Positions 1 through 64,000 of a DNA stretch of 64,000 nt are shown here, in pieces (position 1 is the first letter of the stretch; every line of letters begins with the position of its first letter). The DNA is from an uncultured Solirubrobacteraceae bacterium. GTDB lineage: Bacteria; Actinomycetota; Thermoleophilia; Solirubrobacterales; Solirubrobacteraceae. Under the pieces are notes generated by a model. It was given only the letters and a program-made list of their open reading frames with translations. It had not been told where the DNA came from and did not search any database. Position numbers and translations under genes: made by a program. The DNA is taken from the NCBI GenBank assembly GCA_964588985.1, contig CAZPQW010000001.1:290688-354687 (forward strand). Direction: 5' to 3'.

Positions 1-631
1 GCTCGATGTAAGGGCCGAGCAGTTCTGAGATCGATGCGGCGGTCATGCTGGCGGGGCCCTTGGGCAGCGCGGCGTAGCTGATCGCGAGGCGCACGAGGCA
101 CTCGCTGAGCAACTGTGCGCCTGCGGGCTCCACGCCGGGCCAGCCGTCGAGCATGACCGCGGTGAGACGCTCGGAGGTGCTCTCCACGATCGGCTTGCCC
201 TGCGTGGTGAACAGCGCGAGCAGCTCCTCCGCGCCTTCGCCGTGAACGATCGTGCGTACGAGCGGGTTCTCCGCGGCGGCGGTGAGGAAGACGTCGAACG
301 CGGCTGCGAGCGCAGCGGCGGGATCGTCGAGATTGTTGGTGACCGCGTCTTCGACGGACGCGAGGAAGCTGGTCGCCTCGCGCATCAGCAGCAGCTGCGA
401 GAACTCCTCCCGCGAGCCGAACTCCTTGTAGAGGGTCTGGCGGCTGACCCCCGCGGCGAGCGCGATGTCCGCCATCGTGATGTCGGCCCAGCGGCGTGTC
501 TGCAGCTCGTGGCAGGCGGCGTCGAGCAGCGTGTTGCGCAGCAGCTCGCGGGCGGCGACGGAGTAGGGCTGACGCTGCTTGACGGCCGGCACGCGCTCAA
601 CCGTAGCGGCGCCCGGCGCTCCCGGCGTCAC
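1..631 (-). CDS. TetR-family regulator of the alkane hydroxylase operon (AlkX/AlkU type), 3' end runs off the window
   Basis: Not in the ORF track. Manual translation from GTG 631 (overlaps the rubredoxin TGA) gives ...QPYSVAARELLRNTLLDAACHELQTRRWADITMADIALAAGVSRQTLYKEFGSREEF..., a TetR HTH. Position after alkB-rub matches actinobacterial alk operons. Confidence 0.9.
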   Translation of the reverse strand, partial: MTPGAPGAATVERVPAVKQRQPYSVAARELLRNTLLDAACHELQTRRWADITMADIALAAGVSRQTLYKEFGSREEFSQLLLMREATSFLASVEDAVTNNLDDPAAALAAAFDVFLTAAAENPLVRTIVHGEGAEELLALFTTQGKPIVESTSERLTAVMLDGWPGVEPAGAQLLSECLVRLAISYAALPKGPASMTAASISELLGPYIE

Positions 632-801
632 GACTCCGGCCCGTCGCGCTCGAAGTCCACCTTGTCGCGCACCCCGCAGTCCGGGCAGGCCCAGTCGTCG
701 GGTACCTCGCTCCACGGCGTGCCGGGCGGGAAACCCTCGCGCGGGTGCCCGCGCTCCTCGTCGTAGAGGTAGTCGCAGGCGGGGCAGCGGTAGCTGCTCA
801 T
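628..801 (-). CDS. Rubredoxin, 57 aa (AlkG1/RubA-type signature)
   Basis: MSSYRCPACDYLYDEERG...PDDWACPDCGVRDKVDF has two CxxC motifs. ATG overlaps the alkB TGA (ATGA). Confidence 0.95.
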   Translation of the reverse strand: MSSYRCPACDYLYDEERGHPREGFPPGTPWSEVPDDWACPDCGVRDKVDFERDGPES

Positions 802-2009
802 GCCGCCGCCCGGTAGCGGCTCAACGTCCTCTCGCGCAGGCCCGGCCTGATGTTCGCCAGCTCCAGCTGACCCCGGTAGTGCTCGAGCACGCGATGGTCC
901 ATCACCACTCGCCACAGGGGCGGGACGATCGCGAGCACGATCATGCCCGCGTAGCCGGTGGGCAGCTGCGGAGCGTCATCGACGTGGCGCAACGCCTGGT
1001 AGCGGCGGATGGGGTTGGCGTGGTGGTCGGAGTGGCGCTGGAGGTGGTAGAGCAGCACGTTGGAGGCGGCGCTGTTGCTGTTCCAGCTGTGCTCTGGGCG
1101 CGTCCGCTCGTAGCGCCCGTCCTCGCGCTTCTGGCGCATCAGGCCGTAGTGCTCGAGGTAGTTGACGACCTCCAGCAGCGAGAAGCCGAACACCGCCTGG
1201 ATCAGCAGGTAGGGCAGGACGACCACGCCGAAGATCGCGACGAGCGCGCCGAACAGGACGACCGTCATGCCCCACGCGTTGAGGATGTCGTTCCGGGGGC
1301 TCAGCATTGAGGTGCCGACACGGCGCAGGCGCACCCGTTCGAGCTCCCACGCCGAGCGCAGGCTGCCGAGGATGGTGCGCGGCAGGAAGCGGTAGAAGCT
1401 CTCGCCGAGGCGGGCGCTGGCGGGGTCCTCGGGCGTGGCGACGCGCACGTGGTGGCCGCGGTTGTGCTCGATGAAGAAGTGCCCGTACCCGCTCTGGGCG
1501 AGCGCCACCTTGCTCAGCCAGCGCTCGAGCGAGTCGCGCTTGTGTCCGAGCTCGTGCGCGGTGTTGATCGCCACGCCGCTGACCATCGCGACGGTCAGCG
1601 CCAGCCCGACGTTCTCGAGCGTGGACAGGTTGCCGCGGGACCACATCCAGCAGGCGAAGACCAGGCCGGCGTACTGGATTGGGATGTAGAGGTAGGTGCA
1701 CCAGCGGTAGTAGCGGTCCTGTTCGAGCCACTTGATGACGCTGTCGGGGGGGTTGCTGGCGTCAGCGCCGATCGCGAGGTCGAGCAGCGGGAAGATGCCG
1801 AAGATGAGCACCGGTCCGTAGAACCAGAACACGCCCAGGCCTGTGAGTTCGACGAGGCCCCAGGAGAGGAACGGAAGCGTGGGCACGACCAGGCCGAGCA
1901 GCCACGCGTAGCGCTTCGGGTCGCGCCAGACCGCGTCCGTGGGCTCAGCATCGGCGCCAAGCGATTGGACGGCGGCGGGTTGTGCGCTGGCTGCTGCGGG
2001 TGTGGACAT
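798..2009 (-). CDS. alkB: Alkane 1-monooxygenase (membrane di-iron hydroxylase)
   Basis: Histidine boxes HELGHK, EHNRGHH, NYLEHYG, LQRHSDHHA and several TM segments. AGGAGG RBS upstream of ATG 2009. Confidence 0.97.
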   Translation of the reverse strand: MSTPAAASAQPAAVQSLGADAEPTDAVWRDPKRYAWLLGLVVPTLPFLSWGLVELTGLGVFWFYGPVLIFGIFPLLDLAIGADASNPPDSVIKWLEQDRYYRWCTYLYIPIQYAGLVFACWMWSRGNLSTLENVGLALTVAMVSGVAINTAHELGHKRDSLERWLSKVALAQSGYGHFFIEHNRGHHVRVATPEDPASARLGESFYRFLPRTILGSLRSAWELERVRLRRVGTSMLSPRNDILNAWGMTVVLFGALVAIFGVVVLPYLLIQAVFGFSLLEVVNYLEHYGLMRQKREDGRYERTRPEHSWNSNSAASNVLLYHLQRHSDHHANPIRRYQALRHVDDAPQLPTGYAGMIVLAIVPPLWRVVMDHRVLEHYRGQLELANIRPGLRERTLSRYRAAA

Positions 2010-2053
2010 GGGCTGGCGACCTCCTCTGTTGGGGCACGGCCGTTTCGCGCCGC

Positions 2054-2081
2054 ACTTTACAGCGATACGCAGTCGTGTCAA
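2054..2081 (-). promoter_or_regulatory. Putative alkB promoter overlapped by an imperfect inverted repeat
   Basis: Minus strand reads TTGACA-N16-TAAAGT. TTGACA-N14-TGTAAA is an inverted repeat with one mismatch. Confidence 0.5.
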
Positions 2082-2209
2082 GCAAAGTTACACACTGGCC
2101 GCAGTTGTCCTGCGTCGTGGGTGCGCCTCGCAAGACGGCGTGCACGGCTTTGACGGCCGGTACACTCGACTGGGCCGGTGTTCGAATTCGGAAAGCTCGT
2201 GAGGTCCTG

Positions 2210-3292
2210 ATGGGCGCAGCTTCGGTAGACGTTGGCGCTGCGGCGCGTGGCAGGCGGGTGCTTCCGATCGTGGCCCTCGGCTTGGCGATCGTGCTCGTGC
2301 TGCTGGTGGGCGGCGCGTACCTCTACGACCACTCGCGCAGGGACGTGATCGCCAACGGCGTGCGCATCGACGGGGTGGCGGTGGGCGGCCTGCACGCGAC
2401 GGCCGCTCGACAGAAGGTGGAACGCGACCTCGTTGCGCCGCTGCAGGGACGACTGACGGTCCGCTCGGGCGCGCACAGCTGGACGCTCGAAGGGCGTCAG
2501 GCGGGCGTGCGGGTGGACGTCTCCAACATGGTCGCCCAGGCGGTGAGCGCGAGTCGCGGAGGATCGTTCCTCTCCCGGGCCGCGCGTGGAGTGTTCGGCG
2601 GCAGCGTCAAGCACGAAGTCCCACTCGTGATCAGCTACTCCCACGCGGCCGTGCGCGCCCTCACCGCGAAGGTGCGAGCCGCGGTCAACCGCCCGCCGCG
2701 CGACGCCACCGTGCAGCCGACGGCGAGCGGGCTGAGCGATGTGCGCGGCCAGACGGGGCTGACCGTGGACAGCACGAAGCTTGGGGGGCGCATCGAGTCG
2801 GCGCTCGTGGGGGCGACGACGAGCCGCACCGTCGCAGTGCCCACCCTCAAGGTGCAGCCGAAGGTGACCACCGCGGAGCTGGCGGCGAAGTACCCCGCGT
2901 ACATCGTGGTCGACCGCGCGACGTTCCGGCTGAAGCTCTACAGCCACCTGAAGCTCGCGAGGACTTACGAAATCGCGGTTGGCATGGAAGGCCTGGAAAC
3001 GCCGGCCGGCCTGCACCACATCGAATGGAAGCAGGTCAACCCGCCGTGGTACGTGCCCAAGAAAGCGTGGGCGGGCTCGCTGGCGGGCACCGTCGTGCCG
3101 CCCGGGCCGGGGGACCCGTTGAAGGCGCGCTTCATGTCCTTCGAAGGCGGCGCGGGCATCCACGGGATCGACCCGAGCGAGTACTCCTCGATCGGCCACG
3201 ACGCCTCGCACGGCTGCGTGCGGATGCGCATCCCGGACGTGATCGATCTGTACGCCCGCACGCCCGTGGGCACGCCCGTCTACATCATCTAG
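2210..3292 (+). CDS. L,D-transpeptidase (YkuD domain) with N-terminal TM anchor and peptidoglycan-binding (PG_binding_4/VanW-like) region
   Basis: GIHG...IGHDASHGCVRM catalytic motif, IAVG...TPAG, N-terminal TM LALGLAIVLVLLVGG. Confidence 0.9.
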   Translation: MGAASVDVGAAARGRRVLPIVALGLAIVLVLLVGGAYLYDHSRRDVIANGVRIDGVAVGGLHATAARQKVERDLVAPLQGRLTVRSGAHSWTLEGRQAGVRVDVSNMVAQAVSASRGGSFLSRAARGVFGGSVKHEVPLVISYSHAAVRALTAKVRAAVNRPPRDATVQPTASGLSDVRGQTGLTVDSTKLGGRIESALVGATTSRTVAVPTLKVQPKVTTAELAAKYPAYIVVDRATFRLKLYSHLKLARTYEIAVGMEGLETPAGLHHIEWKQVNPPWYVPKKAWAGSLAGTVVPPGPGDPLKARFMSFEGGAGIHGIDPSEYSSIGHDASHGCVRMRIPDVIDLYARTPVGTPVYII

Positions 3293-3326
3293 CGCGAAGC
3301 GGTCGCTTCCAAGCGGTCGCGGCGCG

Positions 3327-3500
3327 TCAGGAGGCGCCGGGCGGGCGGCGCGAGGCCAGGTATTCCTGGTTCTGGCGGCGCTCTCCGCGAACCTGCACGG
3401 CGATGTACACGACGATGATGTTGACCACCACGCCGATGCCGCCGAACGTGGCGATCAGGCCGACGTCCTTCGTGAATGCTTCGCTGGCGGCAAGGATCAT
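3327..3500 (-). CDS. Small single-TM membrane protein, 57 aa
   Basis: Below the ORF-track cutoff. MILAASEAFTKDVGLIATFGGIGVVVNIIVVYIAVQVRGERRQNQEYLASRRPPGAS, with GC3-rich codons. Confidence 0.65.
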   Translation of the reverse strand: MILAASEAFTKDVGLIATFGGIGVVVNIIVVYIAVQVRGERRQNQEYLASRRPPGAS

Positions 3501-3587
3501 GCGGGCAGCCTAGCAATCGCGGAACGCGTCGGTATCGTAGCCTTGGTCATGCCGCCGTCGGTCCTCGCGATCGGCGCACATGCACCC

Positions 3588-3676
3588 GGAGAGGTGCCGG
3601 AGCGGTTGAACGGGCGCGACTGGAAATCGCGTAACGGGGGTAACCTCGTTCGAGGGTTCGAATCCCTCCCTCTCCG
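3588..3676 (+). tRNA. tRNA-Ser (anticodon GGA), CCA not encoded
   Basis: Acceptor stem GGAGAGG/CCTCTCC plus discriminator G, anticodon arm CGCGA-CTGGAAA-TCGCG, long variable arm, GGTTCGAATCC T-arm. Confidence 0.97.
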
Positions 3677-3761
3677 TTTTCACTGGGTTTGAGGTCGTTG
3701 CTCGAACTCAGACGTGGCGTTGTGGCCGGCGTATCGTCCAGCGAGTCACGAGGAGGAGACG

Positions 3762-4121
3762 ATGTCTGACGCAGTCGCGGGTCTTGTCGGGGGTGTCGTC
3801 GGGGGAAGTCTCGGAGTTCTGGGCACGACTGTCAGCGCCTACTACGGTCCGCGCCGGCTCGAGCAATGGCGACAGGATCGACACGACCAGCCGAGAAAGC
3901 TTCTGCTGAGGCGCATGCTCGAAGACAACCGATTCCGGAACGGTCGAAGTCTCGAGCGACTGATGATCGTGACAGGCACGGAGCCAGAGGAGTGCCGGCG
4001 ACTGCTGATCCAGATCGGTGCGCGAGGAATCCTTTTCCGAGGCGGCAAGGAGGGCTGGGCGCTCATAGAGAGAAAGCCGCTGGCAGGCGACTATTCGTCC
4101 GACGCATCCCCGGACGCTTGA
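3762..4121 (+). CDS. Hypothetical protein with N-terminal hydrophobic anchor, 119 aa
   Basis: GAGGAGGAG RBS before ATG 3762. Gly-rich hydrophobic N-terminus followed by a basic domain. Confidence 0.7.
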   Translation: MSDAVAGLVGGVVGGSLGVLGTTVSAYYGPRRLEQWRQDRHDQPRKLLLRRMLEDNRFRNGRSLERLMIVTGTEPEECRRLLIQIGARGILFRGGKEGWALIERKPLAGDYSSDASPDA

Positions 4122-4182
4122 GGAAATTGAGCTCGAATATGGCGCCAGGGTGTTCACGCGGGTGTGAGCGATACTGACCGTT

Positions 4183-5580
4183 GTGCCTGCTCGCCTGGCG
4201 TCAATCGTCATCGCGCTCGGCCTCGTCCTGGCAATGGTCCTCGAGGGGCAGAGTGCGGGCGCGCGCTCGGGCGCCTCGAGTGCGGCGACCTGGGGAAGCC
4301 CGCAGGTGTTGGCGCCAGCTTCGCAGTCTGCGTTCGACCCCCAGCTCGCGGTAGCGGCGGACGGGCAGACACTCGCCGGCTGGTTCGACGGGCCACCTCC
4401 CAGCATCTGTGCAGCGATGGTTTGTCCTCACGCATCTCCCTGGAGCGGCTCGGAGGTCGTTCTCGATCCGGGCACCGTCGACGGGGGCTTCGGCACGCCG
4501 GTGGTGGTGAGCACTCATGGAAGCGACAGCCCGGAGGGGTTGCAGCTCGCCATCTCGGGGGCGGGGGTCGCCTACGCCGCCTGGGAACAGAAGAGCGGTC
4601 CGTGGGTGATCTCGAGCGCGAGCCGTGGGGGTTCGTTCGCCAGCCCCCACACGCTGTTGCCACGCGGTGTCAGGCTGCCGCACTTGGTGCGGAGTCCGAC
4701 GGGACCGGTCGCAGCTGTCTGGTCAGACCGCTCCTCGCAGCTGCACTACGCGCTGTTGCGTCCGGACGGAACCCTGGGGCGAACGATCACCATGGGCCGG
4801 TGGAACGGCTCGGCCGAAGGGATGCCGTTCGCCCTGAACGACCGCGGCGAATTCGCGGCTATCGACACCGTCGGCACGACTCCGCAGGCTCCGCTCGTGC
4901 ACGTCTGCAACGCCGCCGGACGCTGCTCCCGGCCGCACGAGATGCGCTTCGGCGACATTCCCGCACAGGTCTACGAGGAAAACGCGATCGCGCTGTCCGA
5001 CGACGGGACCGTGACGGTGCTCGCCGCCTTCTCGAAGCCGCCAAAGCATCCTGCACCGAACACGCCGTTTGGACTATGGGCCGTGGTGCGCCGTCCAGGC
5101 AAGCATTGGAGCGCTCCCCAGGAGCTCTCTCGTGGTGGCGATGAGCCGATAGCGGTGGCCGACGGCAATGGCTCGGTGACGGTGCTCTTCGATCACTCCT
5201 GGACGTCCCGTCCTCGCTTCCTCGGCAACCGGCTGGAAACCTCGACGCTGCCCGCCACAGGCACCAGCCTGACGCGACCCACCATCGTGCGAGGCCTGGA
5301 AGCACCCGAACCCTCGACGCTGGTGGCCAACAACGCAGGCGCCTACCTGATCGTGGGAATGCCTCGGGAGCCGGAATCCGTCGCCAACGCAAGCATCGTC
5401 GCCGTGAGCGGCAGCGCTGGTGGTCTCGGCACTGCGCAACTCGTGGTCTCAGGTGAAGTCTCCGACCATCCGCCGCGCGCCGGCATCGATCGCAAGGGCG
5501 ACGCGGTGGTCCTTTGGGATGAAGACAGCGCGTCAGGCCCACACGGTGTCTTCGCCGCGACGCTTCGCGCCGAACCGTGA
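4183..5580 (+). CDS. Secreted hypothetical protein, probable beta-propeller/BNR-like repeats
   Basis: Signal peptide. Recurrent W/F-x-x-P-x-x-L/V (WGSPQVL, FGTPVVV, FASPHTL, WSAPQEL) and D-G-x-x-x-x-x-W segments. Confidence 0.75.
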   Translation: MPARLASIVIALGLVLAMVLEGQSAGARSGASSAATWGSPQVLAPASQSAFDPQLAVAADGQTLAGWFDGPPPSICAAMVCPHASPWSGSEVVLDPGTVDGGFGTPVVVSTHGSDSPEGLQLAISGAGVAYAAWEQKSGPWVISSASRGGSFASPHTLLPRGVRLPHLVRSPTGPVAAVWSDRSSQLHYALLRPDGTLGRTITMGRWNGSAEGMPFALNDRGEFAAIDTVGTTPQAPLVHVCNAAGRCSRPHEMRFGDIPAQVYEENAIALSDDGTVTVLAAFSKPPKHPAPNTPFGLWAVVRRPGKHWSAPQELSRGGDEPIAVADGNGSVTVLFDHSWTSRPRFLGNRLETSTLPATGTSLTRPTIVRGLEAPEPSTLVANNAGAYLIVGMPREPESVANASIVAVSGSAGGLGTAQLVVSGEVSDHPPRAGIDRKGDAVVLWDEDSASGPHGVFAATLRAEP

Positions 5581-5593
5581 CCGCCGTCTGAAG

Positions 5594-5609
5594 GCGAGTA
5601 TCAGCTCGC
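5594..5609. promoter_or_regulatory. Putative TetR operator GCGAG-N6-CTCGC (copy 1)
   Basis: GCGAGtatcagCTCGC upstream of the TetR gene. The same palindrome and spacing occur at 7508-7527. Confidence 0.55.
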
Positions 5610-5641
5610 GTTAGGCGTGCGTTCGTGCGATCTTGTGCGCG

Positions 5642-6247
5642 ATGAGCCGCTCCGGTCGCAGGCATCCTCGGCAGCAACGCTCGCGAGAGATGGTGGAGCG
5701 GATCGTCGATGCGGCGGCCCGCGTCCTGGAGGACGTCGGCTATCAGCACGCGTCGACGAACCGGATCGCAGCCGCGGCGGGTGTCAGTCCCGGCAGCGTG
5801 TACCAGTACTTCACCGGCAAGGACGAGATCTTCGCCGTGGTCGTCGAGCGGCTCGGAGTCCGGTTCGCCGAGAGCATCGTCCCGGTGCTCCGTCGCTCCG
5901 CATTGGAGGATCCGGCGACGAGGACGCATACGGTCATCGACGCTGTGCTCGCCGCCCTCGAAGCTGAGGCGCGACTGCTGCGGGCGCTCGTCGACCGCAT
6001 CCCCACGCTCGAGCAGCAGAAGGCCGCGACTGCGATCCGGGGTCGCGTTGGAGAGATGGTCTACCAGTCGCTGGCATCGACGCCAAGCGCGCTGCGCCAC
6101 GACGACCTCGACCGGACCACCTGGATGATCGTCGAGCTGGCTCAGCACCTGCCCGTTCGCTACGTCCTCGACCAACCGCCGATTGCCCGCGAGGCCTTCA
6201 TCGACGATCTCGCCCAGATCATCCTGGGTGTCGCGTACGTCGCTTGA
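5642..6247 (+). CDS. TetR/AcrR-family transcriptional regulator
   Basis: PRQQRSREMVERIVDAAARVL...STNRIAAAAGVSPGSVYQYFTGKDEI HTH. Confidence 0.92.
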   Translation: MSRSGRRHPRQQRSREMVERIVDAAARVLEDVGYQHASTNRIAAAAGVSPGSVYQYFTGKDEIFAVVVERLGVRFAESIVPVLRRSALEDPATRTHTVIDAVLAALEAEARLLRALVDRIPTLEQQKAATAIRGRVGEMVYQSLASTPSALRHDDLDRTTWMIVELAQHLPVRYVLDQPPIAREAFIDDLAQIILGVAYVA

Positions 6248-6277
6248 GTCGCGCCAGAGGGCCGACTTGGGCGGGGC

Positions 6278-7495
6278 TCAGCTGCCCTCAGCTGCCGCCG
6301 GCATCTGCGCTGGCAGTCGCTCGGTGGGGTTGGTGCGCCGCGCGCCGCCGCGGGTTCGGGCAGCGCGAAACTGAAGCGTCGCGATCAGGTGGTCGTTCAG
6401 TCGATCGTTGGCCAAACGCAGGCCAGCCTCTGCGGCAGGGACGGCGCGGCGCAGAGCTTCACCGATCCGGATCGCGCCCCTCAGCGCAGGAACGGTGCGA
6501 CGGGACCGGCTGGCGGGGAACCGCAGGCGCTCCAGGTGGCTGTCGGGCAGGTGATGCCAAGCGAGCTCGCGCTCCATGCTTTCCAGCAGCGACGCCGAGC
6601 GGCGCTCGAGCCGACTCGTGGCTCCGACGTGCGTCGAGCCGAGCGTGGCCGCGACCAGTGCGATCGAATCCTCGTCCGGCGGATCACGCGTCAGCTCGAT
6701 TAGCTCGAGCAGTCGAGCGGACTCCTGCTCGCCGTCAGGGTTGATGTTCGCCGGCACCCCGATCAGGTGGCCGACGTAGCGCCATAGCGCGTAGACGCCG
6801 TCGAGCTCCTCTGCGCTGAACCGGACCCCTAGCAGGCGCAGCATGCGCAGCGGCAGATGGCAGAACTCGAGCACCGTCATCGCGGTGTCCGCCTGATTGA
6901 TCGGTGCGCCCCACGCGGTGTCGTCCCAGCGCCCGGAGGCGCGTAGCGCTCGCCGCACCCGGGCGTGAACCAGCCGCACCCGCACCGTCGCGTGCCATGC
7001 GGCCGCATCGCGACTGAGCTGCCCTGGGCGCACCACGGCGAGTGTCCAGGTGCCGGTCTCTGTGAGTCGACGCAGGGCTGCCTCGGGCTGGCGCAGCTCG
7101 CCTGTCCAGGCCAACGGCTTGACCGCCGAGCCGCTGAAGTAGCCCCAGTAGAGGGACTGCTTGGTCGCGATTCCATACGGGACGCCGCAGCGTCCGAGCG
7201 CGCGAGCGCCGCGGTCGATGCGCGCGAGATCGACCTCGAACGGCGGAGAGGCGAGATCCGCGAACAGCGCGCGCAGCTCAGCCGGCGCGTCCGGGGCGGC
7301 GTCGATGCCGGCCGTCAGCGCATGCTCGAGCACCAGTCGTCCGCGCTCACCGAGCGCATCCAGCGCTTCGAGCGCCGCGTCGCCGAGCTCGTCGGATGTG
7401 GACAGCGCCTCCACGTAGTCTCGGGCGAGCGCACCGAAGCGCTCCTCGGCCTGCTCGCGGTTACCGTAACGCGCGGGTGCGGGTGAGGTGGACAC
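6278..7495 (-). CDS. Oxygenase MpaB / DUF2236 (Lcp rubber-oxygenase-like) family protein
   Basis: RRLTETGTW, VRVRLVHARVRR, WGAPINQAD, LWRYVGHLIGV motifs. Confidence 0.85.
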   Translation of the reverse strand: MSTSPAPARYGNREQAEERFGALARDYVEALSTSDELGDAALEALDALGERGRLVLEHALTAGIDAAPDAPAELRALFADLASPPFEVDLARIDRGARALGRCGVPYGIATKQSLYWGYFSGSAVKPLAWTGELRQPEAALRRLTETGTWTLAVVRPGQLSRDAAAWHATVRVRLVHARVRRALRASGRWDDTAWGAPINQADTAMTVLEFCHLPLRMLRLLGVRFSAEELDGVYALWRYVGHLIGVPANINPDGEQESARLLELIELTRDPPDEDSIALVAATLGSTHVGATSRLERRSASLLESMERELAWHHLPDSHLERLRFPASRSRRTVPALRGAIRIGEALRRAVPAAEAGLRLANDRLNDHLIATLQFRAARTRGGARRTNPTERLPAQMPAAAEGS

Positions 7496-7507
7496 GTCGA
7501 GAACATA

Positions 7508-7539
7508 ACGCGAGTGTGAGCTCGCGTACTACTCGCGTA
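7508..7539. promoter_or_regulatory. Putative TetR operator ACGCGAG-N6-CTCGCGT plus an extra half-site (copy 2)
   Basis: ACGCGAGtgtgagCTCGCGT at 7508-7527 and a repeated CTCGCGTA at 7532-7539, directly upstream of the oxygenase start. Confidence 0.6.
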
Positions 7540-7549
7540 TTGATCGCAG

Positions 7550-8602
7550 TCAGTCCTCGCCTGGCGGTGCCCACAGATTGATCCCGCCCTCGTGTGCGTG
7601 ACGGTCGATCTGGGTGAGCTCGTCCGCATCGAAGTCGAGCCGCGAGAGCGCCGCGATGTTCTGCTCGAGCTGCTCAACGCTGCTTGCGCCGAGCAGCGCC
7701 GAGGTGACGCGCTCGTCGCGCAGCACCCACGCGATCGCCATCTGCGCGAGCGACTGCCCGCGCGCGGACGCGATCTCGGTGAGCGCACGCACGCGCGCGA
7801 GGTTCTCCTCTGTGAGTAGATCCGCGGAGAAGTAGTTGCCGCTGCGCACGCGCGAGTCGCTCGGGATCTCGTTGAGGTAGCGGTCGGTGAGCAGGCCCTG
7901 GGCGAGCGGGGAGAAGACGATCGCGCCGACGCCCTCCTGACCGAGCACGTCGAGCAACTCGCCCTCGATCCAGCGGTTCACCAGCGAGTAGGACGGCTGG
8001 TGGATCAGCAGCGGGGTGCCGAGCTCACGCAGGATGCGAACCGCGTCGAGGGTGCGTTGCGGTCCGTAGGAGGAGATGCCCACGTAGCGGGTGAGCCCTC
8101 GTTGCACCGCTGTGTCGAGCGCTCCCATCGTCTCTTCGAGCGGCGTGTCGGGGTCGAAGCGGTGCGAATAGAAGATGTCCACGTGGTCGAGGCGCATCCG
8201 CTGGAGGCTCTGCTCGAGGCTCGAGAGCAGGTACTTGCGAGAGCCCCACTCCCCATAGGGGCCGGGCCACATGTCGTAGCCCGCCTTGGTCGAGATCACG
8301 ATCTCGTCGCGGAAGGGGCGGAAGTCCTCGCTGTAGATCCGCCCGAAGTTGATCTCCGCGCTCCCGTACGGCGGCCCGTAGTTGTTCGCCAGGTCGAAGT
8401 GCGTCACGCCGAGGTCGAACGCGCGGCGCAGGATCGCACGGCTGTTGGCCAGCGGGCGGTCGTCACCGAAGTTCTGCCACAGCCCCAGGGAGATCGCCGG
8501 CAGGCGTAGGCCGCTGCGTCCGCAGCGGCGGTAGACCATCTCTCCGTAGCGCTCGTCCGCCGGTACGTAGCGCGACGGGGCGAGCTTGGAGTTGAACGCC
8601 AT
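7550..8602 (-). CDS. mgrA: L-glyceraldehyde-3-phosphate reductase, aldo-keto reductase (MgrA/YghZ type)
   Basis: YRRCGRSGLRLPAISLGLWQNFG, THFDLANNYGPPYGSAE, KAGYDMWPGPYGEWGSRKYL. Confidence 0.92.
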   Translation of the reverse strand: MAFNSKLAPSRYVPADERYGEMVYRRCGRSGLRLPAISLGLWQNFGDDRPLANSRAILRRAFDLGVTHFDLANNYGPPYGSAEINFGRIYSEDFRPFRDEIVISTKAGYDMWPGPYGEWGSRKYLLSSLEQSLQRMRLDHVDIFYSHRFDPDTPLEETMGALDTAVQRGLTRYVGISSYGPQRTLDAVRILRELGTPLLIHQPSYSLVNRWIEGELLDVLGQEGVGAIVFSPLAQGLLTDRYLNEIPSDSRVRSGNYFSADLLTEENLARVRALTEIASARGQSLAQMAIAWVLRDERVTSALLGASSVEQLEQNIAALSRLDFDADELTQIDRHAHEGGINLWAPPGED

Positions 8603-8633
8603 CGGTCGAGTATTGCAACTCGCCGTCTGGCGC

Positions 8634-9257
8634 TCAGGTCGGGCCCGTCACCGGCTGTCGAATCACGGTCTTGAGCTTCTCGGGAGCGGTGCGCCGGGGG
8701 TCGCCGAGGTAGATCTCGTGATGCTTGCCGCGCAGACCTCGGCCGCTCTCGGCGATGAACGCGTGCAGCCGTTCGATCGTCGGGCCCTCCGCCGAGTACG
8801 GGCCGACGTGCATGATCTGCGCCGACGGTCCCTCCTGCCAACGCTCCAGCCGGAGCTTCGCAGCGGCCGGCAGCGACTTCTTGGCGGTCGCGCTCGCGAG
8901 CGCCTCCTCGAGGAGATCCTGCATGACCTCGTCGGGCTGCATGATCATCGCCGTCCAATCCCAGTCGGACTTCTCCGAGACGTCGAACCTGGTCATGTCC
9001 TCCACCCACCACAGCCCCTCGAGCGGCATCACGCCGTAGTCGAACCCGCCCGGCGAGCGCTTGATCGTGAACTTGAGCGTGTAGGAGACGGTGTACAGCG
9101 CTTCGATCGCCTGCGTGTACTCCGCCGCTGTGTTCGGGTCCCCGTGCCCGTCGACCATCAGGAACGCCAGCTCCGGCACGTCGACCAACGCCGGCTCGCG
9201 CCCCGCCTTGTAGAGATCCCTGTACTCGCGCTTGAAGTCGACCTTCGTCGCCGGCAT
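8634..9257 (-). CDS. GyrI-like small-molecule-binding domain protein
   Basis: KVDFKREYRDLY, FLMVDGHGDPN, VMPLEGLWW, HHEIYLGDPRRTAPEKLKTVIRQP. Start set at ATG 9257. Confidence 0.88.
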   Translation of the reverse strand: MPATKVDFKREYRDLYKAGREPALVDVPELAFLMVDGHGDPNTAAEYTQAIEALYTVSYTLKFTIKRSPGGFDYGVMPLEGLWWVEDMTRFDVSEKSDWDWTAMIMQPDEVMQDLLEEALASATAKKSLPAAAKLRLERWQEGPSAQIMHVGPYSAEGPTIERLHAFIAESGRGLRGKHHEIYLGDPRRTAPEKLKTVIRQPVTGPT

Positions 9258-9385
9258 CGCTCTCAGCCTCCGCTTCGCGTCGTGTTGGCCAAACCGTACG
9301 CTCGGCAGGTGAGCGGGGAATCCGTACGTTCCCCGCGGCCGAGCCGGTAGTCGGCCCGCCTGCGAGAGCGGCTTATGATCCGGCC

Positions 9386-10072
9386 ATGTCAACTCTCACG
9401 AATTACGAGCTCTCCGACGGCATCGCGACGATCACGATGGACGACGGCAAGGTCAACGCGCTCTCGACGAGCATGCTCGCCGACATCGCAAGCCGGTTCG
9501 ATCAAGCCCAGGCCGACGAGGCGGTCGTGATCCTGACGGGCAACCACAAGCTGTTCTCCGCTGGCTTCGACCTACGCTGCGAGATGGAGCGATGGCCGGA
9601 GATGCTCGCGGCTGGCGCCGGGCTGGCCGAGCGGATGCTCTCGTTCCCGCGGCCAGTCGTCGTGGCATGCCCTGGCGCCGCGATCGCGATGGGCGGCTTC
9701 CTGCTGCTCTCCGGCGACCACCGGATCGGGGTCGAGGGCGACTACGGCATCGGCCTCAACGAGGTCGCCATCGGTCTCACGCTCCCGTGGTTCGGCATCG
9801 AGATCGCCCGCCACCGACTCACGCGGCCTTACTTCGACCGCTGCACCGTCACCGGAGCGATCCTCCCGCCCAGCGAGGCGCTCGCGGCCGGCTTCCTCGA
9901 TCAGGTCGTCCCGGCGGGCGAGCTGCGGACAGCCGCGCTCTCGGTGGCTGGCGCCCTGACGACAGTCGACGCCGCCGCCCATGCTGCGACCAAGCTGCGA
10001 GTTCGCGAGCGGGTGTTGCGCGGCGTGAGGGACGGCATAGAGCGGATCGCCGATCCAGACCGGGAGATGTAG
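9386..10072 (+). CDS. Crotonase/enoyl-CoA hydratase family protein
   Basis: MDDGKVNALS, FSAGFDL, AIAMG, IGLNEVAIG. Confidence 0.9.
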   Translation: MSTLTNYELSDGIATITMDDGKVNALSTSMLADIASRFDQAQADEAVVILTGNHKLFSAGFDLRCEMERWPEMLAAGAGLAERMLSFPRPVVVACPGAAIAMGGFLLLSGDHRIGVEGDYGIGLNEVAIGLTLPWFGIEIARHRLTRPYFDRCTVTGAILPPSEALAAGFLDQVVPAGELRTAALSVAGALTTVDAAAHAATKLRVRERVLRGVRDGIERIADPDREM

Positions 10073-10082
10073 CCGACCAGGC

Positions 10083-10877
10083 TCAGACGATGTCGACGGG
10101 CGTGCCGAGCGTCAGTCGCGGCGCGAGTCGCGCGATGTCCGCGTCGCGCATCCGGATGCAGCCGTGCGACGGGTCGCCCGGGATCAGCTGCGGTTCGCCG
10201 AAGTCGCCATGGATGCCCACCACGCCGCCTCCCGGCCAGTCGGTCAGCGTGGAGTAGTCCGACGTGCCGAGCGCGTAGGGCCAATAGGGGTTGCTGCGGT
10301 TGGTGAGGCGAAAGCGCTCGCGGATCCAGAAGTGACCCGGAGGGGTGGGGGAGCTCGGCTTGCCGACGCCGACCGGCGCCTGGAAGCGCCGGCGCCCTTT
10401 GTAGTAGGCGGTGAGTTGTCGCTTGTGCAGGCTCACCACCACCAGCCAGTGCGTCACGTGAAAGCCGCCCAGATCTTCACGTTGCACCCATCCGGTCCGT
10501 CCGTTCGGGCGTCCGGGGACCCGCAGCTCGACCCACACCTGTCCCTGCGTGTCGGTGTGTCTTGCGAGCAGCAGGTAGACCTCGGGGAAGCCGTCCTCGG
10601 TTTCCAGGTGGATGCTCGCAAGCCTCCGCGCGTGTGCTTCCGGCTTCGTGTAGATCGGCGCGCTTTCGACGGGGTGCGCCCACGTGGTCAGCGTTCGCTC
10701 GTTGGAAAGACTCACGTCCGCCGGTGGGCCGGATGCGGGTGGCGCCGGCTGTTGTTCCGGCGGAGCCTGCGTGGGTGGCGTTGCGGGTGTTTCTGCGTTT
10801 GCGAGCGGCATGCCCACCTGCAAGAGCACAAACGCGAGCCCGCATGCCGCGAGCGCCACTCGTGTTCGTCTCAGCAT
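10083..10877 (-). CDS. Secreted L,D-transpeptidase (YkuD) with an SH3-like N-terminal domain
   Basis: Signal peptide, Pro-rich linker, WVELRVPGRPNGRTGWV, VGVGK...TPPG, VGIHG...GDPSHGCIRM catalytic His/Cys. Confidence 0.92.
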   Translation of the reverse strand: MLRRTRVALAACGLAFVLLQVGMPLANAETPATPPTQAPPEQQPAPPASGPPADVSLSNERTLTTWAHPVESAPIYTKPEAHARRLASIHLETEDGFPEVYLLLARHTDTQGQVWVELRVPGRPNGRTGWVQREDLGGFHVTHWLVVVSLHKRQLTAYYKGRRRFQAPVGVGKPSSPTPPGHFWIRERFRLTNRSNPYWPYALGTSDYSTLTDWPGGGVVGIHGDFGEPQLIPGDPSHGCIRMRDADIARLAPRLTLGTPVDIV

Positions 10878-10976
10878 CGCCGGGCCCTCATTCCTGTCCA
10901 CGATTGTGAGGCACCGGCGCGGGCGACGGTCGCTGCTTGCGACCGCTGCCCGCGCCAACTGCCTTCCTGCCTCGAC

Positions 10977-12626
10977 TCAGCCGGTGAACCTGGGGCTCAC
11001 GGTACGCGCGGCGCAGCGCGCCAGCGTCTGGTGAATCGTTTTGGACGGCGTTTTGCTGGACGCCGTGAACACCACGTGGATCGACAGGTGGTGCTTGGAG
11101 CCCGCGCGCAGGCCGATGCGGAGCGCGAACGCTCCATGGGTCGACTTGAGCAGCGTCTTGACCTTGTGACCGTCGAGCGTGAACGTCACGGACGCGATCG
11201 AGCTGCCCCGAACCGACGCGAGGTAGCCGGTCTGGGCGACGCAGCCGCGAACACCGGCTGCGTGTGCCGAGCCTTTCGGCGCGACTACTTCTTTCGTGCC
11301 GAGGACGGCACCGGCCGGCGGGGGCGTGGTAGTCACCACGACCGGCGCCGTGACCCATGTCTCCTGGGCCGTGGCGTGCTGTACCGATTCTCCCAGCGTG
11401 ACGCTGGCGTTGATCGTGTCGGTGCCCACGCCGTTGGTGTCGGGGTAGGTGAACACGACCTTGCCGGCGCCGTCGGTCTTGCATTCGGGGTCGGCTTCGC
11501 CGCTCGGATACGTGCAAGTTCCGCTCACGCCGGCGTTCTGGCCGGTGACGGCGAAGCTCACCACGGTGCCGCCGACGGGTTCAAGCGAACCGGCCATCGG
11601 CCGGACGCCGGCCGCGCGGGCCGAGGGGATCTCGAGTGTTTCCTGCACCACCGTCGCCGTCACCGCGTGGGTGCCGCCTGCGACGTCGCTGTGCGTGACG
11701 GGTTCGAGGCTGAGGTTCGGCGAGCTGACGATCACGCCGGTTCCGGCCACGAGCACGTAGGCCTGACCACAGGCCGTTTCTTTGGTGCTCGGGTCTGTGC
11801 CGCACGTCGGTCTCGTTTCCGTGTCCGTCGCCACGGCCAACGCGTTCCAGTCGGTCGGGAAGGCGGGGAACGTGACGTGGTCCGAGCACTCCCAGCCCTG
11901 GATGTCGGCGTCGGTCAGAGCCGTCGGCCCAGTTTCGAACGCGGGGTTGGAAGCGATCTGCTGCACGCTTCCGCCGCACGGCGGATCGCTGTTCTCGGTC
12001 CAGTGCCCTGGGCCCGTCGTGGTCAGCTGATCCAGCACGGAGACATCGAGGCCCGAGTCGTCGCAGCTGGTGTCGTAGTAGACGCCGGTCGCGCCGGGGA
12101 TGGCGCCCGCGAAGGCGATGCCGTCCTGCACCAGATGCTCCGCTCCGGCTGTGGCCGGTTCGGCCGGGTTCGTCGGCGAGGCTCCGCCTCCGCCGTACTG
12201 GTAGTGGTCCTCAGGGTCGGTGCCGACGAGCGCGCGGTTGCCCGAGCTGCCCATGACGACCGGCGCCCACGTTCCCGCGCTGTTGTTGGCCGACACAGCG
12301 GTGTCGCCGCAGTTCGGGTCGCCCACGATCAGCACCTGGTATTTCGCGAATTCGGCAGCCGTCATTGCTTCCCAGGCCGATCCCGAGACGACGGTCACCG
12401 AGAACCCCGCGTTTTCGGCGGCGAACTGCTCGAGGCTGATCGGCGTTTCGCCCTTCGTGATCCCGTCGCTGGTCGTGACGGATTCTTCGTTGATCAACGC
12501 CGTGTTGGCGGTGCTGGTGGCACTCGCGATTCCCGGCGCCGTGGCGGCCGCCAAGGGCACGCTCAGTGCCGCAAGCGCGGCTGCCGATACGGCAGCGCGC
12601 CGTAGAAGTTGCATCGTCGACTTCAT
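10977..12626 (-). CDS. Secreted multidomain surface protein with a Big_1/invasin-like Ig domain, ending in PRFTG
   Basis: Signal peptide, VSFAVTGQNAG...TDGAGKVVFTY...GTDTINAS Ig motif, TTTPPP linker, basic C-terminal domain, ...ARCAARTVSPRFTG-stop. Confidence 0.8.
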   Translation of the reverse strand: MKSTMQLLRRAAVSAAALAALSVPLAAATAPGIASATSTANTALINEESVTTSDGITKGETPISLEQFAAENAGFSVTVVSGSAWEAMTAAEFAKYQVLIVGDPNCGDTAVSANNSAGTWAPVVMGSSGNRALVGTDPEDHYQYGGGGASPTNPAEPATAGAEHLVQDGIAFAGAIPGATGVYYDTSCDDSGLDVSVLDQLTTTGPGHWTENSDPPCGGSVQQIASNPAFETGPTALTDADIQGWECSDHVTFPAFPTDWNALAVATDTETRPTCGTDPSTKETACGQAYVLVAGTGVIVSSPNLSLEPVTHSDVAGGTHAVTATVVQETLEIPSARAAGVRPMAGSLEPVGGTVVSFAVTGQNAGVSGTCTYPSGEADPECKTDGAGKVVFTYPDTNGVGTDTINASVTLGESVQHATAQETWVTAPVVVTTTPPPAGAVLGTKEVVAPKGSAHAAGVRGCVAQTGYLASVRGSSIASVTFTLDGHKVKTLLKSTHGAFALRIGLRAGSKHHLSIHVVFTASSKTPSKTIHQTLARCAARTVSPRFTG

Positions 12627-12834
12627 GTCTAACCCCCCAGAGGTGACAGTTGGTCGTCGCCCATCCATGGCGACAGATTTGTGATTGTTACGCGGCTTGG
12701 ATTTCGCGCGTCCCAGGCAAAGACATCAGTGTCTCCCGTAGCCCGGAGCACGGCAACCGCACTTCAGTCGCTGGAAGGTAGCGAAACGAAGGCGTTTTTA
12801 CTAGGGCTGGAGCCGCCGTGCCAGATTCGGGGGT

Positions 12835-13659
12835 TCAGCCCCCGCCGCGGCCCATCCCACGACGCATCCGATGTACGCGCCGCATCTCCTGTACAGCCTC
12901 GTCGTGTCCACCCAGAGCGCTCGAGGGACCGTCGCCAAGGAGTTCGACGTCGAGGCGCTTGCGCACGAGCTCGCCCGCGATCGCGTCAACCCTCTGCGCG
13001 CCCGCTCCGGGACGGGAGCTGACGGCGCGCTCGAGACGATGTCCACGGAACAGCAGCCCCACACCGTCGTCGAGGGCCCAGCCTCCGGGCAGCGTGCCGT
13101 CGCGCACGCCCGCCAGCCACACGGGCAGGCGCTCCGGCTCGCCGTCGGCGTGGACCGTGAGCGAGCCGTCCAGCAGCCCCAGCCCGTCGATCGCTTCCGG
13201 GGGGCCGCTGGAGCGCGTGACCCCGGCCTGGAACCAGCACATCGCTCCGGCGCTCAGGCCCGCGAGGACGGTGCCCGCGCGCCAGGCCTCGAGCAGCAGC
13301 TGGTCGAGGCCGTGCGCCTGCCAGATGGCGAGCAGGTTGCGCATCGAGCCGCCGCCCACGTACAGGATGTCCTGCTCGAGGACCGTCTCCTGCAGCGAGC
13401 GAGTGGTCTCGCGCAGGCGAAACAGCGACAGGTGTTCGGGCACGCAGCTGCGGTCGGTGAAGCGGGCTTTGAAGGCGTTGATCTGCGCGGTGGTGTCGCC
13501 GGAGGCCGTCGGAAGGAACAGGATCCGCGGCACGGTCGGCCTCGCCAGCGACAGCACGTAGTCGTCCAGCAGCGGGTTGTTCGGCTCCATCGTGAAGCCA
13601 CCGCCGCCCATCGCGAAGATCACCCGCGAGTCGATCGGCACGGCGGGCAGCTCACTCAC
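12835..13659 (-). CDS. Peptidase E (S51 family) paralogue 2
   Basis: IFAMGGGGF, LFLPTASGD, YVGGGS, GLSAGAMCWF. GTG 13659 overlaps the TGA of paralogue 1. Confidence 0.88.
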   Translation of the reverse strand: MSELPAVPIDSRVIFAMGGGGFTMEPNNPLLDDYVLSLARPTVPRILFLPTASGDTTAQINAFKARFTDRSCVPEHLSLFRLRETTRSLQETVLEQDILYVGGGSMRNLLAIWQAHGLDQLLLEAWRAGTVLAGLSAGAMCWFQAGVTRSSGPPEAIDGLGLLDGSLTVHADGEPERLPVWLAGVRDGTLPGGWALDDGVGLLFRGHRLERAVSSRPGAGAQRVDAIAGELVRKRLDVELLGDGPSSALGGHDEAVQEMRRVHRMRRGMGRGGG

Positions 13660-14480
13660 GCGGCGACCCGCTGACGTGGGGAGCGAGCCGAGCCGGATGC
13701 GGACATGGAGCGCCCGCGGCTGGGCCCCGGTTCCGCCGCGGGCGCGTCCACGCGCGGTGCGGGCGCGCCGAGGTAGGAGACCTCGAGCGGCGTCTCGCGC
13801 ACGCCGTTGCCGCTCGCTTCCACGTGGTAGGCGCTGCCGTCGGGGCGTGAGCTGACCGCGCGCTCGAGCAGTGTGCCGTGGAAGTGCAGCGCCACGCCGT
13901 CCTCCACCGCAAACCCGGGGCGCATGCCGTCGGCGACCGCGCGGTGATACTCCGCTCGGCGTGCCGGCTCGGCGTCGTAGTGGACGCAGTTCGAGTAGGG
14001 CAGGAGCCCGAGGCCGCGCACCGGTCGAGGGTCGCCGTGGAAGGCGCTCAGCGCCTGCTCGAACCAGCACAGCGATCCCGCGGATGGCCCGCACAGCACG
14101 ATCCCGCGCCGCCACGCCTTGCGCAGGATCGCGTCGAGGCCGTGCGCTCGCCAGGCGCCGAGCATGCTCAGCACGTTGCCTCCGCCTACGTAGATCAGAT
14201 CCTGCGAGAGCAGGTGGCTGGCTAGGTCGTCCTCGACGCCCCCGGTGCCCTGGTCGCGGCGAAACAGCGACACGTGACTCGCCTCGCATCCGGGAGAGAA
14301 CCGACGGTAGAAGCGCACCACGTAGTGGTCCGCGTCGCCCGATGCTGTCGGCAGGAAGCAGACCCTCGGGCGCGGGTTGCGCAGCAGCGAGAGCACGTAG
14401 TCGTCCAGCAGTGAGCCGTCTTTCTCCATCGAGAAGCCGCCACCACCGAGCGCGACGATCTGGGGAGACGTGGATGGCAT
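13656..14480 (-). CDS. Peptidase E (S51 family) paralogue 1
   Basis: IVALGGGGF, CFLPTASGD, YVGGGN, GPSAGSLCWF, NCVHY. Confidence 0.9.
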   Translation of the reverse strand: MPSTSPQIVALGGGGFSMEKDGSLLDDYVLSLLRNPRPRVCFLPTASGDADHYVVRFYRRFSPGCEASHVSLFRRDQGTGGVEDDLASHLLSQDLIYVGGGNVLSMLGAWRAHGLDAILRKAWRRGIVLCGPSAGSLCWFEQALSAFHGDPRPVRGLGLLPYSNCVHYDAEPARRAEYHRAVADGMRPGFAVEDGVALHFHGTLLERAVSSRPDGSAYHVEASGNGVRETPLEVSYLGAPAPRVDAPAAEPGPSRGRSMSASGSARSPRQRVAA

Positions 14481-14669
14481 CTACTCACTCCGCTCGGGCC
14501 GGGAACATGGGCGTGCAGCTACGGCAGGTTGCCCGAACTGAGCGCTCCCAGCTATGGACCGGCGTCCCAATACCGCAGGCGCGCTGATCGACATTCGCCC
14601 AGGTGGGATCGTTGCTGATCCTTTCGTGCAACCCGGGCGACGGCGTCGAGGCTCGTAGAGTGTCGGGCG

Positions 14670-15602
14670 ATGGCCGCCCCGGGGAACGACCCAACGACAC
14701 GATCCGCGAGCACGTCGGCGATCTCGCTGCACGGCGTGCGCAAGCGCTTCGGAGAGATCGTGGCGGTCGACGGTCTCGACCTCGACGTGCCCCCGGGCGT
14801 GTGCTTCGGCCTGCTCGGGCCCAACGGAGCGGGGAAGTCCACCACGATGCGGATGCTGACCGCGCAGACGCTCGCGGACGAAGGCGCGATCTCGGTGTTG
14901 GGTTACGAGCTGCCGCGCGAGTCCAAGCAGTCGCGCCTGGAGATGGGCGTCGTACCGCAGCTCGACAACCTCGACGTGGAGCTCACATGCAGGCAGATCC
15001 TCACGGTGTTCGCGCGCCTCTATCGCGTCCCCCGCGCGGAGCGCGACGCGGCGGTCACGCGGGCGCTGGAGATCGCCAACCTCGTCCCGCGCGCGGAGAC
15101 GATCGTGCGCGAGCTCTCCGGCGGGATGCGCCGCCGGCTGCTCGTCGCGCGCGGGCTGATCCACCGCCCGCGGCTGGTGCTGCTGGACGAGCCCACCGTG
15201 GGCCTCGACCCCCAGATCCGCCAGGAGCTTTGGACGCTGATCGACGGTCTGCGCGCCGAGGGAGTGACAGTGCTGATGAGCACCCACTACATCGAGGAGG
15301 CCGAGCGCCTCGCGGACACCGTCGCGGTGATGTCCGCCGGGCGGATCATCGCGCAGGGCACGCCCGCGGAGCTCGTGAGCGCGCACGCCGGCGAGCAGGT
15401 GCTGGAAGTGTATGGGCCGCCCGACCGTCTGGCGGAGGTGAGCGAGCTGGCGAGCGCCAACGACTGGTCGAGCAGGCGCAGCGGACCCGCGGTCGCGATC
15501 ATGCGCGCCGAGACGCTGGACGGACAGGCGCCCGAGGGTGTGCGCAGGCCCGCGAACCTAGAGGACGCGTTCGTGGCTCTGACGGGAGAGGAGATCGAGT
15601 GA
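14670..15602 (+). CDS. ABC-2 exporter ATP-binding subunit (NodI-like)
   Basis: GPNGAGKST Walker A, GVVPQLDNLD, LSGGMRRR, LLDEPT. Confidence 0.93.
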   Translation: MAAPGNDPTTRSASTSAISLHGVRKRFGEIVAVDGLDLDVPPGVCFGLLGPNGAGKSTTMRMLTAQTLADEGAISVLGYELPRESKQSRLEMGVVPQLDNLDVELTCRQILTVFARLYRVPRAERDAAVTRALEIANLVPRAETIVRELSGGMRRRLLVARGLIHRPRLVLLDEPTVGLDPQIRQELWTLIDGLRAEGVTVLMSTHYIEEAERLADTVAVMSAGRIIAQGTPAELVSAHAGEQVLEVYGPPDRLAEVSELASANDWSSRRSGPAVAIMRAETLDGQAPEGVRRPANLEDAFVALTGEEIE

Positions 15603-16417
15603 GCGCGGAGGTACAGACGGGGCAGACGGTCGCGGACGGTGCGCGTCGCGTGGGTCGCCTGGAACCAGCCGCCCTCGCCGGTGTGATGAGCCGCGACGTG
15701 GCGATCTTCGGCCGCTACTGGAAGGCGACGACGTTCTCCTCCGTCGTGCAGCCCACGATCTACCTGCTCGCGTTCGGGCTCGGTTTCGGGACGCTCGTGA
15801 AAACCATCGGGCACGTCAAGACCGTGCAGTACGTCGCGACTGGGACAGTCGCCACGGCTGTGCTGTTCTCCTCGGCCTTCCCCGGCATGTTCAACACGTT
15901 CATCCGCTGGCAGTTCCAGCGCACCTACGACGCGATGCTCGCGGCGCCGGTCGACGTGGAGGAGCTGATCACAGCGGAGGTGCTGTGGATCTCTCTGCGC
16001 GCGGGCGTGTATGGGATGGCGCCGCTGCTGGTCGGATTCGCCTTCGGGCTCCCGCCCGAGCCGGGGATGCTGCTGGTGCCGCTGGTCGGCTTCGTCACCG
16101 GCTTCGGCTTCGCGGCGTTCGGCGTGACGGTCGCCGCGATCGCGAAGACGATCGACAACTTCAACTACATCACCAGCGCGGTGCTCACGCCGATGTTCCT
16201 CGTCGCCGGCACCTTCTTCCCGGTCTCCACGCTGCCGGACGGCGTGCGCCAGGTCGCGCAGGTGAACCCGCTCTACCACTGCGTCCAGCTCGTGCGCGAC
16301 GCGTCGCTCGGCGGCCTGCACTCGGCCGACCTCGGTCACGCCGCGGTGCTCGTGGCGTTCGCGCTGATCATGTGGCGTCTGGCGATCTCCCAATTGGGCA
16401 AACGCCTCATCGACTGA
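15599..16417 (+). CDS. ABC-2 exporter permease (NodJ-like)
   Basis: GTGA overlap with the ATPase gene. YLLAFGLGFG, QRTYDAMLAAP, TPMFLVAGTFFP. Confidence 0.9.
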   Translation: MSAEVQTGQTVADGARRVGRLEPAALAGVMSRDVAIFGRYWKATTFSSVVQPTIYLLAFGLGFGTLVKTIGHVKTVQYVATGTVATAVLFSSAFPGMFNTFIRWQFQRTYDAMLAAPVDVEELITAEVLWISLRAGVYGMAPLLVGFAFGLPPEPGMLLVPLVGFVTGFGFAAFGVTVAAIAKTIDNFNYITSAVLTPMFLVAGTFFPVSTLPDGVRQVAQVNPLYHCVQLVRDASLGGLHSADLGHAAVLVAFALIMWRLAISQLGKRLID

Positions 16418-16493
16418 CGGCCCACACGGTCGCTTAGGCGATCTTCAGCTTTCTCACACGCTGCTCCTACAACCGCCGGCGATGCTCTCTCGC

Positions 16494-18785
16494 ATGAGCT
16501 ACTCACCGCAACCCAACTCGGGCGCATCCGCCGCGGCCGCGGTGGCCCCCGCCGCCGCCACAGCCGACTCCGCGCAACTTCGATCACGAGCGCAGGCGCT
16601 CGTGCGGCGCGCTCCGCGTCCGGAGCTGCTGGGAGTGATGGCGCTCGCGGCGGTGCTGAACCTGTGGGCGCTCAGCCGCAACGGCTGGGCGAACGCCTAC
16701 TACAGCGCGACTGTGCACTCGATGAGCTCCAGCTGGCACGACTTCCTGTTCGCGTCGCTGGACAAGGGCGGCGTGATGACGGTCGACAAGCCGCCGCTCG
16801 CGCTGTGGGTCCAGGCGCTGTCGGTGCGCATCTTCGGCTTCCACTCGCTCAGCATGCTCGTGCCGCAGGCGCTGATGGGCGTAGCGAGCGTCGCGCTCGT
16901 GTACGACCTCGTGCGGCGCCGCTTCGGCCGCGTGGGCGGGTTCGTCGCGGGTCTCGCGCTCGCGCTCACGCCGATCGCGGTGGCGGTCTCCCGCCACAAC
17001 AACCCCGACGCGCTGCTCGTGCTGTGCTGCGTGGCCGCGCTTTGGTGCTCCGTCCGGGCGCTGGAAGGCGGCCGGACGCGCTGGCTCGTAGCCGCCGGCG
17101 TGTGCGTGGGCCTGGGCTTCGAGACGAAGATGGCCGTCGCCTTCGCGGTCGTCCCAGGCATCGTGGCGGCGTGGCTGTGGATCGCGCCGGCGGGACGCGG
17201 ACGGCTGCACGCGCTGCGCCAGCTGCTCGCGGGCGGCGGCGCGATGGTGCTCGTCGGCGGCGCGTGGCCGGCGCTCGTCGAATTGACCCCGGCGTCTCAG
17301 CGCCCGTGGATCTCCGGCACGAGCGACAACCGCGTGCTGTCGCTGATCTTCGAATACAACGGCGTCGGCCGCGTCGACGGTCAGGCAGGCGGTCCGGGAG
17401 GGGGCGGCGGCAGCATGTTCGGCGGCACGCCCGGCCCGCTGCGGCTGCTCAACTCGGCCCTCGGCGGGCAGGCGAGCTGGCTGCTCGGCTTCGCGCTCGT
17501 GGGCGGCCTCGGGATCCTCCTCTCCACGCGCCTGCGTCGCTCGGATTCGCGTACCGGCTGGTTGCTGTTGGTGGGCGGAGCGTTCCTCACGACCGCGGTG
17601 CTGTTCAGCGAGGCGAGCGGGATCTTTCATCCTTATTACGTTTCTCTGCTCGCGCCGTTCGTGGCAGCGCTCGTGGGCGCATCCGCCGCGCAGCTGATCG
17701 ACGGCAGGCTCCCGGTGCGGATCGTCGGGCCGCTCGCGATCCTCGCGGGCGTGGTCGTGGAGCTGGTCGTTCGCGGCGACTACCCAGAACAGCTCCGGTG
17801 GCTACCCGCGGTGCTGATCGTGGTCGGCGTGCTCGCCGCGATCACGCTGGTCGCCTTCGGGACACGCGAGATACGGATGGCGGCCGTGGGCGGGGCGCTC
17901 GTCGCGCTGCTGATCGCTCCGTCGGTGTGGGCGTTCGACACGCTCGGTCACGCCACCAGCGGCACGTTTCCCGCAGGTGGGCCGGCGTCGGTGGCCGACG
18001 GCGGTGGTCCAGGCGGCGGCTTTGGTGGATTCGGCGCCCGCGGCGGAGCGCGCAATGGCGCGGGCAGCGTCGGTGCAATGCCGCAGCTGTTCGGGCCCGG
18101 CGGATCGTCCTCGACCTCGTCGGGGTCTGCGTCCGGCGGCGCTCAGGCCGGCGGTCCGCCCGAAGGCGGCGCCCCTCCCGCCGGCGCGTCCGGCGCGACG
18201 CCCACCGGCGCCCCTCCCGCCGGCGCGTCCGGCGCGACGCCCACCGGCGCCCCTCCCGGGCTCCCTGGTGCGGGCGGCTCGTTCGGTGGTGCGCCGGGCG
18301 CCGGTGGATTCGGCGCCGGCGGGCCCGGCGGCGGCTTCGGCGGCGGTTCGATCAAGCAGGCCCTCGCGTATGTGAAGGCGCACGGCGGCGGTACGATCGC
18401 GGTGTCGAGCCAGTCCAGCGCGGCGTCGGCGATCCTCGAAGGCGCCACCAACGTCGCGGGCATCGGCGGTTTCTCCGGCCGTGAGAGCGACGTGAGCGTC
18501 GCGTGGATGGCACAGGAGGTCAGCGCGGGCAAGATCCGCTGGGTGGTCGGCGAACAGAGCGCAGCCGGCGGCGGCTTCGGCGGACGCCTGCCAGGCGACA
18601 CGCGCACGGGCTCGAAAACGGCGATGGCGGCCGTCGAGTCGGCGTGCACGAAGGTGACGCTCCCGGCGAGCACCACCGCGGCGAGCGAAGCGATCGCCGG
18701 CGGTGCGACTAGCGCAGCGACGGGCTCGGCGGCGAGCACCCTCTACGACTGCCAGGGCCGTGCGAGCGCGCTCGCGCACGCCTAG
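16494..18785 (+). CDS. ArnT/PMT (GT39-like, YkcB-type) membrane glycosyltransferase
   Basis: NAYYSA...SWHDFLF, TVDKPPLALW, RHNNPD, RPWISG, many TM helices, Gly-rich periplasmic loop. Confidence 0.88.
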   Translation: MSYSPQPNSGASAAAAVAPAAATADSAQLRSRAQALVRRAPRPELLGVMALAAVLNLWALSRNGWANAYYSATVHSMSSSWHDFLFASLDKGGVMTVDKPPLALWVQALSVRIFGFHSLSMLVPQALMGVASVALVYDLVRRRFGRVGGFVAGLALALTPIAVAVSRHNNPDALLVLCCVAALWCSVRALEGGRTRWLVAAGVCVGLGFETKMAVAFAVVPGIVAAWLWIAPAGRGRLHALRQLLAGGGAMVLVGGAWPALVELTPASQRPWISGTSDNRVLSLIFEYNGVGRVDGQAGGPGGGGGSMFGGTPGPLRLLNSALGGQASWLLGFALVGGLGILLSTRLRRSDSRTGWLLLVGGAFLTTAVLFSEASGIFHPYYVSLLAPFVAALVGASAAQLIDGRLPVRIVGPLAILAGVVVELVVRGDYPEQLRWLPAVLIVVGVLAAITLVAFGTREIRMAAVGGALVALLIAPSVWAFDTLGHATSGTFPAGGPASVADGGGPGGGFGGFGARGGARNGAGSVGAMPQLFGPGGSSSTSSGSASGGAQAGGPPEGGAPPAGASGATPTGAPPAGASGATPTGAPPGLPGAGGSFGGAPGAGGFGAGGPGGGFGGGSIKQALAYVKAHGGGTIAVSSQSSAASAILEGATNVAGIGGFSGRESDVSVAWMAQEVSAGKIRWVVGEQSAAGGGFGGRLPGDTRTGSKTAMAAVESACTKVTLPASTTAASEAIAGGATSAATGSAASTLYDCQGRASALAHA
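18168..18257 (+). repeat. Intragenic 39-bp tandem repeat, about 2.3 copies (GAPPAGASGATPT)
   Basis: ggcgcccctcccgccggcgcgtccggcgcgacgcccacc occurs twice exactly, followed by a partial third copy. Confidence 0.9.
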
Positions 18786-18800
18786 CGGGACAATCAGCCC

Positions 18801-19475
18801 GTGAGGATTCTGGTTGTGGACGACGACCGCGCGGTGCGCGAAGCGCTGCGGCGCACCCTCACACTCGCCGGCTACGACGTGGATCTCGCCGAGGACGGCG
18901 AGCAGGCGCTCGAGCGAGCGGTGCAATCCGTCCCCGATGCCGTGGTGCTCGACGTGGGTCTGCCGGGCATCGACGGGCTGGAGGTGTGCGCGCGGCTGCG
19001 GCGGCTGGGCAACCGCGTGCCGATCCTGATGCTGACCGCGCGCGATGCGGTCGCCGACCGAATCGACGGCCTGGATGCGGGAGCCGACGACTACATGGTC
19101 AAGCCGTTCGACGTGGGCGAGCTGAAGGCACGCCTGCGCGCGCTGCTGCGCCGCGCGAATCCCGAGGCGGACACGGACGCGCTTGCGTTCGCCGAGCTGC
19201 GCCTCGACCCCGATCGTCACGGCGCGCAGGTGGGCGAGAGCTTCGTGGAGCTCACGCGCACCGAGTACCAGCTGCTCGAGCTGCTGATGCTCAACCCGCG
19301 CCGCGTGCTCTCGCACAGCCTGATCTACGACCGCGTGTGGGGCTATGACTTCGGCCCGGCGTCCAATGCGCTGCGTGTGTACGTGGGCTATCTGCGGCGC
19401 AAGCTCGAGGATGCGGGCGCGCGCGAGCTGATTCACACGGTGCGCGGCGTGGGCTACGCGCTGCGTGAGCCGTGA
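18801..19475 (+). CDS. OmpR-family response regulator (MprA-like)
   Basis: ILVVDDD, LDVGLP, GADDYMVKPF, LTRTEYQLL, YVGYLRRKLE, TVRGVGY. Confidence 0.93.
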   Translation: MRILVVDDDRAVREALRRTLTLAGYDVDLAEDGEQALERAVQSVPDAVVLDVGLPGIDGLEVCARLRRLGNRVPILMLTARDAVADRIDGLDAGADDYMVKPFDVGELKARLRALLRRANPEADTDALAFAELRLDPDRHGAQVGESFVELTRTEYQLLELLMLNPRRVLSHSLIYDRVWGYDFGPASNALRVYVGYLRRKLEDAGARELIHTVRGVGYALREP

Positions 19476-19503
19476 GCAAACGACCCAGGACCATCTGCCG
19501 GCG

Positions 19504-20970
19504 ATGACGCTGCGCACGCGGATCGCGGCGGTGGCGAGCGTGTCGGTGGCAGTCGCGGTGCTGGCCGCTGCGATCGGCCTGTACGTCGCGGTGCGCTCGG
19601 ATCTGCGCGGCGAAATCGACAGCGCGCTGCGCGCCCGCGCGCGGGCGTTTGCGCAACCCCTCGCCGCTGGGCCGTATGGGGGCGGACCGGGAGCTGGACT
19701 CGGCGCCCTCCAGCCCGGCGGACCGCAGCCAGACGGCAGCCGGCCGGACGCGGACCGCTCCGCCGCGGGAGGCGCGCGGACGGGCGGCTTTCCCGGCAAC
19801 GTGCAGCCGGCGCCGTTCGGAGCGGCGTCGGGCTACGTGCAGTTCGTCTCGCCGCAGGGACGGGTGTTCGTGCCGGGCGGCCAGGGAACTTCGCCGACGC
19901 GGATCGTGCTCACATCCTCGGACCGTTCGTTCGCGCGCTCGGGCAGCGGCAGCAGCCTGACGGACAGATCGGTCAAGGGGACGCACCTGCGCGTCCTCAC
20001 CGTCGGCACCGGCGCGGGCGGCGCGGTGATGATCGTGCGTCCGCTCACGGAGGTGGAACACGAGCTGGGCAGACTGCTGCTGATCCTCACGCTGATCGGC
20101 GCGGGCGGGATCGTGCTGGCCGCGTTGCTGGGGACGCTCGTCGCCCGCACGGCGCTCGCCCCGATCGCGCGGTTCACCCGCAGCACTGAGACCCTGACGG
20201 GCGACCTCGACCTGTCCAGACGCCTGGAGGTGCGCGGCCGCGACGAGCTGGGGCGCCTGGCGGAGAGCTTCAACGGCACGCTCGACGCGCTCGAGCGCTC
20301 GGTCGGCGCTCAGCGCCAGCTGATCGCGGACGCCAGCCACGAGTTGCGCACGCCGATGTCCTCGCTGCGGGCGAACATCCAGATCCTCGGCGAAGCGGAG
20401 AGGATGGGGGCGCAGGAGCAGGAGAGCCTGCGCTCCGACATCGTGGCCGAGCTCGACGAGCTGACCGCTCTGGTGGGCGACGTGGTCGAGCTGGCCAGAG
20501 GCGCGGCGCCCGAGATCGAGGCAGAAGACGTACGTCTGGACGAGCTCGTCGGGGGCTCAATAGAGGCCGCCCGCCGTCGACGCGGAGATCTCCACTTCGA
20601 GGTTCAGCTGGAGCCCACGCTCGTTCGCGGTCAAGCCGACCGCATCGCAAGGGCGGTCTCCAACCTGATGGACAACGCCCGCAAGTGGAGTCCCGCCGGC
20701 GGGACCATCGAGGTCGAGCTGGCCGACGGCGTGCTGAGCGTGCGCGATCACGGGCCCGGCTTCGCGGAGTCCGACCTGCCCCTGGTGTTCGATCGCTTCT
20801 ACCGCGCGCGGGACGCACGCGGCCTGCCCGGCTCGGGTCTGGGACTCGCGATCGTCCGCCAGGCCGCGGAGGGGTGCGGCGGCTTCGCGGAGGCGTCCAA
20901 CGCGCCCGGAGGCGGGGCGCTGCTGCGCGTGGGATTCGGGCCGCGGTTGCAGCTCGACATTGCCGGTTGA
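19504..20970 (+). CDS. HAMP sensor histidine kinase (MprB-like); alternative start GTG 19465
   Basis: Two TM segments, HAMP (DELGRLAESFN), ADASHELRTP, NLMDNA, DHGPG, GSGLGL. Confidence 0.92.
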   Translation: MTLRTRIAAVASVSVAVAVLAAAIGLYVAVRSDLRGEIDSALRARARAFAQPLAAGPYGGGPGAGLGALQPGGPQPDGSRPDADRSAAGGARTGGFPGNVQPAPFGAASGYVQFVSPQGRVFVPGGQGTSPTRIVLTSSDRSFARSGSGSSLTDRSVKGTHLRVLTVGTGAGGAVMIVRPLTEVEHELGRLLLILTLIGAGGIVLAALLGTLVARTALAPIARFTRSTETLTGDLDLSRRLEVRGRDELGRLAESFNGTLDALERSVGAQRQLIADASHELRTPMSSLRANIQILGEAERMGAQEQESLRSDIVAELDELTALVGDVVELARGAAPEIEAEDVRLDELVGGSIEAARRRRGDLHFEVQLEPTLVRGQADRIARAVSNLMDNARKWSPAGGTIEVELADGVLSVRDHGPGFAESDLPLVFDRFYRARDARGLPGSGLGLAIVRQAAEGCGGFAEASNAPGGGALLRVGFGPRLQLDIAG

Positions 20971-21181
20971 TGGCGGCGCGCCGGCGCGCGAAACGCGCTA
21001 AGTTCGATCAACTCGCATTTCAGCCGGGAGGCGTATGCTGAAGCGGAGGGATATAGGGGCTTGACTGCAGGAAATACGCAGCGTTCGTCTAATACGACGA
21101 GCGAAGCCCCGCAACTTTGGGGATTTGGAGGAGTCACAAGAGGGTAGACGGCAGGTGCACTGGTTCTATAGGGAGGTTGGC

Positions 21182-24100
21182 ATGGGGTCTCGCGTTCGTT
21201 CTTTGTTCTTCGCGCTGCTGGTTGGTGCGCTTGTTGGGATCTCGGCGCCAGCCGCGCTCGGTGCTGTGGGCATCGAAAAATTTGTGGCGGTCAACTGCCA
21301 GGAAGGGTTTGAAGAATGCGCTGAAGAAAGCTTCGGCCCCTACTCCATACCCAAGGAACCCACCAAAGAAGAAGCCGAAGAAGCCGGCTACACCCAGGCC
21401 GGTGGACACGTGCCCTATGGCGTCACCGACTTCAAGGTGACAACGGTGGGGGAACTCGCCAAAAACGAACAGGTGCCGACCGGTGTGGTGACGCACATCA
21501 GAACCGACGTCGCCCCGGGTCTCGCGACCAATCCGTTTGCCACCGAACAGTGCACGATGGCTCATTACGACGGCTCGGCGAAAGAAGAAGAAGCGATCCC
21601 GGGCACAGGCTTCTATGCGAAACCCACTTGTGGAGCCGAAAGCATCATCGGCGAAAACAAGGTGACTGTCTACGCAGGGCCTGCCGGCGACGTGCCGATC
21701 ACAGGCAACGTCTACAACCTCGTGCAGCCGGAAGGTCTCGCGTCGGACTTCGGCGTGGCGCTCAAACTCCCGATCCCGCTCACCAAAGGCGCGCTCGAAA
21801 AAGCGTTCGCGGAAAAAGGCCACCCTCTCGGTAAACCCACCGAAGAATTCCTCGAGGAACAGCAGTACTACGCCCACACCTTGATCGAAGGAAACGTCGA
21901 ATGGGGTCAGGAAGCGAAGGGCACGAACCAAGGCGACTACCACGACTACTTCGAAATCGACGTCTCGCCGGCGCTGCCGCTGATCAGTTCGCGTCTGGTC
22001 TTCTACGGCCGCAGCGGTGAAGGCGACTTCGTCACGAACGCGACCAGCTGTCCTGGACACAACACCACGACACTGCATCTGACCGAAGCGGGAGGCACTG
22101 CAACCCAGGCCTACACCAGCCCGGTCAGTCTCTCTGGATGCAGCGCAGTGCCGTTCGCACCGACCTTCGCCCTCACCCCGGCGACGACCGCGTTCGACCA
22201 GCCCGACGGGTTCACGACCGAAGTCGGCGTACCTCATCAGACGGGCGAAGAAGAAATCGACAGCTCACAGCTGAAAGACGCGACCATCAAGCTTCCGGAA
22301 GGCATGACGCTGAACCCGTCGGCCGCCCCCGGGCTGACCGCGTGCACGCCAGCCGAAGCACGGATTCACAGCTCGCAGGCCGGCATCGGATGCGCGAAAA
22401 CCGCTGAGCTCGGCACGGTCAACCTTGATGTCCCGACGCTGCCCGATGGATCTCTGAACGGCAAGATCTACCTCGGCGGCCCGGAAGACGAAAAAACGCA
22501 TGCGCTGCTTCCGATCACCGGGCCTCCGTACACCATCTACGTAGACGCGGAGTCCAAGCGCTATGGCGTGTCGGTGCGCATCAAAGGCGAAGTGACGCCC
22601 AACGAAACCACCGGGCAGCTCACGACGGTGTTCTCGGAAAACCCCGAACAGCCGTTCACGAGTATCGCGCTGCAGTTCAAGGAAGGCGCGCTCGCGCCCG
22701 TCGCCAACCCGCTCACATGCGGGAGCGCTACTAGCGAAATCAGTCTCGTTCCGGTCGCGAAACCATTGACGTCAGCCGTCCTGAAAGACGCGTTCACGGT
22801 CGACAGCAACGGCGCCGAAGGCGCCTGCGCATCGCCGACTCCGTTCGCGCCGACTCAGGGCACCGCGACACAGGTTCCGAGCGGAGGAGTGCACACGAAC
22901 TACACGTTCGCCCTGCAGCGCAACGACGGCGAACAGTACCTCTCCAAAGTCACGACGACTCTCCCCGCGGGCCTCGTCGGCGCGATCCCCGCGGTGGCGC
23001 TGTGCACCGAAGCTCAGGCGACGGCCGAAAGCTGTCCGGCTGAAAGTCTGATCGGGAAAGTGACGGTGTCGGCCGGCGCGGGCCTCACGCCCGACACGCT
23101 CACGGGCTCGGTCTACATGACCGGTCCGTATGCGGGAGCGCCGTACGGGATGTACATCTCCGTGCCGGTCGTCGCCGGTCCGTTCAACCTCGGCAACTCG
23201 ATCACGCGCGCAACGGTCAACATCGACCCGAAGACGGGTCGCGTGATCGTGAGCAGCACGCTGCCCACGATCGTCAAAGGCGGCGTACCCGTCCGTCTGC
23301 GCAAGCTGAGCCTGGAGATCAACCGTCCGGGCTTCCTGACGAACCCGACGAGCTGCGGTTCGCTGGCGACCGAATCGACCGTGACTGGGCTCGGCGGCAC
23401 GAGCGTGAGCCTGTCCACCCCGTTCCAGGTCGAAAACTGCTCGGCGCTCGCATTCAAACCGTCGTTCAAGGCGGCCACGAGCGGGAACCCGACCAAAGCG
23501 GGCGGCGCGAGCCTCGAAACGACGATCGCCCAGACGGCAGGCCAGTCGAACATCAAATCGGTGGTGGTGCAACTGCCCAAGCAGTTGCCGTCGCGTCTGA
23601 CCACGCTGCAGAAAGCGTGCGGCGCGGCGACGTTCGACGCCAACCCCGCAAGCTGCTCGCCCGAATCCGTGGTCGGCAGCGTCCGGGCGACCACGCCGGC
23701 ACTGCCTGGCAAACTCCAGGGCGTGGCCTATCTGGTCGGACACGCGGGGGCGGCGTTCCCCGATCTCGACCTCGTGCTCGACGGCGACGGCGTGCGCGTG
23801 ATCCTGGTCGGAAACACGGACATCAAAAACGGCATCACCACGACGACGTTCGCCACCACGCCTGACGTGCCGGTGACGAGCCTCACGGTGAACCTGCCGA
23901 TGGGCCCGCATTCGGCGCTCGCGGCGTTCGGCAGTCTGTGCGCCAAACCGCTCGTGATGCCGACGACGATCGTCGGGCAGAACGGCGTGACGGTCAAACA
24001 GAACACGATCATCAATCCGGTCGGCTGCGGCGTGAAGATCGTCGGGCACAAGGTCATCGGCAACACCGCCTACCTCACGGTCCAAACCCCGTCCGCGGGC

Positions 24101-24304
24101 CGCGTTAGCGGCAGCGGAGCGGGCGTGGGCACCGCCTACCGCCGTCTCGGGAAGGCCTACAAAGCGGCGACCGTGAAGCTCTCCCTGAACCGCAGCGGAC
24201 TGAGCCGCCGCAAGCCGTTCAAGGTGCGCCTGCGCGTGGGCTTCGTGCCCACGAGCCACAGTCGCAAGCCCTCGACGGCATTCGTGACGGTCACGTTCCG
24301 CTGA
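21182..24304 (+). CDS. Large secreted protein (1040 aa) with four Cys-containing repeated domains
   Basis: GGGAGG RBS and signal peptide. Repeated segments VAPGLATNP..C, LPEGMTLNP..C, LPAGLVG..C, LPKQLPSR..C and NATSC/NPLTC/NPTSC. Basic C-terminal domain. Confidence 0.85.
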   Translation: MGSRVRSLFFALLVGALVGISAPAALGAVGIEKFVAVNCQEGFEECAEESFGPYSIPKEPTKEEAEEAGYTQAGGHVPYGVTDFKVTTVGELAKNEQVPTGVVTHIRTDVAPGLATNPFATEQCTMAHYDGSAKEEEAIPGTGFYAKPTCGAESIIGENKVTVYAGPAGDVPITGNVYNLVQPEGLASDFGVALKLPIPLTKGALEKAFAEKGHPLGKPTEEFLEEQQYYAHTLIEGNVEWGQEAKGTNQGDYHDYFEIDVSPALPLISSRLVFYGRSGEGDFVTNATSCPGHNTTTLHLTEAGGTATQAYTSPVSLSGCSAVPFAPTFALTPATTAFDQPDGFTTEVGVPHQTGEEEIDSSQLKDATIKLPEGMTLNPSAAPGLTACTPAEARIHSSQAGIGCAKTAELGTVNLDVPTLPDGSLNGKIYLGGPEDEKTHALLPITGPPYTIYVDAESKRYGVSVRIKGEVTPNETTGQLTTVFSENPEQPFTSIALQFKEGALAPVANPLTCGSATSEISLVPVAKPLTSAVLKDAFTVDSNGAEGACASPTPFAPTQGTATQVPSGGVHTNYTFALQRNDGEQYLSKVTTTLPAGLVGAIPAVALCTEAQATAESCPAESLIGKVTVSAGAGLTPDTLTGSVYMTGPYAGAPYGMYISVPVVAGPFNLGNSITRATVNIDPKTGRVIVSSTLPTIVKGGVPVRLRKLSLEINRPGFLTNPTSCGSLATESTVTGLGGTSVSLSTPFQVENCSALAFKPSFKAATSGNPTKAGGASLETTIAQTAGQSNIKSVVVQLPKQLPSRLTTLQKACGAATFDANPASCSPESVVGSVRATTPALPGKLQGVAYLVGHAGAAFPDLDLVLDGDGVRVILVGNTDIKNGITTTTFATTPDVPVTSLTVNLPMGPHSALAAFGSLCAKPLVMPTTIVGQNGVTVKQNTIINPVGCGVKIVGHKVIGNTAYLTVQTPSAGRVSGSGAGVGTAYRRLGKAYKAATVKLSLNRSGLSRRKPFKVRLRVGFVPTSHSRKPSTAFVTVTFR

Positions 24305-24327
24305 GCGCTTTGCGCTGAAACGATCCT

Positions 24328-24357
24328 CTTGGGGGGCGGCCTATGCCGCCCCCCAAG
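24328..24357 (+). terminator. Intrinsic terminator-like hairpin
   Basis: Perfect 13-bp stem CTTGGGGGGCGGC-ctat-GCCGCCCCCCAAG, 24 bp after the stop of the large secreted gene. Confidence 0.8.
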
Positions 24358-24449
24358 TAGTTTCGGTCCGAGCCTCGAGGTTGTGTCTTTTCGGCGTACG
24401 TAGCGGGTTTGTGCTCGCCAATGACCACCCCATGCCGTAGATTGACCCC

Positions 24450-25517
24450 ATGGATGTCGTAACGGGTACGGATACCTCGTCGTCTGTTGGCGTCGATCGC
24501 CTGCTTGCAGGCATCCGCCGTCTGACAGCGCTGGCCGACAGCGCGTCGGACTCCGACACGATCTACCGGGCGCTCGCCGGCGAGCTGCTGCTGGCGCCGG
24601 GTGCGGAGGAGGTGCACGTGCACCATCTCGTCAGTACCGGCGAGGAGGAGCTCGTGACCGTGTACGTATCCGAGGGCAACGGGCGTCTCAGCTACCTGAC
24701 GCCGCGCGCCGAGCGCCCGCCGGGGGTGAGCTGGGTGGCGAGCACTCAACAGAGCTTCCTCGCAACCAGCGCCGCGGAGTTCGCCGCGAGCGTGCCGCGG
24801 CTGGCGGAGACCGGCACGGTGAGCTGTGCGCTGCTGCTCCCGCTGGCCGAGCGTGGTGAGGTGGAGGCGGTGGTGGTGATCGTGCGTCGAGTCACCGGTG
24901 TGCTGACCCCCGCCGCGGTGGAGCTCGCCACCGGCCTCGTGGAGCACGCGGCGACGACGCTCGCGCTGGTCCGCGCCCGCGCCGAGGCGGGCACAGACGC
25001 GGTCACCGGCTGCATGAACCACCGCGCGATGCGCAGGCGCCTGGACGAGGAGATCGGGCGCGCGATGCGCACCGGCGGGCCGCTGTCGTGCCTGCTGATC
25101 GACCTCGACGACTTCAAGCTCGTCAACGACCAGCACGGCCACCAGGCCGGCGACGCGATGCTGCGCGGCGTCGTGCAGGCGCTCGTGGGCGAGTTCAGGG
25201 CGTTCGACCGCGTGGCCCGCTATGGCGGCGACGAGTTCGTGGTGATCCTGCCGAACGCCGAGCTGGAGAGCGCCGCCGCCGCGGCGAGCCGCGCCCTGGA
25301 GCATCTGCGCGGCATCCCCGCAGGATCGGGCGGGATTCGACGCGGGATCCTCGCCGACAGCGGCATCGGGCGGGGCGTGTCGGCCTCGATCGGCGTCGCG
25401 CAGTGGCAGGCGCCGATGGGCACCGACGAGCTGCTCGAGGCGTGCGACGCGGCACTGCTGCGCTCCAAGCGCCAGGGCAAGGGGCGCGTCACGCGCGCCT
25501 CCGAGCTCGTCGTCTGA
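24450..25517 (+). CDS. GAF-GGDEF diguanylate cyclase
   Basis: DAVTGCMN, IDLDDFKLVNDQHGHQAGD, RAFD (I-site), RYGGDEF. Confidence 0.92.
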   Translation: MDVVTGTDTSSSVGVDRLLAGIRRLTALADSASDSDTIYRALAGELLLAPGAEEVHVHHLVSTGEEELVTVYVSEGNGRLSYLTPRAERPPGVSWVASTQQSFLATSAAEFAASVPRLAETGTVSCALLLPLAERGEVEAVVVIVRRVTGVLTPAAVELATGLVEHAATTLALVRARAEAGTDAVTGCMNHRAMRRRLDEEIGRAMRTGGPLSCLLIDLDDFKLVNDQHGHQAGDAMLRGVVQALVGEFRAFDRVARYGGDEFVVILPNAELESAAAAASRALEHLRGIPAGSGGIRRGILADSGIGRGVSASIGVAQWQAPMGTDELLEACDAALLRSKRQGKGRVTRASELVV

Positions 25518-25601
25518 CGCGCCCACGGCGCCGACGCTGAGGTCGTGACGGCGACTCTGCGAGACTGGAAACTCGACCTGTAGACCGCGGATCGCCGGGA
25601 G

Positions 25602-28459
<2,858 letters not shown>

Positions 28460-28463
<4 letters not shown>

Positions 28464-29533
28464 GCGACGAGCGCGCACCGAAGATCCTGCTCGACCTGCT
28501 CGCCGCGCGCGGGCCGTCGGGCTATGAGAGCGCCCCCGCGGGCGTGTGGCTGGAGGCCGCCGGGAAGTTCGCGCAGACCAGCAGCGACGTGGTGGGCACG
28601 CCGCTGGCGATCGTCGGAGCGAAGCACGGCTTCGAGGTCGAGCCGCGGCGGCTGCTCGTGATGGGCCACATCGACGAGATCGGCCTGATCGTCACCCACA
28701 TCGACGACGAGGGCTACCTGTGGTTCCGCGAGGTTGGCGGCTGGGACGCGCAGATCCTCGTGGGCCAGCGCGTGGTCCTCGACACGCGTGAGGGCCCGGT
28801 GAAGGGCGTGGTGGGCAAGAAGCCGATCCACCTGCTGCGCGACGAGGAGCGCAAGAAGGTCGCGGAGATCCGCGACCTGCACATCGACATCGGCGCGAAG
28901 GATGGGAAGCAGGCGCGCGAGATGGTCCGCACCGGCGACGTCGCCGTGATCGACGCTGCACCAGAGGCGCTGCCCAACGGGCGCCTCATCTCACGCGCCC
29001 TCGACAATCGGCTCGGCTCGTTCGTGGCGCTGGAGGCGGCGCGACTGGTGGCTGAGGCGGGCGGAGCGCAGTGGGAGCTCGCGTCGGTGGCCGTAGCCCA
29101 GGAGGAGATCACGTTCGGCGGCTCGCGCACCAGCGCGTTCTCGCTTGAGCCCGACGCGGCGATCGTGGTTGACGTGACCCACGCGACCGACGCTCCGGGG
29201 ATCGACGTCAAGGAAGCTGGCAAGCACGAGCTCGGTTCGGGCCCCGTGATCACCCGTGGCTCGACGATCAACGAGCGCCTGTTCGAGCTGCTCCACGAGA
29301 CCGCCGAGGCGGAGAAGATCCCCTTCACGGTCGAGGCGTCGAGCCGAGCGACGGGCACCGATGCGGACGCTGTGCACCTCAGCCGCGGAGGGGTGCCCAC
29401 CGCGCTCGTGTCGATCCCGATCCGCTACATGCACTCGCCCGTCGAGCTCGTCCAGCTCGAGGACGTCCATGCGTGCGCGAAGCTGATCGCCGCGGCCACG
29501 CTGCGGCTGGAGCGCGAGCAGGCGTTCAGCTGA
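28460..29533 (+). CDS. M42-family metallopeptidase
   Basis: [43 protein letters not shown]. Confidence 0.92.
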
Positions 29534-29567
29534 ACAAGAGGCCCGCTGGGCCGCGGGGAGCACCGGA

Positions 29568-30305
29568 CTAGAAGTGGATCTGGAAGTGCGCGGCGGTGCG
29601 GGTGCGGTGGTCGATCGGCTTGGGTAGCCCGCCGGGAAAGGAATACGGTTCCTGTTCTGCTTCCTGCTTCGCCTTTCGTTCTTCTTCGCACCTGGTGTCG
29701 CACGGGAACGTGACGACGCCACAGACCATGCCGCCACACGGTTGCACGCGTTCTTTTTCTTCGCGTTCTTTCTTTTCTCGTTCTTCGCGTTCGACTTCTT
29801 CTTTGGTGGGTTCTTTAGGGGCGACTGTCCCTTTGACTTCGCTTTCTTTGGTCACTTCCCCATACACGCTGCGTCTGACGTAGCAGGGGTACGCGGGGCT
29901 GCACGGCGGCTTGTGCGGGACTGCGTAGATGACGCCCCCATAGGCGCCTTCTGGGCACCAATGCTTGGTGGTCGATGCTGCCGGGGTGAGGGTGAGGTGC
30001 ACGGGCTTGTTGCCGTGCGGATAGCCGTAGGCGGTCATGCTCATGTTGCTCGAGACGGCACAGGGCGGCGGGTTCTTCAGCGAGTAGTGCGGGTAGTTCT
30101 CGAGGACGAGCACGGCGTAGTAGTAGCCGCCGCGCGGCAGGTGGCCGCGGGGGTGGAAGCTGACGGTGACGTTGCCGCTGGTGTTCACGTGGCGAGGCGT
30201 ATGAACCGCTACAGGGCTGGACTTGCCCGCCGCCGAAACGCTCGCGAGGCATGCGACGACAAGCGCGAGAGCGCCGATAGAGGCGATGCCGAGCTTGCGA
30301 TGCAT
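29568..30305 (-). CDS. Secreted hypothetical protein with Cys pairs and Glu/Lys/Arg-rich tracts
   Basis: Signal peptide MHRKLGIASIGALALVVACLASVSA and the tract KEEVEREEREKKEREEKE. Confidence 0.7.
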   Translation of the reverse strand: MHRKLGIASIGALALVVACLASVSAAGKSSPVAVHTPRHVNTSGNVTVSFHPRGHLPRGGYYYAVLVLENYPHYSLKNPPPCAVSSNMSMTAYGYPHGNKPVHLTLTPAASTTKHWCPEGAYGGVIYAVPHKPPCSPAYPCYVRRSVYGEVTKESEVKGTVAPKEPTKEEVEREEREKKEREEKERVQPCGGMVCGVVTFPCDTRCEEERKAKQEAEQEPYSFPGGLPKPIDHRTRTAAHFQIHF

Positions 30306-30318
30306 GGGCCAGACGCTC

Positions 30319-30696
30319 TCAGGCGCTGGCGAGCTCGCTGAACGCCGCGACCTTGTAGACCTCGCCGGGGCAGCCGCCGAGCACGAGCATCTTCAGGCCC
30401 TCAGGGCCCGAGTGCACTTTGCGCTTGGTGCCGGCGGCGATGCGCACGAACACGTCCTTCACGAGATCCACGCGCTCGCCGTCGATGTCGATCCAGCCCG
30501 ACCCGTCCAGCGCGAGGTAGACCTCCTCCTGCCCGTCCTCAGCGTGGTCGTGTTCGGGATAGCCGTCATAGCCGGCGGGCATCCTGATGATCTGCATGCC
30601 GAACGAGGTGACCCCCAGCTCGGCGCGAGCCTTGATGAAGCCGCCTCCGTAGGCAGCCTCCATGTCGTTGATGTGCTTCGCGGTGTAGTCGGCCAT
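30319..30696 (-). CDS. Cupin domain protein
   Basis: LGVTSFG, EHDHAEDGQEEVYLALDGSG. Confidence 0.85.
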   Translation of the reverse strand: MADYTAKHINDMEAAYGGGFIKARAELGVTSFGMQIIRMPAGYDGYPEHDHAEDGQEEVYLALDGSGWIDIDGERVDLVKDVFVRIAAGTKRKVHSGPEGLKMLVLGGCPGEVYKVAAFSELASA

Positions 30697-30706
30697 GTCG
30701 AGGATC

Positions 30707-31556
30707 CTAACTGCTGGGAAGCGGGATGACGAGCGCGAGCTGTCGCGACTGTGCGAGCACAGTCCCGTCAGGCGCCCAGATCACGCAATCCTCGTCGAAG
30801 AACCCTTCGTGGAGCACGCCGGTGGTCGAGCGGGCGAAGCACAGTTCCTCCGGATTGGGCATCGCCTCGTCCGGCTGGGCGGTGCGGAAGTGGATCGTGA
30901 GATCGACCGTCGGCGAGACCGCCGGATCGGTCAGGCGGATGAACGGCGTCGGCAGCAGCGCGTCACAGAAGAAGGCGAGCGCGAGCGCGTCGATCGGTCG
31001 GGGCTGGACGAGGCCGAGCCAGGCGCCGAAGGCCATCGGCTCGTCTGAGCCGCTGAACGGGGCAGCGCCGATGCGCGGCTGCAGCAGCAGGTGGCGTGTG
31101 AACAGCGGTGCGCCGTGATTGCCGTGGAAAGGCTCCCGTGCGGGATCTGGCGCTGCGACCTCGGGCATCGGCAGCTCCGTGACGTCCTGCGCTTTCCACG
31201 GCACCGAGAACGCGGCCAGGGCGAGCGCGACGAGCTTGCCGTCCTGCTCCATACGAGAGGAGAGCGTGCTCAGCGAGCGCCCCGAGCGCTCGATCGACGT
31301 GCTGATCGTGACCGGGCCGGGATCGGGGGCGCGCGCGTAGTGGATCGTCAGCGAGCGCGGCGAGCGCGCGGGGTCGGCGACCGTCTTGACGAGCGCGCGC
31401 AGCAGCATCGCCGCGAGATAGCCGCCGTGCGGGCCGCGTCCGGCGCGCCACTCCGGCGAGACGTCCGCGGCGAACGCGAACGCCGTGCCGTCGTGCGACT
31501 GCTGGCGCACGGCCGTGTCGCGGTCGAACGCGCCGAGCGCCGGCGCGGCGCCCGGC

Positions 31557-31564
<8 letters not shown>
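30707..31564 (-). CDS. TesB-like acyl-CoA thioesterase (double hot-dog fold)
   Basis: [41 protein letters not shown]. Confidence 0.88.
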
Positions 31565-33212
<1,648 letters not shown>

Positions 33213-33271
33213 CCGCACGGAGGATAGAGATCGACAGAAACCCGCCCCGCCCTCGCTAACGTTCCCGTGTC

Positions 33272-34321
33272 ATGCCCACCACCGTCCTCGACATCGAGCA
33301 GCACCTCCTCCTGCTGGAGCTCGAGGCGCCGTTCAACAAGCGCGACGTGCAGCTCGCGCGCCGCAAGATGGCCAAGCGCTGGCACCCCGACGTCGCGCCT
33401 CAGGGCCGCCAGTTCGAGCACGAGCGCCACCTGAAGGCGATCAACGAGGCGGCCGACCAGCTCGAGCGCCTCGCGGAGGGCTCGCGCGGCGGGAGCGTGT
33501 CGCGCAACGCGGTCAAAGTGAGCGCCGCCGCCGCTCGTCGCGAGCGCGAAGAGGCGGGTCGGCGTGCGTATGAGGCCGAGCAGCGCGCCCGCGCGCACGC
33601 CAAGGACCGGGCCGAAAACGACCCGTTCGGCGCGCGTGTGCCCGACCACTCGGTCGTCCACCGCTACGCCCGCTGCCTGACCTATCCCGAGTGGGGCGTC
33701 GGGACTGTCGCGGGGATCTACTTCTCAACCCACCCCGCCGCCGAGGGCGAGGAGGTGCAGCAGTGGGCGCGCGTGAAGTTCAGCCACGGCGTGCGCACCG
33801 TGCCCGCGGGGAGCATGAAATTCGTGGACTTCTCAAAGCCTGACCCGGGCGAGGAGCGTGTCGAGCGCTTCCTTGTCGCCGCCCAGCGCGCGATGGCCGA
33901 AGGCGAGTACATGCTCGCCGCCCAACGTCTGATCTACGCCCGCGACGCCGAGCCGCGCAACGTGGCGGTGCTGCGTCTGATGACGCTCGCGTTCTGGAAC
34001 GCGGGCAAGCTGGAGGAGGCGGCGAGGGCGGTGCGCGACTGGGCGCGCGTGGACGGCCGACGCCCCGCGCCGCATCGCTTCGCGGCGAGGATCTACGAAG
34101 ACATCGGAGCGATCGACCTGGCTGAGGAGGCAGCGGAGCGCGCGGCCAAGCGCGGGCCCTCCGACGCGGGTGCGTGGGAGCGGCTGGGGCGTCTGCGTCT
34201 GCAGCTGCAGGATCGCGAGGGGGCTCTGCAGGCATTTCGCAAAGCGGTCGAGCGCGGGGCGGGCGACGAGGTGCGCGAGCTGATCGAGCAGGCGTTGGCG
34301 CTGGAGCCGAGTGTCGGCTAG
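33272..34321 (+). CDS. J-domain protein with a central Tudor/SH3-like segment and C-terminal TPR repeats
   Basis: RKMAKRWHPD...KAINEA (J domain), YPEWGVGTV...ARVKF, helical TPR-like C-terminus (AWERLGRL..). Confidence 0.8.
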   Translation: MPTTVLDIEQHLLLLELEAPFNKRDVQLARRKMAKRWHPDVAPQGRQFEHERHLKAINEAADQLERLAEGSRGGSVSRNAVKVSAAAARREREEAGRRAYEAEQRARAHAKDRAENDPFGARVPDHSVVHRYARCLTYPEWGVGTVAGIYFSTHPAAEGEEVQQWARVKFSHGVRTVPAGSMKFVDFSKPDPGEERVERFLVAAQRAMAEGEYMLAAQRLIYARDAEPRNVAVLRLMTLAFWNAGKLEEAARAVRDWARVDGRRPAPHRFAARIYEDIGAIDLAEEAAERAAKRGPSDAGAWERLGRLRLQLQDREGALQAFRKAVERGAGDEVRELIEQALALEPSVG

Positions 34322-34324
34322 CGG

Positions 34325-35668
34325 CTACAGCTCTCTCAGCGCGTCTGGCAGATTGGGAACTGCGCTGTAGACGTGTTTGTGCCCTCGCTTGCGTCGGCGC
34401 AGCAGGCCTTTGCGATGCAGGTACATCAGATCGGAACGAGCTGTCTCTTCAGCGACTCTGTGGCTCGCCGCGTGTGAGCGGTATGTGTACGCGCTGCTCG
34501 GGTGGCGGATCGCGTCGGTGAGGAGTGACAGCTGGCGGTGGTTGAGATCCCCCGTGTCCTTGACGAGCTGCTCGACATGTTGCACTTCCCTTACCTTGCG
34601 CTGTAGGTACTCGTGTAGCTCCTCGACCGCTCGCCTGATGATGTCGAGCTGGTGGAGGATGAAGTAGGTGGTGTCGCCTTCGTCGGTCTCCGTGAGTAGG
34701 AACGCCTTCGTGTACTGGGCCGGCGCTTTGCGCAGAATCCGAGAGATCGACAGGTACTCGATCAGCCAGTAGCCGTGAGTTCGCATGTGCCAGTAGAACA
34801 GGGCTCGTGCGGTGCGGCCGTTTCCGTCCAGGAACGGGTGATCGTAAGCCAGCCAGAAGTGCAGCAGGATGCCGCGTATCACCGGATGGAGAAAGGTTCC
34901 CGGGTCGTCTTCTGGGCGGTTCGCAAACGCGCACATCGCCGCCAGTCGGTCGGGCAGCTGATCGGCTGGCGGCGGCCTGTGGATGACGGTCCCGTCGCTC
35001 GCGTCGAGCACGACGACCCGCTCTTCGTCAGGCGTCTGCAGGCGTCCGGCGGCGGTTGGATCGTCGAGGGTTTCCTCCGTGAGGATGCGCTGGAGCGTCA
35101 TCACCAGCTCGGGGGTCAGCTGCTCGCCCATCCCATCGCGCATGAACTCCAGCGCTCGATAGTTGTTGAGGATCATCCGCTCGCTGCGATCCTTGGGTGG
35201 GCGTCCGGTGCGCAACAGCTCCTTCGCCACGCCACGCGAGGTTGTTGCCCCCTCGAGTTGACTCGAGCGGATCGCCTCCTCCATGAGAGAGCTGACGAGG
35301 TAGTGGTGGCGTGCCTGCTCGTCGGCCGTGACGACCTCGCCCATCGCGATCTCGCCGCTGCAGTGCTGGTCCACGTAGTGCAGCAGTCGCTGAACGCTCG
35401 ACGGAGTTCCGTAGGTGAAGGGCTGTCCCTTTGCGTCGAGGAGCGGCAACTTGGTCAGAAGGGGGCCGCGTCCAAGCTTCACTCCGAGCCACCACTCGTG
35501 AGGCGTCAGGTCCCCCGGCGGCTTGAGATGTCGAAGCTTGTCCCAGTGGAGATACTCCCGTTCGGCTCCGTCGACAGCCGCGGTCCTGAGGGCGGGCATG
35601 AGCCGGTCGGGGTCAAGCTCCGCGAGGATCTCGGGATACTCCGGTGGCGCGGCTACGTACATGGTCAT
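34325..35668 (-). CDS. Fic-domain protein with a C-terminal winged HTH (start uncertain, 35662 or 35668)
   Basis: EEAIRSSQLEGA, intact HPFLDGNGRTAR, ETARSDLMYL wHTH. Confidence 0.92.
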   Translation of the reverse strand: MTMYVAAPPEYPEILAELDPDRLMPALRTAAVDGAEREYLHWDKLRHLKPPGDLTPHEWWLGVKLGRGPLLTKLPLLDAKGQPFTYGTPSSVQRLLHYVDQHCSGEIAMGEVVTADEQARHHYLVSSLMEEAIRSSQLEGATTSRGVAKELLRTGRPPKDRSERMILNNYRALEFMRDGMGEQLTPELVMTLQRILTEETLDDPTAAGRLQTPDEERVVVLDASDGTVIHRPPPADQLPDRLAAMCAFANRPEDDPGTFLHPVIRGILLHFWLAYDHPFLDGNGRTARALFYWHMRTHGYWLIEYLSISRILRKAPAQYTKAFLLTETDEGDTTYFILHQLDIIRRAVEELHEYLQRKVREVQHVEQLVKDTGDLNHRQLSLLTDAIRHPSSAYTYRSHAASHRVAEETARSDLMYLHRKGLLRRRKRGHKHVYSAVPNLPDALREL

Positions 35669-35675
35669 GCTCAAA

Positions 35676-35760
35676 GTCCCAATCAATTCCCAGTAAGCCC
35701 CAGAACTGGGAGTTTAGCAGTAGCTCCCAAATCTGGCGCAATTGGGAGCTGGTTGGGAGT
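35676..35760. promoter_or_regulatory. Cluster of TCCCA/TGGGA inverted repeats upstream of fic
   Basis: TCCCAGT-N10-ACTGGGA (35688-35711), AGCTCCCAA-N11-TTGGGAGCT (35722-35750), and extra half-sites near 35677 and 35754. Confidence 0.55.
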
Positions 35761-35767
35761 TGGCCGC

Positions 35768-36454
35768 CTAAAGAATGTTCACAGCCCGCGAAACCACCAA
35801 CCCGAGCGTGACCAGCGACACGATCGACTGAACGCCCATGATGCTCTTCGCCATCGGCGTGAGCGGCATCGTGTCGGTGGGTGAGAAAGCGGTGGCATTG
35901 GTGAGCGACACGTACAGGTAGTCGATGAACTTAGGGCGCCAGTCGAGGGGCTCGATGGTGTCGTCGGACATCTGCGGGAACAGGAAGTCGGGAGCCTTGT
36001 CGTTGCCGGCCGCCCGTTTGCCGGGGCCGCCGCGATCGATCTCCCAGTACCACAGCCCGAAGATCAAGAAGTTCGTGAGCCAGATGAGGATCCCCGAGAT
36101 GATCAGCTGACGGCCGTTGCTCGTGTTCGTGCTCAAAACGTTGTGATGCAGCAGGAAGTGGGTCAGCTCGACGAGCGAGAACACGTTGGCGGCGCTGACA
36201 AACGCGGTGAGCGAGAGCGCGGCACGGCGGCGAGCGGTGTGTTCGACCTCCAGCTGGCGTGGCGTGGCCATGAACATGCCGAACAGCAGGGCGCCCTCCA
36301 ACGCGGGGATCAGCCACGATGGTCCGATCGTCAGCCGAGGGGGCAGCAGCAGCTGCAGGCCGATCGCCGCGAGAATCGTCGCCTGCGCCGGCCAGAACGG
36401 CTCTGAGGCCCCGGGCGGCGGATACACGCGCTTGGCGGAGGGTTCCGTGGCCAC
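35768..36454 (-). CDS. DUF1345-like membrane protein
   Basis: IWLTNFLIFGLWYWEIDRGGP, PDFLFPQM, WRPKFIDYLYVSLTNATAFSPTDTMPL. Start set at GTG 36454. Confidence 0.82.
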   Translation of the reverse strand: MATEPSAKRVYPPPGASEPFWPAQATILAAIGLQLLLPPRLTIGPSWLIPALEGALLFGMFMATPRQLEVEHTARRRAALSLTAFVSAANVFSLVELTHFLLHHNVLSTNTSNGRQLIISGILIWLTNFLIFGLWYWEIDRGGPGKRAAGNDKAPDFLFPQMSDDTIEPLDWRPKFIDYLYVSLTNATAFSPTDTMPLTPMAKSIMGVQSIVSLVTLGLVVSRAVNIL

Positions 36455-36535
36455 GAACCGAGAGGCTAAGGGGCCGATCGGCCGGCACGGGCGCGTCGCC
36501 CGGCGAGAGCGAGGCGCGCGATAGCCTGAGGGGCG

Positions 36536-36829
36536 ATGGGCATCGAGAATCCGGTCCACCTGCTGTTCATCGCGATCGTCGCGCTGGTGGTTCTCGGCCC
36601 CAAACGCCTGCCGGAGCTGGCGCGCGCGCTCGGCCGCGGCATCCGCGAGTTCCGCGAGGCGGTGAGTCTGGAGCCCGACGCTTCGCCGCAGCTGCCCGCC
36701 GAGTCGGGCGAGCAGGCGCCGCCGATCGCTTACGAGTCGACGGCCGCCGGCCCGCCCGCTGTGGAGCCCGCTGTTGATCCGGCCGAGTCTGTACGGTCGG
36801 GCGATGCGCCTGATAGTCGCTCGCTGTGA
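36536..36829 (+). CDS. tatA: Twin-arginine translocase TatA/TatB-family subunit
   Basis: TM helix followed by LGPKRLPELARALGRGIREFR. Confidence 0.85.
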   Translation: MGIENPVHLLFIAIVALVVLGPKRLPELARALGRGIREFREAVSLEPDASPQLPAESGEQAPPIAYESTAAGPPAVEPAVDPAESVRSGDAPDSRSL

Positions 36830-37496
36830 GGTCTCCTACGTCGGTCGCCTGACCACCACGCTGCCCGAGGCGGTGCGGCTGCTGATGCTCAAGCCCGACG
36901 GCACGTTCATGGTGTGGGCGGACGGCGGCGGCTCGAACGTGAAGCCTCTCAACTGGATGGTCGCGCCGACGGTGCTCGAGGAGGAGACCGACGAGCAGGG
37001 CGCGCTCACACGGCTGACCGTGCGCAAGCAGCGCGAGGAGGATCGCCTCGAGATCACGATCGCGGAGGTGCTCTCCGACATCGAGCACGAGCTCGACACG
37101 CTCGCCTCGCTCGAGAAGGAGGGCGTGGAGCGCGAACTGCAGGAGCTGCTCGCCGACGCGCCCGAGTGGTGCGGGGAGGGCCTGCGCCTGGTCAAGCGCG
37201 AGTGGCCCACCGACATAGGCCCGGTGGACCTGATGTGCAAGGACGTCGAGGACGAGTGGATCGCGGTGGAGATCAAGCGCATCGCGACGATCGACGCGGT
37301 CGAGCAGCTCACGCGCTACCTGCAGCGCATCCGCCTCGACCCCGCGCTCGGCTCCTGCCGAGGCGTGCTCGCAGCGCAGACGATCAAGCCGCAGGCGCGC
37401 GTGCTCGCGGAATCTCGCGGGATCGACTGCGTGGAGGTCGACCTGGCGGTGCTGCGCGGCGAACGCGAGCCCGACCTGCGCCTGTTCGCCGCCTGA
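36804..37496 (+). CDS. nucS: Mismatch-specific endonuclease NucS
   Basis: MRLIVARCEVSYVGRL, KPLNWM, EWPTDIGPVDL, VEIKR, AVEQLTRY. Confidence 0.95.
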   Translation: MRLIVARCEVSYVGRLTTTLPEAVRLLMLKPDGTFMVWADGGGSNVKPLNWMVAPTVLEEETDEQGALTRLTVRKQREEDRLEITIAEVLSDIEHELDTLASLEKEGVERELQELLADAPEWCGEGLRLVKREWPTDIGPVDLMCKDVEDEWIAVEIKRIATIDAVEQLTRYLQRIRLDPALGSCRGVLAAQTIKPQARVLAESRGIDCVEVDLAVLRGEREPDLRLFAA

Positions 37497-37547
37497 TCCT
37501 CGCGCCCGCGGGTAGGCTCTGCGGTGTTCCCTTACTAGGAGTCCCTC

Positions 37548-38342
37548 GTGACCGCAGACGCCGACGACCAAGTGCCAGACGAGCAGCCTGTCCTCACCGA
37601 GCGACGTGGCAGCGTTCTTCTCATAACACTCAACCGCCCCGCTGTGCGCAACGCGGTGAACGCGGCGCTCGCCGCCGGCGTGGCGGGTGCGCTCGATGAG
37701 CTCGACGGCGACGACAGCCTGTCCGCGGGGGTGCTCACCGGCGCGGGTGGATTCTTCTGCGCGGGGATGGACCTCGGCGCGTTCGTCAAGGGCGAGTCCG
37801 CGTGGTTCGGCGACCGTGGCTTCGCCGGCATCACCCAGCGCGCCTCGCGCAAGCCGCTGATCGCCGCGATCGAGGGCTTCGCGGTCGCGGGCGGGATGGA
37901 GATCGCGCTGTCGTGCGACCTGATCGTCGCCGCGAAGGGCGCGAAGATGGGCATCCCCGAGGCCAAGCGCTCGCTCGTCGCAGCCGGCGGCGCGCTGCTG
38001 CGGATGCCGCGACGGATGCCCTACCACGTGGTCATGGAGCTGGCGCTCACAGGCGACGTGCTGCCCGCCGAGCGCTTCCACGACTTCGGCCTCGTCAACC
38101 GCATCGCCGAGCCCGGCACGGCCGTGGACACCGCCCTGGAGCTGGCCGCGACGCTCGCCAAGAACGGACCCCTGGCGCTGATCGCGACGAAGCAGATCCT
38201 CCAGGAGCAGTTCGACTGGTCGAGCGCCGAGATGTGGGAGAAGCAGGGCGCGATCTCCGGCCCGGTGTTCGCCTCCGAAGACGCCAAGGAGGGGTCGTCC
38301 GCGTTCAAGGAGAAGCGCGACCCCGTCTGGAAAGGCCGCTAG
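37548..38342 (+). CDS. Enoyl-CoA hydratase/crotonase family protein
   Basis: LNRPAVRNAVN, FCAGMDL, GGMEIALSCD, GIPEAKR, DAKEG..AFKEKR. Confidence 0.92.
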   Translation: MTADADDQVPDEQPVLTERRGSVLLITLNRPAVRNAVNAALAAGVAGALDELDGDDSLSAGVLTGAGGFFCAGMDLGAFVKGESAWFGDRGFAGITQRASRKPLIAAIEGFAVAGGMEIALSCDLIVAAKGAKMGIPEAKRSLVAAGGALLRMPRRMPYHVVMELALTGDVLPAERFHDFGLVNRIAEPGTAVDTALELAATLAKNGPLALIATKQILQEQFDWSSAEMWEKQGAISGPVFASEDAKEGSSAFKEKRDPVWKGR

Positions 38343-38408
38343 AAGCCGCGGCGCTTACGCTTGCGCTGCTTGCGGATCGCCAGGAACCGCTTCCACAGGG
38401 CCCACATC

Positions 38409-41400
38409 TCAGCGCTCGCCCGGCTGCTTTTTCGGGAACTGGGAGATCGGCTGGCGCAGGTCGATCGCCGCCGTGACGATGCGGTTCTGTTCTTTGGCGT
38501 GCGCTGCGGGGTAGCCCTCGCCGGGGCTCGCGCGCTCGGGGCGGCCGATGTAGCCGAAGTGCATCTCCGTGGGCATGATCTGCATCAGGCGCGGGAACAT
38601 GTGCGCGCGGGCGCCCATGTTGCGCGGCTCCTCCTGGACCCACAGCACCTCGGTGAGGTTGGGGTAGCGGGCCATCAGCGCGAGGATCTGCTTTTCGGGG
38701 AACGGGTACAGGAGCTCGACGCGCGCGACCGCGAGGCCGGGGTGCGCGGGGCGGTCGGGGTGCCCGACGAGGTCGTAGTAGACCTTGCCGGTGCACAGCA
38801 CCAGGCGCGTGACCTGATCGTCCTGCGCGCCGGGCTCCGCGAGCACGGGTTGGAAGCTCGTGTCCTCGGCCATGTCGGCGATCGCGCTCGCGGCCTGCGG
38901 CAGGCGCAGCAGGGACTTGGGCGTCATCACGACGAGCGGGCGCTGCTTGGCGATGCGCGCCTGGCGGCGCAGCAGGTGGAAGTACTGCGCTGGGGTGGTG
39001 GGGCTCGCGACGCGGATGTTGCCCTCGGCGGCGGCGCGCAGGAAGCGCTCCAGGCGCGCGGAGGAGTGCTCGGGGCCGGAGCCCTCGTAGCCGTGCGGCA
39101 GCAGCAGCGTCAGTCGCGAGGTCTGCCCCCACTTGGCGAGGCCGGAGATGATGAACTGGTCGACGATCACCTGGGCGCCGTTGACGAAGTCGCCGAACTG
39201 CGCCTCCCACAGCACGAGCGTCTCCGGCGCCTCCTGGCTGTAGCCGTACTCGAAGCCCATGCACGCGAGCTCCGAGAGCGGGCTGTTGTGCAGCTCGAGC
39301 GGCGCGAGCGCGTCGGGCAGGGTCTGGATCGGGCAGACGGTCTGGCCGGTCTTGGCGTCGTGGAGGACCATGTGGCGCTGGCTGAACGTGCCGCGCTCGG
39401 TGTCCTGGCCGGTGAGGCGCAGCGGCACGCCCTCGGTGAGCAGCGACGCGAACGCGAGCGCCTCCGCGTGGGCCCAGTCGATGCCGGTGGTGGTGGGGTC
39501 CTCGGCGGTGAGCACCTCGCGCCGGCGCTCGAGCTGTTTGACGAGCTTGGGGTGCACGGTGAACCCGTCGGGCACGCGCAGCAGCTGCTCCCCGAGCGCG
39601 CGCAGGCGCGCCTCCGGCACCGCTGTGTCGACCTCGGGGCTGGGCGAGCGGTCGAGCGTGTACTCGCCGGTGCTGTGCTCGCCGCCGTGCTCGGTCGCGG
39701 CGGCGATCTTCGACTTCAGCCGCTGGTGCAGCAGCGTGAGGTTGTCCCACACCTCCTGCGCCTGGCGCTCGACCTCCTCCTGGGAGACGACGCCTTCGGC
39801 GACGAGGTGGTCGGCCCACAGTTCGGACACGCGCTTCTTGGACTTGATCTTCGCGTACATCTCAGGCTGGGTGTAGGCGGGCTCGTCGGACTCGTTGTGG
39901 CCGAAGCGGCGGTAGCCGATCAGGTCGATCAGCACGTCGTGGCCGAACTCCTGACGGAACGCGAACGCGAGGCGCACCGCGCTGATGCACGCGCGCACGT
40001 CGTCGGCGTTGACGTGGATGATCGGCACGTCGAAGCCCTTCGCCAGATCTGAGGCCCAGCGCGTGGAGCGCGCGTCGTCGGGGTCGGTGGTGAAGCCGAT
40101 CTGGTTGTTGGTGATGATGTGCACAGTGCCGCCGACCTTGTAGCCGTCGAGGGCCTGCAGGTTGAGCGTCTCCGAGACGACGCCCTGGCCGGGGAACGAC
40201 GCATCGCCGTGGATCACGATCGGCACCGCCGCGTTCGTGTCCTGGTGGGCGTGCGGACCCTTGCGCGAGGTCTGCGCGGCGCGCGTCGCGCCCTCGACGA
40301 CCGGCGAGACGTACTCGAGGTGGCTCGGGTTGGACTCGAGGTTGACGCGGATCGTGCCGCCGGCGGGGAGCTTGTAGGTGCCCTGGGTGCCGTGGTGGTA
40401 CTTCACATCGCCCGTCCCGCCCTGGGGGATCGTGGTGACCGCCTCCAGGGTGGAGGCGCCCTCGAACTCGCCGAAGATCGTGTCGTAGGGGCGCCCGAGG
40501 TTGTGCGCGAGCACGTTCAGCCGCCCACGGTGGGCCATGCCGATCACTACCTCGTGCCCGCCGTGCGCGGCGGAGAGCTGGATCAGCTCGTCGAGCATCG
40601 GCACCGCCATGTCGAGGCCCTCGATCGAGAACTGGTGCTGGCCGAGGTAGGCCTTGTGCATGAAGCGCTCGAGCGCGTCCACCTCGACGAGCCGTTTCAG
40701 CAGCGTCCGCCGCTCGTCGCTCGTCAGCTCCTGGCGGTAGGCGCCGGCCTCGATGTGCTCGCGCAGCCACACGCGCTGGCGGTGCGAGGCGATGTGCTCG
40801 ATCTCGTACGCGATCGTGCCGCAGTAGGTCTCGCGCAGGTGCGGCAGCGCATCCGCGAGCGTCGCTCCGGGCACGTACATCTGGAAGATCCGCGCGGGGA
40901 GCTTCGCCTGGATCTCCGGCTTCAGGCCGAGCGCCTCGGGGTCGAGGCCCGGGTCGCCCTCAGGCTCGGAGCCGAGCGGGTCCAGGCGCGCGGCGAGGTG
41001 GCCGTGGCTGCGTACGCGGCTGACGAACTGGCTCGCGGCGTGCACCGCCTGCAGCATCTCTTCGCCGCCGGAGAAGACCGCCGCGCCGTCGGCGGAGGTG
41101 GCGCTTGCTGCGGACGCGGCGGCAGCCGCTGCCGGGGCGGGTAGCGCGGGGACCGGCCCGAGCTCGACGCCGAGCGCCGCGAAGACATCGTCGTAGAAGG
41201 CGTGCTCGCCCTGCAGGTATTCCTCGATGCGCGCGAGGAAGCGCCCCGACTCCGCCCCCTGGATGATGCGGTGGTCGTAAGTGGAGGTCATCGTCATGAC
41301 CTTCTCCGCGCCGATCATCTCGCCGATGTTGCCGAGGCCGACGGGGTAGGCGATCGAGCCGGTGGCGATGATCGTGCCCTGCCCCACCATCAGGCGGGGG

Positions 41401-42434
41401 ACCGATGCGATGGTGCCGAGGCCGCCGGGGTTGGTGAGCGTGATGTTCGCGCCCACCAGATCGTCCGCTGTGAGGGAGTTGGTGCGCGCCTTCTCCACGA
41501 GCGCGTCGTAAGCGTCGAGGAACCCGTCGAAGCTGAGGCGCCCGGCGTCGGAGATCACGGGGACCATCAGCGTGCGCGAGCCGTCCTTCTTCTCCACGTC
41601 CACCGCGAGGCCGAGGTTCACCTGGCCGTCGATCACGCGATGGGGCTTGCCGTCGACCTCGTCGAAGTGGTTGCCCATGACGGGCATGTCCTCAGCTGAA
41701 CGCGCGATGGCATACGCAATGAGGTGGGTGAAGGAGACCTTGCGGGGTCCAGACTTCAGCTCGCGACGGCGCGCGTCCAGCACTGTGACTGTGAGCGTGC
41801 GGAAGCTCGTGGCGGTGGGGATCGAGCGCGACTGGTCCATGTAGCGCGCGAGCGCCGCCGCGCCTCCCTTCATCAGTTCCGAGCCGGCCGCGACCGCGGG
41901 CTTGCCATTGGCGGCGGCGCCGTTGGTCTTGGCAGCGCCGTTGCCGGCGGCAGCGGAGAGCACGTCGGCCTTCACGATCCGTCCGGCGGGCCCGCTGCCC
42001 TCGACGTTCGCGAGGTTCACGCCCTCGACGTTCGCGGCGCGCGCGGCCACCGGGGAGATCTTCGTGCCGTCGGGGATCTCGGTGGTGGATTCGGCGGTTG
42101 GTGTCGCGGCTGCGCCTCCCTCGGCGGCAGCGGACGAAGTCCCATCTCCAACAGCCGCGCCGGCCCCGTTCTCACCGGGCGCGAGGCGCGCGATCACCTG
42201 GCCGACGGTGACGGTGTCGCCCTCCTCGACGAGGATCTCGACGACGGTGCCGCTCGCGGGCGAGGGCAGCTCGAGGTCGACCTTGTCGGTGGAGATCTCG
42301 ACGATCGTGTCGTCGACCTTGATGAAGTCGCCGACCTTGACATGCCATTCGAGGAGTGTTCCCTCGGTTACAGACTCCCCAGCGGCAGGGGTGACCACGT
42401 CGATCGTCTGCTGACCCGTGGTGCCCGTTGCCAT
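38409..42434 (-). CDS. kgd: Multifunctional 2-oxoglutarate dehydrogenase, lipoyl-PSBD-E2-E1 fusion (Kgd/OdhA-like)
   Basis: Lipoyl domain (EISTDKV), E3-binding domain (ISPVAARAA..GSGPAGRIVKADV), E2 motif YDHRIIQG, E1 motifs GMAHRGRLN, HGDASFPGQG, WEAQFGDF. Confidence 0.93.
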   Translation of the reverse strand: MATGTTGQQTIDVVTPAAGESVTEGTLLEWHVKVGDFIKVDDTIVEISTDKVDLELPSPASGTVVEILVEEGDTVTVGQVIARLAPGENGAGAAVGDGTSSAAAEGGAAATPTAESTTEIPDGTKISPVAARAANVEGVNLANVEGSGPAGRIVKADVLSAAAGNGAAKTNGAAANGKPAVAAGSELMKGGAAALARYMDQSRSIPTATSFRTLTVTVLDARRRELKSGPRKVSFTHLIAYAIARSAEDMPVMGNHFDEVDGKPHRVIDGQVNLGLAVDVEKKDGSRTLMVPVISDAGRLSFDGFLDAYDALVEKARTNSLTADDLVGANITLTNPGGLGTIASVPRLMVGQGTIIATGSIAYPVGLGNIGEMIGAEKVMTMTSTYDHRIIQGAESGRFLARIEEYLQGEHAFYDDVFAALGVELGPVPALPAPAAAAAASAASATSADGAAVFSGGEEMLQAVHAASQFVSRVRSHGHLAARLDPLGSEPEGDPGLDPEALGLKPEIQAKLPARIFQMYVPGATLADALPHLRETYCGTIAYEIEHIASHRQRVWLREHIEAGAYRQELTSDERRTLLKRLVEVDALERFMHKAYLGQHQFSIEGLDMAVPMLDELIQLSAAHGGHEVVIGMAHRGRLNVLAHNLGRPYDTIFGEFEGASTLEAVTTIPQGGTGDVKYHHGTQGTYKLPAGGTIRVNLESNPSHLEYVSPVVEGATRAAQTSRKGPHAHQDTNAAVPIVIHGDASFPGQGVVSETLNLQALDGYKVGGTVHIITNNQIGFTTDPDDARSTRWASDLAKGFDVPIIHVNADDVRACISAVRLAFAFRQEFGHDVLIDLIGYRRFGHNESDEPAYTQPEMYAKIKSKKRVSELWADHLVAEGVVSQEEVERQAQEVWDNLTLLHQRLKSKIAAATEHGGEHSTGEYTLDRSPSPEVDTAVPEARLRALGEQLLRVPDGFTVHPKLVKQLERRREVLTAEDPTTTGIDWAHAEALAFASLLTEGVPLRLTGQDTERGTFSQRHMVLHDAKTGQTVCPIQTLPDALAPLELHNSPLSELACMGFEYGYSQEAPETLVLWEAQFGDFVNGAQVIVDQFIISGLAKWGQTSRLTLLLPHGYEGSGPEHSSARLERFLRAAAEGNIRVASPTTPAQYFHLLRRQARIAKQRPLVVMTPKSLLRLPQAASAIADMAEDTSFQPVLAEPGAQDDQVTRLVLCTGKVYYDLVGHPDRPAHPGLAVARVELLYPFPEKQILALMARYPNLTEVLWVQEEPRNMGARAHMFPRLMQIMPTEMHFGYIGRPERASPGEGYPAAHAKEQNRIVTAAIDLRQPISQFPKKQPGER

Positions 42435-42446
42435 CGGTTCCTCACT

Positions 42447-42764
42447 CTAGCGCGGCTGGCGCTGGCGCTGCTCGCGGATGAACTCATAGCTACCAAAGAA
42501 CGGCCCTATGCCTCCCAGCACAGCGACCGCAACGGCAAGCCGCAGCGAGACCACACGCAACCGCGCGGCGGCGATGCACGTGAGAGACATGGCGATCCAA
42601 AGCAGCCCGTGACTGAGGCCGAGGACGAACGTGAGCGGCTCGGGGTTGCCGGCGGCGAAGGCGCAGACGAGAAGTGCGAGATACACGCACGAGTGTGTGA
42701 ACGAGGCCCACTTCAGTCGTGTGAAGCTGAGCGGCCCGGCGCTCGCGCGCAGCTGTGCGCTCAC
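42447..42764 (-). CDS. Small membrane protein (DUF3817-like), 105 aa
   Basis: GTG overlaps the NUDIX TGA. Three hydrophobic segments, LSHGLLWI, GPFFGSYEF. Confidence 0.65.
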   Translation of the reverse strand: MSAQLRASAGPLSFTRLKWASFTHSCVYLALLVCAFAAGNPEPLTFVLGLSHGLLWIAMSLTCIAAARLRVVSLRLAVAVAVLGGIGPFFGSYEFIREQRQRQPR

Positions 42765-43441
42765 TCCGCCGACAGCCAACGGGCCATCCTGGCCAGCGGT
42801 TCCCCGGCCTCGGCGGGCCAGTCGTCGATGTCGGCCGGCCACCAGGCGAACTCGTCGTGCTCGTGGTCGGGTGTGACGGTCTCGTCGACCCCCTCGGCGA
42901 GCCACGCCTGCCCGACGAACATGACCATCTGGTGCGGCAGTCGCAGCAGAGCCTCCCCGCGCACGCGCGCCGGCACCACCGACCACTCCTCCTGCAGCTC
43001 GCGCACGAGCGTGTCGGCTGGGCTCTCGCCGAGGTCGACGGCGCCACCGGCGCCGAGCGCCCAGCGTCCCGCCCACGAGGACACCCACGCGGCGCGGCGG
43101 CCGGCCAGCCAACGTCCGTCGGCGGAGCGGGTGACGCACAGCGCGGCGACGCTGCTCGACGCGTCCTCGGGGACCAGGCGCAGCGCCCAGCGCAGCGGCT
43201 GCAGCTCGATCGAGATCCCGCCGTTCTCGGCCTGGTAGCTGACGAGGCGCGCGGCGACGCCGTCGTGGCTCGGCGATCCGCGGTCCTGGAGCGCCTTGAT
43301 GGCGGCGTCGGCGGCCTCGGTGTGGGAGGGCGGCGCCTGGAAGGCATCCTCGCGCCAGCGCGCGTGGATCTGCTCGATCGCCCACGGGCCGCGGGCGAGG
43401 ATCTCGGGCGCCTGGCTTCCGTTCTCGGCTTGCTCGGCCAT
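42761..43441 (-). CDS. NUDIX hydrolase
   Basis: GGAVDLGESPADTLVRELQEEW Nudix box. Start ATG 43441 lies within the longer ORF in the track. Confidence 0.85.
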   Translation of the reverse strand: MAEQAENGSQAPEILARGPWAIEQIHARWREDAFQAPPSHTEAADAAIKALQDRGSPSHDGVAARLVSYQAENGGISIELQPLRWALRLVPEDASSSVAALCVTRSADGRWLAGRRAAWVSSWAGRWALGAGGAVDLGESPADTLVRELQEEWSVVPARVRGEALLRLPHQMVMFVGQAWLAEGVDETVTPDHEHDEFAWWPADIDDWPAEAGEPLARMARWLSAE

Positions 43442-43519
43442 GTAACGGAAGGCTAGTGAATGTGCGCGTCGCGACGGTGAAGGCGGTGAGAACGCCGCTT
43501 GCGCATACACTCGCGCACT

Positions 43520-45127
43520 GTGAGCGGCCGGCGGCGCAAGCACTGGGGGTGGGGGTTCGAGGACCAGCAGCCTCCGCTGGAGCAGGTGCGCGAGCAGGCG
43601 GCGGCGCTCGGCGCGCACCTGGGGATGGAGCTGGGCGAGGCGGAGCAGCCGGTGGCGCTGGAGGCGCTGACGCTCCCCGAGCCGCGTGTGGCCGCGCCGG
43701 CGGCGCTCGCGGAGATCTGCTCGCAGGACGTGCACGCCCGCGCGACGCACGCGCTCGGCAAGTCCTACTCCGACGTGGTGCGCGGCTTTCGCGGACGCTT
43801 CGACCACGTACCGGACGTGGTGGCTCGTCCTCGCGACGAGATCGATATTGAGAGGGTTCTCGAGTGGTGTTCGGGGGCTGGTGTGGCGGTGATCCCGTTC
43901 GGCGGTGGAACGTCGGTCGTGGGAGGCGTGACGCCGGACGTTGGCGGCGGCTACAACGGCACGGTGTCGCTCGACCTGGGCGCGCTCGATCGGGTGCTCG
44001 AGGTGGACGAGGTCTCGCGCGCGGCGCTGATCCAGGCGGGCACGTTCGGCCCGAGCCTCGAGTCCCAGCTCGGCGAGCGCGGATTGACGTTGCGCCACTT
44101 CCCGCAGTCGTTCGAGTTCTCCACTCTGGGCGGCTGGATCGCGACGCGCGCGGCGGGGCACTTCGCGACGGTGTGGACGCACATCGAGGATCTGGTGGAG
44201 TCGGTGCGCGCGATCACGCCGGCGGGCGCGTGGGAGTCCCGGCGGCTGCCGGGCTCGGGCGCGGGGCCGAGCCCCGACCGGATGCTGGTGGGCTCGGAAG
44301 GCGCGCTGGGGGTGATCACGCAGGCGTGGGTGCGCGTGCAGCCGCGCCCCTCGCACCGCAGCTCGGCGGGCGTGCGCTTCGAGAGCTTCCACGCGGGGGC
44401 GGAGTGCGTGCGCGCGATCTCGCAGTCGGGGCTGCATCCGTCGAACTGCCGCCTGCTGGACGCGGGCGAGGCGGCGCTGACGCTGGCGGGGGACGGATCG
44501 CACGCGCTGCTGGTGCTGGGCTTCGAGTCGACGGACCACCCGGTGGACGAGTCGATGGCGCGGGCGCTGGAGCTGTGCGCGGAGCACGGCGGCAGGACGA
44601 ACGAGAGCGGTGGGGGCGGGGGTGGGGGCTCGGGCGGCGACGCGGTGGGCTCGTGGCGCGAGGCGTTCCTCGGCGCGCCGTTCCTGCGCGACACGATGGT
44701 CGCGGCGGGCGTGCTGGCGGAGACGTTCGAGACGGCGGTGACGTGGGATCGCTTCGCTGCGTTCCACGAGCGCGTGACGGCGGCCGCGGAAGACGCTTTG
44801 CGCGAGGCGTGCGGCGAGGGCGGGAAAGTGTTCTGCCGCTTCACCCACGTCTACCCGGACGGCCCGGCCCCCTACTTCACGGTGCTCGCGCCGGCGCGCA
44901 GGGGCGAGGAGGTCGAGCAGTGGGCGACGGTCAAGCGCGCTGTGTCCGACGCGCTGCTCGCGGAGGGCGGGACGATCACCCACCACCACGCGGTGGGGCG
45001 CGATCACCGGCCGTGGTATGACCGCCAGCGCCCGGAGCCGTTCGCGCTGGCGCTGCGCGGGGCGAAGGCGGCGGTGGACCCGGCGGGGATAATGAACCCC
45101 GGCGTGCTGATCGACCCGCTTTCATGA
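43520..45127 (+). CDS. FAD-linked oxidoreductase (alkyl-DHAP synthase-like, VAO family)
   Basis: KHWGWG, PFGGGTSVVGG, HFPQSFEFSTLGGW, GSEGALGVIT, THHHAVG, IMNPG. Confidence 0.9.
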   Translation: MSGRRRKHWGWGFEDQQPPLEQVREQAAALGAHLGMELGEAEQPVALEALTLPEPRVAAPAALAEICSQDVHARATHALGKSYSDVVRGFRGRFDHVPDVVARPRDEIDIERVLEWCSGAGVAVIPFGGGTSVVGGVTPDVGGGYNGTVSLDLGALDRVLEVDEVSRAALIQAGTFGPSLESQLGERGLTLRHFPQSFEFSTLGGWIATRAAGHFATVWTHIEDLVESVRAITPAGAWESRRLPGSGAGPSPDRMLVGSEGALGVITQAWVRVQPRPSHRSSAGVRFESFHAGAECVRAISQSGLHPSNCRLLDAGEAALTLAGDGSHALLVLGFESTDHPVDESMARALELCAEHGGRTNESGGGGGGGSGGDAVGSWREAFLGAPFLRDTMVAAGVLAETFETAVTWDRFAAFHERVTAAAEDALREACGEGGKVFCRFTHVYPDGPAPYFTVLAPARRGEEVEQWATVKRAVSDALLAEGGTITHHHAVGRDHRPWYDRQRPEPFALALRGAKAAVDPAGIMNPGVLIDPLS

Positions 45128-46032
45128 AGGTCGCGATCCTCGGCCCCGGCGGGGTGGGCGGGCTGCTGGCGGGCGTGCTCGAACGCACCGGCACCGACGT
45201 GGTGATCGTGGCGCGCGAGTCGACCGCGCAGACGATCTCCGAGCGCGGCCTGCATGTGGACAGCGTGATGTTCGGCGAGTTCCTCGCACACCCGCGTGCG
45301 GTTGCTCGGCTGGAGGAGCCGGTGGACGCGCTGATCGTGGCGACGAAGGCGTCGGGCCTGGCGCCGGCGCTGGAGCGGATCGCGACCGAGCCTCCGTTGG
45401 TGCTGCCGCTGCTGAACGGTCTGGACCACATGGCGGTGCTGCGCGAGCGCTTTTCTCCGGAGAAAGTGCTCGCGGGCGCGATCCGCGTGGAGGCGGACAG
45501 ACCGGCGCCGGGGGTGATCGTGCACACGAGCCTGTTCCTGCTGGTGGACATGGCGGCGGGCGAGGAGAGCGCGCGGGCTGGGATGGAGGCGCTCGAAAAG
45601 GCGCTCACGACGGCGGGCGTGCCGGTGCGCACGACGAACTCCCAGGCGCAGGTGATGTGGTCGAAGCTGGTGCGGCTGAACGCGCTGGCGTGCACGACGA
45701 GCGCATACGACAAGCTGCTCGGCGAGATCCGCTCGACCCCGGAGCTGCGCGCCGATCTGGAGGGCGCGATCGCGGAGGCGTGCGCGGTCGGCCAGGCGGA
45801 GGGCGCGGCGGACGTGGATCCGGCGACGGCGATCGCGGAGCTGGAACTGGCGCACGACACGCTCGGCAGCTCGATGCAGCGCGACATCGCCTCCGGGCGC
45901 ACGCCGGAGCTGGACGCGATCCCGGGGTCGGTGCTGCGTGCGGGCGCGCGTCACGGGATCGAGTGCCCGACGATCGAAAAGCTGGTGGCGAGGATCGAAG
46001 CGCGGATTCAGGCGGGCGCTTCGCGGTCGTGA
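45124..46032 (+). CDS. panE: 2-dehydropantoate 2-reductase family protein
   Basis: MKVAILGPGGVG, ATKA, LLNG, WSKL, SSMQRD, ELDAI. Confidence 0.85.
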   Translation: MKVAILGPGGVGGLLAGVLERTGTDVVIVARESTAQTISERGLHVDSVMFGEFLAHPRAVARLEEPVDALIVATKASGLAPALERIATEPPLVLPLLNGLDHMAVLRERFSPEKVLAGAIRVEADRPAPGVIVHTSLFLLVDMAAGEESARAGMEALEKALTTAGVPVRTTNSQAQVMWSKLVRLNALACTTSAYDKLLGEIRSTPELRADLEGAIAEACAVGQAEGAADVDPATAIAELELAHDTLGSSMQRDIASGRTPELDAIPGSVLRAGARHGIECPTIEKLVARIEARIQAGASRS

Positions 46033-47804
46033 CGTAGGACCTCGAGCAGTTCGGAGTAGGGGCCGACGAGGTAGGCGTCGTCGTCGGGCGCGAGGCGCGT
46101 GTCGCGCCTTGGCGGGTGCTCGAGCGCGACGGCGCTCGCGGCGCGACGGATGGCGGCGACGCGGATCGAGGCGGGCAGGTCGACCATGGCGAGTCCGTCG
46201 AGGCCGCCGCCGGCGCTGACGCGCAGGCGCGCGAGCAGGAACGGGTGGTTGCCGACGTAGAAGGTGAACAGCACCTCGAGGCCGAGCGCGGCGCCGACGA
46301 ACCACGGCGCGGCGATCGCGGAGGTGGACCACACGTGGCGGAAGCCGAAGCTCTGCTCGAGGCGGTGGCCGAGCTGACGGTCGAACACGCGCAGCACGAC
46401 GGGCACGTCGGTCCAGCGCTCACCGAGACGGTCGCGCACGGCGAGCCCGGTCTCGATGTTGGTGAGGTCGTCGGAGGTGAGGATCGCGACGGCGGCGGCG
46501 CTGTGCAGGTTGATCGACTCGAGCGTGCGCGCGAGCGTGGCGTCGCCGATCACGAGTGGAACTCCGAGCGAGCGCGCCTCGCCGAGGTAGGGGTTGCCCT
46601 CGGTGCGCTCGACCACGACGACCTCCTGCCCCTTGGCGAGCAGCCCCTCGAGCACCTGCATGCCGACCGCGCCGAGACCCACGAGCACGACGTGCCCGCG
46701 CATCCCGGGGATACGCTCGCGGCCGAGCGACTGCGCGATGCGGCGGCTGACGAGCGCGTTGGTGAGCAGCGCGAACAGCGTGGTGACGAGCGTGGTGCCG
46801 GCGACGATGAGGAAGATCCCGAACGCCTCGACCCACGTGGGCTGCCCGGAGAAGGAGAAGTCACCGAAGCCAACGGTGGCGACGGTCTCGACGGTGAAGT
46901 AGACGGCGTCGAGCAGCGGCAGCCCGCCGGGGTGGTGGTAGCCGAAGTGCAGCACCAGCGCGGAGACGACCAGCAGGCACAGGCCGAGCGCGGCGGCGAT
47001 CCGCAGCGGCCTGTCGGCGATGCTCGCGACGCTCCTCGCGGCGCGCGTGACGGCTCCCCGTGCGCGCATGGGCAGGCCGGCGATCTCGCCGGCGCGCTCG
47101 TGGCGGTGGCTGAGCCCCGCGCGGTCGAGCTCGTCGTGCGTGCCGAGCAGCGTGACGCGGTCCCTGGCGTGGACGGGCTGGTCGCGCCCGGGACAGGCGA
47201 TGAGCTCGTCGTGGGCGTCGGTGACGACGCCGATCGGGGCGAGGCTGCCGTATAGCTCGCGCAGCGTGCCGTCGCGCGGGGCGATGGTCTCGACCGCGAC
47301 GAAGCTGGTGTCGCCGATGGCGATGTCGCGCGCGCGGCGACCGACGCACGCTTCGACGACCGCGGGGGCGAACAGCGCGGCGACGTCGAGCACGCCGACG
47401 GAGCCGAGCACCTCCTCGACGGCGTGCGCGACAGCGGGGTTGTCGAGGTCGGCGACGACGCGCACGTCGGGGCGCAGGTCGCGGATCAGCAGCATCGTCT
47501 CCAGGGTGCGCAGGTCGGTGCTCTCGGCGCACACGACCGCGGAGGCGCCGAGGATGCCGGCGTCATACAGCGGGTCGCTCAGGTGCGCGCTGCGCGGGAG
47601 GTGCGGAATTCCCCAGCCGCGCACGACCCGCACGACCCGCTCGTCGGACTCATCGTCGAGGACCACGACGCGTGTGCCGGCGAGGTGCAGCTGCTCGACG
47701 GTGCGAAGCGCGACCGCGCCGAGACCGCAGACGATCACGTGACCGACCCACTCGCGAGGAGACTCCTCCGAGCTCTGGGGCTGGACGGTCAACTCCTCGG
47801 GCAC
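46008..47804 (-). CDS. Potassium channel protein with RCK (TrkA-N/C) domains on both sides of the pore
   Basis: GHVIVCGLG and GHVVLVGLG Rossmann motifs, pore motif YFTVETVATVGFGD. Confidence 0.88.
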   Translation of the reverse strand: MPEELTVQPQSSEESPREWVGHVIVCGLGAVALRTVEQLHLAGTRVVVLDDESDERVVRVVRGWGIPHLPRSAHLSDPLYDAGILGASAVVCAESTDLRTLETMLLIRDLRPDVRVVADLDNPAVAHAVEEVLGSVGVLDVAALFAPAVVEACVGRRARDIAIGDTSFVAVETIAPRDGTLRELYGSLAPIGVVTDAHDELIACPGRDQPVHARDRVTLLGTHDELDRAGLSHRHERAGEIAGLPMRARGAVTRAARSVASIADRPLRIAAALGLCLLVVSALVLHFGYHHPGGLPLLDAVYFTVETVATVGFGDFSFSGQPTWVEAFGIFLIVAGTTLVTTLFALLTNALVSRRIAQSLGRERIPGMRGHVVLVGLGAVGMQVLEGLLAKGQEVVVVERTEGNPYLGEARSLGVPLVIGDATLARTLESINLHSAAAVAILTSDDLTNIETGLAVRDRLGERWTDVPVVLRVFDRQLGHRLEQSFGFRHVWSTSAIAAPWFVGAALGLEVLFTFYVGNHPFLLARLRVSAGGGLDGLAMVDLPASIRVAAIRRAASAVALEHPPRRDTRLAPDDDAYLVGPYSELLEVLRHDREAPA

Positions 47805-47867
47805 GTCCTGGCATTGTCCGCGGCAGCGGCCGGGCTGGCGTTGGCCCGGCGTCCAAGATCGGGGCGG

Positions 47868-48203
47868 CTAGTGCTCTTCGAATGGAGAGCGGCCGGGCGA
47901 GCCGGGGGAGTACGCGGGGATGGCCTGCGTGGCGATCGCCTCGACCGCCTGCTCCTCCGCCTCGCTCAGCTCCTCCTCGTGATCGCCGTCGCACAGCACG
48001 CGGAAGTTGCCGGTGACGCCGCTGTCGGCGTGGATGGTGATGCCCGGCAGGATCTCCTCGCCCTCGTCGAGCCCGAGGCGCTCGAGGTCGAAGTGCGCGA
48101 GCCCGATCCCAAACGCGGTGTGCGTGGGGTTCTCGCGGTCGTGCGCCGCAACCGCCTGGGCGAAGCGCTCGAGGTTCTTGGCGATCTTGGCTGTGTCGGC
48201 CAT
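47868..48203 (-). CDS. Hypothetical acidic protein, 111 aa
   Basis: ATG with GAAAG upstream and GC3-rich codons. No recognised motif. Confidence 0.7.
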   Translation of the reverse strand: MADTAKIAKNLERFAQAVAAHDRENPTHTAFGIGLAHFDLERLGLDEGEEILPGITIHADSGVTGNFRVLCDGDHEEELSEAEEQAVEAIATQAIPAYSPGSPGRSPFEEH

Positions 48204-48243
48204 CGCTTTCGGAGGGTAGCGCGGCGGGCTGTAGATTGGCGCG

Positions 48244-48855
48244 ATGCGTGCACGTCTGCGCTTGGCGCTCTCCCTGCGTGTCCTGCCCGCGCGGGTCGCC
48301 CTCTTCTACTGGCGCGCGCAGCGGCTGGCTCGCCGAGACGACGACCGCTTCAGCCTGGCCTCGGCGGCGCGGCCCGCGGAGCTGGCCGAGCTGCTGAGCC
48401 TCGCTCGTGGTCGCGGGGCGGTCGTGGAGCTGGGTACGGGAACGGCATGGAGCGCGATCGCGCTCGCACTCGACGACCCGGTGCGAAGGGTCATCAGCTA
48501 CGACCCTTGCGTGCGGGTCGAGCGCGAGGGCTATGTGGTTCTCGCTGGCCAGGGCGTGCGCGAGCGGATCGAGCTGCGCGAGGAGCCCGACAGCAACGGG
48601 CCGCACGCGGGCGATGCGCCGGTGGAGATGCTGTTCATCGACTCACATCACGAACGCGAGCCGGTGGTGAGCGCCTTTCGCGCGTGGAGAGACGCGCTCG
48701 CACCGAACGCGGTGGTGGTGTTCCACGACTACGGGCACCCGGACTATCCCGGCGTGGCGGAGGGGATCGCGGACATGGGGCTGAGCGGGGTCGAGAACGG
48801 GGGGCTGTTTGTTTGGCGGGTGGCGGCTGGGGGTGCGGTCGAGGCTGCTCGGTGA
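48244..48855 (+). CDS. Class I SAM-dependent methyltransferase (Methyltransf_24-like)
   Basis: VVELGTGTAWS, LFIDSHH, VVVFHDY, PGV. Confidence 0.85.
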   Translation: MRARLRLALSLRVLPARVALFYWRAQRLARRDDDRFSLASAARPAELAELLSLARGRGAVVELGTGTAWSAIALALDDPVRRVISYDPCVRVEREGYVVLAGQGVRERIELREEPDSNGPHAGDAPVEMLFIDSHHEREPVVSAFRAWRDALAPNAVVVFHDYGHPDYPGVAEGIADMGLSGVENGGLFVWRVAAGGAVEAAR

Positions 48856-48906
48856 GCGATAGATAAGGCCCGTCGAGCACTACGATCTCAGACTGGAAGA
48901 CAAGCC

Positions 48907-49098
48907 ATGAGCGACTACCACATCAACCTCTTCTACAGCGAGGAGGATGCGGCCTACGTGGCCGACATCCCCGCTTTGGAGGCGTGCTCGGCGTTCGGTG
49001 CCACGGCCGAGGCCGCTCTCGCAGAGGTTGATCAAGCCAAACGTGTCTGGCTTGATGCGGCCAAGGAGGCTGGCCGTCCGATCCCTGAGCCGCGATAG
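48907..49098 (+). CDS. Short HicB-like antitoxin domain protein, 63 aa
   Basis: YHINLFYSEEDAAYVADIPALEACSAFGAT..EALAE...WL......GRPIPEP. Confidence 0.85.
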   Translation: MSDYHINLFYSEEDAAYVADIPALEACSAFGATAEAALAEVDQAKRVWLDAAKEAGRPIPEPR

Positions 49099-49165
49099 CC
49101 GGTCGACGAGGAAGGCGCGAAGTCCCAACCGTTCCGACAACGTTGATCCATAGGATGGGGCATCT

Positions 49166-50278
49166 GTGAACGCAGAGCGACTACACACGGCGGCGAAAGC
49201 TCTCGTGGCCGAGACAGACGGGACCGCGGGCCACCTGCAGGAGCTGCGCAGTGCCGTGCGGCAGGCTGCGAATAACCCGGGCGATGGGGCTAGTCAGCAA
49301 CAGGTCGCCCCGCTGCGTGACGCGCTTTTCAAATGGCTCGACCGTGCGCCTTCGGAGGAAATGACTGCTCTCGAACGCGAAGCCCTCAAGGAGCTCAACG
49401 TCGAGCCCCTCTTGGGCAATCAGCTGCGCAAACGAGTCGAAACGGTCTTCAGGCGCAACGGGGTAACGCCCTCGATGGCCGCCGACGAACTGGACGAGCT
49501 GGTGGCTGCGCTCGAGGAGCTAAGGGGATCGCTTGGCTATTTGATCCAAGCGTTCGCCTATTTCAGCATCGGTGCTGACACGCTCGAAGCGGGAGAAGTT
49601 GAGGTTAGTGTTCTTGTACCCCGCGGTGCCGTTCACGAGGGCCTTGCCGCGCTCGGACAAGAGTTCATCAGCATCAAGAAAATCATTGACCCATTTAGTG
49701 AGCTACTAACCGGTTCTCGTGACGACGTGACGGTGAGGACGATCGCGTCGTCGGAGTTCGAGATCTTCGTAGCGCTCGCACCGGTCGTCGCTGCGCATTT
49801 CGCTAAGGCCGTCGAAACCGTTCTTAACATCTACGAAAAAGTCCACAGCATCCGAAAAGCCAGCGAGGAACTCGAGAAGACGGGCGTTGAGCCTTCGGTG
49901 GTGGCGCTCCTTCAGGAGCAGGCCAAGACGATCACAAGAAACGAGATAAACGTCTTTGTCGAGAATCTCCTCGGCGAAATTCAGATGGATGACGAGGCAC
50001 GCCGGAACGAGCTGCGTATTGACCTAGCAAAGCAGCTCGTGGAGCTAGCGACGCGGCTCGACCACGGATACAAAGTCGATCTTAACGCGGCGGCTTTGCC
50101 TCTGCCTGCTGCGGGTGAGTCCGAGCCAAGCGGTCGGCCCGCCCAACGAGCCGCAGTCGAAGAGGTCATCTCGGCGCGAGGGCGACTGAAGGCGTTTAAG
50201 CTTACTGGCAAGCCGATCCTAGCTTTGCCGGAATCGGCGAGTTCGGAGGGCCAAGCCAGCGAGGGCGAGGTCAGCTAG
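49166..50278 (+). CDS. Hypothetical protein, 370 aa, atypical codon usage
   Basis: Long ORF with visibly more A/T-ending codons than neighbouring genes. Helical/coiled composition. No recognised motif. Confidence 0.75.
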   Translation: MNAERLHTAAKALVAETDGTAGHLQELRSAVRQAANNPGDGASQQQVAPLRDALFKWLDRAPSEEMTALEREALKELNVEPLLGNQLRKRVETVFRRNGVTPSMAADELDELVAALEELRGSLGYLIQAFAYFSIGADTLEAGEVEVSVLVPRGAVHEGLAALGQEFISIKKIIDPFSELLTGSRDDVTVRTIASSEFEIFVALAPVVAAHFAKAVETVLNIYEKVHSIRKASEELEKTGVEPSVVALLQEQAKTITRNEINVFVENLLGEIQMDDEARRNELRIDLAKQLVELATRLDHGYKVDLNAAALPLPAAGESEPSGRPAQRAAVEEVISARGRLKAFKLTGKPILALPESASSEGQASEGEVS

Positions 50279-50285
50279 GCCAGCG

Positions 50286-50327
50286 TTACATTGACGGCTG
50301 CTCGATGAACTCGATCCGACACCCGTC
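50286..50327 (-). repeat. Degenerate copy of the glyoxalase 3' end (DGCRIEFIEQPSM*)
   Basis: 23/27 nt identical to the glyoxalase codons for DGYRIELIE (manual count), in frame to its own stop. Confidence 0.75.
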
Positions 50328-50381
50328 AAGGTAGTTACCAGTTTGCAACTCGTCCGACGCCCCGGCTGACCTGTGGCGGAT

Positions 50382-50417
50382 TCAGGCCGTCTCGATCAGC
50401 TCGATTCGATGCCCCTC
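50382..50417 (-). repeat. Degenerate copy of the glyoxalase 3' end (EGHRIELIETA*)
   Basis: 24/29 nt identical to the glyoxalase codons for DGYRIELIET (manual count), in frame to TGA. Confidence 0.75.
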
Positions 50418-50482
50418 GCGGTACCGAACCGATAGGGCAGCGGCTCCAGCTGGATTTGGACGGAAGTTGGTACGTTTGCGCG

Positions 50483-50695
50483 ATGCACGTGGGCATCAAA
50501 CCTCTTGACTCCCGTGGCGAGTACCTTGTCGACCTGCTGGAGGATGGATACGCAGCCCAGTTCGCCGGCCGAACTCCTGACGGGGTGTGGCTGTTCCTCG
50601 GGGACTTTCCTCAGGCGCTCGAGCTGTACCAGAGTCGCCTCGCCGTCGTGGAGCCCGAGTGGGCCGAGCACGTTGAAGCGCGACTTTATGACTGA
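50483..50695 (+). CDS. Small hypothetical protein, 70 aa
   Basis: MHVGIKPLDSRGEYLVDLLEDG...EPEWAEHVEARLYD, lying between the glyoxalase end and the nearer repeat copy. Confidence 0.55.
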   Translation: MHVGIKPLDSRGEYLVDLLEDGYAAQFAGRTPDGVWLFLGDFPQALELYQSRLAVVEPEWAEHVEARLYD

Positions 50696-50764
50696 GGAGC
50701 GCAAGAGCGTCCGCCGAGCGGGCGTCCGGATCTCGCTCTCGATCTAAGCTTGAGTCTCCAGCCG

Positions 50765-51154
50765 CTAATCGGACGAGGGATTTGTCTCAATTAGCTCGAT
50801 CCGATACCCGTCCGGGTCTTTGACGAAGCAGAGCCGCGAGCCGCCCTCGCGGATCGAGTACGGCGGCTTCTCCGGCTCGATCCCCTGCTCGGCGAGCTTG
50901 GCGAGGGTCGCATCCAAATCCTCTGCAGTGATCGCGATGTGGCCGTAGCCGCTGCCGATCTCGTATGAGTCCACCCCGAAGTTGAAGGTCAGCTCCAGGC
51001 GCGGCATGTTGCCGTCGCCGGGCTGGTTCATGAACACGTTCACCGCCTCATCGCGGATCGGTATGCGTCCGACCTCCTCGAAGCCGAGGGCTTTGTAGAA
51101 GGCCACCGAACGGTCGATGTCGGTAATGCGATAGCAGGTGTGGATCAGAGCCAT
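50765..51154 (-). CDS. gloA: VOC family protein, lactoylglutathione lyase (glyoxalase I)-like
   Basis: LIHTCYRITDIDRSVAFY, LELTFN, YEIGSGYGHIAI, FVKDPDGYRIELIE. Confidence 0.9.
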   Translation of the reverse strand: MALIHTCYRITDIDRSVAFYKALGFEEVGRIPIRDEAVNVFMNQPGDGNMPRLELTFNFGVDSYEIGSGYGHIAITAEDLDATLAKLAEQGIEPEKPPYSIREGGSRLCFVKDPDGYRIELIETNPSSD

Positions 51155-51252
51155 CCGCGAAGTGTAGGGCGGGGGCGCGTCGCCTGTGGCCGCTGCGTTT
51201 CGTCTCAAGCGATTCGTAGCGTGAGCTTCCGCGTGTTCGAACGGAGGTTGCA

Positions 51253-51810
51253 GTGCGTGCCGAGCTCTTCATATCGCACAAGCTGGGAGACATCGTTGGC
51301 GTGCTCGAAGCCGCCTATGGCGAGAACGACCCCACGGCTCGGGATGAGAGCAAGCTGGCGCGGGAAGGGGTGGGAAGCGTGGCAGGGATGAGATACGCCG
51401 GGCGAGCGCCTGGATTGATCGTGATGGCTTGGACTAGGCCGGGTCGCGTCGAGATCTATGTCGAGTCCTCAACGGGTCGCCTACGAGTTGCAGGCCAGAA
51501 GGTGTGGGAAGTAGTCCGCGAGACCGGAACGGAGCTGAGCCCCACGCTTCAATCCTTGATCCTGTTCGACCCGGACGAAAACGACGTGGTTGCCGAAGCG
51601 GCCATCGGCGTAAGGCAGCGGATCGTGGGTGACCAGCTCTTCGTCCCGATCATCACTGGGATCGTGACAGTGATCGTCCTGGTGGTTGCGCTTGCCCGAG
51701 GGGCTTCGCAGGAATTCCTCTACGGGTCGATCACAGCGCTCGCAGTTGCCATACTGTCGTTGGGCCGTTTGGCGATGATTTTGCGGAGTAAGGAGTTGAA
51801 GTGGCGGTGA
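51253..51810 (+). CDS. Hypothetical protein with two C-terminal TM helices
   Basis: GGAGG RBS. TM segments LFVPIITGIVTVIVLVVALA and FLYGSITALAVAILSLG. Atypical codon usage. Confidence 0.75.
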   Translation: MRAELFISHKLGDIVGVLEAAYGENDPTARDESKLAREGVGSVAGMRYAGRAPGLIVMAWTRPGRVEIYVESSTGRLRVAGQKVWEVVRETGTELSPTLQSLILFDPDENDVVAEAAIGVRQRIVGDQLFVPIITGIVTVIVLVVALARGASQEFLYGSITALAVAILSLGRLAMILRSKELKWR

Positions 51811-52226
51811 TCGAGAGACTCAGAAAGCTCGTCGGGCTCGAGACGCACGATCGGGTCGTCGATGTCATGGCCGATGTCTTGCGAGGCAAGCACTGGACGG
51901 TCGACCGCGACGCACACTTCGGGGCCGCACGCCCTGACATCGTCGCCCATGATCCCAGTGGCGCAACCTACGTGATCGAGGTCAAGGCCGGGACAAAGCG
52001 GGGGTATCTGGGCGTGGTAGCTCAGGTCGAGCACTACAAGAGCTTGATGGCCGATGCGCTCGGACGGGAGCCAACCGCGATCCTCTTGCTCACCGACGAT
52101 GCTCCGATGGAGCTCGATGAGATCGCGCAAAGCGCCGGTGTCGAACTGATACGCGCGAGTTCCGGGAGCCCCGCTGCTGTACGTGCGTCCCTTGCGACGC
52201 TCCCAGTCGGCACCGTTGCTGCCTGA
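51807..52226 (+). CDS. Stand-alone PD-(D/E)xK restriction-endonuclease-like (Mrr_cat/NucS-C-like) protein
   Basis: RPDIVAHD...YVIEVK...VAQVEHY motif. GTGA overlap with the upstream gene. Confidence 0.75.
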   Translation: MIERLRKLVGLETHDRVVDVMADVLRGKHWTVDRDAHFGAARPDIVAHDPSGATYVIEVKAGTKRGYLGVVAQVEHYKSLMADALGREPTAILLLTDDAPMELDEIAQSAGVELIRASSGSPAAVRASLATLPVGTVAA

Positions 52227-52273
52227 CAGGCTCAAGCGGCTGAGCGCCGCGTGCGCCATCTAGACTCCCCGCC

Positions 52274-53641
52274 GTGAGAACCCTGATAGTCGGCCACGGC
52301 GGACGCGAGAGCGCGCTCGCGATGCGGATGTCCGAAGACAGCGAGCTGCACGCGTTCGTGGGCCACGAGAACCCATCGATCGTCGGCTATGCGGCCGCGT
52401 CCGGCGGCAGCCACCAGGTCGGCGACGTCTGTGATCCAGCTGCGGTGGCGGCGTTCGCCCGCGCCCGCGACATCGACATCGCGATGGTCAGCGCCGACGA
52501 ACCGCTGCAGGCGGGCGTGGTCGACGCGCTGCTCGCGCAGGGCACCCATACGGTCGGTCCCACGCGAGCGGGCGCGGAGATCGAGTGGAACAAGGCTTTC
52601 GCCCGCGAGCTGCTCGCGGAAGTTGCGCCCGACGCCGTGCCGATGCTGCGGATGGTGCGAAGCGCAGGAGACTTGGACGACGCAATGGCGGCGTTCGGAT
52701 CGCGCCCGGTCGTGGTCAAGCCCTCTGGCCTCACGGGCGGCAAGGGTGTCAAGGTGATGGGACCGCACCTGGCCAGCCACGAGGACGCGAAGGCCTACGC
52801 GCTGGAACTGCTCGGCCGCGACGGCGCGGGGGACTCGGTGCTGATCGAGGAGAAGATCGTCGGCGCTGAGTTCACGATCCAGGCGATCAGCGACGGCCAC
52901 ACGGTCGTTCTTCCGCCATCCACGTACGACTTCCCGTATCGCTTCGAGGGCGACGAGGGCCCGGGCACCGGCGGGATGGGCTCGTTGACGGTGGGCTGCG
53001 ACGTGCTGCCGTTCATGACCGACGCCCACTACGTGGAAGCCTGCTCGATCATCCGCGCCGTCATCGAGCGTCTCACCGCGCAGGGGCGCCACTTCACAGG
53101 CGTCATGAACAGCGGCTTCTTCGCCACCGCCGACGGCGTGAAGGTGATCGAGTTCAACGCGCGCTTCGGCGACCCGGAGTGCATGAACATCATGAGCCTG
53201 CTCGACGGCAGCTGGCCGGAGGCGATGAAGTGCATAGCGCATGGCAGGCTCGCGCTCGCCAACGTGGTTGTGCGCGAGGAAGCCTCGCTCGTGCTCTACC
53301 TCGTATCGCCCGACTACGCCCTGCGCCCCGGCCCCGCGTACGACTTCACACTCGACCGAGCACGGATCGAAGGCGAAGGCTGCAACGTGTTCTTCTCCTC
53401 CGCCATCCAGACCGGCGAGAACGCCTACCGCACCGTCGGCACCTCGCGCGCGGTGGCGCTGACCGCCACCGCCCCCACGCTCGAGCAGGCGCGGCAGCGG
53501 GTGGTGCAGAGCGCCGCGACGGTACCCGTGCTGGAGTGGCGGCGGGACGTGGGGGAGATGAGCTACCTGGAGGGGCTGAAACAGCTCGTCGACGCCGGGA
53601 GCGCGCCTGACGCCCAGCCGCTTCTGCCCAACGCCGGCTGA
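52274..53641 (+). CDS. purD: Phosphoribosylamine-glycine ligase-like ATP-grasp protein (divergent PurD)
   Basis: LIVGHGGRESALA, VVKPSGLTGGKGV, IEEKIVG, GPGTGGMGS, IEFNARFGDPE. Confidence 0.75.
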   Translation: MRTLIVGHGGRESALAMRMSEDSELHAFVGHENPSIVGYAAASGGSHQVGDVCDPAAVAAFARARDIDIAMVSADEPLQAGVVDALLAQGTHTVGPTRAGAEIEWNKAFARELLAEVAPDAVPMLRMVRSAGDLDDAMAAFGSRPVVVKPSGLTGGKGVKVMGPHLASHEDAKAYALELLGRDGAGDSVLIEEKIVGAEFTIQAISDGHTVVLPPSTYDFPYRFEGDEGPGTGGMGSLTVGCDVLPFMTDAHYVEACSIIRAVIERLTAQGRHFTGVMNSGFFATADGVKVIEFNARFGDPECMNIMSLLDGSWPEAMKCIAHGRLALANVVVREEASLVLYLVSPDYALRPGPAYDFTLDRARIEGEGCNVFFSSAIQTGENAYRTVGTSRAVALTATAPTLEQARQRVVQSAATVPVLEWRRDVGEMSYLEGLKQLVDAGSAPDAQPLLPNAG

Positions 53642-53664
53642 CGGTTTCATGCAAGGATGGCGCC

Positions 53665-54537
53665 ATGCTCGTCGAGCACGCCACCCACCCGCAGTTCGTG
53701 TCCAACACCTACCTAGTCGCCGACGGCGAGGGCGGGCCGGCGTTCTTCATCGACGCCGGAGGGCCGGTCGAGCCGCTGATCAAGACCGCTGAGCGCCTCG
53801 AGATCACACCAACCCACATCCTGCTCACGCACCACCACTTCGACCACGTCAGCGAGGTTGAGAAGCTGCGCAAGCGCTGGCCGAAGATCGAGGTGCTGAT
53901 CAGCTCCCGCGAGGGTGAGCTGCTCGCCGGAACGGTCGAGGAGGGCAAGAAGAAAGACACCGCGGCGAAGATGGGCACGATCGAGGCCGGCCAGTCGCTG
54001 CGCTTCGGCAAGCTCGAAGTGCGCGCGCTGCACACTCCCGGACACACCGGCGGGATGCTGTCGTTCCTCGTGGGCGAGCGCAAGGAGCCGCCCACGACCT
54101 CGGTCGCCAGCGGCGGCACCGGTCGCCCGCGCACGAGCACCGCTCCCGGCGGCTTCACCGGCGCCGGCGCGGCCGTCTTCACGGGCGACACGCTGTTCAA
54201 GGACTCCGTCGGCGGCGTCAAAGCGCCCGGTCACACCACCTACACCGACCTGCGCGACTCGATCATGGGCACGCTCATGGAGCTGCCTCCCGACACGGTC
54301 ATCTACCCCGGCCACGCCGCCGAGACCACCGTCGCGCGCGAGTGGGACCACAACGCGTTCATCCGCGTCTGGCGCGGCCTCGATCCGGAGGGGTCGGAGC
54401 CATGCACCGCGCTCGGCGAGCCCGCCACGCTGGTGCTGCTCGGCGCGGACTACGACGGCGGCACCAAGGCCTGGATCCGCTGGCCGGACGGCTCCGACGA
54501 CATCGTGCCCGGCTCGCGCGTCGAGCGCTCCACGTGA
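53665..54537 (+). CDS. Metallo-beta-lactamase-fold hydrolase (glyoxalase II-like) with a C-terminal extension
   Basis: SNTYLV, THHHFDH, TPGHT, FTGDTLF, IYPGH. Confidence 0.88.
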   Translation: MLVEHATHPQFVSNTYLVADGEGGPAFFIDAGGPVEPLIKTAERLEITPTHILLTHHHFDHVSEVEKLRKRWPKIEVLISSREGELLAGTVEEGKKKDTAAKMGTIEAGQSLRFGKLEVRALHTPGHTGGMLSFLVGERKEPPTTSVASGGTGRPRTSTAPGGFTGAGAAVFTGDTLFKDSVGGVKAPGHTTYTDLRDSIMGTLMELPPDTVIYPGHAAETTVAREWDHNAFIRVWRGLDPEGSEPCTALGEPATLVLLGADYDGGTKAWIRWPDGSDDIVPGSRVERST

Positions 54538-54570
54538 GGGTGGCCGCACGCAGTTCGTAGCATTCAACGC

Positions 54571-55974
54571 ATGGCGCGTGAGAACGAGAAGATTCCGACC
54601 TCACGTGTGAGGCGCACAGCCACCGTCGCCACGCTCGCCGCCAGCGAGGCCGTCAAGCAGTTCGGCACCCGCGCCGCGAACGTCACGCGCGGCGAGGAGG
54701 CCTCCGAAGAGGCGATGGCCCGCCGCCAGCTCGAGACCGCCAAGCAGATCGTCGCGGTGCTCGGCACGATGAAGGGCGCCGCCATGAAGCTCGGGCAGGT
54801 GATGTCGTTCCTCGATGTCGGGCTCGTCGCCGAGGAGCACCGCGACGAGTTCCAGCGCGAGCTCGCCAAGCTGCGCGACGCCGCCCCAACCGTGTCGTTC
54901 AGGCAGATGAAGCGCGTCATCGAGGAGGACCTCGAAGAGCCGATCTCCGAGGTGTTCGCGTCCTTCGACGAGGAGCCGATCGCCGCCGCGTCGATCGGGC
55001 AGGTCTACCGCGCGAAGCTCAAGGACGGTCGCGACGTCGCCGTCAAGGTCCAGTACCCGGGCGTCGCCACCGCCGTGCGCGCGGACATGCAGAACCTGGA
55101 CATGATCATGCGCCTGCTCAAGCGGATGACGCCGGGGATGGACGTCAAGGCGATCACCGAAGAGATCAAGGAGCGGATCGTCGAGGAGCTCGACTACGAG
55201 CTCGAGGCCCAGAACCAGCGCTCGCTCGCACGGATCTTCGCCGGCCACCCGTTCATCGTCGTCCCCGAAGTCGTCGGATCGCTCTCACGCGAGCACGTGA
55301 TGGTCAGCGAGTTCGTCAGCGGCGTCGGCTTCGAGGAGCTCAAGACCCGTCCCCAGGCCGAACGCGACCGCATCGGCGAGATCGTCTTCCGCTTCTTCCT
55401 CGGCTGCCTCTACCGCCATCGCCAGTTCTCCGGCGACCCGCACCCGGGCAACTTCCTACTGCTCGACGACGGTCGCGTCGCGTTCCTCGACTTCGGGCTG
55501 TTCAAGCGCATGGACGCCGAGCCGGTCGAGCTCGAGCTCGCCTGCCAGCGCGCCGTTGCCGAGGGCGACGCCGCCAAGCTGCACGAGCTGCTCGCGCAGT
55601 CCGGCTTCCTGCCCGACCCCGAGAGGGTCGACCCCGACAACCTGCTCGCGTTCATCCGCGACGCCATCTGGTGGTACACCACCGCCGATGAGGTCGTCGA
55701 GCTCAAACCCGAGATCGCCACGCAGGTGATGATCGAAAGCTCAGACCCCCGCTCCACCCACTTCCGCGAGATGCGCCACCAGGACATGCGCCCCGAGCAC
55801 CTGTTCGGCCGGCGCATGGAGATGCTCACGCTCGCCGTGCTCTCACAGCTGCACGCGCGCAACAACTGGCACCGAATCGCACGCGAGTGGATGTATGGCG
55901 ACGCGCCCGTCACCGACCTCGGCCGGGAGGAGGCCGAGTTCTACGGGCGCAGCGGCGTCAGGGCCGCCAGCTGA
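54571..55974 (+). CDS. ABC1/UbiB/AarF-family atypical kinase
   Basis: MKGAAMKLGQ, AAASIGQVY, VAVKVQYPG, GDPHPGN, LDFG. Confidence 0.93.
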   Translation: MARENEKIPTSRVRRTATVATLAASEAVKQFGTRAANVTRGEEASEEAMARRQLETAKQIVAVLGTMKGAAMKLGQVMSFLDVGLVAEEHRDEFQRELAKLRDAAPTVSFRQMKRVIEEDLEEPISEVFASFDEEPIAAASIGQVYRAKLKDGRDVAVKVQYPGVATAVRADMQNLDMIMRLLKRMTPGMDVKAITEEIKERIVEELDYELEAQNQRSLARIFAGHPFIVVPEVVGSLSREHVMVSEFVSGVGFEELKTRPQAERDRIGEIVFRFFLGCLYRHRQFSGDPHPGNFLLLDDGRVAFLDFGLFKRMDAEPVELELACQRAVAEGDAAKLHELLAQSGFLPDPERVDPDNLLAFIRDAIWWYTTADEVVELKPEIATQVMIESSDPRSTHFREMRHQDMRPEHLFGRRMEMLTLAVLSQLHARNNWHRIAREWMYGDAPVTDLGREEAEFYGRSGVRAAS

Positions 55975-56064
55975 CTCCGTCGCACGCTTTCACACGCACG
56001 CCACGCTAGACGTTAGTTTGTCTCTTGTCTCGGCATATCAAGCCAAGCAAGGGGGAGTGTGGGG

Positions 56065-56841
56065 ATGACCCGTATGAGGACGGCGACGATCTGTCTCGTG
56101 GCGGCGTTTGCCACGTGGGCGGGCACGGCGAGCGTTGCGATGGCAGTGCTTCCCGAAGTGGGGCGATGCGTGAAGGTGGCAAAGACGACGGGCGAATTCA
56201 AAACCGCCGGCTGTACAGGTGGGGTGGCGGCGGGGGGATCCTACGACTGGCTCGCGGGGGCGGGCGAACACAGCGGATTCATCGTCAAGGCGGGCAGGAC
56301 GAAGGTCGAAGCGGGGCCGCTGGGGTCGATCGAATGCGCGAAGGGCCAGGGCACGGGGACCATCACCAGCCCGAGCACCGACGTCATTTCGGTGACGTTC
56401 TCCAAGTGCGCGAGCGGCGGCAAACGCTGCACAAGCGAAGGCTCGCCGACGGGGGCGATGCAGGTCAGCAATTGGAAGAGCATCTGGGTGGATCGCAATC
56501 AGGAAAAAACGGGATTGCCTCCGATCCAGGTGCTCGTGCCCGGCGAGTCCTCGGTGGTCACGTCGGGCAGCTGCGAAGGCACCGCCTTTCGCATCACCGG
56601 CGCGGTCGTCGGGTCGGCGGGCGGCAACGTGAACAAGATGGCGAGGACGAACACACTTGCCTACGTAGTCAGCGAAGGGGTTCAGGGCCCGTCGACATAC
56701 CTATCGCGAGAAGGCGAAGTGCTCGCCGCCACGCTCGAGACGGAAGTGACCATCGCACCAGAAGTGCTCTTCGCCACCACGCTCACGTCTGTGTGCACCA
56801 ACAAGTACGAAGAAAAGCTGGAGGTCAAATCAGAAGCGTAG
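56065..56841 (+). CDS. Secreted Cys-rich hypothetical protein
   Basis: GGGGAG RBS, signal peptide, PEVGRCVK, about 7 Cys, ends EEKLEVK. Confidence 0.75.
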   Translation: MTRMRTATICLVAAFATWAGTASVAMAVLPEVGRCVKVAKTTGEFKTAGCTGGVAAGGSYDWLAGAGEHSGFIVKAGRTKVEAGPLGSIECAKGQGTGTITSPSTDVISVTFSKCASGGKRCTSEGSPTGAMQVSNWKSIWVDRNQEKTGLPPIQVLVPGESSVVTSGSCEGTAFRITGAVVGSAGGNVNKMARTNTLAYVVSEGVQGPSTYLSREGEVLAATLETEVTIAPEVLFATTLTSVCTNKYEEKLEVKSEA

Positions 56842-56851
56842 GCACCCCGAG

Positions 56852-58261
56852 CTAGAGAACCTGGATCTGGAACAGGCTCGTCGTGCCCGGTCGCCCGGAC
56901 GGCAGTCCCGCGGTGATGCCGACGCGCTGCCCGCGTCGGCACCAGCCGAGCTCCACCACGCGGCGCGCGGCGTCCGCGATCAGCGCCTCGGTCGTCTCGT
57001 GGCGCGGCATCGACGCCGCCTGCACGCCCCACATCAGGCCGCAGCGCCGCACCGTCTCTTTGCCCGGCGACAACGCGTAGATCGGCACCGTCGGCCGGTG
57101 CGCGGAGACCAGACGCGCCGAGCGCCCCGACAGCGTCGGGATAACCAACGCGTCCAGGCGCAGCTCGCGCGCCGCGTCGCACAGGTTGTGCGCGATCGTG
57201 TGCGCGGGGTCTGATTCGGTGCGCCGCACGCGCGACTCGTTCCAGCGCTCATACGGCGCGATCGACTCCGCCTGCACCGCCACCGCGGCCATCATTTCCA
57301 CCGCCGCCACCGGATACGCGCCCACCGCGGTCTCCTGGGAGAGCATCACCGCGTCGGTGCCGTCCAGGATCGCGTTCGCCACGTCCGCCACCTCCGCGCG
57401 CGTCGGGCGGGATGAGCTCACCATCGAGTCGAGCATCTGCGTCGCCGTGATCGACGGGCGCGCCATCAGTCCGGCGAGCTCGAGCAGCTGCTTCTGAACG
57501 AGCGGCACCTTCTCGATCGCCAGCTCGATCCCCAGGTCGCCGCGAGCGACCATCACGCAGTCGGACGCTTTGACGATCTCCGCCGCGCGTTCCACCGCCT
57601 GCGGCTTCTCCATCTTCGCGATCAGCGGCAGGCGCGTGTGATCGCGCACCGATTCCACGTCCTCGGGCTTCTGCACGAACGACAGCGCCACCATGTCCAC
57701 GCCGATCGACTCGCCGTGGCGCAGCAGCTGCAGGTCCTCCTCCGGCACAGCCGGAAGCGACGCCACCGGGCCCGGGATGTTCAACCCCTGGCGCGAGGCC
57801 ACCGCGCCGCCGATCTCGATCTCCATGTCCACCTCGCACTCCGCCGCGCGCACGCCCACCACGCGCAGGCGCACCGAGCCGTCGGCGAGGTACAGGATCG
57901 AGCCCTCCTCCACCGCCTCGGGCAGGCCGGCCCAGGTGATGCTCATGTGCTGCGCGTCGCCTTCGAGGTCGTCGCTGCCGCAGGAGAACGTCAGCTTCTC
58001 GCCCGGGGTCAGCTCCACCACGCCCTCGCGCAGCGGGCCGATCCGCAGCTTCGGGCCCGGGAGGTCCTGCAGGATCGCCACCGGCCGGCCCACCCGCCCG
58101 GCCGCGTCGCGCACGCGGCGCACCGTCTCCGCGTGCTCCTCGAGCGTGCCGTGGGAGTAGTTCAGTCGTGCCACGTCCATCCCCGCCTCGATCAGGCGCA
58201 CGAGCGTCTCCGGCTCGCGCGAGGCGGGGCCGATGGTGGCGACGATCTTGGTGCGGCGCAT
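56852..58261 (-). CDS. pyk: Pyruvate kinase
   Basis: RRTKIVATIGPAS, ARLNYSHG, DLPGPKLR, MVARGDLGIE, TQMLDSM, RPTRAE. Confidence 0.97.
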   Translation of the reverse strand: MRRTKIVATIGPASREPETLVRLIEAGMDVARLNYSHGTLEEHAETVRRVRDAAGRVGRPVAILQDLPGPKLRIGPLREGVVELTPGEKLTFSCGSDDLEGDAQHMSITWAGLPEAVEEGSILYLADGSVRLRVVGVRAAECEVDMEIEIGGAVASRQGLNIPGPVASLPAVPEEDLQLLRHGESIGVDMVALSFVQKPEDVESVRDHTRLPLIAKMEKPQAVERAAEIVKASDCVMVARGDLGIELAIEKVPLVQKQLLELAGLMARPSITATQMLDSMVSSSRPTRAEVADVANAILDGTDAVMLSQETAVGAYPVAAVEMMAAVAVQAESIAPYERWNESRVRRTESDPAHTIAHNLCDAARELRLDALVIPTLSGRSARLVSAHRPTVPIYALSPGKETVRRCGLMWGVQAASMPRHETTEALIADAARRVVELGWCRRGQRVGITAGLPSGRPGTTSLFQIQVL

Positions 58262-58314
58262 AACAGCGCACGGTAGCGATAGGCGGGCGTGATCGCCGCG
58301 CGGCGTGGATATCG

Positions 58315-60591
58315 TTGGCGCGCGTGCCTCGTCGCCTGTTCCGCCTGCTCGTACTCGCCGTCGCAGCCTCCTCGACGCTCGGCACCGCGCTGCTTGCCGC
58401 TGTCGCCGGTGCGGCTGCGATCCCGACGACCGGCTTCCTCTCGGCGCCGACCGACCAGCTCGCCGTGCCGGGCATGCTCGCCGGAGGGGAGATAACCCCC
58501 GAGGGGGACGTCTACACCGGCTGGGCCGAGTACGAGCTGCGCTTCGGGGCGCGGCTTCGGCAGTGGAACCAGCCGACCCGCACGCTCCCCGACCCGTCCA
58601 TCCCCGAGCTGTCTAGCAGCCTGTCCGATGGGCCGGTGACCTACACCCAGACAGTCTTCGCCGTCGCGGTCGCCGGCCGCCCGGTTGCCTACGACACGGT
58701 GACCGCCGTCAACCGCTCCGCCGCCCCGCGCGAGGCGCAGGTGGAGATGGCGCTCGCCTACACCCGCGGGCGCCAGATCCGCGGAGCGCACGGGCTGCCG
58801 ACCGGCGCGTATCGATACGAGCGCCCAGTCAGCGGACAGCCGAGCGGCTACTACCAGCAGGCGGGCGAGGCCTTCTCACCCGCCTTCGCGTACAGCGCCG
58901 CCGGACGCGACCTCGACCGCTCCGGACTGCTGCTCGCCCGCGGCCCCGCCGCCCCGAGCCGGCCGTTGCGGGCCTCCTCGGCGAACACACCCACCGCCAC
59001 CCACGACGCGAAGGTGTTCAGGGCTCTCCTGAAGGCCCACGGGCGGGTCAGCTACACGTGGCAGATACCGCTCGAACCGCCGCCAGCCGGCGGCGGCGCC
59101 GACAGCGCGCTCGACGCCGTTTCCCTGAGCAGCGCCCGCGTCGAGCTTGTGCGCGACTGGAGCGCCGAAGAGGCGGGGATGACGCGGATCGACGTGCCCG
59201 AGCGCCGGGTCGACGACGCCTACCGCGCCGCGATCTCCGAGATCCTCTCCTCGCGCTACGTGTCTCCCGCAGGCTGGGTGCAGGGCACTAACAAGCTGCA
59301 GTACCAGGCGTTCTGGATCCGCGACGCCGCGCTTCAAACCCAGGCGCTCGACCTCGCCGGGCTGCACACGCAGGCGGAGGAGAACCTCGCGTTCCTCGAC
59401 ACCTTCCAGCAGTCCGACGGCCTGTTCATCAGCCGTACCCAGCAGTACGACGGCTTCGGCCAGGCGCTGTGGGTGCTCGCCCAACACGCCCAGCTGACGC
59501 AGAGCACGGCGTTCGCCGCCGCGCAGCTCGGCCGCATGGAGTCGGCGATCGACTGGCTCTCCGCGGTGACTGCGATCGATCCGCTCGGGCTGCTCCCCGC
59601 GGGGACCCCCGGCGACGACGAGCTCGCCTCGGGGCACATCACCGGCGACGACCTGTGGGCTGCGGCGGGGTTGCGCTCGGCGATCGCCGACGCGACCTTG
59701 GCTGGCCGCACCGATCTGGCCGCGGCGTGGCAGGCGGTGGACGGGCGCTTCGAGGCGTCGCTGGACGCGGCGATCGCGGCTGCGGTCGCCCGCGCGGGAC
59801 ACATCCCGCCGGTGCTCGACGCGGCCGGCGGGCAGGACTGGGGCAACTACTACGCCGCCTACCCCGTGCAGGTCCTCGGCGCGAGCACGCCGGCCGTCAG
59901 GAAGACGGTGGCGTGGGCGCGCTCGCACATGGTGCAGGGCCTGCCCACGTATGACAACGGCAAGAGCCTCCACGACTACCTCGGCTTCAGCATCTTCCAG
60001 ACCGAGCTCGCCGCGGGCGACCGCTCCGACGCGGTCGCGGGGCTCTACGCGGAGATCGCGCACACCACCTCGACCGATGCCGGCTGGGAGTGGGACATAC
60101 CGCCGTTCGGCCGGCGCGCGACCGCGGTCGACCTCGCCCCGCACGGCACGTTCGCCGCCGACTACGTCGCGCTGCTGCGCAACCTGCTCGTCGCCGAAGG
60201 CGCTGGGGGCGGAGTGCGCCTGCTGAGCGGCGCGAGCCCCGCGTGGCTCGCGCCGGGGCAGCACATCACAGTCACCGACGCGCCCACCGGCCGGGGCGCG
60301 ATTACGTTCACCGAGCGTTCCACCGCGCGCGGCGAGATGCTCACGTGGCGCGGCTCGCTCGCGCCCGGCACCGCGCTCACATGGACGCTGCCGCCGTGGG
60401 CGCGGCACGCGACCGTCGCGGGCAGGCCGGTGAGCGGATCGACGGTGACGCTGCCGGGGTCATCCGGGACGGTGACGGTCACGTTCGCCGGCCGCCGCCC
60501 GTCGCAGTCCTACGCCTCGACGGTCGCCGCGTTGAACACCGCCTATCGCGCCCACCATCGGTCGGCGCCGCTCGTGCCGGCGACTCACTGA
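58315..60591 (+). CDS. Secreted six-hairpin (alpha/alpha)6 glycosidase-like protein
   Basis: Signal peptide, YQAFWIRDAA, QYDGFGQALW, GDDE, PHGTFAADY. Start may be 58324. Confidence 0.7.
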   Translation: MARVPRRLFRLLVLAVAASSTLGTALLAAVAGAAAIPTTGFLSAPTDQLAVPGMLAGGEITPEGDVYTGWAEYELRFGARLRQWNQPTRTLPDPSIPELSSSLSDGPVTYTQTVFAVAVAGRPVAYDTVTAVNRSAAPREAQVEMALAYTRGRQIRGAHGLPTGAYRYERPVSGQPSGYYQQAGEAFSPAFAYSAAGRDLDRSGLLLARGPAAPSRPLRASSANTPTATHDAKVFRALLKAHGRVSYTWQIPLEPPPAGGGADSALDAVSLSSARVELVRDWSAEEAGMTRIDVPERRVDDAYRAAISEILSSRYVSPAGWVQGTNKLQYQAFWIRDAALQTQALDLAGLHTQAEENLAFLDTFQQSDGLFISRTQQYDGFGQALWVLAQHAQLTQSTAFAAAQLGRMESAIDWLSAVTAIDPLGLLPAGTPGDDELASGHITGDDLWAAAGLRSAIADATLAGRTDLAAAWQAVDGRFEASLDAAIAAAVARAGHIPPVLDAAGGQDWGNYYAAYPVQVLGASTPAVRKTVAWARSHMVQGLPTYDNGKSLHDYLGFSIFQTELAAGDRSDAVAGLYAEIAHTTSTDAGWEWDIPPFGRRATAVDLAPHGTFAADYVALLRNLLVAEGAGGGVRLLSGASPAWLAPGQHITVTDAPTGRGAITFTERSTARGEMLTWRGSLAPGTALTWTLPPWARHATVAGRPVSGSTVTLPGSSGTVTVTFAGRRPSQSYASTVAALNTAYRAHHRSAPLVPATH

Positions 60592-60626
60592 CGGGCGGCG
60601 CGCGCCGCGGCTCTTACCATGGCCCC

Positions 60627-60863
60627 ATGCCCAGGCCGTCGCGACCGATGCCCCGCGTGGGCGCGCCCGCTCGCATCGCGCACTTCGGCGGAGGGTTCGA
60701 GCAGGGCGTCGTCGTCGCCGTGAGCGAGGAGGGCCGGCGGGTGGAGGTGCGCGGCGAGGACGGGGAGGTGCTCGCGTTCGTGCTCAGCCCCGCCACCGCG
60801 AGGTTCACCTCAGCGGACAGCGCGCACGGGCCGCGGCTGGAGCTGCTCGGCGAGGGGGCGTGA
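60627..60863 (+). CDS. Small hypothetical beta-rich protein, 78 aa
   Basis: MPRPSRPMPRVGAPARIAHFG...FVLSPATARF with GC3-rich codons. Fills the intergenic gap. Confidence 0.6.
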   Translation: MPRPSRPMPRVGAPARIAHFGGGFEQGVVVAVSEEGRRVEVRGEDGEVLAFVLSPATARFTSADSAHGPRLELLGEGA

Positions 60864-60872
60864 CGGGGCCGG

Positions 60873-61235
60873 TCAGGGAGCCTTGACGTCGGGAAAGTGC
60901 TCCGCGCAGTGCTCGCGGATAGCGCCTCGCACCCACGCACGCTCCTCACTCGACGCCATACGAAAGCGCGTGAGCAGGTCGCGCTGGCGTTCCACCGGCA
61001 CGCCCGCGATCTCCCAGCGAACCGCGAGCCGCTCGAACAGCAGCTCGAGCGCCCGCTGCCACGCGTCCTCCTGCGTGGCCGACGGCCGGCTGGCGATACC
61101 CGAGAGCTCCTGCGCGTACGCCAGCCGCGAGCCGGGGGTGAGCGAGCCGCGCAGGCTCAGCACGTTGCCCTCGGCGTCGGTGTAGTCGCTTGCCGGCGCG
61201 GTGAGCTTCTCGCGCCGGCGGCTCTTCTTGGCCAC
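60873..61235 (-). CDS. Hypothetical protein, 120 aa
   Basis: Co-oriented with and 7 bp downstream of the SnoaL-MBL gene. Typical codon bias. Confidence 0.75.
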   Translation of the reverse strand: MAKKSRRREKLTAPASDYTDAEGNVLSLRGSLTPGSRLAYAQELSGIASRPSATQEDAWQRALELLFERLAVRWEIAGVPVERQRDLLTRFRMASSEERAWVRGAIREHCAEHFPDVKAP

Positions 61236-61242
61236 GCTCGGC

Positions 61243-62526
61243 TCAGCTTGCGTCCGCGGCCCGTTCGAGCTGGCCGCGCACGTCTCCGGTGACCGGCTTC
61301 GCGTGCCCCGGCCACGCCGCGGCTGGCTCCAGGGCGGCGAGCTTGCGCATGCTCGCGCGCGCTTCGTCGGTGTCGAAGTTGTAGGTCGCCTGGGGCAGGT
61401 GCGGCGCGCTGTTGCGGCCCCACATGTCGACGGTGTAGAAGCAGTCGGTGCTGAGCGCGAGGCGGTCGGACTCGCGCCAAAGGGCGATCAGCCCCGGCGC
61501 GTGCCCCGGCAGGTGGATCACCTTGAAGCCCGCCACGTCGTCGCCCTCCTCGACGGTGCCGGCGATCTTCACCGGGCCGCCGTCCCACGCGTAGCGGTGC
61601 AGCAGCTTGTGGGCCTGGCGCAGCGGCGTCGGCAGCCCCGCGAGACCCTGCGGCCAGTAGCGAAAGCCGCCGCTGCCTTCAGCGTCCTGCACCTCCGCGG
61701 GGTGGCAGTACACGGGCACGCCCAGCCCTGGCGCCGCGCCGCGGTGGTCGGTGTGCCCGTGGCCGAGCACGATCCTGCGGATACCGCCGAGCTTCGCCCC
61801 GGCGCTCGCCAGCGCGCGGGTCATCGTGCGGGCGCCGGCGTCGAACAGCGTCACGCCGCCCTCATCCTCGATCAGGTACACGTTGCAGCGCCCAGGTTGC
61901 CCCTGAACGACCCACACGCCCTCCGCGATGAGCTTCGCCTCGCCCGCGCCGAGGTTGGCGGTGAGACGCGTTTTCGCGTTGAACGCGCCGATCATGCGCT
62001 GCTCCGCGGTCGAGCCCTGCGGCGGCATCATCCCGATCTCGCGCGCGAAGGTCATGCTGTCGCTGAACGCGTCGTTGCCGTGGATGAACCCGTCGCGGAC
62101 GGTCAGCAGGTCGAAGCCCTCGAGCTCGATCGGGTGGCCCGTGGGGGCGACGCCCGAGAAGCGTCCGGGCCCGGCGAACGTGCCCGTCAGACGCCACTGC
62201 ACGCCGCAGCGATCGTCCTCCGAAGTCGTCGAGACGACCTCCATCTTCAGGTCGGGTATCGCCGCGAGCAGGGTGCCGATGAACTCGCGCACGCCGTTCG
62301 GCGCGAGCACGTCGACCTGGCCGCGCACGTTCTCGCGTCCGCCGTCCGCCCACAGCGCGACCGCCGTGTCCAGATCGCGGGCGTCGATAGCCGCGAAGTA
62401 GCGCCGTGCGACCGCCTCCGCCTTGCTCCCCGAGATCCGTCTGCGGGTGGGGGCCAGCTGCTGCATGTTCGCGGCGACCTCCTGCACCTTGGTGCTCGCG
62501 TCGCTCGCGCTCTCCCGATCGGCCAT
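61243..62526 (-). CDS. SnoaL/NTF2-like domain fused to a metallo-beta-lactamase-fold hydrolase
   Basis: N-terminal ARRYFAAIDARD...WRLTGTF..GVAPTG. C-terminal GHGHTDH, LPGHAPG, WPGH. Confidence 0.85.
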   Translation of the reverse strand: MADRESASDASTKVQEVAANMQQLAPTRRRISGSKAEAVARRYFAAIDARDLDTAVALWADGGRENVRGQVDVLAPNGVREFIGTLLAAIPDLKMEVVSTTSEDDRCGVQWRLTGTFAGPGRFSGVAPTGHPIELEGFDLLTVRDGFIHGNDAFSDSMTFAREIGMMPPQGSTAEQRMIGAFNAKTRLTANLGAGEAKLIAEGVWVVQGQPGRCNVYLIEDEGGVTLFDAGARTMTRALASAGAKLGGIRRIVLGHGHTDHRGAAPGLGVPVYCHPAEVQDAEGSGGFRYWPQGLAGLPTPLRQAHKLLHRYAWDGGPVKIAGTVEEGDDVAGFKVIHLPGHAPGLIALWRESDRLALSTDCFYTVDMWGRNSAPHLPQATYNFDTDEARASMRKLAALEPAAAWPGHAKPVTGDVRGQLERAADAS

Positions 62527-62573
62527 ACCGCCTCCTTTACGCCGCTGAGGGCCGTTAGTCTAGTCTGCGGCGA

Positions 62574-63578
62574 GTGGCCGATGTGACGAGCAGGCGGGAA
62601 CGGATGCCCGCCCACCCCCGTGGCGAAAAGGTGCAGCCCGGCGTGTTTCGACTGCGCCTGCCCCTGCCGTGGCCCGGTGTTCCCCACTGCAACGCGTGGG
62701 CGGTGGCTGACGGAGACGGCTTCGTGCTGTTCGACACCGGCATGCACCAGCCGGACTCGCTCGCGAACCTCGAGCGGGCACTGGCGATGTGCGGCCTGCG
62801 CCTGGAGGACGCGAAGCTGATCGTGTGCACGCACGCCCACTCCGACCACTGCGGCCAGGTGCCCACGATCGTCGAGCGGGCCGGGTGCGAGGTGTGGATG
62901 CACCCCAACCACGAGCACCTCACGAGGATGGTCGAGGACCCCGACGCGGTGTTCGACCGGCGCGTGGAGATCGCGCTGCAGAGCGGCGTGCCCGAGGAGC
63001 CGCTGCGCCGCTACGCCTCCGAACGCAGCTCGCGCGGGACGGGGATCGCGGGGCCGATCGAGCCCGACCGCGACCTGCTCGCGGGCGTGACGGTCGGCAC
63101 GGACCTCGGCGAGTGGGTCGTGTATGAGACACCGGGGCACGCGCCCTCGCACGTGTGCCTGTTCCAGCCCGAGCGGCGCCTGCTGATCTCCGGCGACCAC
63201 CTGCTCGGGCGCATCTCGTTGTACTTCGACTACGGCTACACGCCCGACCCCGTGGGCGAGTTCCTCGACTCGCTTGGCGTGGTCGAGAAGCTCGGCGCGC
63301 GCCTGTGCCTCGCCGGCCACGGGCGCACGTTCACCGACGTACACGCCCACATCCAGGGCAACCGCAAGCTCGTCGAGGAACGGCTCGCGAGCGTGCTCGC
63401 CGCTGTTAGAGACGCTCCGTTGAGCGCGTTCGAAGTGGTGCCGCACGTCTACGGCACCGCGCTGTCCACCGACAACGCCCACTGGCTGCTGTCGAAGATC
63501 CTCGGCTACCTCACCCACCTCGAGGCGCGCGGCGAGGTTCAGCGCGTCCCCGGTGAGCCCGAGCGCTGGACTGCATAA
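62574..63578 (+). CDS. Metallo-beta-lactamase-fold hydrolase (start may be 62604)
   Basis: LRLPLPW, THAHSDHCG, TPGHAPSH, ISGDHLL, LAGHG, C-terminal wHTH-like tail. Confidence 0.9.
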   Translation: MADVTSRRERMPAHPRGEKVQPGVFRLRLPLPWPGVPHCNAWAVADGDGFVLFDTGMHQPDSLANLERALAMCGLRLEDAKLIVCTHAHSDHCGQVPTIVERAGCEVWMHPNHEHLTRMVEDPDAVFDRRVEIALQSGVPEEPLRRYASERSSRGTGIAGPIEPDRDLLAGVTVGTDLGEWVVYETPGHAPSHVCLFQPERRLLISGDHLLGRISLYFDYGYTPDPVGEFLDSLGVVEKLGARLCLAGHGRTFTDVHAHIQGNRKLVEERLASVLAAVRDAPLSAFEVVPHVYGTALSTDNAHWLLSKILGYLTHLEARGEVQRVPGEPERWTA

Positions 63579-63585
63579 TCCCCGG

Positions 63586-64000
63586 ATGCGCATCGACGAG
63601 ATCATCGCGGCGGACGGGCCGACCTTCTCCTTCGAGTTCTTCCCGCCCAAGACGGAGGCGGGGGAGGAGAACCTGCGCGCGGCGCTCGCCGAGCTGCGCG
63701 GCCTGGACCCGTCGTTCGTGTCCGTCACCTACGGCGCCGGCGGCTCCACCAGGGGCAAAACGATCGAGATCGTCAAGCGCATCCGTGAGCAGTACGGGCT
63801 GGAGGCGATGGCGCACTTCACGTGCGTGGGAGCCACCGTGGCGGAACTGCGCGCCACCCTCGACGAGATGCAGAGCGCGGGTATCGACAACGTGCTCGCG
63901 CTGCGCGGCGACCCGCCGGCGGGGCAGGAGCAGTGGCGCAAAACGGAGGGCGGCCTCGAGTACTCGCGCGAACTGGTGGAGCTGATCGCCGCCGACTACC
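63586..64000 (+). CDS. metF: 5,10-methylenetetrahydrofolate reductase, partial (runs off the window)
   Basis: Manual translation MRIDEIIAADGPTFSFEFFPPKT...FVSVTYGAGGS...AHFTC...NVLALRGDPP. Confidence 0.95.
   Translation, partial: MRIDEIIAADGPTFSFEFFPPKTEAGEENLRAALAELRGLDPSFVSVTYGAGGSTRGKTIEIVKRIREQYGLEAMAHFTCVGATVAELRATLDEMQSAGIDNVLALRGDPPAGQEQWRKTEGGLEYSRELVELIAADY

Follow-up and report, generated by a model that had tools for sequence, protein, structure and literature searches.

A secreted protein that ends in PRFTG

Is the bare PRFTG at the end of a secreted protein, encoded beside an exported L,D-transpeptidase (LDT), a cell-wall sorting signal that this enzyme reads? The pair is located in the window, the whole 64,000-nt stretch of DNA analysed here (Table 1). 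ORF 10977-12668 (minus strand) terminates in ...TLARCAARTVSPRFTG followed by TGA. The bare end SPRFTG of the original prediction was thus present as described, with the stop codon directly after Gly and no hydrophobic segment or basic tail following PRFTG. The start at 12626 is that of P0001 (549 aa, MKSTMQ...), a database entry for the identical protein, and the signal peptide is typical (...LAAATAPGIASA before TS; the cleavage site after ASA was placed by eye from the sequence, without a predictor). The protein had been described as a signal-peptide, Ig-domain protein. The signal peptide stands, and the Ig domain is not confirmed, as no Pfam family matches at E<=0.01 (DUF302 appears only sub-threshold, at E<=10). 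NCBIfam gave no match for the protein either. Big_1 and PKD domains are carried by its homologues. For residues ~30-300, structural leads (Atlas; TM 0.42-0.48) with feature scores of 0.78, under the lead threshold, hint weakly at a GATase1-like/BPL_N fold.

Table 1. Features of the tailed gene and the adjacent LDT gene (positions within the window)
Feature	Coordinates	Strand	Remarks
Secreted PxFTG-tailed protein gene, 549 aa	10977..12626	minus	stop TGA at 10977-10979 included
Signal peptide, residues 1-36 (MKSTMQLLRRAAVSAAALAALSVPLAAATAPGIASA)	12519..12626	minus	read from sequence
C-terminal unit, residues 440-549	10980..11309	minus	C462 and C538 invariant; ends in tail
Terminal pentapeptide P545-R-F-T-G549	10980..10994	minus	candidate recognition and cleavage motif
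Spacer between tailed gene and LDT gene, 99 nt	10878..10976	minus	
Exported LDT gene, 264 aa: signal peptide 1-28, Pro-rich linker, SH3b-like domain, YkuD domain	10083..10877	minus	
SH3b-like N-terminal domain of LDT, residues 56-146	10440..10712	minus	subfamily signature PGRPNG(R/S)TGW
YkuD catalytic domain of LDT, residues ~145-263	10089..10445	minus	
Catalytic motif S237-H238-G239-C240	10158..10169	minus	

The final ~90 residues form a unit between the two invariant Cys, C462 and C538, and P, F, T and G of the tail are invariant in an alignment of 41 rows. We found no Pfam or NCBIfam model for the PxFTG tail. As foreseen, the tail is conserved at the C-terminus of homologues: P-x-F-T-G ends 86 of the 120 best homologues of the 549-aa protein, with R (77), T (5), S (3) or N (1) at position -4, where other tailed proteins also have K, N, S, P, A, E or H. 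In six homologues PxFTG is replaced by a hydrophobic segment and a basic tail; two of these six contain LPLTG/LPRTG and one is annotated as 'LPXTG-motif cell wall-anchored protein'.

The adjacent L,D-transpeptidase

The LDT starts with an ATG at 10877, exactly 99 nt past the stop of the tailed gene and on the same strand, with no terminator-like site on the minus strand of the spacer. Its description as an exported YkuD enzyme with an intact H...SHGC was confirmed. It matches Pfam YkuD (PF03734; E 1e-18, 68.7 bits, cut-off 23.4), contains H223-G224, and has H223, S237, H238, G239 and C240, the presumed nucleophile, which are invariant in 39 sequences; an orthologue from another actinobacterial family (f30) has S-N-G-C at the catalytic motif. 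The AF2 model (pLDDT 85.4) has a YkuD fold, and Foldseek retrieved 4a1i_A (E 5e-10) and 1y7m_A (E 1.2e-9), with LdtMt1 and LdtMt2 matching too. Two paralogues are encoded in the genome (YkuD 77.8 and 68.8 bits). The C3 paralogue lacks a signal peptide under canonical start codons.

No Pfam SH3 family matches the LDT, so the SH3b assignment of its N-terminal domain is made at the level of fold only. Folded with 39 sequences (pLDDT 89.5), residues 56-146 match SH3b chains best (4krt_B, Z 8.9, rmsd 2.5, 73 aligned; 9ovi_B, Z 8.7, rmsd 2.1, 65 aligned; 3pvq_A, Z 8.3, rmsd 2.5, 65 aligned; lysostaphin SH3b, Z 6.6), in agreement with the SH3-like domain originally noted.

In the window and in contig C10, the tailed ORF and the LDT ORF share a frame across a single TGA. 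We considered and rejected stop-codon read-through or fusion of the two: only 13 of 52 adjacent pairs keep one frame, compared with 21 and 18 for the two alternative relative frames, and the shared frame is therefore due to chance.

Genomic coupling of the tail to one LDT subfamily

Only four of the 17,099 six-frame ORFs of at least 100 aa in the 3.41-Mb source genome end in FTG. In three of the four cases the next gene downstream, in the same orientation, is a YkuD gene, and those YkuD genes are all three of the SH3b-like/PGRPNGxTGW architecture in this genome; the three YkuD genes of other architectures have no FTG-ending ORF upstream. The three tailed passengers are unrelated: Pfam assigns DUF7507 to one, Ice_binding to another and no family to the third. 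The window contains no sortase, as originally stated, and yet one is encoded elsewhere in the genome, on another contig than the LDT (G000:C13:19329-19694, 92.5 bits); because of this gene, we can only infer that the anchoring would be 'sortase-independent'.

In related genomes, an FTG-ending ORF was identified in 63 of 80 LDT-centred loci (43 upstream and 20 downstream or divergent) and was absent within ~4 kb at the other 17. The 43 upstream ORFs stop 0-363 nt before the LDT match, and 41 of them have Pro at position -5. As a control we used 29 loci around another YkuD architecture from the same class, none of which has the tail. Among the ORFs within +-1.5 kb, an FTG end occurs in 49 of 1581 at the LDT loci versus 0 of 601 at the control loci, with a Fisher p of 2.5e-7 that is overstated because related genomes and loci are non-independent. 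The proposed link between tail and LDT subfamily is thus seen in three of three cases in the source genome and in 63 of 80 related loci, and in none of the control loci.

Scanning whole genomes for PxFTG followed by a stop gave 24 matches versus 1 for a reversed-pattern control. In G001 as in G002, the single site adjoins the single LDT of this kind, and both sites of G003 adjoin LDTs; G003 also has two LDTs with no FTG neighbour, and G004 has one. Four genomes of family f30 contain 8-19 PxFTG-TGA sites each (controls 0-1), and each has exactly one YkuD gene, which belongs to the tail-linked subfamily. Similar tails had been expected in related Actinomycetota, and they do occur in further families, including f30. 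No P.FTG ORF was found upstream of A1-like LDTs in 16 loci from families f13, f21, f23, f4 and f7, and phylum-wide pattern counts outside families f1, f5, f8 and f30 are at noise level. A phylum-wide presence-absence correlation between tail and LDT was tried and dropped: outside f30 there are 0-3 matches per genome, near the reversed-pattern control, and for this reason we claim no such correlation. Family f6, a candidate counter-example with the tail and without the LDT, likewise proved to be noise (pattern versus control, 6 vs 2 in G080, 1 vs 4 in G065 and 2 vs 1 in G122). A search for a third conserved component by all-against-all clustering of 2947 ORFs from the 80 loci found nothing in more than nine loci besides the LDT, its shadow ORFs (two clusters, in alternative frames or antisense) and the family of the 549-aa protein.

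The tail is genomically associated with one LDT subfamily. We consider it very unlikely that there is no functional link, with the tail being a structural end-piece or the signal of other machinery and the LDT a syntenic neighbour. Much of the adjacency does come from related Solirubrobacterales genomes with inherited synteny, and a single passenger family accounts for 32 of the 80 loci. However, the adjacency recurs with unrelated passengers in upstream, downstream and divergent orders, as three paralogous pairs in one genome and in the distant families f5, f8 and f30, the loci share no third conserved gene, and the control YkuD loci are empty (0/601). The tail also follows low-complexity linkers and is therefore not part of a fold.

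A proposed sortase-like reaction

We propose that P-x-F-T-G-COOH is a C-terminal sorting signal read by a dedicated exported LDT subfamily (SH3b-like plus YkuD). The LDT would work like a sortase, splitting off the terminal Gly and handing the Thr carbonyl over to an amine of peptidoglycan, a reading to which we assign a probability of roughly 0.5. We hold it about equally probable that this LDT clade was recruited as a sortase analogue that couples surface proteins to peptidoglycan, the acyl donor being Thr-Gly-COOH at the end of a protein, in imitation of diamino acid-D-Ala-COOH. The N-terminal signal peptide would export the passenger, and its free C-terminus would then occupy the donor site of the LDT instead of a tetrapeptide stem, Thr standing in for the diamino acid's L-centre and Gly for D-Ala4. 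Cys240 would attack the Thr carbonyl and Gly would leave. A peptidoglycan side-chain amine would resolve the thioester, leaving the protein amide-linked to the wall via Thr, as with sortases. The enzyme would be encoded beside a substrate, as in the window, or in some lineages serve many dispersed substrates.

We infer that the tail binds in the active site, that Gly is released and what the acceptor is; T/G cleavage, the acyl-enzyme and transfer to peptidoglycan are suggested by analogy and by reasoning from a leaving group of one residue. LDT donors give up exactly one C-terminal residue, which matches the single residue after Thr in the tail. YkuD chemistry on a Thr-Gly end is plausible, since enzymes of the YkuD fold act on Gly as the fourth and last residue: LdtD swaps D-Ala4 for Gly, and DpaA cuts mDAP-Gly (both as described in PMC8263019). 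An argument against the sortase-like reading is that L-Thr in a normal alpha-peptide differs in its chemistry from the D-iGlu-mDAP context.

In the LDT-protein links documented in PMC8263019, the protein is the amine acceptor (C-terminal Lys of Lpp, N-terminal Gly/Ala of outer-membrane proteins) and the peptidoglycan stem is the donor; a protein as LDT donor would lack precedent. A full-text search of openly accessible papers found neither PxFTG/PRFTG tails nor an LDT with a protein donor. Anchoring in the style of Braun's lipoprotein, in which a peptidoglycan tetrapeptide acylates the enzyme and would then be passed to an amine of the tail or its surroundings, is the sole experimentally established form of LDT protein attachment among those in PMC8263019, and Lpp is likewise recognised at its extreme C-terminus. 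For the PxFTG proteins it is nevertheless highly improbable: the tail has no conserved amine, ends in Gly and has R, K, N, S, T, A, P, E or H at -4, and the 41-row alignment shows no conserved Lys among its final 10 residues.

Co-prediction of LDT and tail, a check that the original prediction had called for, scored 0.47 for LDT 53-264 with substrate 440-549 versus 0.02 for the best of three controls; among 157 solved complexes 116 attain the mark for such predictions, as do 2 among 215 mismatched pairs, and with a score <=0.60 only 18 of those 157 attain it, along with both passing mismatches. The runs share at least 70% of contacts, with partner pLDDT of at least 76, and the position of the tail in the complex is not given. 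The model thus came out in favour of the pair and lends weak support to an LDT-tail complex.

Such a score shows binding at most, not catalysis, and would also suit non-covalent docking, with PxFTG-COOH as a short linear motif bound uncleaved by the SH3b-like domain or the cleft, the passenger either being held at the wall via the LDT or recruiting or regulating it. The SH3b fold of endolysins and lysostaphin binds short peptides, the N-terminal domain of the LDT has this fold, the tail starts with Pro, and the genomic coupling suits any physical partnership. We nonetheless regard docking as unlikely. A 1:1 partner fits badly in lineages with 8-19 tailed genes for a single LDT gene, and the invariant T-G, the strict end position and the single residue after Thr are what a transpeptidase donor needs and exceed what docking peptides usually show. 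In addition, homologues replace the tail by LPXTG sortase signals, a covalent anchor.

Proteins that carry the tail

Among ORFs of at least 90 aa in the 80 LDT loci, 61 of 67 occurrences of P.FTG are exactly terminal, 2 lie <=40 residues from the end and 4 are internal. A family was assigned in 41 of 53 scanned tailed ORFs (SdrD_B, SpaA-like, DUF11, DUF7507, VWA, PKD, Big_1, Ice_binding, lipase, phosphoesterase and S9 peptidase), and ferritin-like proteins are tailed too. Judged from these domains, the passengers are of kinds typical of wall-anchored proteins. By a crude rule, 44 of 60 FTG ORFs of at least 300 aa look as if they have a signal peptide versus 486 of 4042 genome ORFs. By the same rule 20 of 68 tailed ORFs have no obvious one, and neither do the two ubiquitin-like proteins of G110. 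The expectation that the tail would occur on unrelated secreted proteins therefore held, with many families represented and most members looking secreted. Thr/Pro/basic linkers often precede the tail. In G110, 7 of 12 tailed ORFs contain the choice-of-anchor Q domain (NCBIfam NF041518; 31-77 bits, cut-off 25), which ends 20-60 residues ahead of the tail and is separated from it by a Thr-rich linker; NCBIfam gave no match to this domain in the 549-aa protein of the window.

The passenger repertoire also bears on whether the LDT might process the tail without wall anchoring, by hydrolysing off Gly only (carboxypeptidase-like maturation or release) or by passing the Thr carbonyl to the amine of another protein (subunit polymerisation, as by pilus sortases). 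Many passengers are pilin- or adhesin-like (VWA, SpaA-like and DUF11 in L048 and L049; SpaA_4 and DUF11 in L051, L052, L066 and L071), several loci have two tailed genes, and some YkuD-fold enzymes are hydrolases, DpaA taking Gly or Lys off position 4 (as described in PMC8263019). We consider this rather unlikely, since the SH3b-like wall-binding fold points to peptidoglycan as the second substrate, the long Thr/Pro/basic linkers resemble wall-spanning segments, enzymes, ice-binding and ferritin-like proteins are improbable polymer subunits, and trimming one Gly has no evident purpose.

Comparison with known anchoring systems

The proposed wall anchoring by an LDT shares several features with the sortase/LPXTG system (classes A-F): a Cys transpeptidase, a C-terminal motif ending x-T-G, a cut between T and G after which the Thr carbonyl passes to an amine of the wall (proposed here), a passenger repertoire with SpaA-like, SdrD_B, DUF11, VWA and choice-of-anchor domains, and an enzyme encoded beside its substrate or serving many. 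In contrast, the partner has a YkuD fold and is not of the sortase family (PF04203); it is secreted or of lipoprotein type with an SH3b-like domain, whereas sortases are membrane-anchored. The tail has Pro at -5 and Phe at -3 rather than L-P-x, no TM helix or basic tail, and a position at the exact C-terminus with one leaving residue.

PEP-CTERM/exosortase, PGF-CTERM/archaeosortase, GlyGly-CTERM/rhombosortase and MYXO-CTERM/myxosortase, as described in 10.1101/2023.06.07.544157, likewise combine a short signature on unrelated secreted proteins with a many-to-one enzyme and were found by the same comparative-genomic logic. Their signals consist of a signature, a TM segment and an Arg cluster and are handled by an integral-membrane protease, whereas PxFTG has the signature only and its partner is a soluble-domain transpeptidase.

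Tethering by LdtA/B/C of Braun's lipoprotein in E. coli, and LDT tethering of beta-barrel OMPs and LimB in Alphaproteobacteria and Coxiella, are also covalent protein-peptidoglycan links made by the YkuD family, with the extreme C-terminus recognised in Lpp (as described in PMC8263019); there, however, the protein gives the amine and the stem donates, whereas the PxFTG tail would be the donor. Those systems are outer-membrane tethers of diderms, unlike the PxFTG system with its diverse surface proteins and enzymes in Actinomycetota. Comparing tail residues only, no conserved amine that could play the part of the C-terminal Lys of Lpp is present. In LDT exchange (TetraGly4) and in DpaA (LdtF), YkuD sites make or break a bond to a C-terminal Gly whose carboxylate is free, but the residue before Gly is meso-DAP and not a protein Thr (as described in PMC8263019).

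The association alone makes the tail-LDT pair a clean, testable enzyme-substrate prediction. If the mechanism is true, it would be a third enzymatic route to covalent protein display, beside sortases and Lpp-type tethering, in which the role of LDTs toward proteins is reversed from acceptor to donor, and PxFTG-COOH would be the first bacterial wall sorting signal without a membrane-spanning segment. One lipoprotein-type LDT would then be the housekeeping enzyme for ~20 proteins, including choice-of-anchor Q proteins, in some Actinomycetota. The mechanism would also account for the surface decoration of abundant, poorly studied soil Actinomycetota (Solirubrobacterales and others), and a signal peptide plus a terminal PxFTG would become a rule for predicting surface proteomes. 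Carbapenem-sensitive LDTs may then have non-cross-linking roles, and a ligation tag of five residues at the C-terminus, minimal in size, independent of the membrane and served by a soluble enzyme, would be of interest to protein engineers.

The closest solved structure is Bacillus subtilis YkuD (4a1i, 1y7m), for which we know of no protein substrate. It shares the catalytic fold at 30-33% identity and has an N-terminal LysM domain, unlike the LDT described here with its SH3b-like domain.

The window pair

A bare C-terminal P-x-F-T-G tail and the L,D-transpeptidase (LDT) encoded beside it are, judging from comparative sequence evidence, probably functional partners (probability about 85%). The secreted protein ending in PRFTG that was originally predicted in the window is real: the TGA stop follows immediately after the Gly, and an identical 549-aa database protein, starting at MKSTMQ (window 12626), has a classical signal peptide at its N-terminus. 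Its label as an Ig-domain protein found no confirmation in Pfam family scans.

The exported YkuD enzyme is likewise a bona fide family member with an intact motif. Its ATG, at 10877, comes exactly 99 nt after the stop of the tailed gene, in the same orientation, and no terminator-like site was found on the coding strand between the two genes. Behind its signal peptide the protein has a Pro-rich linker, an all-beta N-domain and finally the YkuD domain, which scores 68.7 bits in Pfam (E 1e-18; cut-off 23.4) and contains H223/G224 and S237-H238-G239-C240. The AF2 model (pLDDT 85.4) matches Bacillus subtilis YkuD (4a1i and 1y7m; E 5e-10 and 1.2e-9; identity 30-33%) and also mycobacterial Ldt structures. 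Folded on its own (pLDDT 89.5), the N-domain has its best matches among SH3b wall-binding domains (4krt_B, Z 8.9; 9ovi_B, Z 8.7; 3pvq_A, Z 8.3), which supports the proposed SH3-like domain at the level of models. This domain may hold the LDT on peptidoglycan or bind the Pro-containing tail.

In this pair and in that on contig C10 of the same genome, the two ORFs share a frame across a single TGA; this is chance, since only 13 of 52 pairs are in frame. Just 5' of the tailed gene, two Peptidase_S51 paralogues stand in tandem in the same orientation. G+C dips to 0.62-0.65 at window 20001-24000 and 48001-52000 and is ~0.69-0.74 elsewhere in the window.

Coordinates of the tailed genes, transpeptidase genes and neighbouring features
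Feature	Location	Strand	Remarks
Pair 1, tailed gene	window 10977-12626	-	549 aa; ORF 10977-12668, product ends ...HQTLARCAARTVSPRFTG
Pair 1, LDT gene	window 10083-10877	-	264 aa
Pair 2, tailed gene	C3:62171-63748		DUF7507 protein, ends ...VRCSSNVVSPKFTG
Pair 3, tailed gene	C10:70854-72050		Ice_binding protein; basic linker, then ...HHTGAFTG at end
TGA within shared frame	window 10977-10979; L002 ~8048-8054
LDT paralogue on C3	L001 8100-8270	-
Second window YkuD gene	window 1847-3292	+	Pfam match 2897-3286
Peptidase_S51 paralogue	window 12835-13560	-	E 1e-34
Peptidase_S51 paralogue	window 13656-14480	-	E 3e-40
GAFTG, C10 pair	L002 6855-8764
GSFTG, G004	L154 3296-5227
FGLTG, two in tandem, G192	L120 3800-5891
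PGFTG-TAG site and YkuD gene	G080:C30:817-834 and 2219-2557	-
Ubiquitin-like tandem genes (G110:C1:1421000-1427800)	L098 3858-4607 and 4576-5322	+	Rad23 UBL region, E 2e-11 and 1e-12

Homologues of the tailed protein

The tail is conserved among homologues: 86 of the best 120 (of 293 found) share the P-x-F-T-G end, with R (77), T (5), S (3) or N (1) at position -4. P545, F547, T548 and G549 are all invariant across the 41 rows of an alignment, as are C462 and C538 on either side of the last domain. Six of the 34 tailless homologues have a hydrophobic segment and basic residues in place of the tail, two of them with LPLTG/LPRTG, and one is named an LPXTG cell-wall-anchored protein by a source; the same passenger thus occurs with a classical sortase signal or with the bare tail. 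In a subgroup of homologues (P0079, P0082, P0085 and P0087) the PRFTG unit is swapped for another conserved end, ...YHTC..K(L/Q)PGH.YLPL-stop, which also has a Cys ~13 residues before the end.

Tail-LDT pairs within the source genome

A six-frame stop-to-stop scan of the source genome (3.41 Mb) gave 17,099 ORFs of at least 100 aa. Only four end in FTG, and three of these lie directly upstream of a YkuD gene on the same strand (pairs 1 to 3); on C10 the stop of the Ice_binding gene abuts the LDT start. The genome has six YkuD genes. An SH3b-like domain bearing the signature PGRPNG(R/S)TGW is common to the three that adjoin FTG genes; the remaining three differ in architecture and lack an FTG neighbour. 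The genome also encodes a sortase, located outside the window.

The second YkuD gene of the window differs in architecture: its N-terminal region is long and includes a membrane-like segment. It has no FTG-ending neighbour. In the C3 LDT paralogue the first ATG/GTG/TTG lies only 11 nt past the TAG of the PKFTG gene, and the product from there, MLAVSPLPV..., lacks a signal peptide. The same frame does encode a signal-like stretch, RRSSPVSLAAVLAV, slightly further upstream; this stretch overlaps the last part of the substrate gene and has no canonical start codon before it.

Coupling of the tail to one LDT clade

An LDT-centred scan, restricted to a single genome from each species, yielded 457 relatives; the best 80 loci were kept, and the sequence upstream reaches 1 kb or more in 77 of them. 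On the LDT strand, 43 of the 80 loci have an FTG-ending ORF of at least 90 aa whose stop is 0-363 nt ahead of the LDT match, with Pro at -5 in 41. Such an ORF lies downstream or divergent in 20 more. The motif is strictly terminal: across all ORFs of at least 90 aa in these loci, 61 of 67 P.FTG occurrences are exactly at the end. As a matched control we used 29 loci from the same class around relatives of the second window YkuD gene, where none of 601 ORFs ends in FTG. Within the same 1.5 kb on either side of the subfamily LDT the count is 49/1581 (p 2.5e-7 against the control, a value that overstates independence because the genomes are related). In all, 63/80 loci have an FTG-ending ORF, in line with the association with this LDT subfamily that the original prediction implied. 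No third conserved gene accompanying the pair was found in the LDT loci.

Tail and SH3b-YkuD clade are coupled both one-to-one and many-to-one. In scans of whole genomes for PxFTG followed by a stop, the lone site adjoins the lone LDT in both G001 and G002; both sites of Paraconexibacter antarcticus (G003) adjoin LDTs, and two further LDTs there have neighbours ending in SKFTG/AAFTG. Strain 02-257 of this species, a cultured carrier, thereby counts at least four LDT-tail pairs (L062, L090, L091 and L158). Of the three LDTs of G004, one has PRFTG upstream, one GSFTG and one neither. G005 has 16 sites, mostly dispersed, against two LDTs, and sites adjoining LDTs number 2/2 in G215 and 0/2 in G150. 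The reversed pattern matched once in G001-G005, compared with 24 matches for the pattern itself.

In a quick ML tree of 111 LDT rows, the FTG-linked enzymes fall in an 88-row clade (SH-aLRT 99; FTG ORF adjacent in 48, nearby in 20, none in 20) and a sister pair from family f8, with link labels clustered (25 changes vs 48.4 when shuffled). Relatives from families f13, f21, f23, f4 and f7 are nearly all unlinked in the tree, and no P.FTG ORF was found upstream of the LDT in 16 of their loci; f5 and f8 loci do have them.

Pro at -5 is missing from GAFTG in the C10 pair, GSFTG in G004 and the FGLTG tandem in G192. In the tree, which was built without the LDT of the GSFTG locus, those of the C10 and G192 loci form one group (SH-aLRT 98), a hint of co-variation between tail type and LDT clade.

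Passengers carrying the tail

The tail is spread over unrelated, exported-looking proteins. We scanned against Pfam all FTG ORFs but 15 of the 68 (13 more members of the 549-aa family, L030:199-1845 with an LGFTG end, and L066:1472-1813 of 113 aa), which leaves 53. Families were assigned to 41 of them: SdrD_B, SpaA-like prealbumin folds, DUF11, DUF7507, VWA, PKD, Big_1, fn3, Ice_binding, beta-propellers, secretory lipase, phosphoesterase, S9 peptidase/esterase and Ferritin_2. Sortase substrates usually present such a repertoire, to which exoenzymes are added here. Of the 60 FTG ORFs of at least 300 aa, 44 seem to have a signal peptide by a crude rule that asks for a basic residue, a 12-residue hydrophobic stretch and A-x-A; among genome ORFs the rule picks out 486 of 4042. 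Many of the proteins have a low-complexity linker, rich in Thr or Pro or strongly basic, before the tail, so the tail cannot form a strand within a folded domain.

Proposed mechanism and comparison with sortases

Comparative genomics argues strongly for a candidate tail-LDT system, and every prediction of the proposed sorting interpretation that can be tested in silico was supported; its biochemical steps we infer. The tail would serve as acyl donor for the LDT, which would remove the terminal Gly, and a wall amine would resolve the thioester to a product of the type made by sortase. We put the chance of this reading by analogy, in which the LDT takes off the Gly and ties the protein to peptidoglycan, at about even. 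LDT donors lose exactly one C-terminal residue with a free carboxylate (D-Ala4 of the tetrapeptide), which would explain the motif at the very end, the single residue after Thr and the achiral Gly. YkuD-fold enzymes can both form and cleave a bond with a terminal Gly: LdtD swaps D-Ala4 for Gly and DpaA cuts mDAP-Gly (PMC8263019).

Co-prediction of LDT 53-264 with substrate 440-549 scored 0.47, against 0.02 for the best of three controls, with at least 70% contact agreement between runs and partner pLDDT of at least 76. The mark for such predictions was reached by 116/157 solved complexes and 2/215 mismatched pairs, and passing scores of 0.60 or below comprise only 18 of the 157 solved complexes plus both mismatches. 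The result weakly favours a complex and, coming without reported contacts, says nothing on the active site.

We know of no LDT that takes a protein as donor. In the classical mode, as in the tethering of Lpp and outer-membrane proteins, the protein is the acceptor (PMC8263019); the absence of a conserved amine from the tail speaks against this mode here. With the tail as donor instead, the predicted system would be one of Cys-transpeptidase-mediated wall anchoring, similar in its mode of working to sortase/LPXTG but with a YkuD enzyme and without the tripartite signal. According to 10.1101/2023.06.07.544157, the described prokaryotic C-terminal sorting signals all combine a signature, a transmembrane segment and an Arg cluster, and 'YkuD' occurs 0 times in its text. 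Full-text literature searches turned up neither PRFTG/PxFTG tails nor LDTs with proteins as donors, so we read the putative system as new within this kind of anchoring.

Other lineages

We sampled 301 genomes of the phylum, with tallies that take in genomes flagged unpublished (G231, G053, G244, G093, G153, G023 and G179). Four belong to family f30 (~2.4 Mb, GC ~0.6) and contain 19, 19, 17 and 8 PxFTG-TGA sites (controls 0-1). Each encodes exactly one YkuD gene, a member of the window LDT subfamily with a lipoprotein-like signal and the active site S-N-G-C, and one or two sortases. Families named 'choice-of-anchor' are so called for pairing with alternative C-terminal sorting signals. In the f30 genome G110, 7 of 12 tailed ORFs have the NCBIfam choice-of-anchor Q domain, followed by a Thr-rich linker and [VA]P[AT]FTG.

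Other adjacent tail-LDT pairs were detected in f8 (G218, G166, L121, L122), f47 (G114) and f5 (L119); G244 has one more, on which no conclusion relies. G080 has a YkuD gene of a different architecture and, 1.4 kb downstream of it on the same strand, a PGFTG-TAG site. LDTs of the subfamily are absent at E<=1e-20 from family f6, to which G080 belongs, and the site could be noise or a divergent pairing. G110 also carries tandem genes for proteins with an N-terminal ubiquitin-like domain, ending in PNFTG and PGFTG, in which a signal peptide is not evident.
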